Of a stretch of 64,000 nucleotides of DNA, positions 1-64,000 are shown one piece after another. This stretch comes from a bacterium (GTDB lineage Bacteria > RBG-13-61-14 > DATKZS01). The notes under the pieces are model-generated. The model was not told the origin of the DNA and made no database searches. It was given only the letters and a program-made list of their open reading frames with translations. Each line of letters opens with the position of its first letter. The first letter of the stretch is position 1. Made by a program: the position numbers and the translations under genes. The DNA is taken from NCBI GenBank assembly GCA_963674965.2, contig CAXXFL010000006.1, positions 736,001 to 800,000 on the forward strand. The letters run 5' to 3'.

Positions 1-650
1 GTGTCCACAAATATATAAGTCGCGCCCTCGGACACGGCCACCTCGATGGCGTAAACCGAGCCCGACCCATTATCGAAGCGCACCGTGTACGTCCCCGCGT
101 CCAGCGCCCCCGCCACGGCCAGCTTGAGGGTGTCGCCCTCCTCGAGCTCGTCCGCCCAGGTGTCGCCGTCCCCGAGGGTCAGCTCGCCGATGGCGCTCTC
201 GGCCAGGAGCCTAAGCCGCGCCGCGTCCAGCTCGGGCGTCGCCGAGTCTCCCTCCCCCGGCCCGCAAAGCTGGGTCGCTCCGTCCATGACGGAGGTCACG
301 CCGTCGCACAGCCCGTCGCCGTCGGTGTCCGGATTGAATGGGTTGGTATAGAAATACCCCGAGTTCAGGTACTCCTCGAGGTTGGTCCTCCCGTCCCCGT
401 CGGGGTCCTCGGCCGCGTCGCCCACCAGCGGGTCCAGCCCGGCCACGACCTCCCAATAATCGTCGATCCCGTCCCCATCCGAGTCGGCCAACAGCGGGTT
501 GGTCCCCAGCCTCGCCTCGATAATGGCCGCCATCCCGTCCCCGTCATAATCCGCCACCGCCGTATCGCACTCCACCACCACCGGATCGAACCCCAAGCTA
601 TCCGCGTACTCCACCTCCCACCCGTCCGTGAAGCCGTCAAAGTCGGAATC
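1..650 (-). pseudogene. Orphan Rhs cassette 5: homology arm only; the toxin tip lies beyond the window start
   Basis: Near-identical to the 3' part of the 3255-aa gene, starting at the same [15 protein letters not shown] codons as cassettes 2-4. Confidence 0.85.
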
Positions 651-670
651 GGCGGAAGTAATAATGACAA

Positions 671-683
671 GTTTTCAAAGAGC
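671..683 (-). promoter_or_regulatory. boxA-like motif GCTCTTTGAAAAC upstream of cassette 5
   Basis: Same motif as before the other cassettes, 20 nt upstream of the homology arm; resembles the Nus-factor boxA consensus. Confidence 0.6.
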
Positions 684-736
684 GGAGTTACATCTATATC
701 GACAACTAAAGTGTACAATGCCCGTCTTCGGGTTGC

Positions 737-1303
737 CTATTCACAGCCGATAACACTGGCCCTGTATTTATCAAGATATTTAACGTTTGCTTTCTCTAAA
801 GCATCTTCAAGACATTCTATTCCATTTTTTATTTTATAGTCCACTTCATCTTTTGTAATTGGAATTAACCAATAAAAAGAAACGGCATCATTGTTATTCT
901 TTAATATTTCAAAGCCTGGACCGTCAAGATAAGGCAATGAAATAAGGCCATATTCACAATTGGAATCAGGCAACCATCCTCTTCCAAAATTAACGGTATG
1001 CCATAGACCAAGACTACTATCAGTTGCGTGAAAATGTACTACTACGGTTAATAGCTCTACGAGGCCTTCATTTCTTTCTGGTGAGTGTATATGTAATTCG
1101 ATCTTTTCCCGATCTTGAAGTGTTGACATTCCACATGTTGCATATGTCCACATATCCCTTTTTATGGTTGGCCTAAACTCAAGGACGCTAAAAAATTGGG
1201 GCAGTTCATGAATTGGCCCTTTATTCCATTTTTTTATTGCTGCCGCATTATTCCAGTTGGTTTCGTAATGCTCTCTAATCAATTCTGTATTATGATATAT
1301 CAT
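737..1303 (-). CDS. Suppressor-of-fused (SuFu) family immunity protein, cognate to the cassette 4 toxin
   Basis: WTYATCGMS...IELHI...[10 protein letters not shown]...[11 protein letters not shown] motifs are typical of SuFu domains. Its start overlaps the toxin stop (ATGA) and it is AT-rich. Confidence 0.85.
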
Positions 1304-3060
1304 AGTCCATGCTCTTCTTTCTTTTTCTTTGAATAATTGCTCATTTTGCCACCCTGTATATTAGAATCCTTCCTCTTTTGTGTTTGCATCCTTCCTCTGT
1401 CGTTGGCACTTTCTTTCCTCTCAGATTCATTCATCTGATAGCCAGGCTTTTCATCATTCGATAGGTCGCCTTCATAATATCTTTGCACTAAGGGCGGGTC
1501 GTGGTCAACAACTTCATCTGGCTCGGCCCCTAATTCTCTTCTATCACTCTGCTTAGGAGTATTTCCATAATGCTTTCGCCTGTTATATGCCTCAGTTGGC
1601 CCGTCACTTTCGTCAGTTTTTTCATCTACGCCTGGGCTTGGTTCAGGTGAAGGAGACTCGTAATTCGGGTCCACTGGCTCTGAAGGCGGAGCTATATCCT
1701 GGCTAGATTCACCAGCCGCATAAAGTTCAATGAGCAATTCAGCGGCGCCCACCAACGCGGATGAAACGCCAACCCCATAACCAAGCTGATAGCAAGCCCT
1801 CGTGGGGTCGCCTTCTTCTGGCATGTAATAAGTATAATACGCCAGATGTGCATTTTCCGTGGAACGCAATCTGCCGCCTGAAGCTTCATTAACGGCGTCC
1901 GCAGGGACCAGAAACAAAGCATGCGAATACGCGCCTAAACATTCACTATAACCTAAGGCGGCCTCCGCGACTTCTCCTTCCATTCCTGACGCGTCTTGGT
2001 ACACGAACGGGTTGTTATAAGCGTAGGCGTACTGGTTGATGCCCCCGGCAACCGGATCGACGCTGACGAACCTCCCCAAATCCGGGTCGTACCAGCGGGC
2101 GCCGAGTTGATAGAGGCCGACGTCATTGTCGGAGCGGCGACCGACGAAGCCGTGGGTGATGGAGGAGTTGGTTATGGTGAGGGGGTGGGAGGGCGAGCCG
2201 GCGAAGTCGGAGCCGAAGGGGAGGTAGGCGCGGCGCCAGACGGTCTCGCCGTCGGAGTTGGTGGCGACCACCGGGGAGTGGAGACCGTAGTGGAGGTAGA
2301 GCCGCTGGGAGATATTGACCGAGGCGGCGCCCGAGTCGAGGAGGCTCGAGCCCGAGTCGTCCACCACGTCAATGTCGAAATTTCCCGAGGCGTCGTCCCC
2401 GAGGTCTCCCGTGTCCACAAATATATATGTCGCGCCCTCGGACACGTACGCCTCGATGGCGTAAACCGAGCCCGACCCATTATCGAACCGAACCGTGTAC
2501 GTCCCCGCGTCCAGCGCCCCCGCCACGGACAGCTTAAGAGTGTCGCCCTCCTCGAGCTCGTCGGACCAGGTGTCGCCGTCGCCGAGGGTCAGCTCGCCGA
2601 TGGCGCTCTCGGCCAGGAGCCGGAGCCGCGCCGCGTCCAGCTCGGGCGTCGCCGAGTCTCCCTCCCCCGGCCCGCAGAGCACGGTCTCACCGCTCATGAC
2701 TGAGGTCACGCCGTCGCACAGCCCGTCGCCGTCGGTATCGGGATTCAGGGGATTGGTGTAGAAGTAGCCCGAGTTCAGGTATTCCTCGAGGTTGGTCCTC
2801 CCGTCGCCGTCGGGGTCCTCCAAGGAGTCTCCCACCAGCGGGTCCAGCCCGGCGATGACCTCCCAATAATCGTCGATCCCGTCCCCATCCGAGTCGGCCA
2901 ACAGCGGGTCCGTCCCCAGCCTCGCCTCGATAATGGCCGCCATCCCGTCCCCGTCATAATCCGCCACCGCCTCATCGCACTCCACCACCACCGGATCGAA
3001 CCCCAGGCTATCCGCGTACTCCACCTCCCACCCGTCCGTGAAGCCGTCAAAGTCGGAATC
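1300..3060 (-). pseudogene. Orphan Rhs cassette 4: arm, Rhs core and a putative HNH-like nuclease tip
   Basis: [17 protein letters not shown]...[11 protein letters not shown] core followed by a unique tip ([15 protein letters not shown]...SNIQGG). No convincing start; the ORF-track GTG is an internal Val codon of the main gene. Confidence 0.8.
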
Positions 3061-3080
3061 GGCGGAAGTAATAGAGGTTA

Positions 3081-3093
3081 GTTTTCAAAGAAC
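3081..3093 (-). promoter_or_regulatory. boxA-like motif GTTCTTTGAAAAC upstream of cassette 4
   Basis: Conserved motif 20 nt upstream of the arm. Confidence 0.6.
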
Positions 3094-3131
3094 GGAATTA
3101 CATGCTACGTGTATTGCAAGATACTCCTAAC

Positions 3132-3755
3132 CTACGAAACATTTATAAATATTATATTAGTATATTTTCTAGCTTCGATATATTCTTTAACTTTTTCGGT
3201 ACAAAATATCCATCCAGGAAACTGCGCTATTCTGAATATATCATATGTTGTTGAGTAATTATGATCCAAAACCAAACCGCTTCTCTTTGGGATATAATAA
3301 CGATAACCACAGGTAGAACATGTCTTTTCTAATTTTACATTCGATTTGGCTTCATCCAAAGGAAACCAGGAGTCAACCCACAATTCGCTTAATGTAGGAC
3401 CTTCGTAAGGCAGATATATCCTTTTTTGGGTTCCTTCTCTTGTAGCCTTTGGCATCTTAAGGCGATTGTCTTGGAACATTTTAATTTCTTTAATATCAAA
3501 GCCGCTAAAATGCTTTTTAAGTTCAAGCGCAACGAATTGTTTGGACACCAACTCGAAGCTAATTCCACTCCAAATAAAGTCGCCTATTAAATCCGAACCC
3601 GGTTCCCATTCTATTATTAAAGGAGGTACTCTTATTTGACTCGATCTTGTACATTCAGGACATAGACCTTCACTTTTACTTGGCGTCCAAGTACCTCGTA
3701 TTCCAAATTGCGCATAATTATAGTCTCTTGGAGATAGCATCTGATAAAAAGACAT
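3132..3755 (-). CDS. Immunity protein with two CxxC motifs (double-CXXCG/Imm11-like), cognate to cassette 3
   Basis: CPEC and CSTCG motifs; C-terminal DIFRI...IFCTEKVKE..E....TNIIF. Lies immediately downstream of the toxin with an RBS (GAGGTG) and resembles 9933-10598. Confidence 0.75.
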   Translation of the reverse strand: MSFYQMLSPRDYNYAQFGIRGTWTPSKSEGLCPECTRSSQIRVPPLIIEWEPGSDLIGDFIWSGISFELVSKQFVALELKKHFSGFDIKEIKMFQDNRLKMPKATREGTQKRIYLPYEGPTLSELWVDSWFPLDEAKSNVKLEKTCSTCGYRYYIPKRSGLVLDHNYSTTYDIFRIAQFPGWIFCTEKVKEYIEARKYTNIIFINVS

Positions 3756-3767
3756 TTTTTCACCTCA

Positions 3768-5552
3768 CTAATCATCAACGTATTGTATTCCTAATTCCTT
3801 GTTCACTTCTTCTCTAATCCTTAATACATCATCCGCAGTAGGTGTGCGTCCTAGGTCTTCAATTTTTTGTTTTGTTAATTCATTTACAAGACCACCACCT
3901 TTGCCTTTATGTATTCGATTATGCTCATCAATATCAATCTTCCTTCTATTGGGAAAACCTGGTTTTCCTCTTACGTTAGGATTGTTAGCAACGTCAGACG
4001 GTAAATGCTTATCCAATACCTCTTTCGGGGTCTGGTGATGCATATGCGTGCCTTTTGACACACCTTTACTCGCGTCGAGAATCTCATCAGCCGCGTCCAC
4101 CGCGTTAAAGAGCTTTTTATTATTCCTCGACATTATATAATAAAACATGGCGCAATCGTCCAATGGTATTGGAGTCGATTCCGCCGTGGCCATGCCATGA
4201 GCCGCGATATCGTCCATGGGCAAGCCTATTTTTTCACCCGCAGCGTCAACGGCCATTCCCGGCCCAGTTATTGGTATGGTTGCTACTTGGAAAGAAGTGT
4301 CAGTGCCTTGTCTAAATTCTTCCATTCCTTTATCGGATATTGGATCGGCCCCTAATAATTCACCTCCGGCATCAACGCCCTCAATTGTTCCCCTTGCGAT
4401 TATAACCGACAACCCTCCTACGGCGCCAGCGATGACAAAGCCCTGAACCACTGGGCCAATCCAGACCGGGATATTGCCATCCGCGTCCTGGAAAACGAAA
4501 GGGTTGTTATGGCTATATGCGTACTGATTAAGAAGTCCCGGAACGGGGTCTCTACTCACGAACCTCCCCAGGTCCGGGTCGTACCAGCGGGCGCCGAGTT
4601 GGTAGAGGCCGACGTCATTGTCGGAGCGGCGGCCTACGAAGCCGTGGGTGATGGAGGAGTTGGTTATGGTGAGGGGGTGGGAGGGCGAGCCGGCGAAGTC
4701 GGAGCCGAAGGGGAGGTAGGCGCGGCGCCAGACGGTCTCGCCGTCGGAGTTGGTGGCGACCACCGGGGAGTGGAGACCGTAGTGGAGGTAGAGCCGCTGG
4801 GAGATATTGACCGAGGCGGCGCCCGAGTCGAGGAGGCTCGAGCCCGAGTCGTCCACCACGTCAATGTCGAAATTTCCCGAGGCGTCGTCCCCGAGGTCTC
4901 CCGTGTCTATAAAAATATAAGTCGCGCCCTCGGACACGGCCACCTCGATGGCGTAAACCGAGCCCGACCCATTATCGAAGCGCACCGTGTACGTCCCCGC
5001 GTCCAGCGCCTTCGCCACGGACAGCTTGAGAGTGTCGCCCTCCTCGAGCTCGTCGGACCAGGTGTCGCCGTCGCCGAGGGTCAGCTCGCCGATGGCGCTC
5101 TCGGCCAGGAGCCGTAGCCGCGCCGCGTCCAGCTCGGGCGTCGCCGAGTCGCCCTCCCCCGGCCCGCAAAGCTGGGTCGCTCCGTCCATGACGGAGGTCA
5201 CGCCGTCGCACAGCCCGTCGCCGTCGGTGTCCGGATTGAATGGGTTGGTATAGAAATACCCCGAGTTCAGGTACTCCTCGAGGTTGGTCCTCCCGTCCCC
5301 GTCGGGGTCCTCGGCCGCGTCGCCCACCAGCGGGTCCAGCCCGGCCACGACCTCCCAATAATCGTCGATCCCGTCCCCATCCGAGTCGGCCAACAGCGGG
5401 TTGGTCCCCAGCCTCGCCTCGATAATGGCCGCCATCCCGTCCCCGTCGAAATCCGCCACCGCCGTATCGCACTCCACCACCACCGGATCGAACCCAAGGC
5501 TATCCGCGTACTCCACCTCCCACCCGTCCGTGAAGCCGTCAAAGTCGGAATC
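3768..5552 (-). pseudogene. Orphan Rhs cassette 3: arm, Rhs core, hydrophobic segment and His-rich nuclease-like tip (DUF2380-like)
   Basis: Rhs core ending NNPFVFQDADG; the tip has HMHHQTP...EHNRIHKGKGGGLVN. Confidence 0.8.
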
Positions 5553-5572
5553 GGCGGAAGTAATAATGACAA

Positions 5573-5585
5573 GTTTTCAAAGAAC
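5573..5585 (-). promoter_or_regulatory. boxA-like motif GTTCTTTGAAAAC upstream of cassette 3
   Basis: Conserved motif 20 nt upstream of the arm. Confidence 0.6.
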
Positions 5586-5786
5586 GTAGTTACATCATTA
5601 TCGACAACCTAAGCAGAGGTCATCCTTTGGAAACGATTCTCTATGACCTGCTCGCTATGCTCGCCCACATAGCGGAGCTATGTGTAAACATGAAAGCGGG
5701 CTGTCCTCCAAGACGGTTTGAGGTATAACCGTAAACCAAGGGGTTGCAATGCAGGGCCCCAAATAAATGAAGGGAGGTACAGCCCA

Positions 5787-6872
5787 ATGACAACTTATCT
5801 CGGATTGGACGTGCATTCAAGGAGGACGGTGTTCGTGGCCCAGGAGGAGGACGGAAAAATAATCGCCCGGGGGGACGTGGCTACCGACCGCGCCGGCTTC
5901 GAGGAACTTCTCGGCCGGCTCGGAGGCGAGCTCGGGATCAAGACCGGCCTGGAGAGCGGGGCCCAGTCCTTTTGGGTCAGCGAGCAACTCTCCGAGCTGG
6001 GGTTTCACCCTTACGTGATCAACGCCGCCGAAGTGCGGGCCAAGTCGCTCCGCCCCAACCAGAAGAGCGACGGCCGCGACGCCCTCGAGATTTGCGACGG
6101 TCTGCGCCGCGATCTTTACGTCAGCCGCGTCTACGTGCCCGGCCGGTCCGTTCGCCGCCTGCGGTCCCTGCTCGGCCGCCGCCGTTTTTTCATCCGCCAA
6201 ATGACGTCCCAGGTCAACTCGGCCAAGGCCCTTTTGCGGGGCGAGGGAGTTCGAGTGTCTTTCCGCCTGAACACCGCCTCAGGCTGGAAGCGGGCGCTGG
6301 AGTCCTGCCCGGACTCCTTCCAGCGCGACCTTTTGCGGATGCACTTTCGGACCTGGCGTCAGGTCTCGGAGGAAGTCGCTCGCTTGAACAAGAAAATCGA
6401 AAAGGAGGCGGGCGCCCATTTCGCCGATGCTTATCCCCTGCTCCAGACCGTCCCCGGCGTGGGTCCGGTGACGGCGGCGACCTTTCTTTCCGTTATCGCC
6501 GACGCCGGGCGGTTCGAGCGGAGCGGCCAGGCGGTAAGCTACCTTGGACTCTGTCCGTCCAGTTGGGACAGCGGCGACCGGGTGGTCCACGGCCGTATCA
6601 CCAAGCGCGGGTCCTCGGAGGCCCGCTCGATGCTGGTGGAGGCGGCCCATCACGCGGGCCGTCCCACTCACCCCCTCAACCCGTATTTCGCCCGGGTGGC
6701 GGCGAGGCAGGGTTACAAGAAGGCGGTGGTCTGCGTGGCCCAGCGGCTTTGCCGCGTCATGTGGAGAATGATGTTGGACGGCGAGGAATTCGACGCGGGC
6801 AAGCTCAACGTGACGCCCACGAGCAAGGTCAAGACGAGGAAGTATTACTGGAAGATCAAGGAGGCCGTTTGA
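5787..6872 (+). CDS. IS110-family DEDD recombinase/transposase
   Basis: YLGLDVH, LESG, KSDGRDA (RuvC-like DEDD), LQTVPGVGPVTA, YLGLCPSSWDSG, GRITKRGS. RBS GGGAGG precedes ATG 5787. Confidence 0.95.
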   Translation: MTTYLGLDVHSRRTVFVAQEEDGKIIARGDVATDRAGFEELLGRLGGELGIKTGLESGAQSFWVSEQLSELGFHPYVINAAEVRAKSLRPNQKSDGRDALEICDGLRRDLYVSRVYVPGRSVRRLRSLLGRRRFFIRQMTSQVNSAKALLRGEGVRVSFRLNTASGWKRALESCPDSFQRDLLRMHFRTWRQVSEEVARLNKKIEKEAGAHFADAYPLLQTVPGVGPVTAATFLSVIADAGRFERSGQAVSYLGLCPSSWDSGDRVVHGRITKRGSSEARSMLVEAAHHAGRPTHPLNPYFARVAARQGYKKAVVCVAQRLCRVMWRMMLDGEEFDAGKLNVTPTSKVKTRKYYWKIKEAV

Positions 6873-7255
6873 CTCGTTGAGGTCGCGTCCGTGACTTGGC
6901 CGGCTTGAGGGCGGGCCAGGAGGCGCGAGAATCCGTGTCACTCCAAAATAGTTTTCGGCGACTCCTTGGTAACCCGTGGCCGCGAAGGCCTTCTATGTGT
7001 ATGGAGCAACGCCGGGACACCGAACGTATTCGTGAGGCTTACGACCTCTTGACCTCGAATAGATGGTTGGAGGGAGGCACGGACCGGGGGGCGCTTTTTC
7101 ATCTTTCCGTCATGGGATTGACCCGAAACAATCCCGCCCTCCGTCCCTCGCCCGCTCGGTCCTCCGGTCATGATTCTTTCGGGTAAAGGAGGGTAGACGG
7201 AAAGAAGAAAAAGCTTTGGCAACTGGAGGATGAGACCGTCCAGGGTTGACAATTT
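6873..7255 (+). ncRNA. Putative bridge/seek RNA region of the IS1111-type element; boundaries approximate
   Basis: Contains GGTAACCC (6968-6975) and TTCTATGTG (6991-6999), which match the two halves of the insertion target and flank a GGCC-GCGAA-GGCC hairpin closed by CTCC/GGAG. Confidence 0.7.
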
Positions 7256-7294
7256 GCTTTCATAGATGGGTTACCTGTTGTTATGAGTAACACG

Positions 7295-7909
7295 TCACTT
7301 GTTACTTTTCATTATTTTATCTATATATATTTCTGCGGTTATACCAGATGGTTTCCCTTTAGTTCCAAAGCGCAATTCTTCAATAATCTGTTCCAACTTT
7401 TCAGTTGGGCCAATTTCATTTAGCAGAACCATTAGGTGCATCAATCTTTGAAACTTCGTTAAGCCTGGAGATCTACCCGAAATCCATAGATCTCTTAATG
7501 CGCTGTTACTGGAATATTTTTGCAGCTCTGGAATAATATAATGCCCAGTGCTTGTAAGAATTTCCTCATCGAGACCGGCAAGGTTTGAATTGTCATTGAT
7601 TGTCCACCATGTATCCTTAGGCTGGGGCAATATATGTCCTATACGTTGACGAAAGTGACAATCTTCAATCTTTGGACGTTTAATTGGTTCATTATAAAAT
7701 TGAAAGAGTATTTGTGATGATATCCCAATATTAATCGTAAATATGACTTCATGCTTAGTACTTTTTGTGCTTTTTTGAAAGTTAATGAGTCTCCATATAT
7801 CATCTTTAAAAAGCAAGTAAGTATTGCCATAACGTTTATAACCATGTGCCGATAATAATGGCTTGATCTGCCCCCTCACTAATCTGTTAAATTCAGATGA
7901 AGCTTCCAT
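7295..7909 (-). CDS. DUF4304-like protein, probable immunity protein associated with cassette 2
   Basis: IKPLLSAHGYKRYGNTY...INFQKS...FTINIGI pattern; AT-rich; RBS AAGGAG; downstream of the cassette 2 toxin. Confidence 0.7.
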   Translation of the reverse strand: MEASSEFNRLVRGQIKPLLSAHGYKRYGNTYLLFKDDIWRLINFQKSTKSTKHEVIFTINIGISSQILFQFYNEPIKRPKIEDCHFRQRIGHILPQPKDTWWTINDNSNLAGLDEEILTSTGHYIIPELQKYSSNSALRDLWISGRSPGLTKFQRLMHLMVLLNEIGPTEKLEQIIEELRFGTKGKPSGITAEIYIDKIMKSNK

Positions 7910-8137
7910 TTTGATAAATCTCCTTAATAAGGGTCTATACCTACAATTTATTGACCATTCCTTGCTTTGAATACCACGTCGATTATTTACTTATTATAAG
8001 ATATCGGAAAAATCTTATCGAAAGCTTTGTCATTTTATTCAGGTAACTATTTAAAATTAATGCCGACTAGTAATGATTGCCTCGCAATAACTATTACGCA
8101 AATATTATATTCAATATTATTGAAATTTCGTAACACT

Positions 8138-9871
8138 CTAATTGTCCCGCACGATATTGACAATATATTCTTTAAAAATATCAAGCCATTTATCTTTTGC
8201 TCTCTGCGAAGGTTTATAAGGTGAATTTCCCGTTTTAGTCTCAATTCCACCCAGTACCTCACCGTCTTTGCTGACCTCAATGTCTATACGACGTTTTCCA
8301 AACCAAGTTTTTTTCGTCACCTCTTTTTCGACTTCATACCCATTTTTCTCAATTAATTCAGCTATCTCGTCACGAAAAGCGTCTCCTTTTGCTTTATTTT
8401 TTGATAATTGAGAAGCTTTAGATGATCTCCCCGCATTTGCGGCTGCCATTTCCTCACCGGCGACAGCTTTGGCCCCAAGGCCCATAGCCCCTAGTTCAGC
8501 TATACTGCCAAAAAGCTGAATGTCGTTTTTACACGCGAAGCTCCCGCCGATTCCATAAGCCCAATACTCAGCTGACCCTTGTTCTGATGCCTCGGCCATG
8601 GCCCACCAATCCTCATGGGCGGTACCGGTGAAAAAGTCATGAGTATCTTCCCATGCCAAGATTTCCGACTCCGTGCCCTCTATGTAATACATTGCGGTAT
8701 CAAGTCCCGGCACCTTTACAACCTCATTGATTTTTATCCATGGGCTGAGGGCTTGTTTGACGACTCCGGTGGTAAATTGTTCGAAAAACAAACCGGAAGC
8801 ATCATGATAAACGAACGGATTGTTATTGGCGTAAGAGTACTGGTTCAGAAGGCCAGACACCGGGTCTGTGCTCACGAACCTCCCCAGGTCCGGGTCGTAC
8901 CACCTTGCTCCCAACTGGTAGAGGCCGACGTCGTTGTCTTGTCGGCGGCCGACGAAGCCGTGGGTGATGGAGGAGTTGGCGATGGTGAGGGGGTGGGAGG
9001 GCGAGCCGGCGAAGTCGGCGCCGAAGGGGAGGTAGGCGCGGCGCCAGACGGTCTCGCCGTCGGAGTTGGTGGCGACCACCGGGGAGTGGAGCCCGTAGTG
9101 GAGGTAGAGGCGCTGGGAGATATTGACCGAGGCGGCGCCCGAGTCGAGGAGGCTCGAGCCCGAGTCGTCAACCACGTCAATGTCGTATGAGCCGGAGCCG
9201 GCGTCGTCCCCGAGGTCTCCCGTGTCTATAAATATATAAGTCGCGCCCTCGGACACGGCCACCTCGATGGCGTAAACCGAGCCCGACCCATTATCGAACC
9301 GAACCGTGTACGTCCCCGCGTCCAGCGCCCCCGCCACGGACAGCTTGAGAGTGTCGCCCTCCTCGAGCTCGTCGGACCAGGTGTCGCCGTCGCCGAGGGT
9401 CAACTCGCCGATGGCGCTCTCGGCCAGGAGCCGAAGCCGCGCCGCGTCCAGCTCGGGCGTCGCCGAGTCGCCCTCCCCCGGCCCGCAGAGCACGGTCTCG
9501 CCGCTCATGGCGGAGGTCACGCCGTCGCACAGCCCGTCGCCGTCGGTATCGGGATTCAGGGGATTGGTGTAGAAGTAGCCCGAGTTCTGGTATTCCTCGA
9601 GATTGGTCCTGCCGTCCCCGTCGGGGTCCTCCAAGGAGTCTCCCACCAGCGGGTCCAGCCCGGCGATGACCTCCCAATAATCGTCGATCCCGTCCCCATC
9701 CGAGTCGGCCAACAGCGGGTTGGTCCCCAGCCTCGCCTCGATAATGGCCGCCATCCCGTCGCCGTCATAATCCGCCACCGCCTCATTGCAATTTACCACC
9801 TCCGGGTCGAAGCCAAGGGTGTTGGAGTACTCGACCTCCCACCCGTCCGTGAAGCCGTCAAAGTCGGAATC
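8138..9871 (-). pseudogene. Orphan Rhs cassette 2: arm, Rhs core and PD-(D/E)xK restriction-endonuclease-fold toxin tip
   Basis: Core ending [11 protein letters not shown]; tip [11 protein letters not shown]...RRIDIEV...IETKTG...SQRAKD. Confidence 0.8.
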
Positions 9872-9891
9872 GATGGAAAGAACAGAGGCAA

Positions 9892-9904
9892 GTTTTCAAA
9901 GATC
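9892..9904 (-). promoter_or_regulatory. boxA-like motif GATCTTTGAAAAC upstream of cassette 2
   Basis: Motif conserved although the flanking sequence differs; 20 nt upstream of the arm. Confidence 0.6.
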
Positions 9905-9932
9905 AAATGATCGCGAGCTTTTAATCTAAGGC

Positions 9933-10598
9933 CTACAAATATTTAATCCCTTTATGTCCTATCGCGCTTCCTTCCTCAACGGGTGTGAAACGAAAGTTGG
10001 TTAGCTTGTACTTTTTCGCGCAATCTATAAGAGCATCCGTACAAAAGAACTTAAGATACGATAAATTGGTAGTGAAAAGGTTTTTACCGTCCCAACTGTC
10101 AGGCTTGAATATATAAGGGCATATTTTTGAGTGCTGCAATGTATATGTTTTAGTAATATCGTACAACAATCGTCCACAGCTTTCACAATAGCGAGCATCA
10201 AGAAATCCACTGGCGAGTAAGTCAAGCTCGGCGCCACAGAGTTTTTCTCCATCCACCCAATAGTACTTTGGAGGCTTTGTCCCCTCAAGCTTTTTTGGAT
10301 AAGGCTTTTGGAGTTTAACCCTGTGAAGGGGGATTTCTCCAATGTTTTCTTTCGACCATGCTGCGACGACTTTTTCTGAGATAATTAATAACATTTGGCT
10401 TCCGCAACCTAAAACATCAGCCCACTTGGTACCCTTATCCGGCTCAAAAATAACGGAGATATCACCTGAAGGATAGAATCTCCGGCCTCCGCATTTTTCG
10501 CAGGGGGGCAACATGGTAATTCCTTTCGTTATTTCCGATATCCAGGGGAAGCCTCTTGTATCAAAGGAGTTATCTGAAATGGAGTAAAATTTAATCAT
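9933..10598 (-). CDS. Immunity protein with two CxxCG motifs, cognate to cassette 1
   Basis: CEKCG and CESCG motifs; C-terminal WDGKNLF...FFCTD....CAKKYKLTNFRF; directly downstream of the toxin stop. Confidence 0.75.
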   Translation of the reverse strand: MIKFYSISDNSFDTRGFPWISEITKGITMLPPCEKCGGRRFYPSGDISVIFEPDKGTKWADVLGCGSQMLLIISEKVVAAWSKENIGEIPLHRVKLQKPYPKKLEGTKPPKYYWVDGEKLCGAELDLLASGFLDARYCESCGRLLYDITKTYTLQHSKICPYIFKPDSWDGKNLFTTNLSYLKFFCTDALIDCAKKYKLTNFRFTPVEEGSAIGHKGIKYL

Positions 10599-10606
10599 AA
10601 CGGTGC

Positions 10607-11933
10607 CTACTGAAAATTTGGATTATTTCTTAAATTATGCATGAAATTTAATACTTCTTTATCAGAAGCTGTTGGGTTACTATCGAAGAATTTTCTCCAT
10701 TCTTTGTTAAAGTCTCTGCTCCATTTTAGATGGTTATTATCTCCTTCTACCCATCGGCCATATTGCGCCTCGTTTATATCATTAATGCCTAATTTATTAA
10801 ATCTATCTTCAAATTCCACCGGCAAGTCATGGTGGGCATGTGGCTTTTTTAAATGTGAGGGCGGGTCACCTAAGTTTTTACGTAGAATTTTTCTTGCCTT
10901 TGTCCCCCTGGCCTTGTTTGCGGCTCTTGCCGCCTTCGCCGCCTTGCTTGTTTTACTAGCCGCGCCACTTAATGCTTTCCCTGATTTGCCAATGCTCTTC
11001 GGGCCGCCGGTCGCGCTGAGCGCAATGTTGGCCGCTAACTCCGAGCCGATTAACGCTTGCTCGTCAGGATCGCTTGCCAGGAAGGCATTATACTGGTTTA
11101 CTGCCCCGTAGTACAACACCTCGGGCTCATCAAGATATAAATAAGCCCCATAACCAATAGTCTCACCCGTGCCATACAGGGTATCGACTGGATGCCGGGC
11201 CATGGTATAGACGCCTTCACCCGTCGAGTAAAACGTCCTTAGCACTCCATGAGCTCCGGCGCTGATACAAGCGGTGGTCTCATTCGAGTTTACCGCGTCC
11301 GCGTACGTCCAAAGAGCGCCGTATATTCCGCTCACGAACTCCGACTCCCGGCCGTCTCCGTCATAATATCGGAATGGATTATTGTTCGCGTAGGCGTACT
11401 GGTTGATGCCCCCGGCAACTGGATCGACGCTGACGAACCTTCCCAGGTCGGGGTCGTACCAGCGGGCGCCGAGTTGGTAGAGGCCGACGTCGTTGTCGGA
11501 GCGGCGGCCTACGAAGCCGTGGGTGATGGAGGAGTTGGCGATGGTGAGGGGGTGGGAGGGCGAGCCGGCGAAGTCGGCGCCGAAGGGGAGGTAGGCGCGG
11601 CGCCAGACGGTCTCGCCGTCGGAGTTGGTGGCGACCACCGGGGAGTGGAGACCATAGTGGAGGTAGAGGCGCTGGGAGATATTGACCGAGGCGGCGCCCG
11701 AGTCGAGGAGGCTCGAGCCCGAGTCGTCAACCACGTCAATGTCGTATGAGCCGGAGCCGGCGTCGTCCCCGAGGTCGCCCGTGTCCACAAAAATATAAGT
11801 CGCGCCCTCGGACACGGCCACCTCGATGGCGTAAACCGCGCCCGACCCATTATCGAAGCGCACCGTGTACGTCCCCGCGTCCAGCGCCCCCGCAACGGCC
11901 AGCTTGAGAGTGTCGCCCTCCTCGAGCTCGTCA
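10607..11933 (-). pseudogene. Orphan Rhs cassette 1 (shortened arm): Rhs core and His-rich nuclease-like tip (DUF2380-like)
   Basis: Homology to the main gene starts only at DELEEGDT. Core ends NNPFRYYDGDG; tip HAHHDLP...YGRWV...HLKWSRDFNKEWRKFF. Confidence 0.8.
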
Positions 11934-12051
11934 TCTTGGGTGGCCCACTCTTTCGGAACGAATGAGTGGGTGAGCGGAGCGGACGGGCTTAGCGCCTCGA
12001 GGCATGTTGAAGCTTTCGGCTCCAACTACATGCAGCTAAATCTCAAATTGA

Positions 12052-12064
12052 ATTTTCAAAGAAC
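12052..12064 (-). promoter_or_regulatory. boxA-like motif GTTCTTTGAAAAT upstream of cassette 1
   Basis: Fifth occurrence of the motif, in otherwise unrelated intergenic sequence. Confidence 0.55.
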
Positions 12065-12155
12065 CGTGCGTAGCTTATATATACCTGTCTCGCGTTGCGA
12101 GAGCCACACGGAAGCATGCTATACCGTATGGCCAACCCGCCGCACTCGCTAAATA

Positions 12156-12593
12156 TCACATTGTTTCATCATCAATTATCGTGAAAACATCCTTTGCTTT
12201 TCCATCTGGGCAACCATATATGTAACACCATGATATATCATTATCAGAATACTCTTCATCATCTCCATCAATAACTTCAGGGTATTCAAAAGCGACACAA
12301 ATAGTGTATATATCATTGTTTTTTGGAGAAATTACCGGGATTAATTCACCTTCGTTATCATAAGAGATTGCATCGGGGTACTGATCTGTATCGTAAAGGA
12401 CAATTTCTTGATTGCATTTATTACATGAAGCGACCACTAATGGTCGGTTATTCTTTTTAACGGAAAAATAATTATTCTTGCAGATACATTTGACTTGATA
12501 AGCAACAAAGTACTCATTTGTCGGTACAGGAAGTATTGAAGCAAAACAACCTATTGGTGTAACGAAGCCCTTTAAATGATCTGGACATCTCAT
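12156..12593 (-). CDS. Putative cognate immunity protein of the full-length toxin (CxC and CxxC motifs, acidic C-terminus)
   Basis: Small AT-rich ORF with RBS AAGGA directly after the toxin gene. Confidence 0.7.
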   Translation of the reverse strand: MRCPDHLKGFVTPIGCFASILPVPTNEYFVAYQVKCICKNNYFSVKKNNRPLVVASCNKCNQEIVLYDTDQYPDAISYDNEGELIPVISPKNNDIYTICVAFEYPEVIDGDDEEYSDNDISWCYIYGCPDGKAKDVFTIIDDETM

Positions 12594-12615
12594 GCTTTAT
12601 TCCTTTCGTGATATA

Positions 12616-15600
12616 TTAATATTCTAACATCAATGAGTTTATTGCGTTTGGATCCGCTTCATTCATTCTTTTCCAATTTTGTAATTCTCTATTCAATTCA
12701 CTTACATTGTCAAGTTTATAATTAGAGATATAGTTGGTATTATAACGATTTCCTTCCAATGTGTATGCAGCATCGGGATGAACCCTCTTGCCATTAAGTG
12801 CATTCACTTTATTTCCGGCGGCATCAAATTGACGCTTGTTTTTATTAATGTTCGTAGCTCCTTTCGATTCTGCCCAGTTTAATTCATTTTCGATCGCATT
12901 ATTATGTTTTACGTTGCCAGGACCATGTTCTTTGCCCCATTTTGTGCCACTTACAGAGGATTTATCCGCCGCTTTTACCGCGTCATCGCCAACTTCCTCC
13001 GCGGCCTCCAATACGGCCTTGCCCGCGCCCTCGGCCGCGTCGTCGGCCGACCCTTTTAATAATCCTTTTACTCCGTTTATTGATCCCTTGACTCCATTAT
13101 AAAACCCTCGAGGGTTTTTTGCGATCTTATAGCCGGTGGCGGTAAAACTTAAGCCGGCGCAAACGTCCCCTGGGATATTGACGACGTCCCAAGCATCTCG
13201 TATTCCATTGTAAGCGTCATCAGCCGCTGCTTCAGAAGGAATCGCTCCAACTCCATCCAGACCTCCTACTATAGCGAGAGGAACTCCAACTCCAATACCG
13301 CCGGCGGCGTAAATTATCAAAGCCGCCATTGCCATAGGATCGCGACCATCGCCGTCCTGATAGACGAATGGATTATTATTCGCGTATGCGTATTGATTGA
13401 GATCCTGGAAAACCGGATCGGTGCTCACGAACCGCCCCAGGTCCGGGTCGTACCAGCGGGCGCCGAGTTGGTAGAGGCCGACGTCGTTGTCGGAGCGGCG
13501 GCCGACGAAGCCGTGGGTGATGGAGGAGTTGGCGATGGTGAGGGGGTGGGAGGGCGAGCCGGAGAAGTCGGCGCCGAAGGGGAGATAGGCGCGGCGCCAG
13601 ACGGTCTCGCCGTCGGAGTTGGTGGCGACCACCGGGGAGTGGAGCCCGTAATGGAGGTAGAGCCGCTGGGAGATATTGACCGAGGCGGCGCCCGAGTCGA
13701 GGAGGCTCGAGCCCGAGTCGTCAACCACGTCAATGTCGTATGAGCCGGAGCCGGCGTCGTCCCCGAGGTCGCCCGTGTCTATAAAAATATAAGTCGCGCC
13801 CTCGGACACGGCCACCTCGATGGCGTAAACCGCGCCCGACCCATTATCGAACCGCACCGTGTACGTCCCCGCGTCCAGCGCCCCCGCCACGGACAGCTTG
13901 AGAGTGTCGCCCTCCTCGAGCTCGTCGGACCAGGTATCGCCGTCGCCGAGGGTCAGCTCGCCGATGGCGCTCTCGGCCAGGAGCCGTAGCCGCGCCGCGT
14001 CCAGCTCGGGCGTCGCCGAGTCGCCCTCCCCCGGCCCGCAAAGCTGGGTCGCTCCGTCCATGACGGAGGTCACGCCGTCGCACAGCCCGTCGCCGTCGGT
14101 GTCCGGATTGAATGGGTTGGTATAGAAATACCCCGAGTTCAGGTATTCCTCGAGATTGGTCCTCCCGTCCCCGTCGGGGTCATCGGCCGCGTCGTCCACC
14201 AGCGGGTCCAGCCCGGCGATGACCTCCCAATAATCGTCGATCCCGTCCCCATCCGAGTCGGCCAACAGCGGGTTGGTCCCCAGCCTCGCCTCGATAATGG
14301 CCGCCATCCCGTCCCCGTCATAATCCGCCACCGCCGTATCGCACTCCACCACCACCGGATCGAACCCAAGGCTATCCGCGTACTCCACCTCCCACCCGTC
14401 CGTGAAGCCGTCAAAGTCGGAATCAATGGAGACGGGGTTGGCTTGGGATTGGCAGTAGGCATAATTCAACGGTTCGCTAACAGTAACGTCTGGATCGCAC
14501 TCATCAACGTTCACGATACCGTCAGAATCCGTATCGACCGTTCCTCCATCAGCGTCGGATATTGGGTTAAGGCCGTGTTCATACTCCCACTTGTCAGGCA
14601 TGTCGTCCAAGTCGCTGTCGCCCGTATATGGGCAGGAATCCAGAACGTAATATTCCATGCCGTCGGGGAGACCGTCGTCGTCGCTGTCAGATAAGGTTGG
14701 AATTACAATAATGCCCTCATACATTTGAGCGTCAACTTCTTCCGAATCGAGCATGTAATCCTCATCAGTGTCGGGATTGTATGGAGACGAGAGAAAAACA
14801 ATTATTTCAGTTTGATTGGAAATTCCGTCGCCATCGGGGTCATCGTTATTGTCCACCACCAATGGATCAGTCCCGTATTCCACCTCAATTCCGTCTCGTA
14901 AGCCATCGCCGTCAGTGTCGGGATTTTCCAGTCCATTTGGAATAGTGCCCATCTGATATTCAGTAAGGTTCCATAAGCCGTCGCCATCGGCGTCGGAGTC
15001 CCAGTCCGTGGAGTCGTCCGGGTCAAAACTATATTGGACCTCCCACCAGTCAGGCATGCCGTCCATGTCGGAGTCGACCATGTCTGGCCTTGTGTTATAT
15101 ATATCGTGTTCGTCAATATTGCATAACCCGTCCTGGTCGAGGTCCGGACAACCGGCGCCGCCGGCGCCGTCGGCGGCATTATTGGGGTCGAGTCCGAATA
15201 ATGCCTCGTAGTCGTCATCCATGCCGTCGCCGTCGGTGTCGGCCAAGCTCAGTGAGGACCCCGCGTACATTTCCTCGATTACCATGAGGGTGGAGCCGAA
15301 TAATTCGCCCACGTCCAATTTCGAGTAGAACACGTAATAATTATCCGACGGGTCCTTTTCCACCCAGGCCACGTGCAGGTATTCCTTGTCGGGGCTGGGC
15401 TTGATCCTGGCCAGGACGGCGTCGTTAGCGGGGTTGGATATAAGTATGGGAGGTCTCCAGTGGGTCGAGTTGGTAGGCGCGTCCTTATAATAATCGTTCC
15501 TTACCATTTCGTTCGAGTAAAGGATTACCGATTTGGTCTGGCCCGAGCCCACGGGCGTCTCGACCACGGACTTCCATACCGCGTGTTTCCTCTCCCCGCT

Positions 15601-18600
15601 GGTTTCGGCCACGAAGGCCGCGGGTTTTTCCGGCTGCTTGATAAAATCCGGGAAGTGGGAGACGTCCTGAGGATAGGGCTTACCCCCCTCATAAACGTAT
15701 TCTATCCAGTCGCGATAAATAACGTCGTATTTAACGGTGTCCCCGGCCTGGAGGCCGCCGGTGAAGAAGATGCCGTCTTGATAGTTGTATACTTTATAGG
15801 GACTCAAGTCGGCGACGCTGGAGTCGATATGGTCGTCGTCCCACCAATAAGTATAGAGATTTCCATCCCCATTGGAGGACCACACGCTCCAATCACGGGA
15901 GCCGGTTGCAAAGGCGACGCCGGGCGGATAAGTGTCTTTTTTGTCGATATTATTTGCAAGATAATTGTATTCGGACCAATTAATAAATGGAGGGCTGGAT
16001 CCATTATGATATCCCATTTGTTGGATGACCGACATTTTATCGGAATCGTTTTTCTTTGCGGCTAAAAGATATGCCTGGTTATATCCAGGTATTATCTGTA
16101 TCGCCAGGGTTGGAGAGAATAGATCGTAATGGGACCAGCAATACTTATACCTCCAAGCCGGGTATCCTCCGGAAGGACCCCATTCACATACATTAACTCT
16201 TTTTTGTGAGGTAGAATCGTTAATATATGGGAAGGCGAGAAAATATTGGCCAATAGTGTGGTCGTAAAATACGCTTAAAAAATCATCATCCGACAATAGC
16301 CAATCGCCGATTGTAGATTCGGTCTCAGGGGCGTAATACGTTGCGCCATCTGTAATAAACAGCGATTTTAACCATCGGCTTGAACCGCTTTCATAGGAGT
16401 AGAAAAGCACTAAAGTGCTGCCGTCATATCCGGGCGCGATATCCGCTAGAAACGCCCCTTCCACCGTTCTATGTACGGTTTCACTAACCGCAGCCATTGG
16501 CCAAGACAGCCCGGCGGCGTCGTAGTAATCGTCGCCGGAGTTGGTGGGGTCGTGGCCGATATTCAGTTCGATCCCGTCGGGGTCTCCTCCGCCGTCGGTG
16601 TCGAAGTTGACGGGGCTGGTGGGGGTGTTTCCGTACAGTTCCTGGTAGTCGGACAGTCCGTCGTGGTCGGTGTCGGCCAGGGTGGGGTTGAGATCGCACT
16701 CGTCGGCGTCGCCGATGCACACGTTGACGTAGGGGTGGTAGGCGGTGTCGCCGTCGAAGGAGGTATCGCCGTCAAAGGAGATTTCCTGGAGGTCGGTAAG
16801 GCCGTCGCCGTCGGTGTCGGTTGAGCCCGGGTTCGTGCCGAACCTGAACTCCCAGATATTGGAGATGGAGTCCGAGTCGGGGTCGGCGGTCAGGTCATCG
16901 TCCACCGTGGGATGGAGGTACTTGAGTTCCCAGTAGTCGCCGAGGGAGTCGCCGTCGGAGTCGCTCGAGAGGGGATCGAGGGCGTCGTCGTCGCAGCTAT
17001 TGCCGCACTTGTGGTAGGGCTCGAGGAACATGGCGCAGCATTCCTCGATGTTGGTCACTCCGTCGTGGTCGGGGTCGGCCTCGGCGTCGTTGGTGAGCGG
17101 GTCGAGGGTGTCTCCGGCGTCGACCTCCCACTTGTCGTCCATGCCGTCGTGGTCCGTGTCCTTGTGGTAGGGGTTGGTCCCGGCCAGGTACTCGCCGAGA
17201 TTGTCAAGCCCGTCGGAATCGTAGTCCGAGGCCGCGTCATCGGTCAGCGGGTAAGAGTTCCAGATAAGCTCCCATCCGTCGGGCAAGCCGTCTCCGTCGG
17301 TGTCGGCCAGGCAGGGGCTGGTCTCGGTGTCGCCGTCCAGGGCCCCGTCCTGGTCGAAGTCCTCGAGGCCGTCGGGCACGCCGTCGCCGTCCGAGTCCTG
17401 ATTAGTGGGCGACGTGGTGCATCCCACTCCGACGGTATACCCGTATAGCGCCTGGGTTTCGAGATAATCGCTTAGTCCGTCGATATCGGAGTCCGCGCTC
17501 CTGGGGTTGGTGAGCAGCGAGTATTCCTGGAGGTTGGTGAGGGTGTCCCCGTCCAGGTCGGCGGCCGAGTCGTCCGTCAGGGGATCGAGGCCGTAGAGGA
17601 TTTCCCAGTCGTCGTCCATGCCGTCGGAGTCGGTGTCGTCGAGTCCGGGATGGGTATGGTGGAGGTACTCGGAGCGGTCGGTCAACTCGTCGTTGTCCGC
17701 GCAAAAGGAGCAGGTGTTGGCCTCGAGCGGGTCCAGGTTATGCTCGACCTCCCACCCATCGGGCAGTCCGTCGCCGTCGGTGTCCATGTCGTAGGGGTCG
17801 GTCTCGCCCGAGTCCACCACGTAATCGTTGTCCTTGTCCTCGCCGGCGGAGTCTCCATTAACCAGCCCGTCGCCGTCCATGTCATCGAACACGTATATGG
17901 GAGGTATGCCATATTCCACCAATTCCAACTCGTCGTATATGCCGTTGTCGTTCCTGTCGGTGTAGCCGTTGGGATCGGTCATATAGAAGTACTCGAGATC
18001 GTCGGTTAAGTCATCGCCGTCGGTGTCGGCGTTTCTCGGGTTTGACCCGAAGAGCAGTTCCTCGTAGTCGTCCAGCCCGTCGCCGTCGGTGTCGGCCAGG
18101 CACGGGTTGGTCTCGATATTCTGCCTGATTCCGTCCTGGTTTTTATCCTCGACCCCGTCGGGAATGCCGTCGTCGTCCGTGTCGGGGTCCATGGGATCGA
18201 GGCACAGGCTAATCACGGCCTCGAAATAGTCGGGGACATTATCGCCGTCCGTGTCGCGCTTGATGGGATTGCAGACGTAGGCGGTGACGGTCGAGCCGGT
18301 CATAAGTATCTCTTCACCGTCTTCCATGGTGTCGCCGTCCACGTCCGCGATAAGCGGGTTGAGATAGACGGTTATCGTGTCTCCCGGGCACCCGGCGGAA
18401 GCGTCGCATGAGGCCCCCTTGTAGAGCAGGAACTCCTGGAGGTTGGTGAGGCCGTCGGAGTCCCAGTCCGTGTCCCCGTCCTGGACATGGGGATTCAGGC
18501 CCCAGAAGACCTCCCACCCGTCGTCCATGCCGTCGCCGTCCGTGTCGGCTATACAGGGATTAGTCTCCGTATTGCCGTCAAGGACGCCGTCCAGGTCGAT

Positions 18601-21600
18601 ATCCTCGAGTCCATCGGGAATGCCGTCGCCGTCGCTGTCGGGATTCGTGGGCACGATGGTGCATCCCATTCCAATCGTCAAGCCGTAGAGGGCCGTGGTT
18701 TCCTGATAATCGCTCAGTCCGTCGGCGTCCGTGTCGGAGCAAATTGGGGAGGTTTCCCAGTTTGCCTCCTCGGCGTCAGTGAGAGTATCCCCGTCGGAGT
18801 TGGTGGTCGAGTCCCGCGGATCGATGCCCAAGGCGAGTTCTTCCAGGTCGGACATGCCGTCGTCGTCGCTGTCTGCGTCGTTGGGGTCCGTTCCGTTTTG
18901 CGCCTCGTAAAGGTTGTCCAACCCGTCACCGTCCGGATCGGCGATCGTCGAACTGGACAATATGGTCAAGGCGTCATTAGGATCGAGGGGGTCTAATGAA
19001 TTGTTCTTCTCGAAGACGTCGTCCATGCCGTCGCCGTCACTGTCCGCCCGGCAGGGGTCGGTCTCGCCCTGGTCGAGCGCGCAATCGAGATCGGCGTCCT
19101 CGCCGTTGGAGCACAATAAAGTGGAACCGTCATAAACGGAGGTGTTTCCATCGCATAGGCCGTCCCCATCTGAGTCGGGATTGCTCGGGGAGGTGCAGTA
19201 ATCGTGTTCTTCGCCGTCATTGAGTCCATCGGAGTCGCCGTCGGGGTTTAGCGGATCGGTCAAGGACGCGATTATTTCGTAATAGTCCGATAGAGTATCG
19301 TCGTCCGTGTCCTCGTCGCATGGGTCGGTTTCGCTCGAGTCCTTCACTCCGTCCTTGTCCACGTCCTCGCCGCCGGTCCCGCCGTCGATCAGGCCGTCGC
19401 CGTCGGTGTCTTGAATGATGGGGGACGTGCAGTAGCCTATCTCGACTCCGTCTTTCAACCCGTCCTGGTCGGAGTCATCCGAGTTGGGATCGGTATAATA
19501 ATCCTCCTCCGTCGAGTTGATAACGCCGTCCTCGTCGGGGTCCTCATCACCGTCCGAAACGGAATCGTCGTCCGTATCGGGATCGTAGGGATCGTAGCCG
19601 TAAATGGCCTCCCACGCGTCGGATAGGCCGTCCGAGTCCGAGTCGGCCCCCTCGATAAAATTGAACGATATGAAATCGAACCCCTGGACGTCGGAGTCGG
19701 CCGAGTATACGGTCAAAACGTGTTCAACGCGAGGTAAAAGAATCTCCGCTCGATAATAGGTCGAGTTTTGAGAGTTGAATCTATCCACCAGGTCATCCCA
19801 GGAAATGGTGAAGCCTTTGTCCAAACCCTGGTAATGGAACAGGTGAGCGTCGATGGCCGCGTCCGTGTCTCCCTCGATCACTTCCTCGGCGCTGGAGAAG
19901 GCGATCCATTCAAGACCGGCGTCAATGGAAGCCGGAGACAACGTGTCTCCCGCCAAGCTTATAACCGGATTGGTAGTAATGGGATATCCCCAGGGTTCAT
20001 AGGTCCGGTCGTCGGCGAGCCTGGTTGGTTGGAAGAGGTAGTAGTTGTATCCGGACGTTACCGTCTCACCTGAGAAATTATGGTTGGAAAGGATCAGCGC
20101 GCTTATATCGCCGTCGCTATCGGGAGAGGATACCCCGGCGGCTATTACCGTCTCTCCGGGAGAAGTGTTGGTTATCTGTTCAATATCATTATAGACCGTT
20201 GTATCTCCCTCGAGCCGTCTGAAGACGAAAAGCTCGGTGGACACCGAGTTTCCGTCGTTGGCGAACCCGTCCACGCCCTCGTAGTTCCCGTTGGAGCTGA
20301 AATATATAGACTGAAGCGAGTCGTTGGCGATAAAGGGATGGTCGTTATTTACGGAGCCGCTGGAGTCGGTCACCTGGTTTACTCCCACGCCGTAGTCGCC
20401 ATAATAGAAGATTTCATAATTATTGTCCGCGTTGCCGACCGAGGCGTCCCAGTCCTCCGCCGAGACGAAAGCTACGTAGTCCGCGCCGCTGGTGGCGGAC
20501 AATCGCGGATTGATGCCCTGCTGATGCAGAGTAGTCCCCAGGAGTATTGCCGTGCAGTCAAAATGATATGGTCCTCCAAAGTAACCGTGTCTGCACTTCA
20601 TCAGTTCGTAGTGATCGAGAGTATCGCCGGCCAGGGAGTTCTCCGTCCAGAAGAAGAAACTATCCTCGTAAGTGAGCACGGCGTCATGGTTTTCTTCACT
20701 CCTGACGTCGCCGAAAAGGTCGCTGGTGGTTATCTGAAGGAGACCATCGGCCGCGTCCCAGAAATACAATTCTCCGCCGGGGGCGGTCTCCCCGTCCTCC
20801 AGGTCCTGACGCGACCAGAACACGGCCTGATCTCCGGCGTTGTTGGACGATATGCGTCGACCGACCAGGGATGAGACGTCGTCGCGGGCCACGGCAAAAG
20901 AGGTCAGGACGTCGGTGGAATAGCCGTCGATGGTCAAGTCCGCCCGGTAGACCTGGAAGACGTTATCAGTGGTCCCGTCCTGGGCCCAATAGAACATGTA
21001 TTGGCCGTTCCCGGACATGGCCGGCGCAAGTATAGTCGATGAGGAAAGAGGCATGGAAAGATTCGAAAGGGGCTGAAGCTCATCGATAATTTCCACGCCT
21101 TTTCTGGGACCGAGAAGGTCGGTCCAGTGGTCCATTACTATCTTGACCTCGTCAATTTCGGAACTGGTCCTTACCGTCAATGAACCCGTCGAGTAGTCCG
21201 CCTCGATCGAGTCGCCGTAGGTGGGGGCGTCGATGATAATGGGGCCCACTCGTCCCTTCATCTCATATACCTTGACGCAGGTCGGGTCATCGTAAGTAAA
21301 AGAAGCCTGGAACACGCCATATCCATCGGATCCGTCGCTAAGTAGTTGCTCCGTCGAGTCGGAAGGAAGAACGATGGCCTTGCCAAAGGAATTCATCGGA
21401 GGCGGAGAGACCAAAAGCAGGTCCGATATCTCGCCGTCAATATTAAGCGTCGCGCCCGAGCCGGGACCGTAAGTGACGTCATAATAGTTTTCAGGGCGAG
21501 AGACAATCCAGAAATGATACTCCGTATCGAGCGGGATTCCTGAAGGGACGTTGATCTCGACCTTTTCGTTGTTCGTGACCACGACGTTGGGAATATCCAT

Positions 21601-29105: not shown

Positions 29106-32100
29106 CGGTATCTCCAGCGTCAAAGGCCAAGGTTTCGGAAGGCGTCTCAATTAGTTCTATATTAGGTTCGGAAAGTATAAAGGATAAAGCGATTTTCCGA
29201 TATTCCTCCAGGCTCGGTTTTAACAGGGCAATCTCCAATTCATATTCACCCGGTTCCGCGTCGTTAATTGGTATCTCGAAAGTTACAATAAGGCCGTCAA
29301 GCGGGATCGAGACGTCCCTAGCCTCAGACCAAAAGGCAGTCCTTAATTCCAATGTTCCGGCAAATGAGGCCAGTCCAAGATTAGTGAGGTTTATTATCAC
29401 GGGCTTGACGCCCAAATCGGACTCGCCGACTTCTCCGGTCATTATAACGTCCTCTTGAGCTTCTACCTCGAAATCCGCTATTAATACGGAAGACGCGTCC
29501 GGCCACATGGCTGCGGCCTCAACCCGGTAAAGCCCGGGGAGTAAATAATCGATAATCGATAGGGACGTGGTTTCGCCTGGTTCAAGTTCCGGGGACACGG
29601 AAAAACCGCTTATCATTACCGGGTCGCTTTGGTCTTCCATGGAATACAGGGCATAGCCGGTTGGAAATTCTCCGACGAACGCTCCGGCGTTCGTGATCGT
29701 TGAAGGAATATCAACCCAGCCCGCGAGATAGGAATAATCGGCGTTGAGAGTGAGAATACCCGCCTGAGGAACGACCGAAAAGGAGATAGTTTTCTCAATA
29801 TCGCGAGTTGAGTACTCGAGCGTGTATTCGCCCGGAGCGAGGTCGTACGATAAAACTCCCGTCCAGCTATCTTGCGGCGCCAGGGCGTAGTCGATAGCGG
29901 TTGATTCGATTTGTACTCCTTCAATGGTCGAAAGCGCGTATTCCGCGACGTCTTCAACGTAAAAAGAGCCTTCATTGTCGATAAAGTAAATCAGGTTTAC
30001 GGCGCCGACGGGATAGAGTTGGTCGGCGTCAACGAACAGGTCAACTTCCGCGTCATATTTAACCACGACGGACTCGGTGTTTTCATAATCGCCGGTAAAA
30101 ATTACCTCTATTAAGGTATCCCTGGAAATTCCGACTTGCGTGACGCTAATAAGATTCTCTCCCGCGTCAAGGGAAATTGTCGCTTCGTTTATAAGCGCGC
30201 CATCCGAGGACGAAGCGGAGAACTTTACGTCATCGACGTCGGCGAACAATCCAACGCCTTCTCCGGCGTCATCCACGATAAAGACTAACAAGACCGTGGA
30301 ACCCGCCAGCGAGGAGACGTTATAGGAACAGTTCATCTCCTCGGTCCTGAATAAGCCCTCGTCGGGATAGTATTCGACCTCGGCCGTCTGCTCGTCCAGA
30401 TAACACGCCATAAAAGTGTCCATCCCGGTGTCAATAATCACGATGAAAGAGGCGAGAGGTTGCTGAGTCGTATAAAGAGCTTGCCATGCCCCGTAGATGT
30501 ACGTGAGGTTTAAGTCCTCCATTCCCTCCGGGATGAATATTTCTTTATACATCCACGTTTGATAGGAGTCGGCGTAAAGCTCGGCGGAATAATTCCCCGA
30601 CGAGGCCCAGTATTCGTTGAGAGCCACGTTCCGCGTATCGCTTACGTTCCAACCTGGAGGTGACTCTCCAGGGTCCCACTCGACTTCGAAATCTTCGATC
30701 ATTTCCTTATAAATCTGGTAAGCCCAGAGTTCTAAATCGAGGTCGGCCCCTACTTGAGCGTAGTTGGTTAATTCTATTGAAACGTCGAAAGGATCGTCTC
30801 CAACTTGTGAAGGAGCGGTCAAGGAGCTAACCACCGTCGGCGACTCCGCGAGGAAAATATTGTCCATCGAGTCAAGCGGAGCGCCTGATTGAGAAACGGT
30901 CGCCTCAAGCAAGTAATAACCTTGCTCGATCGCCTGATAAGAGCCCAGCGCGTATGACGCTTCTCCATATGGAGCTAAAGAAATCGAGTCGATCTCTCCT
31001 TGAGCTACAATTGTTTCCTCGGGATCGATGATTTTCCATTCATACGCAAGGCCTTCCATCGTTAAGCCGTCGAGATTGGTAATGCCACCCTCGACGGTGA
31101 ACGAGTCGCCGACCTTATACAACAAGTCGTTCGTTGAGATGTCCACCGCCACCGAAGCGTTTACGATCGTGAATGGATAAAGCTTCCGGTCCAACGTCTG
31201 GCCAAAGTCGTTCGACAACGTCGCGCGCCAGAAAAACTTGCCCGTCAAGCCCTCCGGATCGAGGTCCTCAGGAGGAATGGACCTGGCCAAGGAGAGGGGC
31301 GGATCGGAGTCATCCAGGAAGACGCGCGTCGTTTCACTCCAGAGGACCATGGTCATCGATTGTTCGTTCGAGCCGGGACCGGCGTTTTCGCTCGAGTACA
31401 ACGTTATATCGTCAATGAACCAGCCTGGATAGTCATTGCCGTATTCGTCGATGGTATCGAAGTAAAACCTTATATAGACTTGCTCGCCGGAGTAAGCCGA
31501 AAGATCAATGCTTGCTTCACGCCATCCACCGCTGCTTCCTGAAGGGGCGCTTCCTATGCCGCCACGCAAAGGCGTCCAGCTACTTCCTCCATCGCTCGAG
31601 AGGTCCACCATGCAGAAATCATGGCCTTCTTCCGTTTCGAAGTACTCCCAAAAGCCCAGCGCCGGATACTGTTCCGAGCTTAGGTCGATAATTGGAGTTA
31701 TCGCGGCTGAACTTATCCAACCTAAATCGTAATCCCCGGTTGCCTCATTTCCGAGCCAAAGACTGAATTCCGAATCGTGGGCGTTTAAATCGGTAACCGT
31801 CCAGTAGTCGTTCCCTTCATTGTAGGTTTGCGTGGACCAGCCTGACGTGACGTCCTCAAAGTCGGCGATCAAGGAGCCGGCGTTCCCAAGGTCCGCGCCA
31901 AGCACGAAAAGCCCGCCGGCGACGGGGTCACCATAATTGCAGTCGCCATAACAGACGTTTCCGGCAATTACAAGATCGGCCAGTCCGTCCACGTTGAGGT
32001 CGCCGACGCTTATGGAAGAAAATCCGCAGACGGGATAATCCCATAATCTGGTCCCGTTTTCCGGGTTGATGGCATAAGCCGTCTCGGTAAGCTCGTTATC

Positions 32101-35100
32101 CTGAAAAACTGCCTCAAGCTTGCCGTCACCGTCCAGATCGACCAAAGTCGGACTTGAGTTGATCGAATAGTCTCGATACCACCAACTGGTGCTTCCCTCG
32201 AGGGGCAGAGGTGGGCCGAACAATTGGCCGTCGGCTGAAAAGGTCAGGAAGGAAATGGGATCGTCTTCAGACAGAATGGCTATCTCCAGGGAGCCGTCGC
32301 CGTCAATATCGCCCACGGCGGGAGACATGCCTGAAAAGTAGCCTTTATATGGCGTGTTATCGGACGCGGTCCAGAGTTGGGTCCCGCTTGCGGCGTCGAG
32401 CACTATCAATCCGCCTAAATTTCTATAATCGGTATCCGTGTAGCTCCTTTGAAAGATTACTTCCATAGAGCCGTCGCTCTCCAGATCGGCGATCACGGGA
32501 GCGTTGTTGACGGCGCCGTACTCGACCAGAGTGGGATCGGCCGGGTCGATTCTCAAGTCGGGATAATAGCTCCACTTAATAGAGCCGTCAGCCTCGAAGG
32601 CGTGGATTCCACCCGTATCGATATAGGTCCAGTAAGGCAGTCCGCTCCAATCGAGCGCGTAATCGAAGCCGACGACGACCTCGAGTTCATCGTCGCCGTC
32701 AATGTCCGCGACGGCGGGACTGGAACTGCCGCCTATCGAGACGCTGTCTCCTGAAACAGCCTCGAGATAAGGATCGTAACCCGTCCAGATACGATTTCCG
32801 AGCCGGTCGAAAACAACGGGGCCCTGGCCGGGATAATATGCCGTTTGAGGCCAGGTGTATCCGGCGAAGCCTCCACCCTGGAGGATTATCTCCAAAACCC
32901 CGTCGCCGTTCAGGTCCGCCAACGCCGGGGAACTGAAAACGGGGCCAAGATCGTAGTCAACGTATCGCTCTACGCCGCAATCTCCGGGACCGGAGGCGGT
33001 GATCACGTAGAATCCGGGAGTGGAGGGGTCCGAGCAACCCACGACTATCTCTTTGATTCCATCGTCGTCCAGGTCGGCGACGGCGGGAGTCGAAAATGTC
33101 GTGACCAGCGACGCAACCGGATCGCCCTGGGTCGCGCTCCAGCTAACCTCGTCCTTGACCGTGAATATCCATAATTCGCCTTCGTCACCCGGATCGTTTC
33201 CCGAGTTCACGAATATTATCTCCGGTTTGCCGTCTCCGTCGAGGTCTTCTACCACGGGAGTAGACATGGGCTGGAATCCCCGTGGAAAACCTCCATCATC
33301 CTCATTTATGGTCCATAGCCGCGATGGTTGCAACAAGGCTGCCTGAAGCCCGCTGGTGGCGGTATTGGCCGCGTCATGACGGTACGACGGCCAAGTTTCA
33401 GAAGGAGACGATTCCACCGGGCCGACTCGAACGATCTGGAGGTTGATATCCGCGCCCGAAAGACCCAGGCCTGATGACGTTAACAGCCCGTTTCCGGTAA
33501 TTGGCTCGGCAATACTGTATATGTCCTTGTCCGTCCATATATCGAGCGACGCGGACGCGCCGCCGATGAATATTTCCCTGACGAGGGATTTTGCCGTCGT
33601 GGTCCGAGAATCGTAGGCAAAGGCGCGAAGCGTATAAGCGCCCTCGACAATACCCGAGGGGATGGCAAAGGCCGTCCTCTGCTCCACGCCGCCGCAACAA
33701 TCCACGCGCTCACCTACAAATGGATTGCCGCTCGCGATTACTTGGCCGGTGGAGTCGAAAAGAAACGCTTCAACGTCCACCAGGGCATGCACGCCTCCAT
33801 CATTGGAGACGATAAAGTCCACGCCGTCGCCGGGATAGTACTCGGCCGTGAGCGGCGAATCCAACTCTATACGGGGCGGGGGTACCGTAAAGAGCGTTTC
33901 ACCTGAATAGCTTTCCGAATTATCGAATTCAAATCGACAGGCGACCGCGTAAGTGCCCGGCTCCACTCCGTCGCGGATGGCGAAGCCGTAATCCCCGCCG
34001 GGATACTCCACGTCCGGCTCTACCTGAACGTCCGACCGCGTTCCCACGAAATCAGTCGGGTCCACGCCGCCCACCTCCAGGACTAAATCCGGTGAAAGCG
34101 AACCCACGAACCTTTTAGCCAGATACGTGAAGGAAAAAGAGATAGGGTCTCCCTCGTTATAGGAGTCCACAAGCCCCGTTACGCCGAATTCTCCCAAAAC
34201 CGACCTGGTGTATACGCGGCGGAGAAAGGAAGTCGAAACGTCTCCGTACTGAGGCGAAGCCGTTAAAACCAAGTCATGGCGGGCCTCGGCGAAATCTTCC
34301 GTCACGGGCAGGACATACCTGTTATCCACCGAATCTCCCGGGGATAGAATAATCGCCAAGGAGTCGGAAAAATCGAAATCGCCCGATAACGCGGGATCGT
34401 CCTCGATAAATAACTCGGCGTTCAGGGTTTGCCGGTAATGCCCACCCAGGATGGTCTTGACCGAGAAGTCAAGGTCCTCGCCGATCATGAGTTTGGTAAA
34501 ATCGACGTGATAGCCGTCGTTAAGGTTCAGCCCCACGGCTATAGTGGACTGGATTTCAACCTCGCCGTATCGAGTAACCTCGGGAAACTCGACCCGGTAG
34601 CGCAATAGGTATCCGCCCGTGAAAAGCCCCAGCGTTTTGCTCGACGCTAAACTGAAGGTGAAAGGGCTTCCCCAAAGGACGGAGTTCTCCAACTCCATGA
34701 ACTCGACCTGGGGAGTAAACATCGACACGGGAATAACCGAGCTTTCGCCCGCCAATATCTCGGGTAAGGAGACTGAGGCGGAATCCAAAACCTCGGCGGT
34801 TGAGCCGTTTCCGACCAGTTCGACCGTCACGGTCCCGGCCCCGGATGGAAGGGTCTCGTTAAAGAGGTTTTGAATTTTCACCGGAATAGCGTTTACGGCC
34901 TCCGGAACGAGCGGGGAAAGGAAAGCAACCGAAATCTTCGCGTCGTAGATTTCAACGTTAAAGTAGGACGAGTCCCGAGCAACGGCCTCACCGTCTATGA
35001 GAAGCTCGGCGGTGATCCAATACCTTCCCAACTCCGGGTCGGCTGGGAGATAAAAAGTATCCGAAAAGGCGAGGGAGTCGAGAGCGTCAATGGATACGGA

Positions 35101-37509
35101 GGATAGGACCTGATACACGGTATCGCCGCCCACGAGGCCGGCCCTGACCGACAGATCGGCCTCCAACCGACGATCGAGAAGATTGGCGGCGCTAAACCCG
35201 ATTTGAATCGGGTCCGTCACGTTATATACCTCCCGATCTGTACTCAGGTCTCTTATCTCCGCCACTTCGTCCATTCCATAGGGAAGGACCTCGAGATAGT
35301 TGTAATTCGCGCCCAGCGCCGTGTCGCCGCTGAAAAGCTCGGCCTTTATCACCCAGCGTCCGCTTGCCGAATCGTGAGGCAACGTGAATCCGTCCAATAA
35401 TACGGATGAAGTGAGGCCGTCGATCGTAACCGGCAAAGAAGTCTCGTATGCCGCCGCGCCGGGAGCGTCTAAGACCAGGGGAGGAAGTACCTTGACCCGC
35501 AGGTCCGAGGCATACGTCGTCTCGCGCCTGTTCTTACACTCGACCTCATAGCTTACGTAGTCATCGGGGTAATAAGACTCGTCCGCCGCCTCCACCCGCC
35601 TAATATAAGCGTCGAGGTCGAGACCGTCGCCGAGGTGGCCGTACACTATCCTGGTGACGCGGTCGCCCTTCCGGCGGCCGTCAAGCTTATAAACGTCCGC
35701 CATCAGCCGATAGCTGTACCAGCCCCTCCAGAAATACCAGCCGACCCGAGTGTATTGGTCAACGTAATCGAAGGACTCGCCGGGAGAAAGCTCGACCGCG
35801 CCCAAATCGTCCGTGCCTAAAAACGTCTTGGACAAATCGACGCGGACCGTTTCGCCGCCAAGGTTCTCGACGTGAATGTAGAAGTCCAGCGGCCCCAGCG
35901 ACTGGGGAAAATTGGTGCTCTGGGCCAGGGTCACGACGATATCGTCCGGCCCGGCCACCAGGTCCTCGGGTATCACGGTGACCGCGAAGCGACCGGTCAT
36001 TTCCTCGAAAACGCCGCCGATGGCCGTGCCGTCCGCCGCGAACAACCGGACCATAGCGTGCCAGACGCCGAGATTGAAAGGCAACTCGGGCAGCTCGAGA
36101 GTAACCCCGGCCGTGTCTCCGGGAGAAAGATCGACGGAGACGGTCTCGCCTAGAAGGACCGTCCCCCGGTCCGGGTCCATTATCTCCACCCTGGCGAAAG
36201 CCGCTGCGGCGTTTCCAAAACCAATGGGATATTCAACCGCCATCTCGACCGAGGCCGTCGTGTCGCCTGGCTCGAAGCGGGGAAGGATGGCCGGAGAAAG
36301 CGCCCAGGTAATCGTGTCCCGGACGTAATTGCGCTCGTCCTCGGCGATCTGTCCCGTCCCATAAGCGTAATCGGGATACATGTGAGTAGCGATAACATGG
36401 CCCGCGCCCCAGGGATACTCGATTATCGCCCCCGCGTCGTTCTTCCGGCGCGTAAGGATTTTAATGGAACCCTCGGGTGCGCTAACGAAGAACCCGTCGG
36501 TATGAACGTCGGACTTCGCGCTTGCCTCGCTGGATATCGCGGGATGATAGGCGGAGGGACGGGCGCCGCCGCGATAGCAAAGAACGTCCTGAGTATAACC
36601 GAAGGCCTCGGGAGAACCGGGGACGATGGACCAGTCATCCCCGGTGGCCTGTGAGAAAACAACGGCGACGCCGCCAGCCGAGACGTACTCGTCCAGATTG
36701 GAGATGAAAGACGCGGAATTGACGTAAGGCGAAAGCGACGCCGAGGGGATGACGAGGACCCTGACGCCCTCGGAAACGTACAGATCGGGTCCCAGGTCCG
36801 TGAAGGGATCGACGCTCCGGGAGGCGACGTTGATCGAGTCGAGAAAGGACGCGGCGTACTCCTCGAAAAGAGGGGCGCCCAATACTCCGACTCGAGCTCG
36901 CGGGTCGTCGCCGGAAAGGCGGCCGGGTATGTCCGTCGAGAGTATCTCGTTGTCGTCCGGTTTGGCCCACTCGCAACCGGGAATCTCGCGGCTGTCGCTT
37001 CCCGAACTGAAGCCGCAACCGCCGACAGAGCAACTGCAGGATTCCCAGTTCCAGTAAATAACGCAGTTTTCATAATCGACGCTTAAATTGTGGAAACCCG
37101 CCGGCTCGACCGGTATTTCGATAATGTCCTCGTAATTGGCCAGAGGCTCGGCGGCGGCCGTTTTGATGTAAACCTTGGGATTTTTAAACGACTCGCATGA
37201 CTCGCGGTCCTCGATCTCTCCGAGGTTCAAAGGAGTGATGGTTAAAATAACCGTTTCGCCCGATAAAAAATCGCCGCCGGGCAAAGGCTGGAAGCTTATG
37301 CCCGTGACGATATCCGAGGGGTTTTCCTCGAGGCGGAAAACGTCGATAGCGTTCCCGTGAATGGTTACCTCGCCCTTGTTTTCGATCGGTACTTTGAAAA
37401 TACCGCCGGCGGAAGGGGCCTTGAATCCTTCCTCGGCAAGGGAAGCTCGGCATGAAAGAAGAATGTAAATTAATGTGGCGATTACTCTGACTTTGTTTTG
37501 CGGAAACAT
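28987..37509 (-). CDS. Giant secreted scaffold protein B (GATase-like domain, Ig-like/CARDB-type modules, FG-GAP propeller); C-terminally truncated at about 29080
   Basis: Signal peptide; VLVIPS...LDEYVSAGGVAVVFSQ; repeated SSPAVADIDGDxxLEVV; collinear with giant A, whose similarity continues past B's SVSNT. The last ~29 aa are antisense read-through into the integrase remnant. Confidence 0.85.
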   Translation of the reverse strand: MFPQNKVRVIATLIYILLSCRASLAEEGFKAPSAGGIFKVPIENKGEVTIHGNAIDVFRLEENPSDIVTGISFQPLPGGDFLSGETVILTITPLNLGEIEDRESCESFKNPKVYIKTAAAEPLANYEDIIEIPVEPAGFHNLSVDYENCVIYWNWESCSCSVGGCGFSSGSDSREIPGCEWAKPDDNEILSTDIPGRLSGDDPRARVGVLGAPLFEEYAASFLDSINVASRSVDPFTDLGPDLYVSEGVRVLVIPSASLSPYVNSASFISNLDEYVSAGGVAVVFSQATGDDWSIVPGSPEAFGYTQDVLCYRGGARPSAYHPAISSEASAKSDVHTDGFFVSAPEGSIKILTRRKNDAGAIIEYPWGAGHVIATHMYPDYAYGTGQIAEDERNYVRDTITWALSPAILPRFEPGDTTASVEMAVEYPIGFGNAAAAFARVEIMDPDRGTVLLGETVSVDLSPGDTAGVTLELPELPFNLGVWHAMVRLFAADGTAIGGVFEEMTGRFAVTVIPEDLVAGPDDIVVTLAQSTNFPQSLGPLDFYIHVENLGGETVRVDLSKTFLGTDDLGAVELSPGESFDYVDQYTRVGWYFWRGWYSYRLMADVYKLDGRRKGDRVTRIVYGHLGDGLDLDAYIRRVEAADESYYPDDYVSYEVECKNRRETTYASDLRVKVLPPLVLDAPGAAAYETSLPVTIDGLTSSVLLDGFTLPHDSASGRWVIKAELFSGDTALGANYNYLEVLPYGMDEVAEIRDLSTDREVYNVTDPIQIGFSAANLLDRRLEADLSVRAGLVGGDTVYQVLSSVSIDALDSLAFSDTFYLPADPELGRYWITAELLIDGEAVARDSSYFNVEIYDAKISVAFLSPLVPEAVNAIPVKIQNLFNETLPSGAGTVTVELVGNGSTAEVLDSASVSLPEILAGESSVIPVSMFTPQVEFMELENSVLWGSPFTFSLASSKTLGLFTGGYLLRYRVEFPEVTRYGEVEIQSTIAVGLNLNDGYHVDFTKLMIGEDLDFSVKTILGGHYRQTLNAELFIEDDPALSGDFDFSDSLAIILSPGDSVDNRYVLPVTEDFAEARHDLVLTASPQYGDVSTSFLRRVYTRSVLGEFGVTGLVDSYNEGDPISFSFTYLAKRFVGSLSPDLVLEVGGVDPTDFVGTRSDVQVEPDVEYPGGDYGFAIRDGVEPGTYAVACRFEFDNSESYSGETLFTVPPPRIELDSPLTAEYYPGDGVDFIVSNDGGVHALVDVEAFLFDSTGQVIASGNPFVGERVDCCGGVEQRTAFAIPSGIVEGAYTLRAFAYDSRTTTAKSLVREIFIGGASASLDIWTDKDIYSIAEPITGNGLLTSSGLGLSGADINLQIVRVGPVESSPSETWPSYRHDAANTATSGLQAALLQPSRLWTINEDDGGFPRGFQPMSTPVVEDLDGDGKPEIIFVNSGNDPGDEGELWIFTVKDEVSWSATQGDPVASLVTTFSTPAVADLDDDGIKEIVVGCSDPSTPGFYVITASGPGDCGVERYVDYDLGPVFSSPALADLNGDGVLEIILQGGGFAGYTWPQTAYYPGQGPVVFDRLGNRIWTGYDPYLEAVSGDSVSIGGSSSPAVADIDGDDELEVVVGFDYALDWSGLPYWTYIDTGGIHAFEADGSIKWSYYPDLRIDPADPTLVEYGAVNNAPVIADLESDGSMEVIFQRSYTDTDYRNLGGLIVLDAASGTQLWTASDNTPYKGYFSGMSPAVGDIDGDGSLEIAILSEDDPISFLTFSADGQLFGPPLPLEGSTSWWYRDYSINSSPTLVDLDGDGKLEAVFQDNELTETAYAINPENGTRLWDYPVCGFSSISVGDLNVDGLADLVIAGNVCYGDCNYGDPVAGGLFVLGADLGNAGSLIADFEDVTSGWSTQTYNEGNDYWTVTDLNAHDSEFSLWLGNEATGDYDLGWISSAAITPIIDLSSEQYPALGFWEYFETEEGHDFCMVDLSSDGGSSWTPLRGGIGSAPSGSSGGWREASIDLSAYSGEQVYIRFYFDTIDEYGNDYPGWFIDDITLYSSENAGPGSNEQSMTMVLWSETTRVFLDDSDPPLSLARSIPPEDLDPEGLTGKFFWRATLSNDFGQTLDRKLYPFTIVNASVAVDISTNDLLYKVGDSFTVEGGITNLDGLTMEGLAYEWKIIDPEETIVAQGEIDSISLAPYGEASYALGSYQAIEQGYYLLEATVSQSGAPLDSMDNIFLAESPTVVSSLTAPSQVGDDPFDVSIELTNYAQVGADLDLELWAYQIYKEMIEDFEVEWDPGESPPGWNVSDTRNVALNEYWASSGNYSAELYADSYQTWMYKEIFIPEGMEDLNLTYIYGAWQALYTTQQPLASFIVIIDTGMDTFMACYLDEQTAEVEYYPDEGLFRTEEMNCSYNVSSLAGSTVLLVFIVDDAGEGVGLFADVDDVKFSASSSDGALINEATISLDAGENLISVTQVGISRDTLIEVIFTGDYENTESVVVKYDAEVDLFVDADQLYPVGAVNLIYFIDNEGSFYVEDVAEYALSTIEGVQIESTAIDYALAPQDSWTGVLSYDLAPGEYTLEYSTRDIEKTISFSVVPQAGILTLNADYSYLAGWVDIPSTITNAGAFVGEFPTGYALYSMEDQSDPVMISGFSVSPELEPGETTSLSIIDYLLPGLYRVEAAAMWPDASSVLIADFEVEAQEDVIMTGEVGESDLGVKPVIINLTNLGLASFAGTLELRTAFWSEARDVSIPLDGLIVTFEIPINDAEPGEYELEIALLKPSLEEYRKIALSFILSEPNIELIETPSETLAFDAGDTVTLSYSVSNTRIASAHAGSDVPWRPGPGRASRSPGSFWT

Positions 37510-37569
37510 GATAGCCTCCTAATGCAAGGACGGTTAGTTATTTTAGTTCAGGGATATCAATATAACCAG

Positions 37570-38373
37570 TTATCTTGGATAAGTCTCCGTGCGTATATAG
37601 TTAATTAACTCATTTTTTAATTCTTGATCGTGAACGTGTGTCTCAATTAATTCGAGACAATCCGATTTGTTTTGTTCTTTTTGATTGTGGTTATTACGAA
37701 AACAGTTAGAAACAAATTCCTCAATGAAATTAAGTCGACTACTTAAAATAGCATTTTGTTCATTAACATATTTATATCTTTCAATATCTGTAACAAAGCA
37801 CATTATATTTTGATCTCTAACTGGATAATCACATAAAGGATATTTCTCAGATGATATTTCATTTGACTCCTTTTGATTTACTATTGTAAGTAATAATATT
37901 TGAAGAAGGCAATTAGACGATTCTCGCTCTGCCTCTGGCATATATGTACTTTCCACGCCAAATTTATAGTTGTATGCATGTTTTTTTATTTTCCATAACG
38001 ATAATTCCGACTCTCTATCTAAATGACACTCAAGAGCATTGTCGGCCAAGAATATTACTTCGTCCGCAGCATTATTTATATCTTGGAAATCTTTTTTCAT
38101 TATACTCTCTTTGAAAATGCCGTGCAATTTGGTACTTTTATTAAAAGCAGCTTTTAAATACATATTACCTAATTTAGAAGGATCATCCATTTTATTTGCA
38201 ATATCAATACACTCTTTAAAATGGGCGCCATAGTATTCTCGATTGTCCTCCAAGCAATTTTTGAAATCAATATTTATATCCGGCTTAACTGAAATATCCT
38301 TTTCACTTTCACATCCCCAAAATGATATTGCGGATAAAAGGCACAAGACCGAAATTGAAATAATCCTATACAT
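37570..38373 (-). CDS. Variable lipoprotein, copy a (1-nt deletion removes the conserved C-terminal tail)
   Basis: Lipobox FWGC; paralogue of 42869-43708 and 46543-47385; GYIDIPELK is encoded out of frame after the stop. Confidence 0.8.
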   Translation of the reverse strand: MYRIISISVLCLLSAISFWGCESEKDISVKPDINIDFKNCLEDNREYYGAHFKECIDIANKMDDPSKLGNMYLKAAFNKSTKLHGIFKESIMKKDFQDINNAADEVIFLADNALECHLDRESELSLWKIKKHAYNYKFGVESTYMPEAERESSNCLLQILLLTIVNQKESNEISSEKYPLCDYPVRDQNIMCFVTDIERYKYVNEQNAILSSRLNFIEEFVSNCFRNNHNQKEQNKSDCLELIETHVHDQELKNELINYIRTETYPR

Positions 38374-39339
38374 AGTTTTCTCCTCATAATTAAAAGTAAT
38401 AAATCAATTTGGTAATTGAATATTTGGTTCCATCACCCAGGGCCCCCTTTGTGAAGTCGTGGTGTAATATAAAGAATTCCCATTATCCGCGCAAGGATTG
38501 GCTGGGCCATCTGGATTGCCTGGGGAATCGTTTTCACTTAACTTATCAATAACTCGCCTTGCGTTGGCTGTTTTATTGGGATAGAAAATTGCACAAAAAC
38601 CCGAGTTGCCCAGTTCATTCCAGACGGGATTTACTGCATTTTTATCTTTTGTCCATTCGATTCTAATGCTAACTGGAAACTTGAAAGGCGCTCTAACACC
38701 ATTCATTAATTCCTTAGGCCACAGATTAGTAACAGCTTTATCTCTATAAAAATTTTGATTGGGATAGTTATAAATAATTATAGTCCCCAAACTGGAACCC
38801 GATAAAGGAATGCAGAATGTTTCTCCTTTGGGCCAAACCCAATTTATACAGTAATTCTCCCCTAAAGAATTCCCATAATTAAAGTTTTCACGCAAACCAA
38901 TTTTTTTAAAACAAGCTTGAGTCGGCTCTATATCGAGATAAAAACCAGCGTCAACCCCAATGGATTTACCAGTAAGAAAATTACCCTGCTGGCCATATTG
39001 ACCTATGTATGAACAATATGTTTGATCCTGTTCACCAGACGCGCATTCCATATCAGCCGGCTTAAATTTTCTCGGTACCATTACTTTTGGCTCAGATACC
39101 TTAAAATGGTACTCTCTTTTAAATTTATACAAGCCATTTTCAGTATCGAAATCAAAATAATTTGTCACAATATCTTCGACGTCGGGATTATATGACACTT
39201 TATATATTGGTTTTATATCATTTATTTCATCATAAGTCGTCTCTCCGCTTACAAAACCTCCAGCGGCTGGATTTGAATGTTTCCAAAAAGAACGCCCAGC
39301 GGAATGTGTCAAGCAAAATGAGACACGCCTTTCCTGAAT

Positions 39340-40356
39340 TTAGTGTGGCAAACTGTTTATTTCCTCCGGTTTCGCCGGTGGGTTGATCCACGCTTTGCCG
39401 GGCAACTCCGGCGCCGTCGGCGGTCTTTTCACGAAGCGCTCCGGTTTTTTTTCATAGGCGTGGTCGAGCGTTTTTTGCCTGGCGGCCACGATCTCGCTCG
39501 CCATTCCGTAATGGACCATCTCGGGCGTCATCAGGCCGATCCCGGTGTGCCGATGCTCGCGGTTGTACCAATCGAAAAACTTCACGCAAAAGGCCCTGGC
39601 GTCCTCGATGGAGCCGAACCGGCTCGGGAACTCGGGCCGGTACTTCATGGTCTTGAACTGGCTTTCCGAGTAGGGGTTGTCGTCGGACACGTGGGGCCGC
39701 GAGTGGCTCTTGGTCACGCCCAGGTCGGCCATCAAGAAGGCCACCGGCTTTGATTTCATCGAACTCCCCCGGTCGGCGTGGATGGTGAGTTGTCCCGGCT
39801 CGATCCCCTGTTTTCGGATGCTGTCCCCGATCAGGCGGCGGGCCAGCTCCGCGCTCTCGCGTCCGGCGATCATCCATCCCACCACGCAGCGGCTGAAGAT
39901 GTCCATGATCACGTAGAGTTGGTAGCAGGTCCATTTGGCCGGTCCCTTGAGCTTGGTGACGTCCCAGGACCAGACCTGGTTGGGGGCCTCGGCCAGCAAC
40001 TCGGGTTTTTTGTATCGGGGACGCCGAAGCTGGTTGCGCCGCTCCCGGACTTCCTTTTCCGAGTCGAGGACGCGGTACATGGTGCGGACCGAGCACAGCC
40101 ATGTCCCCTCGTCCAGGAGCGTTGCCCAGACCTCGCGGGGGGCCTTGTCGGCAAAGCGCTCGGAGTGGAGTTCGTCCAGCACCCGGCGCCGCTCGTCCTC
40201 GCTCAACGACCTTGCCGGCTTGGCCGCGCGCCTCGGCGGCGGAGGCCCGAAGGGAATTTTAGCGCAACGATTAAACGTTGCTCGCGACAGGCCCAGGGCC
40301 TCGCAGGCGGCCTTGGCGCCGACCCGGGGAGCGGCCGTGCTTGCCGATTCCATCAT
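39340..40356 (-). CDS. IS3-family transposase OrfB (DDE/rve)
   Basis: PNQVWSWDVT, MDIFSRCVVGW, IHADRGS, DNPYSESQFKTMK, WYNREHRH. Confidence 0.93.
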   Translation of the reverse strand: MMESASTAAPRVGAKAACEALGLSRATFNRCAKIPFGPPPPRRAAKPARSLSEDERRRVLDELHSERFADKAPREVWATLLDEGTWLCSVRTMYRVLDSEKEVRERRNQLRRPRYKKPELLAEAPNQVWSWDVTKLKGPAKWTCYQLYVIMDIFSRCVVGWMIAGRESAELARRLIGDSIRKQGIEPGQLTIHADRGSSMKSKPVAFLMADLGVTKSHSRPHVSDDNPYSESQFKTMKYRPEFPSRFGSIEDARAFCVKFFDWYNREHRHTGIGLMTPEMVHYGMASEIVAARQKTLDHAYEKKPERFVKRPPTAPELPGKAWINPPAKPEEINSLPH

Positions 40357-40892
40357 TCGCTCTCTTCGCCGGGCGGCTTGGCCAGGGGTATCCCCAGCAG
40401 ATCGGCAACTTTTTTTTGGAAGTCGATTATCATCTCGGCCTGTTCGAGCCGCTTTTGGAGCTTCCCGTTCTCGCGCTCGAGGCGGGCCACTTCATCGGCC
40501 AGCGGGTTTTTGGCCTTGGGCTTGCGGCCCCGCTTTACGGGCGAAAGCGCTTTCAAGGCCCCCTCGTCCCGCTGCTTGCGCCAGGCCGTCAGGTGCGACG
40601 AATAAAGGCCCTCCCGGCGCAGCAGGGCGCCGACCTCGCCATGCCCCGAGCAGGCGTCGGCCTTCCCGAGGATTGCGAGCTTGTAAGCCGCGGTGAAGCG
40701 CCGCCGGGCGGGCTTTTCCGGGACCTCCGGCTCGGGAAGAATGATCGGCGCCCCCACCCGCTCGGGCCGCTTGGCAGGAGTGTCCTCCGGCTCGGCCGTC
40801 CCGGTTGGGGAGACTCCGGTCGCCCTACGGGCTCCCTCCGTCTCCCCAACAATCCCTGCCTTCTTCCTGTCTTCATCCATCTCTCTATACAT
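40353..40892 (-). CDS. IS3-family transposase OrfA (HTH plus coiled coil)
   Basis: RRRFTAAYKLAIL...ALLRREGLYSSHLTAWRKQ...LERENGKLQKRL...FQKKV. Confidence 0.9.
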   Translation of the reverse strand: MYREMDEDRKKAGIVGETEGARRATGVSPTGTAEPEDTPAKRPERVGAPIILPEPEVPEKPARRRFTAAYKLAILGKADACSGHGEVGALLRREGLYSSHLTAWRKQRDEGALKALSPVKRGRKPKAKNPLADEVARLERENGKLQKRLEQAEMIIDFQKKVADLLGIPLAKPPGEESE

Positions 40893-41679
40893 CCTAATAC
40901 CTCCCCCGCCCTACAGTAATTTAACATAGGGGAAGTGTCTCATCTACGTTGGCACAGAGGGCAGTTTCAAATGCTGTAGCAGACTTCTGGAATCTAAAGA
41001 ATGTAATTTGTTCACCAACGCCAAAGATATTTTTACAATGCTGATTTGTGCCCTCATGTAAGCAATCTACTTTTCTCACGTTTGCTTCACATTCATCTGA
41101 TACTTTTAAAGAGTATGCTTCGGTTGGAATGGATTTACTGGTGGGGTCAGGAAAAACAGAGCCCTGCGCCAGGAAAATTACTTTGCCATCCGTTGTATGG
41201 AACTTGGGGGTAATAGAGAACTCACCAAATACCGCGGTCCTGAAAGTAGCCCTTCCGGGATTGACGCTGTCTACAATAAGCTGGTTTTCAGGATAATCAG
41301 GCGTGACTTCGAACGAATAATGCCCCGGCGTGTCAGGAGGATGGATTGCGACTACGATATCCATGTAATTCTTCACAAGCACGGGTTCGCCCGGAATGTC
41401 ATCCTCGGCGTCTCGAATACTGGAAGCGACGGGACCGCTTGTATGCGCGGCAACGGAAACGTTAAAATCGGGGTCCCAAACATTGACATAATAAGGCGTG
41501 ATTTTCGGCTCGATCAGTTCAAGCCAAATGGCCTCGCGCTCCAGCGGCTCCTCCCTTGTTATCTCGATTCCGTAAGCTATTGTAATCATAAAAGTAAACA
41601 ATATCACAACCACGATTATAAGTGGCTTTACTCTGCCGGCCATCTATCAATACCCCCTTGATCTCCATAGATTCGGCTG

Positions 41680-41743
41680 ATCGGATATTATCCGATTTTC
41701 CCCTGATCCATCAGTACATAACATTTGCGTATCAATGTGTCAA
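41680..41743 (-). promoter_or_regulatory. Putative sigma70 promoter (TTGACA-17 nt-TATGTA) with a downstream palindrome ATCGGATA-n-TATCCGAT; repeated at 45354-45417
   Basis: Read directly upstream of the variable-protein ATG. Confidence 0.55.
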
Positions 41744-42840
41744 GAAATTATTCCCATGCGGCAAAATTGCCGGCAAATTCGAGGCCCCCAGAAAACCGGC
41801 CCCCTTGATCGGTTAACGAAGAACCCGTCGGTATGAACGTCGGACTTCGCGCTTGCCTCGCTGGATATCAAGGGATGATAGGCGGAGGGACGGGCGCCGC
41901 CGCGATAGCAAAGAACGTCCTGAGTATAACCGAATGCCTCGGGAGAACCGGGGACGATGGACCAGTCATCCCCGGTGGCCTGTGAGAAAACAACGGCGAC
42001 GCCGCCAGCCGAGACGTACTCGTCCAGATTGGAGATGAAAGACGCGGAATTTACGTAAGGCGAAAGCGACGCCGAGGGGATGACGAGGACCCTGACGCCC
42101 TCGGAAACGTACAGATCGGGTCCCAGGTCCGTGAAGGGATCGACGCTCCGGGAGGCGACGTTGATCGAGTCGAGAAAGGACGCGGCGTACTCCTCGAAAA
42201 GAGGGGCCCCCAATACTCCGACTCGAGCTCGCGGGTCGTCGCCGGAAAGGCGGCCGGGTATGTCCGTCGAGAGTATCTCGTTGTCGTCCGGTTTGGCCCA
42301 CTCGCAACCGGGAATCTCGCGGCTGTCGCTTCCAGAACTGAAGCCGCAACCGCCGACCGAGCAGCTGCAGGATTCCCAGTTCCAGTAAATAACGCAGTTT
42401 TCGTAATCGACGCTTAAATTGTGGAAACCCGCCGGCTCGACCGGTATTTCGATAATGTCCTCGTAATTGGCCAGAGGCTCGGCGGCGGCCGTTTTGATGT
42501 AAACCTTGGGATTTTTAAACGCCTCGCATGCCTCGCGGTCCTCGATCTCTCCGAGGTTCAAAGGAGTGATGGTTAAAATAACCGTTTCGCCCGATAATAA
42601 ATCGCCGCCGGGCAAAGGCTGGAAGCTTAAGCCCGTGACGATATCCGAGGGGTTTTCCTCGAGGCGGAAAACGTCGATAGCGTTCCCGTGAATGGTTACC
42701 TCGCCCTTGTTTTCGATCGGTACTTTGAAAATACCGCCGGCGGAAGGGGCCTTGAATCCTTCCTCGGCAAGGGTAGCGCGGCACGAAAGAAGAATGAAAA
42801 TTAAAGTGGAGAGTACTCTGACTTTGTTTTGCGGAAACAT
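41740..42840 (-). pseudogene. 5' fragment (about 342 codons) of giant gene B, tandem-unit copy
   Basis: Near-identical to 36483-37509; breaks at 41813/41814 after DGFFV. Confidence 0.9.
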
Positions 42841-42868
42841 GATAGCCTCCTAATGCAAGGACGGTTGG

Positions 42869-43708
42869 TTATTTGAGTACAGGGATATCAATATTGCCAA
42901 TTTTTTCGTCAATTGTTTCCTCGCGTATATAGTAAATCAACTCATTCTTTAATTCTGGATCGTGAACGTATGTCTCAATTAATTCGAGACAATCCGATTT
43001 GTTTTGATCTTTTTGATTGTGGTTATTTCGAAAACAGCAATTATTCACAAATCTCCTAATGGCATCATTTCGTTTACTGATAATTCTATTTTGTTCATTA
43101 ACATATTTATATCTTTCAATATCTGTGGCAAAGCACATTATATTTTCATCTCTAACAGGATAATCACATAAAGGATATTTTTCAGATGATATTTCATTTG
43201 ATTCCTTTTGATTTACTATTGAAAGTAATAATATTTGAAGAAGGCAATTAGACGTTTCTCGCTCTGCCTCAGGCTTATAAATATTTTCCCCATCAAATTT
43301 ATAGTTGTATGCATATTCTTTTATTTTCCATAACGATAATTCCGATTCTCTATTTAAATGACATTCAAGGGCACTGTCGGCCAAGAATATTACTTCGTCA
43401 GCGGCATTATTAATGTCTTGGAAATCTTTTTTCACTATACTTTCTTTAAATATGCCGCACAATTTGGTGCTTTTTTTAGAAGCAGCATTTAAATACATAT
43501 TACCTAATTCAGTAGGATCATCCATTTTATTTGCAATATCAATACACTCTTTAAAATGGGCGCCATAGTATTCTCGATTGTCCTCCAAGCATTTTTTAAA
43601 AGCAATATTTATATCCGGCTTAACTGAAATATCCTTTTCACTTTCACATCCCCAATATAATATTGTAAATAAAAGGCACAAGACCGATATTGATATAATC
43701 CTATACAT
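42869..43708 (-). CDS. Variable lipoprotein, copy b
   Basis: Lipobox YWGC; helical, Cys-containing, AT-rich; RBS GAGGAG. Confidence 0.85.
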   Translation of the reverse strand: MYRIISISVLCLLFTILYWGCESEKDISVKPDINIAFKKCLEDNREYYGAHFKECIDIANKMDDPTELGNMYLNAASKKSTKLCGIFKESIVKKDFQDINNAADEVIFLADSALECHLNRESELSLWKIKEYAYNYKFDGENIYKPEAERETSNCLLQILLLSIVNQKESNEISSEKYPLCDYPVRDENIMCFATDIERYKYVNEQNRIISKRNDAIRRFVNNCCFRNNHNQKDQNKSDCLELIETYVHDPELKNELIYYIREETIDEKIGNIDIPVLK

Positions 43709-43739
43709 AGTTTTCTCCTCTTAATTCAAAAGCAATAAA

Positions 43740-45317
43740 TCAATTTGGTAATTGAATATTTGGTTCCATCACCCAGGGCCCCCTTTGTGAAGTCGTGGTG
43801 TAATATAAAGAATTCCCATTATCCGCGCAAGGATTGGCTGGGCCATCTGGATTGCCTGGGGAATCGTTTTCACTTAACTTGTCAATAACTCGCCTTGCGT
43901 TGGCTGTTTTATTGGGATAGAAAATTGCACAAAAACCCGAGTTGCCCAGTTCATTCCAGACGGGATTTACTGCATTTTTATCTTTTGTCCATTCGATTCT
44001 AATGCTAACTGGAAACTTGAAAGGCGCTCTAACACCATTCATTAATTCCTTAGGCCACAGATTAGTAACAGCTTTATCTCTATAAAAATTTTGATTGGGA
44101 TAGTTATAAATAATTATAGTCCCCAAACTGGAACCCGATAAAGGAATGCAGAATGTTTCTCCTTTGGGCCAAACCCAATTTATACAGTAATTCTCCCCTA
44201 AAGAATTCCCATAATTAAAGTTTTCACGCAAACCAATGTTTTTAAAACAAGCTTGAGTCGGCTCTATATCGAGATAAAAACCAGCGTCAACCCCAATGGA
44301 TTTACCAGTAAGAAAATTACCTTGCTGGCCATATTGACCTATGTATGAACAATATGTTTGATCCTGTTCACCAGACGCGCATTCCATATTAGCCGGCTTA
44401 AATTTTCTCGGTACCATTACTTTTGGCTCAGATACTTTAAAATGGTACTCTCTTTTAAATTTATACACGCCATTTTCAGTATCCAAATCAAAATAATTTG
44501 TCACAATATCTTCGACGTCGGGATTATATGACACTTTAAATATAGGTGCCCTTTCATTTATTTCATCTAAAGTTATCGTCTCTCCAGATACAAAACCACC
44601 AGCGGCTGGATTTAAATGTTTCCATAAAGAACGCTCAGTTTCACATATTTCAGGGGACTTCTGGAATCTAAAGAATGTAATTTGCTCACCAACGCCAAAG
44701 ATATTTTTACAATTTTGATTTGTTCCATCATTTATGCAATCTACTTTTCTCACGTTTTCTTCACATTCATCTGATACTTTTAAAGAGTATGCTTCGGTTG
44801 GAATGGATTTACTGGTGGGGTCAGGAAAGGCAGAACCCTGCGCCAGGAAAATTACTTTGCCATCCGTTGTATGGAACTTGGGGGTAATAGAGAACTCACC
44901 AAATACCGCGGTCCTGAAAGTAGCCCTTCCGGGATTGACGCTGTCCACAATAAGCTGGTTTTCAGGATAATCAGGCGTGACTTCGAACGAATAATGCCCC
45001 GGCGTGTCAGGAGGATGGATTGCGACTACGATATCCATGTAATTCTTCACAAGCACGGGTTCGCCCGGAATGTCCTCCTCGGCGTCTCGAGTACTGGAAA
45101 CGACGGGACCGCTTGTATGCGCGGCAACGGAAACGTTAAAATCGGGGTCCCAAACATTGACATAATAAGGCGTGATTTTCGGCTCGATCAGTTCAAGCCA
45201 AATGGCCTCGCGCACCAGCGGCTCCTCCCTTGTTATCTCGATTCCATAAGCTATTGTAATCATGAAAGTAAACAATATCACAACCGCGATTATAAGTGGC
45301 TTTACTCTGCCGGCCAT
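43740..45317 (-). CDS. Secreted Cys-rich variable protein, copy b (525 aa; the only intact copy), function unknown
   Basis: N-terminal signal sequence; about 160 constant residues, then an AT-rich variable region. Confidence 0.85.
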   Translation of the reverse strand: MAGRVKPLIIAVVILFTFMITIAYGIEITREEPLVREAIWLELIEPKITPYYVNVWDPDFNVSVAAHTSGPVVSSTRDAEEDIPGEPVLVKNYMDIVVAIHPPDTPGHYSFEVTPDYPENQLIVDSVNPGRATFRTAVFGEFSITPKFHTTDGKVIFLAQGSAFPDPTSKSIPTEAYSLKVSDECEENVRKVDCINDGTNQNCKNIFGVGEQITFFRFQKSPEICETERSLWKHLNPAAGGFVSGETITLDEINERAPIFKVSYNPDVEDIVTNYFDLDTENGVYKFKREYHFKVSEPKVMVPRKFKPANMECASGEQDQTYCSYIGQYGQQGNFLTGKSIGVDAGFYLDIEPTQACFKNIGLRENFNYGNSLGENYCINWVWPKGETFCIPLSGSSLGTIIIYNYPNQNFYRDKAVTNLWPKELMNGVRAPFKFPVSIRIEWTKDKNAVNPVWNELGNSGFCAIFYPNKTANARRVIDKLSENDSPGNPDGPANPCADNGNSLYYTTTSQRGPWVMEPNIQLPN

Positions 45318-45413
45318 CTATCAATACCCCCTTGATCTCCATAGATTCGGCTGATCGGATATTATCCGATTTTCCCCTGATCCATCAGTACATAACATTT
45401 GCGTATCAATGTG

Positions 45414-46514
45414 TCAAGAAATTATTCCCATGCGGCAAAATTGCCGGCAAATTCGAGGCCCCCAGAAAACCGGCCCCCTTGATCGGTTAACGAAGGACCC
45501 GTCGGTATGAACGTCGGACTTCGCGCTTGCCTCGCTGGATATCAAGGGATGATAGGCGGAGGGACGGGCGCCGCCGCGATAGCAAAGAACGTCCTGAGTA
45601 TAACCGAAGGCATCGGGAGAACCGGGGACGATGGACCAGTCATCCCCGGTGGCCTGTGAGAAAACAACGGCGACGCCGCCAGCCGAGACGTACTCGTCCA
45701 GATTGGAGATGAAAGACGCGGAATTTACGTAAGGCGAAAGCGACGCCGAGGGGATGACGAGGACCCTGACGCCCTCGGAAACGTACAGATCGGGTCCCAG
45801 GTCCGTGAAGGGATCGACGCTCCGGGAGGCGACGTTGATCGAGTCGAGAAAGGACGCGGCGTACTCCTCGAAAAGAGGGACCCCCAATACTCCGACTCGA
45901 GCTCGCGGGTCGTCGCCGGAAAGGCGGCCGGGTATGTCCGTCGAGAGTATCTCGTTGTCGTCCGGCTTGGCCCACTCGCAACCGGGAATCTCGCGGCTGT
46001 CGCTTCCCGAACTGAAGCCGCAACCGCCGACAGAGCAACTGCAGGATTCCCAGTTCCAGTAAATAACGCAGTTTTCGTAATCGACGCTGAAATTGTGGAA
46101 ACCCGCCGGCTCGACCGGTATTTCGATAATGTCCTCGTAATTGGCCAGAGGCTCGGCGGCGGCCGTTTTGATGTAAACCTTGGGATTTTTAAACGCCTCG
46201 CATGCCTCGCGGTCCTCGATCTCTCCGAGGTTCAAAGGAGTGATGGTTAAAATAACCGTTTCGCCAGATAATAAATCGCCGCCGGGCAAAGGCTGGAAGC
46301 TTATGCCCGTGACGATATCCGAGGGGTTTTCCTCGAGGCGGAAAACGTCGATAGCGTTCCCGTGAATGGTTACCTCGCCCTTGTTTTCGATCGGTACTTT
46401 GAAAATACCGCCGGCGGAAGGGGCCTTGAATGCTTCCTCGGCAAGGGTAGCGCGGCACGAAAGAAGAATGAAAATTAAAGTGGAGAGTACTCTGACTTTG
46501 TTTTGCGGAAACAT
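45414..46514 (-). pseudogene. 5' fragment of giant gene B, second tandem-unit copy
   Basis: Near-identical to 41740-42840, offset 3674 bp, with the same breakpoint. Confidence 0.9.
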
Positions 46515-46542
46515 GATAGCCTCCTAATGCAAGGACGGTTGG

Positions 46543-47385
46543 TTATTTTAGTTCAGGAATATCAAAGTGGCCAAGTTTTTTTGGAACGGTTTCCTCGCGT
46601 ACGTAGTAAATCAACTCATTCTTCAATTCTTGATCGACAACGTACGTATCGATCAACTCCAGACAATCTTTTTTGCTCTTCTCCTTTTGGCCATGTCGAT
46701 TGTCTAGACAATAGGAAATAAAATCACAAGTGTACGAAAAGCGATCCTCAATAATGCGATTTTGTTCTTCTACATAATTTGTTCTTTCTTCATAAGTTTC
46801 AAAGCATTTAGAATAATCTACTTGGCCATATGGTTCAGAGCATATCGGGTATTTTTCATATTGTATGATTTCATTTTCCTTTTGGTTTGTAATTGAAAAT
46901 AGTAATAGATGAAGCTGGCAATTAATCACTTCTCGTTCTATCTCCGGCAGATATTTCATATCGCCTTCCGTTCTATAGGCGTATGCATATGATTTGCTTT
47001 CCCAAATTTTCAGCTTGGCGCCCGCATCTAAATCGCATTCCAAGGCCTTATTGTAAAGGGCAATCACTTCATCCGCCGCTTTGCTTAAATCTCGGTAATC
47101 GCCATTATTTGACTCTGCTTTTTTGAACAATTTATGCAATTTTGCATGCTTAGACGACGCCGCGATATAATACACTTTCCCTTTTTTGGTTTGATCATCC
47201 ATCTCCTTTGCAATATCGAGGCAATCATCAATATGTGATTCATAATATTTAAAACTGCCTTGCAAGCATTTCTGCTGAGTGACGCTTTCGCCTGGTTCAC
47301 TTGGGATATTATTACATCCAACATGTAAAAAAACGGCAATAAATAGAAAGCCACATATGTCTGATAAAGATATTTTCTTAGCCAT
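46543..47385 (-). CDS. Variable lipoprotein, copy c (most divergent)
   Basis: Lipobox HVGC; shares AADEVI, ALEC.L, EKYP.C and DCLELI.T.V.D.ELKNELI motifs with copies a and b. Confidence 0.85.
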   Translation of the reverse strand: MAKKISLSDICGFLFIAVFLHVGCNNIPSEPGESVTQQKCLQGSFKYYESHIDDCLDIAKEMDDQTKKGKVYYIAASSKHAKLHKLFKKAESNNGDYRDLSKAADEVIALYNKALECDLDAGAKLKIWESKSYAYAYRTEGDMKYLPEIEREVINCQLHLLLFSITNQKENEIIQYEKYPICSEPYGQVDYSKCFETYEERTNYVEEQNRIIEDRFSYTCDFISYCLDNRHGQKEKSKKDCLELIDTYVVDQELKNELIYYVREETVPKKLGHFDIPELK

Positions 47386-47416
47386 AGTAATCTCCTCTCA
47401 CTTTAAAGGCAAATCA

Positions 47417-48840
47417 TCAATTTGGCAATGGAATACTAGATTGAGTCACCCAAGGCCCTCTAGGTGAAGTTGTAGTGTAATACAATGAGTTTCCATTCTC
47501 CGCGCATGGATGAGTTGGACCATCGGGATTGCCAGGAGAATCGTTTTCACTTAGCTTATCGATCACTCTCCTCGCATTGGCGCTTCCATTTGGATAGAAA
47601 TAGGCACAAAAACCAGAGTTGCCTAGTTCATTCCAGACGGGGTTTGGTGCATCTTTATCTTCAGTCCATTCAATTTTAATGCTAACGTGATATTGAAAAG
47701 TGTCAATAACTCCATTCATTAATTCCTTAGGCCAAATAGAAGTAACAGCCTTATCTCTATAGAAAGTATGACCTGGAAATCTTGTAACTGGTATCGTGCC
47801 CTCAGATGAAGCTTCCATTTCAAAGCAAAATGATTCGTTATTGGGCCAATTCCATTTCATGCAGTAATTTGACCCCATGTCATTCCCATAATTGAAGTTT
47901 TCACGGATATCGATATTATCAAAACAAGCTTGACTTGGCTCCAAATCGAGATAATAACCCGCGTCCACCCCGATGGATTTTCCAGTTGTTATATCACCTT
48001 CTTCACCATAATTACCTATGTATGAACAGTATGTTTCATCTTGTTCTCCTGAGGCGCATTCATCGGCTGTTGGCTTGTATTTCCTGGGTATCAATAGATT
48101 CGGCTCGACTACTTTGAATTGATACTCATCTTTAAATCTATAATACACTTGCCCATTGTCCACATATCGAAAGAAATAAGCAGTCACTGTATCATCAGAA
48201 TTGGGCGTATAAGACACATTAAATTTTACTGGGCTTCCTTTAGTGACCTCATTGCAAGAATGAGCTGGAGTAGGAGGGTCAGTATTTGTGTCTCCTTCGC
48301 ATAAAAATGCCCCCGCGTTGGGATTAGAATGTTTCCAGAGCGCAAATATACCCGAAGGCGTATCCGGATTTTTCTCATGGATATAAAAATTTATCTCCTC
48401 TCCTATGCCAAAGAAATTCTTGCAATTTTTATTTGTTTGCTCAGCTATGCAATCTACTTGTTTTACCAACGTTTGACAAGTATCTTTGACTCTCAAAGAA
48501 AATGTTTTAGTTGTTATCGCTTTACTGGTCTCGTCACCATCGATGGAACCCTGCGCCAGGAAAATTACTTTGCCATCCGTTGTATGGAACTTGGGGGTAA
48601 TAGAGAACTCACCAAATACCGCGGTCCTGAAAGTAGCCCTTCCGGGATTGACGCTGTCCACAATAAGCTGGTTTTCAGGATAATCAGGCGTGACTTCGAA
48701 AGAATAATGCCCCGGCGTGTCAGGAGGATGGATTGCGACTACGATATCCATGTAATTCTTCACAAGCACGGGTTCGCCCGGAATGTCATCCTCGGCGTCT
48801 CGAATACTGGAAACGACGGGACCGCTTGTATGCGCGGCAA
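47417..48840 (-). pseudogene. Secreted variable protein, copy c, lacking the first ~64 codons
   Basis: Similarity to copy b starts at AAHTSG; joined to the IS3 remnant through GGCAA microhomology. Confidence 0.88.
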
Positions 48841-50026
48841 ACTGTTTATTTCCTCCGGTTTCGCCGGTGGGTTGATCCACGCTTTGCCGGGCAACTCCGG
48901 CGCCGTCGGCGGTCTTTTCACGAAGCGCTCCGGTTTTTTTTCATAGGCGTGGTCGAGCGTTTTTTGCCTGGCGGCCACGATCTCGCTCGCCATTCCGTAA
49001 TGGACCATCTCGGGCGTCATCAGGCCGATCCCGGTGTGCCGATGCTCGCGGTTGTACCAATCGAAAAACTTCACGCAAAAGGCCCTGGCGTCCTCGATGG
49101 AGCCGAACCGGCTCGGGAACTCGGGCCGGTACTTCATGGTCTTGAACTGGCTTTCCGAGTAGGGGTTGTCCCCTCGTCCAGGAGCGTTGCCCAGACCTCG
49201 CGGGGGGCCTTGTCGGCAAAGCGCTCGGAGTGGAGTTCGTCCAGCACCCGGCGCCGCTCGTCCTCGCTCAACGACCTTGCCGGCTTGGCCGCGCGCCTCG
49301 GCGGCGGAGGCCCGAAGGGAATTTTAGCGCGACGATTAAACGTTGCTCGCGACAGGCCCAGGGCCTCGCAGGCGGCCTTGGCGCCGACCCGGGGAGCGGC
49401 CGTGCTTGCCGATTCCATCATTCGCTCTCTTCGCCGGGCGGCTTGGCCAGGGGTATCCCCAGCAGATCGGCAACTTTTTTTTGGAAGTCGATTATCATCT
49501 CGGCCTGTTCGAGCCGCTTTTGGAGCTTCCCGTTCTCGCGCTCGAGGCGGGCCACTTCATCGGCCAGCGGGTTTTTGGCCTTGGGCTTGCGGCCCCGCTT
49601 TACGGGCGAAAGCGCTTTCAAGGCCCCCTCGTCCCGCTGCTTGCGCCAGGCCGTCAGGTGCGACGAATAAAGGCCCTCCCGGCGCAGCAGGGCGCCGACC
49701 TCGCCATGCCCCGAGCAGGCGTCGGCCTTCCCGAGGATTGCGAGCTTGTAAGCCGCGGTGAAGCGCCGCCGGGCGGGCTTTTCCGGGACCTCCGGCTCGG
49801 GAAGAATGATCGGCGCCCCCACCCGCTCGGGCCGCTTGGCAGGAGTGTCCTCCGGCTCGGCCGTCCCGGTTGGGGAGACTCCGGTCGCCCTACGGGCTCC
49901 CTCCGTCTCCCCAACAATCCCTGCCTTCTTCCTGTCTTCATCCATCTCTCTATACATCCTAATACCTCCCCCGCCCTACAGTAATTTAACATAGGGGAAG
50001 TGTCTCATCTACGTTGGCACAGAGGG
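48836..50026 (-). mobile_element. IS3-family element, defective copy (orfA 49418-49957 intact; 424-bp deletion in orfB; right end lost)
   Basis: Matches 39300-40961 with an offset change from 9065 to 9489; the deletion lies between TGTC microhomologies. Confidence 0.9.
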
Positions 50027-51628
50027 TACGCCTGTAGTATTACCGGCCAAATCTTCCGCGAAGCCCGTAACTTCATATGTGCCATCCCATGAAAATGTGT
50101 TAGCTGATTCAATCGGATATTCCATTCCATTGACTGATAGGGCTTCACCATCTGGAAAACGATGGATGTCGGAAACGGTCATGGCCACGTTAACGTCACT
50201 ATTGTAGTATTGGCCAGTTAAATATCCCGTGATTTCAATAACTGGAGGAGTGAAGTCAAGAATAATGGTCTTATCAGCGCTGGAGGTATTTCCAGCAAGA
50301 TCCGATGCATATCCATAAACCGAGTAAGCTCCTTCATCTTGTAGTGAAATGTCTTCATCAACGTTTAATTCTGGCCAATCGTTTCCGTCGAACACGATAT
50401 GGACCGTTTCGGATAAATGGTCTCTGTGTTCATCATGGACGTTGACGGAAAAAACAAGCGGTAATCTAGAATATGATCCGTTTACTATTGGTATAAGCAC
50501 CCATGGCGGAGTCCGGTCAATCGTGAACCTGATTTCCTCATCGGAATAATTGAAGGAAGTATCCCATGCCCACGCTTTAAGCAAATAATCACCATCTTCG
50601 GAAATGCTAGACCCGTTTATAAAATCAATATCGTTCAAAACTGTTTTTATTCCAGCGAGATTCAAGTCGTACGCGCATGTCTCAGGATATAAAATATCAT
50701 TAGTTAATTCTTCAGGCTCTACTCCGGCAATTTCAATATCTGGCGGAATGGTATCGACGACCCAAAATGAAGTAGCAAGAAGGCTTGTCGCGTCTGAAGC
50801 TATCATCATGGCGCTAAGGTTGTAATCGGAAAGTAGTTCCAGGTCAGTTTCAGGAATAATGACATTGCGAAATGTATCTCCATCCAAAGTCATGGTTTCA
50901 TTGAATATGGTTTCGCCGTCAAGCAACAGAATAAACTCTCCGCTAAATCCTTCTCCCCAGAGAAAAACCGATATATAGGCGTCATCATAACCGAATTCAT
51001 AATTCAACGCGTCGGTTGCCAATGATTTCACGGCAAAGTTGCCCACGTCAATTGTAGATTCGATAGATGCTAATGCCTTATTACGATATGGGTCTCTAAA
51101 AAGTTTATAATGGATTTTATGTTTCCCCATAAATTCAGTTGAAAGATCGCCGGAAAGCAAGTATAGGTTGTTTCCTTTATAAAGGTCTTTTTCTCCACTG
51201 AATATTAGATATTCCATCCCATCAGGCTTTTCCAGATATCCCTCCAGGTATCCATGGAAATCATGATTAACCCACACGACCACCTCGGAGTTCACCTCAT
51301 CTTGAGGATAATATTTCATCTTGTCATGGTCTACTGAAATGAAATATGCCTTGTATGTATCAATATCAACGGGGTATTCATAAGTGGCGCCCGCGAAAGT
51401 ATAGTAAATAATTTCAGTTCCGGTGGCGGCGTATTCCGACAGAGCGTAATCGAATGACTGATCGCCATGAGCCGTAAGATTGAGAACGGCGTCTAAATCT
51501 CGTTCAAAAGCCATTACCCTTGAAGGTCCATCCACTGTCGCTCCAATAGTGATGGATATCGTTTCTCCAGGCAGATATACTTGCTTGTCGGTCCACAGCC
51601 AAACTTCAAAGCATCCTTCGTGAACCCA
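50027..51628 (-). pseudogene. Downstream part of giant gene A (Ig-like repeats), between the IS110 and IS3 insertions
   Basis: In frame with 53213-63121 once IS110 is removed (…YINSM|WVHEGCFEVWLWTDKQVY); D.TPP...AxDLAGN Ig-like repeats; cut by IS3 at 50026. Confidence 0.9.
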
Positions 51629-53212
51629 TCTATGAAAGCAAATTGTCAACCCTGGACGGTCTCATCCTCCAGTTGCCAAAGCTTTTTCTTCTTTCCGTCT
51701 ACCCTCCTTTACCCGAAAGAATCATGACCGGAGGACCGAGCGGGCGAGGGACGGAGGGCGGGATTGTTTCGGGTCAATCCCATGACGGAAAGATGAAAAA
51801 GCGCCCCCCGGTCCGTGCCTCCCTCCAACCATCTATTCGAGGTCAAGAGGTCGTAAGCCTCACGAATACGTTCGGTGTCCCGGCGTTGCTCCATACACAT
51901 AGAAGGCCTTCGCGGCCACGGGTTACCAAGGAGTCGCCGAAAACTATTTTGGAGTGACACGGATTCTCGCGCCTCCTGGCCCGCCCTCAAGCCGGCCAAG
52001 TCACGGACGCGACCTCAACGAGTCAAACGGCCTCCTTGATCTTCCAGTAATACTTCCTCGTCTTGACCTTGCTCGTGGGCGTCACGTTGAGCTTGCCCGC
52101 GTCGAATTCCTCGCCGTCCAACATCATTCTCCACATGACGCGGCAAAGCCGCTGGGCCACGCAGACCACCGCCTTCTTGTAACCCTGCCTCGCCGCCACC
52201 CGGGCGAAATACGGGTTGAGGGGGTGAGTGGGACGGCCCGCGTGATGGGCCGCCTCCACCAGCATCGAGCGGGCCTCCGAGGACCCGCGCTTGGTGATAC
52301 GGCCGTGGACCACCCGGTCGCCGCTGTCCCAACTGGACGGACAGAGTCCAAGGTAGCTTACCGCCTGGCCGCTCCGCTCGAACCGCCCGGCGTCGGCGAT
52401 AACGGAAAGAAAGGTCGCCGCCGTCACCGGACCCACGCCGGGGACGGTCTGGAGCAGGGGATAAGCATCGGCGAAATGGGCGCCCGCCTCCTTTTCGATT
52501 TTCTTGTTCAAGCGAGCGACTTCCTCCGAGACCTGACGCCAGGTCCGAAAGTGCATCCGCAAAAGGTCGCGCTGGAAGGAGTCCGGGCAGGACTCCAGCG
52601 CCCGCTTCCAGCCTGAGGCGGTGTTCAGGCGGAAAGACACTCGAACTCCCTCGCCCCGCAAAAGGGCCTTGGCCGAGTTGACCTGGGACGTCATTTGGCG
52701 GATGAAAAAACGGCGGCGGCCGAGCAGGGACCGCAGGCGGCGAACGGACCGGCCGGGCACGTAGACGCGGCTGACGTAAAGATCGCGGCGCAGACCGTCG
52801 CAAATCTCGAGGGCGTCGCGGCCGTCGCTCTTCTGGTTGGGGCGGAGCGACTTGGCCCGCACTTCGGCGGCGTTGATCACGTAAGGGTGAAACCCCAGCT
52901 CGGAGAGTTGCTCGCTGACCCAAAAGGACTGGGCCCCGCTCTCCAGGCCGGTCTTGATCCCGAGCTCGCCTCCGAGCCGGCCGAGAAGTTCCTCGAAGCC
53001 GGCGCGGTCGGTAGCCACGTCCCCCCGGGCGATTATTTTTCCGTCCTCCTCCTGGGCCACGAACACCGTCCTCCTTGAATGCACGTCCAATCCGAGATAA
53101 GTTGTCATTGGGCTGTACCTCCCTTCATTTATTTGGGGCCCTGCATTGCAACCCCTTGGTTTACGGTTATACCTCAAACCGTCTTGGAGGACAGCCCGCT
53201 TTCATGTTTACA
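51629..53212 (-). mobile_element. IS110-family (IS1111-type) element, copy 2, inserted in giant gene A
   Basis: Reverse complement of 5683-7266; all ORF translations are identical. Confidence 0.92.
52023..53108 (-). CDS. IS110-family DEDD recombinase/transposase
   Basis: Protein identical to 5787-6872. Confidence 0.95.
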   Translation of the reverse strand: MTTYLGLDVHSRRTVFVAQEEDGKIIARGDVATDRAGFEELLGRLGGELGIKTGLESGAQSFWVSEQLSELGFHPYVINAAEVRAKSLRPNQKSDGRDALEICDGLRRDLYVSRVYVPGRSVRRLRSLLGRRRFFIRQMTSQVNSAKALLRGEGVRVSFRLNTASGWKRALESCPDSFQRDLLRMHFRTWRQVSEEVARLNKKIEKEAGAHFADAYPLLQTVPGVGPVTAATFLSVIADAGRFERSGQAVSYLGLCPSSWDSGDRVVHGRITKRGSSEARSMLVEAAHHAGRPTHPLNPYFARVAARQGYKKAVVCVAQRLCRVMWRMMLDGEEFDAGKLNVTPTSKVKTRKYYWKIKEAV

Positions 53213-56200
53213 CATAGAATTGATATATAAAGCGCGCCCCGAGGTTGTTTCTATGGAATAGACCACGTGTGGCACGTCGAATGACGTGATTGGAACCTCA
53301 AATTCAAGAACGACTTGGTCCTCGGGCAGGATAAAAGGCAACTCCTGAATAACTCCATCATAGCTGATTACGGCGTTAAGTTCAGCGCCCGTGAATGAAC
53401 CAGTATTTATCACTTCCAAAGCCAGCTTCATATTCTCATCGATACAGTAAAGACGCGCGTCCTGACTGGCAAGAACGTTGACCTTGATACCGCGCACTCC
53501 AAAAGGAGAGAGTCCCTTCGAGGCAGTAGCATCGTCCCCTGAGAGATTATACTTTCCATAATAAGTATTTTCTTCGACGTCATCGGGGATCGTGAAAATG
53601 AAATCCATAGCAATACTATCTCCCGGACCCAACGAGACGTTTCTTGAGAACCTATCCTCGAGCGCCTCCAGTGAAAATTTCCCACTTCCTATTTGATCGC
53701 CGGCGTTATACACGGCGTACGTAAGGATGCCTTGTCCTCCTACCTCGAAGACGGTATAGCCGGGTAAGCTTGAAATAATAAGGTTGGGACCAGTTATCTC
53801 AAATGGATGTTGGTCCGTGTCGATTACTATCCCGGAAGAATCAAATAAATTAACGTCCGCAAGATAGATCCCTGGTGAAACCCCCTCCAGATTTATTAAA
53901 AAGTTTTCATTAGAACCAACCAACGGAATAGCCACTGATCTCGTCTCGCTCCAGAAGTCGGTCTTAACTTCAAGAATTCCATTAAATAATTTATCGCCAT
54001 GATTATATAAACTTACTTCCAGCGGATGGAATCCGTTTTCATGATCAAGCAGCACTGAGTCCATGGAAGCGGCAATCTCGGAGACAATTTCAAATTCAAC
54101 GACCGCGCTGGCCGTGGAACTGGACCAAAGGCCCGTTGCTACTATCCGGTAATAACCCGTTTCTAAGTACAATTCAATTGGAAACTCCCATAAGCTTCCG
54201 ATGTCTATGGACGGAGAAGTCGTAAATTGATCGATTATTATTGGATATTCCGGACTGTTAATACAAGAAATCGTGTATTGAGTGGGAAATGAGCCACTAA
54301 ACATGCCAATGTTACTAATGGCTGAAAAAACGCTAATCCATCCTTCGGGATAAACGGGGTCACCGTTCAACGCTATCGCTCCCTCCAATGGAACGACGGT
54401 GAAACTTAGCTCCCTTTCCACGTCTCTCGTCGAGTAGGAAAGAGTATAAAGGCCGGGCGAAAGATTGAATTCAAGAAGCCCCTCTTCAAGCCCGTCAGGA
54501 GCAAGGAAATAATCCACGGTCGTTGTATCGATGATTTCTCTTGAATCATTGGTTAGGACAAACGCTCCCTGGTCCAAGAGAGCAAAAGACCCCAAGTTGA
54601 GTATCTCGTACGGTATTTGCACTTCGCCCTCGGGATAGTATTGGTTTGCCTCGGCGTGGATATCCACTTTGATTCCATAATCGACCAGGGCGGAGTCTAC
54701 GCGCTCATAGTCTCCTCCATACTCGGCTTCGATTAAAACGTCTTGTGAGATTTGGTTCTCCTCAATCTCAACGTAAAACGCGTTCGCGTTCAGGCCAAGC
54801 GGCATCTGAGCGAGAATTTCTCCCTCGTCCGCGATCGACATTAATCTTACGTCATCCAGGAGCACGTCCGGCCAGGTTCCTTCTCCACCGTCCACGACCT
54901 CAATGGCAAGAGTAATAACCTCGCCTTGCCAGGCGCTCACGTCAATCAGGCAAAGGCTTACTGGCGAAACCAGGATTCCATCCTCAATACGAGCCGTTTT
55001 ATCAAGATTGTCGTAGGAGCAGACCACGTGCTCCTCGCCATCGACCTCCACGCCGATCCGTAACGTATCCTCAGCCATATCGGTGGGAACAGGGTTCCAT
55101 ACCTCGAACTGGTACAGAAGAGAAAGAGTATCGAAGCCGGGAGATACGTATATTTCGCGCGACATTGTGGCCGGGGCGCTCGTTTGCGTGTAAAGGACGG
55201 TTGATTGAATCCCGGAGCCAATGGAATAATCAATGACGACGGCGTCCGGCCCTTCATCGCCGCTCACGTCCCATCCAGTTGGAGGCTTATAAAGCTCGTT
55301 TTCCTCGAAATCGTCCACGGTCTCTCGCTCGAGAACGGCATATTGCCAAAGAGTAACGTTAAAGTCAGCCGGGACCGGGCCGGAGTTGCCGAGATTCAAC
55401 CTGACGTCAAAAGGCTCGTCGTCAACCACGTTGGGAGCCTCGATCCAACTGTAAACGTCCGGACTTTCCACGTTGAAAAGATTTCCGGCCGACGACACTT
55501 CCACGTTATACTGTTCGACCGTTGCTTCCAGTTGATATACTCCCGACTTCGAGGCCGGATAATCCCCCAGGTCGAAAGTCGCGGATTCATCGGGATCGAG
55601 TGAAAAAGGTCCTTCCTCGCCCTGGGCAACCGCGCCGCCGTCGGGATCGAGGACGAGCCATTTATATACCAGGCCGTCCATGGCGATAGTATCCGAGTTA
55701 AGGACGCTCCCTTCCAGGGAGAAAGGCTCATTTGTCTTGTACAGGAATTTATCGGACCCTATCTTGGCGACCAATGTCACGCCGGATATCTGGAACGGAT
55801 ATAGCTCCTGAGCGACGATCTGGCCAAAGGCGTTGGAAATAGTCCCGCGCCAGAAAAACGAGCCGGTCTCGCCGGTGGGGTACAACTCATCCGGATAAAT
55901 CTCACGATCCAGATTGAGGGTGTCTCCGGAGGCGGCGACCGGGAAAGTCGTTTCGCTCCAAAACACTTCCTCTACCATGCCAACGTCATCGACTATGGCC
56001 CCGGGAGGACCTGTATATACGTTCAGATAAGCGTCACCAAGATAATTCTCGGCGGCGATCATCTCCGCGCGGCCGTCGTTATTCAGGTCTCCGAAAACCA
56101 CGTCGGAGGCCCCGTACTGGTCCAATTGCCACTGGAACGCGCCCGTGACGCCGTCGATCACAAATAGCGTCCATCCGCCCGTGTTGTCCTGGAACACGAC

Positions 56201-59200
56201 CTCAAGATATCCATCGTCGTCAATGTCAATAAGAGTTGGAGCGCTATTGACTAGATACCATGGGTTCCACAAATAATCGATGTGAGGAGCGTCGTCGGGA
56301 GACCAGATCGGATTCCCCAGGGCGTCGAATTTAAGAAGCAGGATACCCCAATCGTCGTCCTCCACCATGGCGAAGACCTCGAGGTCCCCGTCACCATCCG
56401 CGTCGCCCACCGCCGGGGCCATGCCATACATGGAGTTAGTGAACCCGGAAAGGTTGGTGGCGCTGGTCCATTTGACCGATCCATTGGCTCCATTAAGAAC
56501 GATAATGCCGGCGTCGATAGTTACGCCGTAACCATAGAACGAGGATTGCTGAAAAATCACCTCGGGAGCGCCGTCGCCGTCAAGGTCCGCGATAACGGGC
56601 GCGTTCGTAACCGGTCCATGAGAGTAGATTTCCGGATCGGCGGGATCGACGCGAAGGTCGGGATAATAGCTCCAAAGGAAACCGCCGTCGTGATTGAACG
56701 CGTGAACGCCGCCCGTCCAAATGGTCGCCCCGCCATAAACGGTCTGCAAATCCCAGCCAACGACGATTTCGGGAAGCCCGTCTCCGTCGATATCCCCGAC
56801 CGCCGGGGAGGAACTGCCGCCCACGCTGGAGTCCCCGTCAAGAAGAGGGCCAAGGTAGGGATCGACGCCCACCCAAAGCCGATTTCCCTCGTGATCGAAA
56901 ACCATCGGTCCTTGTCCCGTATAATAGGGCGAGGTCCAATGGCTGGGGTAACCAGTCTCATATTCTCCGTATGGTTGTCCACCGCTTTGCAGTATTATCT
57001 CGAGCGTTCCCTCAGTATCGCCATCAAGATTATAAAGCGCCGGAGAACTCATAACGACGGATTCATCTTCAAAACCGATAAAGCGCGGCGTCAGTTCGCC
57101 GGAAGGTATTGGACCATCAAAAATATAAAAGCCGGAAAACGCTGGACTCGCGGAACCGACCACGATGTCCTTGTAAGAGTCTCCGTTTATATCAGCCACG
57201 GCGGGAGTGGAATAACTTGCCCAAATCGCGCCTATCGAGAGGACCATCGAGTCTCCGCCGTCTCCATTGCCGTTGAAAACAATAAGCGATCCTATATCGG
57301 AAAATGGAAGGCCAAATCCAGGATCATTGTATCCGGCGGCGACGATGACTTCATTTTTGCCGTCGCCGTCCAAGTCCTCGATAACCGGCGAAGAGTAAAG
57401 CTCCAGCATGTCAGCCCCAAGATCATGTCTCCAGGCAAACTCCACGTCCGAGGAGTAGGTCATCTTTGAACCAAGCGACGAGGAGCCAGTGTTGCCCGCG
57501 TCATGTCTGAAAGTCGGCCATTTGTCATTAGGTAAATCAACGTAGGAATATCTCAGTATTTGGAGGTTCAGGGCCTCGCCGTCCAAGCCTACGCCGCCGG
57601 AGGTGAGTAGACCGTCCCCCGTTATAGGCTCGTTGGCTGAATAGATTTCCTTGTTCGTCCAGACGTCCAGATCGGCCTCAACTCCGTGAACGGTAATATA
57701 CTCGAGCAGGCTTTTGTCCTCGTAACTGCGGTAATCGAAAGTATAGACACGAAGTTGATAAACGCCGGAAGACAACCCCGTCGGGACCGTGGCAATGGTG
57801 GCGGTTATAGTTTCTCCATGAGCCAAGTCCCCACCGAAGGGCCTGTGGTCAATAATAACGTTGCCCGAGGAATCCTCCAAAACGGCGCGAACTCCAAAAG
57901 AGGTGCCCACGCCCCCTACGTTTTCAAAAGTAACCTGTACCTCATCACCCGGCCAGTATTCGGAAACTTCCAAAGACGTTGTTATGTCAGAAGGCGGGAT
58001 ATAAAAATGCCGCGACGCGCCATGCAGAGGGACGTTCTGACCGTTTGGAAATACTAAGCCGGCCAGGATCGTGTATTCGCCGGGATCGATCCCCCCTCTT
58101 ACGGTAAACTCATAGGGTCCTTCCGTGTAGGTTGTGCCGGAATAAATTGTAACCGTTTCGCTTCCGACGTAGTCTCCCGGATCAACTCCTTGCGCTTCAA
58201 CCACCAGGGTCGGCGAAAGTTGTTCACTGAAATATAAGGCCTTATAATCTATTGAAAATGAAAGAGGATCTCGCTCGCGATATTCATCCTCCATCTCTAT
58301 TATTTCCATAGAGCCTTTAATAGGCTTAATCTCGCCGCTTCTCATCACGCCGGCGAAAGACGTGTCGCCTTCCAACGCGGCCACGAGTTCCACGTCGAAA
58401 TCGGCCGGGGCATATTCGGGGAGTACCGCGTGACACGAAAAAGCGTAGTCAGTTTCCTCGCCGGGAGTCAGCGATAGAACGTAATCTTGATCATCGCCGA
58501 ATGGGCCGCCCAGGGAGGAAGTCGCGTTGATGGTCTGTATAAAATCCCCACTGACGCCGAAATAAGAAGCGTAGGCGAAATCATCGTTAATTAGGACCTC
58601 CTGTTTGTAGTGGATTCCACGAGAGGCGTCGTTGGGATACTGGATGGCCGCGAAAAAATCGCTCCGCAGGGTCCAGTCCTTGATCGCCGCGCCATCAGTC
58701 ACGTCGGCGGTGAAACGCAGATTATGCGTTCCGCTGAGTCTCGTGGAACTAAGGGGCGGGCTTATGCCTTCCATGCGTGAGAGGTCGATCGTCTGTTTGC
58801 AATGATAATCGCGAGCGTCCACGGTGGTAATAGGAACCTGCGGGACGTTGGCGCTAACCACGACGTCATGAGTTTCGCCAACTGGAAGGAGACTGAAAGA
58901 AGAGGTGACGACGTCTACGGGATCGCCATTCGCGTCGAACCTTTCGTAAGTTACGGTCCCTCCAGGAATATCCAAGCGTGAGACATTGATAACTTTTATC
59001 ACGAAATCATAAGGAACCCCGATCATGATCGGTCCCGGTGGTTGGACTTCGATCGAAACGCGATATATGTCCACCACGAAACGAGTACTACGTGAACCCT
59101 TCTCTACGCCGTTTATGAACGTCTTTACCAGTGCCTTGTAGTATCCGGTGGGCGCCTGTGAGTCGAGAGGGATATAATAACTCTCCGTTCGAACGCCGCC

Positions 59201-62200
59201 GACGAAGATATCGACCACCCGCGTTTCAGTAAATATCACCTCACCGTCGGGCCGGGTTACCGTAAAGCTCACCTCAGCCGTGTCACCCAATTCACCGTCA
59301 TTGGAAAGAAGCGCCTCAACCAGCACGGTCTCGGAAGCGTGATAATTTTCGCGTTCCGCGGAGAGTCCCACGGGCTTGACGCTCCGATCCGTTAGGACCT
59401 TTCCCCAAATCGAGGTCGTTGTCAATGTGCCGTTGGGGAGCTTGATATGAGCCCAGAACCGATAGTTTTTAGGAATCAAGGAACTGTCTTTTTCCATCGT
59501 GATAGTGACCGATCCATGCGCCGGCGCCAGAACGTCAGAGGCCCAGTCGACTCCCGTCCAGGATGGCGTGTGATTTATGTCCCATTTCACATTGGGGATA
59601 ATAATGTCCTCGTCCGTGTCATTAGTGAAAGTCAATTGGAAATGGATTATCTCTCCTAATTCGTGACCATCGTCATCCTGAGTTAGATAGTAGTGTAGTC
59701 CCGGAACGGGTTGAATGATCTTCCAGTCCGATACCACGAATCGTCCATCCAGGCATTCCCGCTCCTCATGGATAACGTCGCCGTCGGCGTCCACCAGTTC
59801 GTAAGCAACGTGCCATATTCCCAGCTTCTCGGGAAGTTCGGGCAAAGACAATGAAACCATGGCCGTGTCCCCAGGTTCGATATAAACGGGCGGATAATCC
59901 TCGACGAGCGCCTCGGATCGATCCGGATCGAGGACCGTCACGTGGGCTGCGGCCGCGTCGGCGGGAGCGTCGGCTGGAAGCTCGAGGGTGAAATCGAAAT
60001 CGGGGTCCATGCCGCCAGGACTGTACTCGCGAAGTTCTGACGGCTTCAAGGCCCAGGTAATCATGTCGCGCGTGTAACGAAGCTCATTTTTACTGTACTG
60101 ACCCGTGGCGTAGGAATAGTCGGGGTACATGTCCGTCGCTATTACCGTCCCCTCGCCATAAGGATACACGATAACGGCGGGCTGGCCGTTGGATTTGCGA
60201 ATAAGGAGTTCCTCGGCGTCGGCGGGATAATTGACGAAGAAACCGTCTAGATGAGCGCCGGCGTACTGGCCGTTTTCGCTGGACAATATCGGATGAGGCA
60301 GATTGAGTTTCGCGCCCCCCCAGAAACAGGACGTGTCCTCACTATAGCCGTAGGCGACAATATCGCCGGGAAGAAGGTTGAATTCAGTACCGCTTTCCTG
60401 CGTGAAAACGATTAAGGCCCCGCCGCCGTTGACGTATTCCTCCAAGTCTTGTTTAAAGCTCTCGGAGTCACGATAATTTGTAAATCCCGCGCTTGGCACT
60501 ATCAAAACCGGCACGTCCAAGGCTAGCCCGGAATAAAAATCCAAGTCGGGCTCGATAAGGGTGACGGGGACCCCCAATTTACCCATCAAAGAAATGGCGT
60601 GAGTATAATAACCCGAGATCATAATACCGACCTTGGCCTCGGGATCGTAGGTCGGAACGCCGATATCGTACAAGTCGGAAACGATAAGGTTATCGTCCGG
60701 TGCTCGAGGCTCTCCCGGTCTGCCGCAGTTTTCCTGGCTTCTCGTTCTTTCGCAAAAGGACGAAGTGTCGCTCTCGATATTGCACTCCCATAGAACGCTG
60801 GGGCATCCTTCCCTGGACTCGGGACATGTAAACCTTCTTACTCCCTTGTGATCGAAGGTTGAAAAAGCGACCTCTTCTCCATCTATATAAGCGGCGCCAA
60901 CGACGTACTTCTCGTCGTCTTCATCGACCTGAAGTATGGCTTCCTCGGTCACCACGCCGCCCTCGGATTCGCGCCAGCCTATCTGGTCGGGGGTATCCGT
61001 TTTAAGATTGAACCCCATGGCGTACCAATCGCCGTAGTATTTATACTCCGCGTAAATGCTTCCGTCGCAATGGATGGAATATTCCGTGATTTTCGCGAAA
61101 AGGACGGGGACCGTCTTGGCCATAACCGTGAAACTTTTCTCGAAATCGTCTTCATCATTGTTCAACAACGGGTTGTCCCGACCGAATGCCCTCCAGTTCG
61201 TTATCTCATATGTCTGATCGCCTCCCTCGTTTCCGAGAATACCGCGTATGACCACGTTAATCGCGGCCTGCTCGAACTGGGAGTGTCCGCTTACTCTGAG
61301 TCTGAATTTACCGAGACTCGACCCGGGGTTTTTCGGCTTAATAAGCCTGGCCGTATAATGATTCAGCAGTCCTTCTCGCTCCCAGACGGGTTCACCGTCA
61401 TCCGCGATAACTTCTTCGATTTCAATGGCCTTGATCATGGCCTCGTTGCCAAGGTCGACTAGCGTGAAGGATATGGCGCCCTGCTTGAGCATATCGTCCA
61501 TCCTGTTCCCGAAATTCGTGTCAAATTTAACGCTCATCTCAACCAGAAGGTCCGACTCGGGGTCTTCCTCGTCGTCCTGCTCGACGTCCGTTATTTTTGC
61601 CCCGAGTTCGGCTCGATAATAATAACGAAGGAAGGATTTAATATAAGTGACAATTCTTGGCATGATAACCATCGAATGATCTTTATAGCAGGCATCATCC
61701 ATGGTATATGTAACAACCATCTCGTCAGAAGCGCCAAAAAGAGGCCTCATCTGTGATTTAACCACGTATTTTTGCATTGTGACTATTTCTTCAGAGAAGT
61801 GGTCGTGATAAGAAAATGAGCAGTATTCCTTATAATAATCATCGTCAATACGTACCATTGTGCATTCCGCGTCATTTGGCGGGCTTGGATTGTCATATTG
61901 GGTAAGCTCATTATTTTCCCAACTTATATATCTGTTCCAGTTAAGGTCTTTGAATTTCGCGCCATAGCTAATAAAATTATGATTGGTCCACTCTGCAAGT
62001 CCCGGTTTAGCTGAATTATAGCTGCCTTCGGTTGTTGAGTCCCAAAGGTCCGAATATTTATCGATATTGATTAATAACTTTTCATTCTCTTCGTAGCCTG
62101 AAAACTGATTATACCAGGCAAAGCCTTCCCTATATCCCTCAAATGGTTCGCCAAAAGGATTGGGGGGCCTTGCTTCTGGCGGAGCTGATGGGTATCCGGT

Positions 62201-63121
62201 GGTAAATGGCGTCATATGCCCAATGACCCAATCGTTGCGCACATGAGCGGGCACGCCGGCGTCTTCCAATAAATGTATATTCATGCCAAGAGCCAAAAAA
62301 TGCAGCGCCATATAACTTTCGCGTTTCTGTTTTGAGGAACAGCTATCGGGCTTGCCGTCGAAATCGCAATCTCCGGTAAGCGAAATATATAAATATTTTT
62401 TTGATTCCCATAGGTTTAATTTATTGTCCGGGAATATCGCCAATGTCGAGTCAAAAAAGAGGGAACGGGCAAGTGATGATTTTCCATATAAAAAGAAATG
62501 TTCACTAGACAGCGCTAATGTAAATCTATCTGCGACCAGAGTCCATATATATGAGTATGGATAATTATATAGTCCCGCGTCCCTTTGGGGAGCATTCTTG
62601 AACCAATCTTTAGTGGGATCATGAAAATGATGTTTAGCTCTTGAGAGTGGATGATCTTCAACAACCGACCCGGTATAAATCCATGCTCTTGGAGTGTTCC
62701 ACCAGGATTCGCCTTCACGATGTTCCCTGTATGGGGCCTCATCGCGTTGCACGCTGCAAGGCTGCATCCATGGGGGAATATTTTCATCAATTATTACCGG
62801 CTGGTAGGCGTCTCCGCTTGAAAGAGTGTTGATCCAGCAAAAAGTATTATTATAAGGATTAGGGAAAACGTCATTGTATACATCTTGCGACAGATACAGT
62901 TTCGTCTTATTCTGAGGATAAAGCCACGATCCCATATATTCCACGTTAAGTAAATCATCCTCATAGAAAGTCTTCATCGTGGAGATTTTAACATCGTGTA
63001 TTTCTTGCCTGGTGGCTTCATAAGTAATTCCCGAATGGGTTTTGCCCCCAAAGGACATCAATTTAATTGGAAATAATATCGCAATGATGGTGATGATTGT
63101 AAATAGCTTTGATCTTTGCAT
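53213..63121 (-). pseudogene. Giant secreted protein A, IS-interrupted: N-terminal Zn-dependent phospholipase C/P1-nuclease-like domain plus GATase-like, Ig-like and FG-GAP scaffold
   Basis: Signal peptide, then FGGKTHSGIT, GSVVED, HHFHDP, LGMNIHLLEDAGVPAHVRND, FEGY; the remainder is collinear with giant B. Confidence 0.85.
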
Positions 63122-63159
63122 AATTCAACTCCCTTTCGGATTGGCCGGGTCTTTTTGCA

Positions 63160-64000
63160 TCAACGATACAAGTAACTGTTCATTAGATCGTAGGCTTTCC
63201 GGTGATCCATATCATTGGCGACGTCGAGGGGAGTTTTTCCCTTATGGTCTTTTAAAGTCAGGCTGGGGACAGCCCCATGTTTCAATAATACTTCGCAATA
63301 CTCTTCACGTCCTTTAATCGCGCAAATATGCAAGGGCGTTAATCCTCCGCTAGCAACCGCGTTCGGGTCGGCCCCGGCTGCCAGCAAAAGTATCACGATA
63401 CTCCTATTCCCCCTCCCTATTGCCGCGTGGAGTGGGGTCGAGCCCGTTCTTTTGGGAATATTAGGGTCAGCTCCATGCTCCAAGAGGAGCTTCACAACCT
63501 CAGTCTTTTCGTTTAGAGTTGCCATATAAAGAGGGGTCCCCCAGTCTGTCATTGCATTTACATCGGCTCCTTTGTCAAGAAGCAGCTTTACTGTTTCGAC
63601 GTCACCAAACACTGCCGCGTTTAATAACGGTGTACTCCCGTCAGGACTGGCGTCATTGACGACTTCTGGATTTTTATCCAGATAATCGGAAAGATCGCCG
63701 ATATTCATCTTATTGATGTTCTCTTTTTTCGAGCAATCATGATCTTCAACGAAATCGTGGAAATCCTCCAGGGCCTTTTGGGCCTCGATAGCCGTCTTGC
63801 GGCTTTCAAGTTTTCCCTCGACGATCCTATTGACGCCCAGGAAAAATGGCGTTTCGTAATCGACCTTTTCCCACTGCCGACAAGGCGAGTCATCCGGCTT
63901 AAGTGGATAAAGGTGTATTGTCGAAGGCACGCTTGCAAGTTGTATTAAATCGTTTGGCGACTCTTCGTTTTCATTCAATTTGCCGATCGAGGAACTGACG
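63160..64000 (-). CDS. Ankyrin-repeat protein, 5' partial; candidate immunity partner for the phospholipase-like domain
   Basis: GSTPLLNAA, GTPLYMA, GSTPLHAA, GLTPLHIC, GKTPLDVA repeats; the frame stays open to the window edge. Confidence 0.9.
   Translation of the reverse strand, partial: VSSSIGKLNENEESPNDLIQLASVPSTIHLYPLKPDDSPCRQWEKVDYETPFFLGVNRIVEGKLESRKTAIEAQKALEDFHDFVEDHDCSKKENINKMNIGDLSDYLDKNPEVVNDASPDGSTPLLNAAVFGDVETVKLLLDKGADVNAMTDWGTPLYMATLNEKTEVVKLLLEHGADPNIPKRTGSTPLHAAIGRGNRSIVILLLAAGADPNAVASGGLTPLHICAIKGREEYCEVLLKHGAVPSLTLKDHKGKTPLDVANDMDHRKAYDLMNSYLYR

Follow-up and report, generated by a model that had tools for sequence, protein, structure and literature searches.

The orphan toxin array and its junctions

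The window, by which we mean the whole 64-kb stretch of bacterial DNA that was analysed, harbours on its minus strand a full-length toxin gene followed by an array of orphan toxin cassettes interspersed with immunity genes (Table 1). The orphans are without the N-terminal delivery part, have an upstream stop and no start before the arm, and share with the main gene a homology arm of 587 to 1076 nt at 92 to 95% identity (BLAST). The end of the core, including NNNPFxYxDxxG and comparable to the PxxxxDPxGL-like core end of Rhs loci, is common to 18 copies and the sequences diverge after it. The immunity families Imm11, SUFU and DUF4304 are represented in the array, and no Pfam family matched the immunity-type gene of the main toxin. 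Of the five immunity genes, three to four come with their own Shine-Dalgarno-like sequence. An RHS/YD repeat shell was not found in the 3255-aa protein, for which Pfam gives TSP3_bac repeats only, and RHS_repeat was found by Pfam in a separate 1505-aa open reading frame at 23258-27775. Because RHS_repeat is missing from the 3255-aa protein, the system is called Rhs-like by its core end only. The organization resembles the main/orphan Rhs loci of Salmonella Typhimurium, where a full-length toxin is followed by orphan toxin and immunity modules, the homology arm ends at a conserved core motif and the orphan immunity genes need expression (PMC7043789).

Table 1. Features of the toxin array, in window coordinates
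Feature	Position	Strand	Remarks
Full-length toxin gene, 3255 aa	12616..22383	-	Bacterial TSP3 repeats, Rhs-type core end, variable C-terminal domain
Immunity-type gene of main toxin, 145 aa	12156..12593	-	GC 0.34; AAAGGA Shine-Dalgarno-like sequence
Leader of the type B junction (~220 nt)	11933..12155	-	Predicted hairpins on both sides of boxA; kept in 8 genome copies
boxA-like motif GTTCTTTGAAAAT	12052..12064	-	Cassette 1, type B; 92 nt past immunity stop, ~120 nt ahead of arm
Orphan 1 homology arm	11346..11932	-	Main-gene nt 8458-9044, 93% identity
Orphan 1 open frame	10607..12025	-	Arm and variable toxin domain
Orphan immunity gene 1, 221 aa	9933..10598	-	Weak Imm11 match below curated cut-off
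boxA-like motif GATCTTTGAAAAC	9892..9904	-	Cassette 2, type A; 29 nt past immunity stop
Orphan 2 homology arm	8802..9877	-	Main-gene nt 7954-9029, 92%
Orphan 2 open frame	8138..9799	-	C-terminal domain: weak restriction-endonuclease-like family match, below cut-off
Orphan immunity gene 2 (DUF4304)	7295..7909	-	AAGGAG ahead of ATG
IS110-family transposase inserted in array	5718..6872	+	Strand opposite to array
boxA-like motif GTTCTTTGAAAAC	5573..5585	-	Cassette 3, type A
Orphan 3 homology arm	4477..5552	-	Main-gene nt 7960-9038, 95%
Orphan 3 open frame	3768..5516	-	
Orphan immunity gene 3 (Imm11)	3132..3755	-	
boxA-like motif GTTCTTTGAAAAC	3081..3093	-	Cassette 4, type A; 39 nt past immunity stop
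Orphan 4 homology arm	1992..3060	-	Main-gene nt 7960-9031, 92%
Orphan 4 open frame	1300..3024	-	
Orphan immunity gene 4 (SUFU-like)	737..1303	-	ATG overlaps toxin stop
boxA-like motif GCTCTTTGAAAAC	671..683	-	Cassette 5, type A; agrees at 13/13 bases with the rrn leader boxA of the genome
Orphan 5 homology arm	1..650	-	Extends beyond window

A recount of GNTCTTTGAAAAY in the window returned exactly the five sites that the initial annotation had listed, all on the minus strand, against 0.05 expected; at least five copies were seen in 0 of 100 shuffles. The boxA-like motif precedes all five orphan arms. When compared with the main gene by BLAST, the arms of cassettes 5, 4 and 3 start at window positions 650, 3060 and 5552, each corresponding to main-gene nt 7960 and each 20 nt past the motif. 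In cassette 2, with its arm start at 9877, the homology is 6 nt longer, to main-gene nt 7954, and the register is the same. The spacing of 20 nt that had been described as fixed in four of five cassettes is thus exact in three arms and is kept as a register in the fourth, and the site at 12052-12064 belongs to a separate class of cassette, type B, in which main-gene nt 8458 (window 11932) marks the beginning of the arm. The distance from the immunity stop to boxA is 29 to 92 nt in the four of five window junctions that were measured. The main gene is without the motif at the position equivalent to the arm start, as had been stated, and no boxA-like motif was found in it from 200 nt upstream of the open frame to the core end. 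The TGA of the motif had been read as an in-frame stop 8 codons before the arm with no start codon between; this holds in cassettes 2 to 5, in which the 8 codons (K L V I I T S A or similar) include no ATG, GTG or TTG, and fails in the type B cassette, where the closest in-frame stop is TAG and not the motif TGA.

Likeness to the ribosomal boxA and context of the junctions

The 16S leader of this genome has a promoter (TTGACA-17-TAAACT) followed by a hairpin and then by the boxA TGCTCTTTGAAAACT, which agrees with the motif at 12/13 positions in cassettes 2 to 4 and at all 13 in cassette 5. A host rrn boxA unlike the motif had been named initially as the finding that would speak against a boxA reading; identity to cassette 5 was found instead. 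A second variant, GTTCTTTGACAAT, lies in the 16S-23S spacer just ahead of 23S. Among the relatives, the sequence in the 16S leader is G[CT]TCTTTGAAAACTA in eight, and one (G004) carries GCTCTTTGACAAC at the pre-23S spacer position. The variable second base of the motif corresponds to Y in the published gammaproteobacterial consensus and to A in the published Bacillus subtilis consensus. The former is given as GYTCTTTAANA (PMC5725501), from which the motif differs by a single base, having G instead of A at position 8, and the latter as AUGAUCUUUGAAA, bound by B. subtilis NusB (PMC13753749), inside which the GATCTTTGAAA contained in cassette 2 is found. The genome encodes both rho (702 bits, curated cut-off 509) and nusB (144 bits, curated cut-off 88).

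No consistent promoter or terminator was found at the junctions by consensus scan and inspection, and no sigma-70-like match occupied a conserved place. Inside the arms the consensus scan, which may miss weak or non-sigma-70 promoters, returned no minus-strand promoter-like site. Its 15 promoter-like matches were not above the 11.5 +/- 3.3 seen in shuffles; the AT-rich toxin and immunity segments hold such matches, for example ahead of the main immunity gene (12713-12684) and of immunity gene 2 (8021-7993). The array thereby differs from the Salmonella Typhimurium Rhs locus, where internal P2 promoters inside the conserved core are described as driving orphan expression (PMC7043789); here no such core promoter was found and a boxA stands at the cassette start. 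For the motif, an unpaired probability of 0.51 to 0.56 is predicted, a modest excess over the 0.34 to 0.42 of its flanks. One or two hairpins are predicted 30 to 35 nt before boxA in type B and in long type A junctions, with almost no covariation, and those of the type B leader, with just 2 covarying pairs, are likewise predicted structures.

Distribution in the genome, in relatives and in metagenomes

The strict motif occurs 26 times in the genome, where about 0.6 copies would be expected by a rough hand estimate from base composition. Of these copies, 13 are at type A and 2 at type B junctions and one is in the rrn leader; an insertion-sequence ORF present 5 times and a repeat present 4 times account for all but one of the rest. 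The 10-nt core was found ahead of 20/20 orphan arms genome-wide (13 type A, 7 type B). The 13 type A copies come from one unit and may have been homogenised by gene conversion, so that the independent evidence as a whole amounts to about five boundary classes and not to 20 events. Among the 18 core ends, the 14 orphan ones have exactly one motif each and the four of full-length genes have none, and all 21 junction copies are oriented like their cassette. Types A and B have the motif alone in common, their flanks being unrelated. An alignment of the 13 type A copies has an uninterrupted block of 11 invariant columns (CTTTGAAAACT), set between an upstream sequence and a 20-nt spacer that both vary; four to five different upstream contexts occur, and several junctions retain few bases upstream of the motif.

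The 13-mer GTTCTTTGACAAT has five copies in 13 genomes of the phylum, one in the spacer of the present genome and four at toxin loci of relatives (G003, G010 and two in G007), and a reversed-pattern control had none. The copies at cassette boundaries in related genera are thus identical to the pre-23S spacer boxA of the present genome, the relatives' own spacers being unassembled. In 54 metagenome loci encoding relatives of the arm (295,506 nt), [CT]TCTTTGA[AC]AA was found 15 times on the toxin strand and twice on the other. In these loci and in the relatives the motif directly adjoins the arm (0 nt), precedes it by about 8 or 15 nt, or lies within it, so that the motif-to-arm distance across classes is 0, about 8, about 15, 20 or about 120 nt. 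All 13/13 instances from relatives and metagenomes have a G ahead of the motif and follow the codon pattern NTC TTT GAM AAN, while the encoded residues vary (F/L, D/E, N/K) and the adjacent proline uses four codons. Apparent full-length genes of G007, G010 and several metagenome loci carry the motif inside their open frame (KEFFDNW, RLFENQ). In both G007 and the locus L091 an orphan arm begins exactly at the motif, with a stop codon immediately ahead, and the full-length gene has the motif in frame. The invariant columns between variable flanks and the fixed wobble bases indicate that the motif is under selection as a nucleotide sequence, as judged from these alignments. An association with orphan cassettes in other genomes, as envisaged by the initial annotation, was recovered at toxin cassette boundaries of relatives and metagenomes and was not seen in 73 Rhs loci from other phyla, where 0/76 orphan-like units had a boxA-like motif.

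A possible antitermination signal and its alternatives

In rrn operons, NusB/NusE (S10) is loaded onto RNA polymerase by an RNA site, boxA, and such a site appears to be built into the 5' junction of each silent cassette. Transcription would enter the array from the operon of the full-length toxin and run along the minus strand, and ribosomes would drop off the mRNA at each immunity-gene stop. As there is an in-frame stop and no convincing start, the following 1.3 to 1.8 kb of arm and toxin domain would be naked RNA exposed to Rho. With a boxA transcribed 29 to 92 nt past the immunity stop, the Nus antitermination complex could then form again, allowing polymerase to cross the arm and toxin and reach the next immunity gene with its own ribosome-binding site. 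That the motif is a real NusB/NusE boxA, reloading an anti-Rho complex and letting polymerase through to the next immunity gene, is on balance the reading we favour, and the signal probably keeps the immunity genes behind silent toxins switched on. The boxA reading of the initial annotation is in this respect partly supported, by the identity to the host rrn boxA, the recurrence of the second rrn variant at cassette boundaries of related genera, the presence of rho and nusB and the lack of a consistent junction promoter or terminator; Nus binding, read-through, Rho sensitivity of the cassettes, their untranslated state and co-transcription are what we infer from the sequence. The arms are not C-rich as a whole (C/G 0.93 to 1.24), so Rho sensitivity is assumed, and a single 78-nt window per arm (4/4 arms examined) in which C clearly exceeds G is a candidate Rho-loading site. 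One boxA should in principle give processive antitermination, and that reloading would be needed at every cassette is our proposal. For the in-frame motif in apparent full-length genes of relatives, an antiterminator is not obviously needed and ribosomes would probably compete with Nus binding.

A real boxA could also act in the opposite direction if a tethered Nus complex blocked ribosomes and promoted Rho termination, as for suhB and lambda N, keeping the cassettes silent. PMC5725501 reports that boxA can repress, at suhB and at a ParE-like toxin, and that at suhB repression of translation is followed by Rho termination and persists when boxA and the Shine-Dalgarno sequence are placed as much as 100 nt apart; in the type A open frames the motif is 57 nt upstream of the first possible start codon, the GTG of WEVEY. 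The arms, however, have no convincing Shine-Dalgarno sequence and start to repress, an in-frame stop is already present in or after the motif, and termination would also shut off the downstream orphan immunity genes, which are intact and each preceded by a ribosome-binding site, making such silencing quite improbable. We hold it to be very unlikely that each cassette is its own transcription unit with boxA in the 5' leader of a cassette-specific transcript, arranged like rrn as promoter, hairpin and boxA. The hairpins predicted ahead of boxA recall the rrn leader, and in Salmonella internal promoters serve the Rhs orphans (PMC7043789), but these hairpins scarcely covary, no sigma-70-like match lies at a conserved junction place, and in several type A junctions just a few bases stand upstream of the motif.

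The initial annotation had offered as its alternative a recombination boundary, that is, a DNA site fixing the cassette 5' end; it would do so as cassettes arise or are exchanged, and the boxA likeness would then be incidental or due to a protein that recognises the sequence in DNA. The arms in G007 and L091 that start exactly at a motif also present in the full-length frame fit this reading, as do the fixed type A spacing and the partial palindrome formed by the motif (4/6 pairs by inspection). It is weakened by the differing arm distances between classes and by the identity to two different rrn boxA variants, which it leaves unexplained; the only recombinase-type gene beside the array is the opposite-strand IS110 transposase, and since the motif is missing from the full-length genes of this genome it is not a site common to donor and recipient. 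We regard a boundary site as unlikely. No better is the prospect of a passenger without present function, being either a relic of (F/L)F(D/E)N coding in an ancestral arm or a piece of rrn leader that a cassette lying beside the rrn operon acquired and that was then copied with the junction. Two cassette fragments do lie directly upstream of the sole assembled rrn operon, on the same strand, and in relatives the motif codes for FFDN or LFEN, their FFDN standing opposite RFDN within the arm of this genome in a protein alignment. A passenger would, however, hardly remain invariant between two variable flanks and in two unrelated junction types, keep its wobble positions fixed while amino acids change, show the strand bias seen in the metagenome loci, or be present at every orphan arm of this genome and in 0/4 full-length genes.

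Extending the antitermination reading, we tentatively suggest that an rrn-type boxA is a portable part of every toxin-immunity module and that relatives hold a dual protein/RNA code in the full-length toxin frame, with (F/L)F(D/E)N written as G-YTC-TTT-GAM-AAY. If so, the silent-toxin array would work as a Rho-proof multi-immunity operon, and the dual code would protect the AT-rich variable gene end and pre-install a cut point for viable new orphan cassettes.

As in rrn operons, whose boxA belongs to the NusB/NusE/NusA/NusG/SuhB antitermination complex, the motif is on the transcribed strand, often past a hairpin, in RNA that is probably untranslated, and in cassette 5 it is identical to the genome's own 16S-leader boxA. 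Unlike there, it belongs to a protein-coding operon, is repeated per module and precedes silent toxin fragments and not structural RNA. RfaH with ops, and LoaP, are further cases in which a short cis element of the transcript or the DNA makes polymerase termination-resistant over long, poorly translated or AT-rich clusters; those use another factor and element, whereas the present array seems to borrow the general machinery of rrn operons and to repeat its signal. In gammaproteobacteria, boxA reportedly lies upstream of CRISPR arrays and of suhB. Activity outside rrn, at suhB and CRISPR operons, is described in PMC5725501 and PMC13753749, against Rho on long untranslated RNA (CRISPR) or for mRNA regulation (suhB), and the present array would be a further use of boxA outside rrn. 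Those loci have one leader boxA; the present array has one per cassette, moving with the cassette, and the product protected would be the downstream immunity mRNAs.

Orphan cassettes and their motif in the source genome

The toxin array lies on the minus strand of the window, where the main gene (a full-length toxin gene) and its small immunity-type gene are followed by five orphan units, in each of which a homology arm leads into a variable C-terminal domain, with an immunity gene (Imm11, SUFU-like, DUF4304 or unnamed) behind it. The GC content is 0.65-0.67 in the arms, 0.45-0.48 in the toxin domains and 0.34-0.42 in the immunity genes, and in the five toxin C-terminal domains no Pfam family scored above its cut-off. 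By its core end, the conserved stretch after which the variable toxin domain begins, the system is Rhs-like; the toxin is not classed as a canonical Rhs protein because Pfam found no RHS repeats in its full-length form. Directly upstream of the main gene (window 22407-27775, minus strand) are two ORFs, one of 1505 aa carrying RHS repeats and one of 313 aa carrying HEAT repeats, and perhaps separate genes encode the Rhs shell and the toxin that bears the core end.

The boxA-like 13-mer described in the initial annotation was recovered on the minus strand at exactly the five sites it had named (Table); as GNTCTTTGAAAAY it occurs five times in the window, always on this strand, with 0.05 occurrences expected. 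It had been placed before every orphan and 20 nt from the arm in four of them, and both statements hold, the four copies being in register with one another, 20 nt ahead of the arm position that corresponds to main-gene nt 7960. The fifth copy is of another class, standing at the head of a type B cassette with about 120 nt between it and the arm; types A and B are defined by where the arm starts in the main gene. The main gene carries unrelated sequence at the arm start, in agreement with the reported absence of the motif there, and the TGA within the motif is indeed an in-frame stop, standing in frame with the type A arm with no ATG, GTG or TTG before the arm. The motif follows the preceding immunity gene by 29 to 92 nt at four of the five junctions, and in cassette 3 an IS110 element sits between the two. 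After boxA, 1.3-1.8 kb pass without a usable start, and the next immunity gene has its own Shine-Dalgarno-like sequence in three to four of the five cases. Each of the four arms examined holds one 78-nt stretch in which C exceeds G by at least 0.15.

Two minor features of the array deserve mention. A weak terminator-like hairpin, CGTGTCCGAGGGCGCG, with a T-rich tail lies inside coding sequence in four of the five arms (orphans 1, 2, 3 and 5), and the total of terminator-like sites of this kind is no higher than in shuffled sequence. Cassette 3 adjoins the IS110 transposase, and the sequence just upstream of its junction (window 5590-7294) recurs upstream of the junction at C2:90505 (near 90,300-90,500 of that contig), which suggests a second IS110 copy at the equivalent place relative to a junction and hence a possible site preference.

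Features of the toxin array and of related loci (window coordinates unless a contig is named)
Feature	Position	Strand	Remarks
Full-length toxin gene (main gene)	12616-22383	minus	3255 aa; bacterial TSP3 repeats and Rhs-type core end
Immunity-type gene of main toxin	12156-12593	minus	small, AT-rich
IS110-family transposase	5718-6872	plus	interrupts array on opposite strand
boxA-like motif, five copies	12052-12064, 9892-9904, 5573-5585, 3081-3093, 671-683	minus	cassettes 1 to 5
Terminator-like hairpin copies	11801-11816, 9242-9257, 4923-4938, 21-36	minus
Full-length paralogue	C2:70251 to about 80000		by BLAST
Full-length paralogue	C6:882119-891244		by BLAST
Junction boxAs of truncated type A starts	C1:911793, C1:912302	minus	arm fragments 953 and 205 nt
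GTTCTTTGACAAT in G007, copy 1			in frame in long toxin ORF (KEFFDNW)
GTTCTTTGACAAT in G007, copy 2			directly after AT-rich immunity-type ORF, at orphan arm start (TAG TTC TTT GAC AAT TGG)
GTTCTTTGACAAT in G010			in frame (KEFFDNQ)
GTTCTTTGACAAT in G003			just before 514-aa ORF

A BLAST search of the whole genome with the main gene returned three full-length paralogues, the main gene included, and 20 orphan arms, 13 of type A beginning at main-gene nt 7954/7960, within the last TSP3 repeats, and seven of type B beginning at nt 8458. Arrays lie at window 1-12600 and at 80-102 kb of C2. In the 6.5 Mb of the genome there are 26 copies of the strict motif, with about 0.6 expected by a rough hand estimate from base composition: one in the rrn leader, 13 at type A and two at type B junctions, five in one IS ORF (encoding QFFENG), four in one intergenic repeat and one elsewhere. 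Its 10-nt core TCTTTGAAAA recovers all eight type B junctions, seven with arms and one (C5:413593) without, and thus precedes 20/20 orphan arms of the genome. In a separate count at core ends, covering 200 nt upstream of the open frame through the core end, all 14 orphans had exactly one boxA-like site and the four full-length genes had none. The intergenic repeat, of about 150 nt and without Rfam or tRNA match, is present in four copies (C1:1078862, C3:165182, C5:227241 and C6:6704; L002-L005) ending in ..AGTCAGGCCCCGGCGGCGCGACCCGCCnnGCTCTTTGAAAATCGAATACCGAGGG, where a boxA-like or U-rich tract comes after a GC-rich hairpin; the repeat may be terminator-like or may be a further element that bears boxA.

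On either side of the motif, the junctions of types A and B (the stretches between immunity gene and arm) show no sequence relationship. The 13 type A copies comprise roughly eight or nine distinct variants and agree throughout 11 columns (CTTTGAAAACT), in contrast with about nine variable columns in the 20-nt pyrimidine-rich spacer and four to five unrelated versions of the upstream sequence, some diverging within 3 to 8 nt of the motif. Type A junctions of the long form (L007 and others, e.g. C1:911,900-912,000 and C2:99,000-99,170) are preceded by tandem units of about 33 nt (GGTAACCCACAAAAGGGTCTTGAAATATAAGTAACA) and by a perfect 8-bp hairpin, CATATAGC TCC GCTATATG. For the type B leader hairpins are predicted, and only 2/58 pairs covary among five of the eight copies. 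Rfam returned only a chance miRNA match in window 1-23000 (E up to 1), and in five other loci only 16S and a sub-threshold Acido-Lenti-1 match.

Correspondence to the rRNA operon boxA

The single assembled rrn operon of the genome (C1, minus strand) carries TTGACA-17-TAAACT and a hairpin (CTCGCTCGAAAGAGCGGG), followed by TGCTCTTTGAAAACTAAATAGCAAG about 100 nt before 16S. The comparison with this leader boxA, proposed in the initial annotation, gave identity at 13/13 bases for cassette 5 and at 12/13 for cassettes 2 to 4. Variation is at the second base, which is Y in the gammaproteobacterial consensus and A in that of B. subtilis, as given in the available text of PMC5725501 and PMC13753749, respectively. 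In eight related genomes a leader element G[CT]TCTTTGAAAACTA precedes 16S. The 16S-23S spacer of the source genome (G000) holds three further boxA-like sites, the last of which, CGTTCTTTGACAATTG, lies just before 23S; the relative G004 has GCTCTTTGACAAC at the equivalent place after the same flank, so that both have a pre-23S boxA of the form G[CT]TCTTTGACAA[CT]. This comparison covers G000 and G004, 23S and spacer being unassembled in G001, G002, G003, G005, G006, G007, G008, G009 and G010. In G007 the 16S-leader boxA is of the GAAAAC type and the cassette motif of the GACAAT type; the cassette motif is thus no simple copy of the leader. Both rho and nusB are present in G000, scoring above curated cut-offs.

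Just ahead of the rrn operon promoters, and on the same strand, are the starts of two truncated type A cassettes (L007, C1:910000-914500), an arrangement that may be due to chance or may hint at the origin of the junction boxA. In the G004 spacer (L209, C157, about 720-1290) two small ORFs, downstream of the two tRNAs and ahead of the pre-23S boxA, resemble, as judged from their translation, a HicB/HicA-type antitoxin-toxin pair.

Relatives, metagenomes and other phyla

A search of 40 relative genomes gave no close relative of the arms. For the core-end part there are matches in three genomes of other genera (G003, G007 and G010), each with GTTCTTTGACAAT at that locus (Table). In 13 genomes of this phylum this 13-mer occurs five times, once in the G000 rrn spacer and four times at toxin-locus sites, and the reversed-pattern control gave none; hence a second rrn boxA variant marks cassette boundaries in other genera.

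A scan with the core-end alignment yielded a metagenome set of 54 loci (295,506 nt), in which L101 and L117 duplicate the sequence of G007 and L097 is almost a copy of part of L094. The pattern [CT]TCTTTGA[AC]AA was found 15 times on the toxin strand and twice on the other, in 8/54 loci. The non-coding junction boxA is here GGTTCTTTGAAAATTAGCAAGC, directly downstream of an AT-rich ORF; the arm follows after about 8 nt, starting ..LAGGRRVASIYEK (L093 twice, L094), or after about 15 nt, starting ..SYTGQE (L120). In-frame copies lie about 70 nt before the core-end homology and encode (F/L)F(D/E)(N/K), and L091, like the G007 orphan, begins at such a copy, which a stop codon immediately precedes. 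When types A and B of G000 are added, boxA accompanies at least five distinct arm start points. Across 13 instances from relatives and metagenomes the G just before the motif is constant, as are the wobble positions of the NTC and TTT codons, while the amino acids vary and a nearby proline uses four codons, which points to constraint on the motif at the nucleotide level.

As control, Rhs loci of other phyla were scanned (73 loci, for the most part of Proteobacteria; 699,128 nt), with counts on the toxin and other strand, respectively, of 0 and 2 for the clade pattern, 2 and 2 for the gammaproteobacterial consensus GYTCTTTAANA, and 6 and 8 for a broad pattern. By a crude regular-expression definition that admits some false hits, a boxA-like site accompanied 0/76 orphan-like core ends in the control and 8/21 in the metagenome set. 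The enrichment at orphan cassettes elsewhere, for which the initial annotation had proposed a scan, extends to relatives and to the metagenome loci and not to Rhs loci of other phyla; boxA at orphans is therefore, within these sequence sets, lineage-specific and no general property of Rhs loci.

Probable antitermination and alternative explanations

The available text of PMC5725501 and PMC13753749 describes boxA RNA at rrn, suhB and CRISPR operons as recruiting NusB/NusE, with which, together with NusA, NusG and SuhB, polymerase resists Rho on untranslated RNA. In the array, ribosomes would halt at each immunity gene and boxA would be reloaded at every module, such that transcription would arrive at every orphan immunity gene with the toxin fragments left untranslated. 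Antitermination by such reloading, as put forward in the initial annotation, is the simplest reading and one we hold to be moderately probable. The anatomy and the conservation of the motif are as observed; the cassettes would in addition have to be co-transcribed, Rho-sensitive, bound by Nus factors and free of translation.

Four rival explanations were weighed. The Nus factors might act in silencing, as at suhB; the motif might be a boundary site at the DNA level, or a relic with no function; or each cassette might have its own promoter, with boxA in the leader. Each of the four explains less well than antitermination the two rrn boxA identities, the nucleotide constraint and the strand bias taken together. 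A promoter scan showed no junction promoters. The motif was also considered as a promoter in itself, the variant of the relatives containing TTGACA and the G000 form TTGAAA, and was rejected upon inspection as no class has a -10 hexamer at 16 to 18 nt. The core site of integrons has the consensus GTTRRRY, and the motif does not fit it.

Orphan toxin-immunity arrays are widespread. To our knowledge, expression of immunity genes behind kilobases of untranslated toxin DNA, with the toxins silent, has one studied case, that of Salmonella with its internal promoters. The closest known systems are boxA at CRISPR arrays and suhB, and the Salmonella Rhs orphans, expressed from internal promoters according to the available text of PMC7043789. 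The literature searched, with subscription journals outside its coverage, held no link of boxA or Nus factors to orphan cassettes of Rhs, CDI or other polymorphic toxins, and what appears new here is a known signal in a new modular context. If antitermination is true, repetition of an rrn-type boxA would be a second way of expressing orphan immunity genes, different in mechanism, and among very few uses of boxA outside rRNA, after suhB and CRISPR arrays. Mobile cassettes could then bring their own anti-Rho signal, and in this little-studied phylum cassette boundaries could be located simply by the sequence of the motif.

In relatives, the copies within reading frames do not fit the antitermination reading cleanly. 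Speculatively, they might shield the variable, AT-rich end of the gene during lags in translation, or be source material for cutting viable orphans; if real, the dual-coded motif of full-length genes would be a rare RNA polymerase signal overlaid on protein code. Ahead of the in-frame motif of G007 (L038, C90, minus strand, near 5112-5130) stands a partial tandem duplicate of 12 nt (GAGTTCTTTAAA GAGTTCTTTGAC), so that the encoded sequence reads KEFFKEFFDNW.
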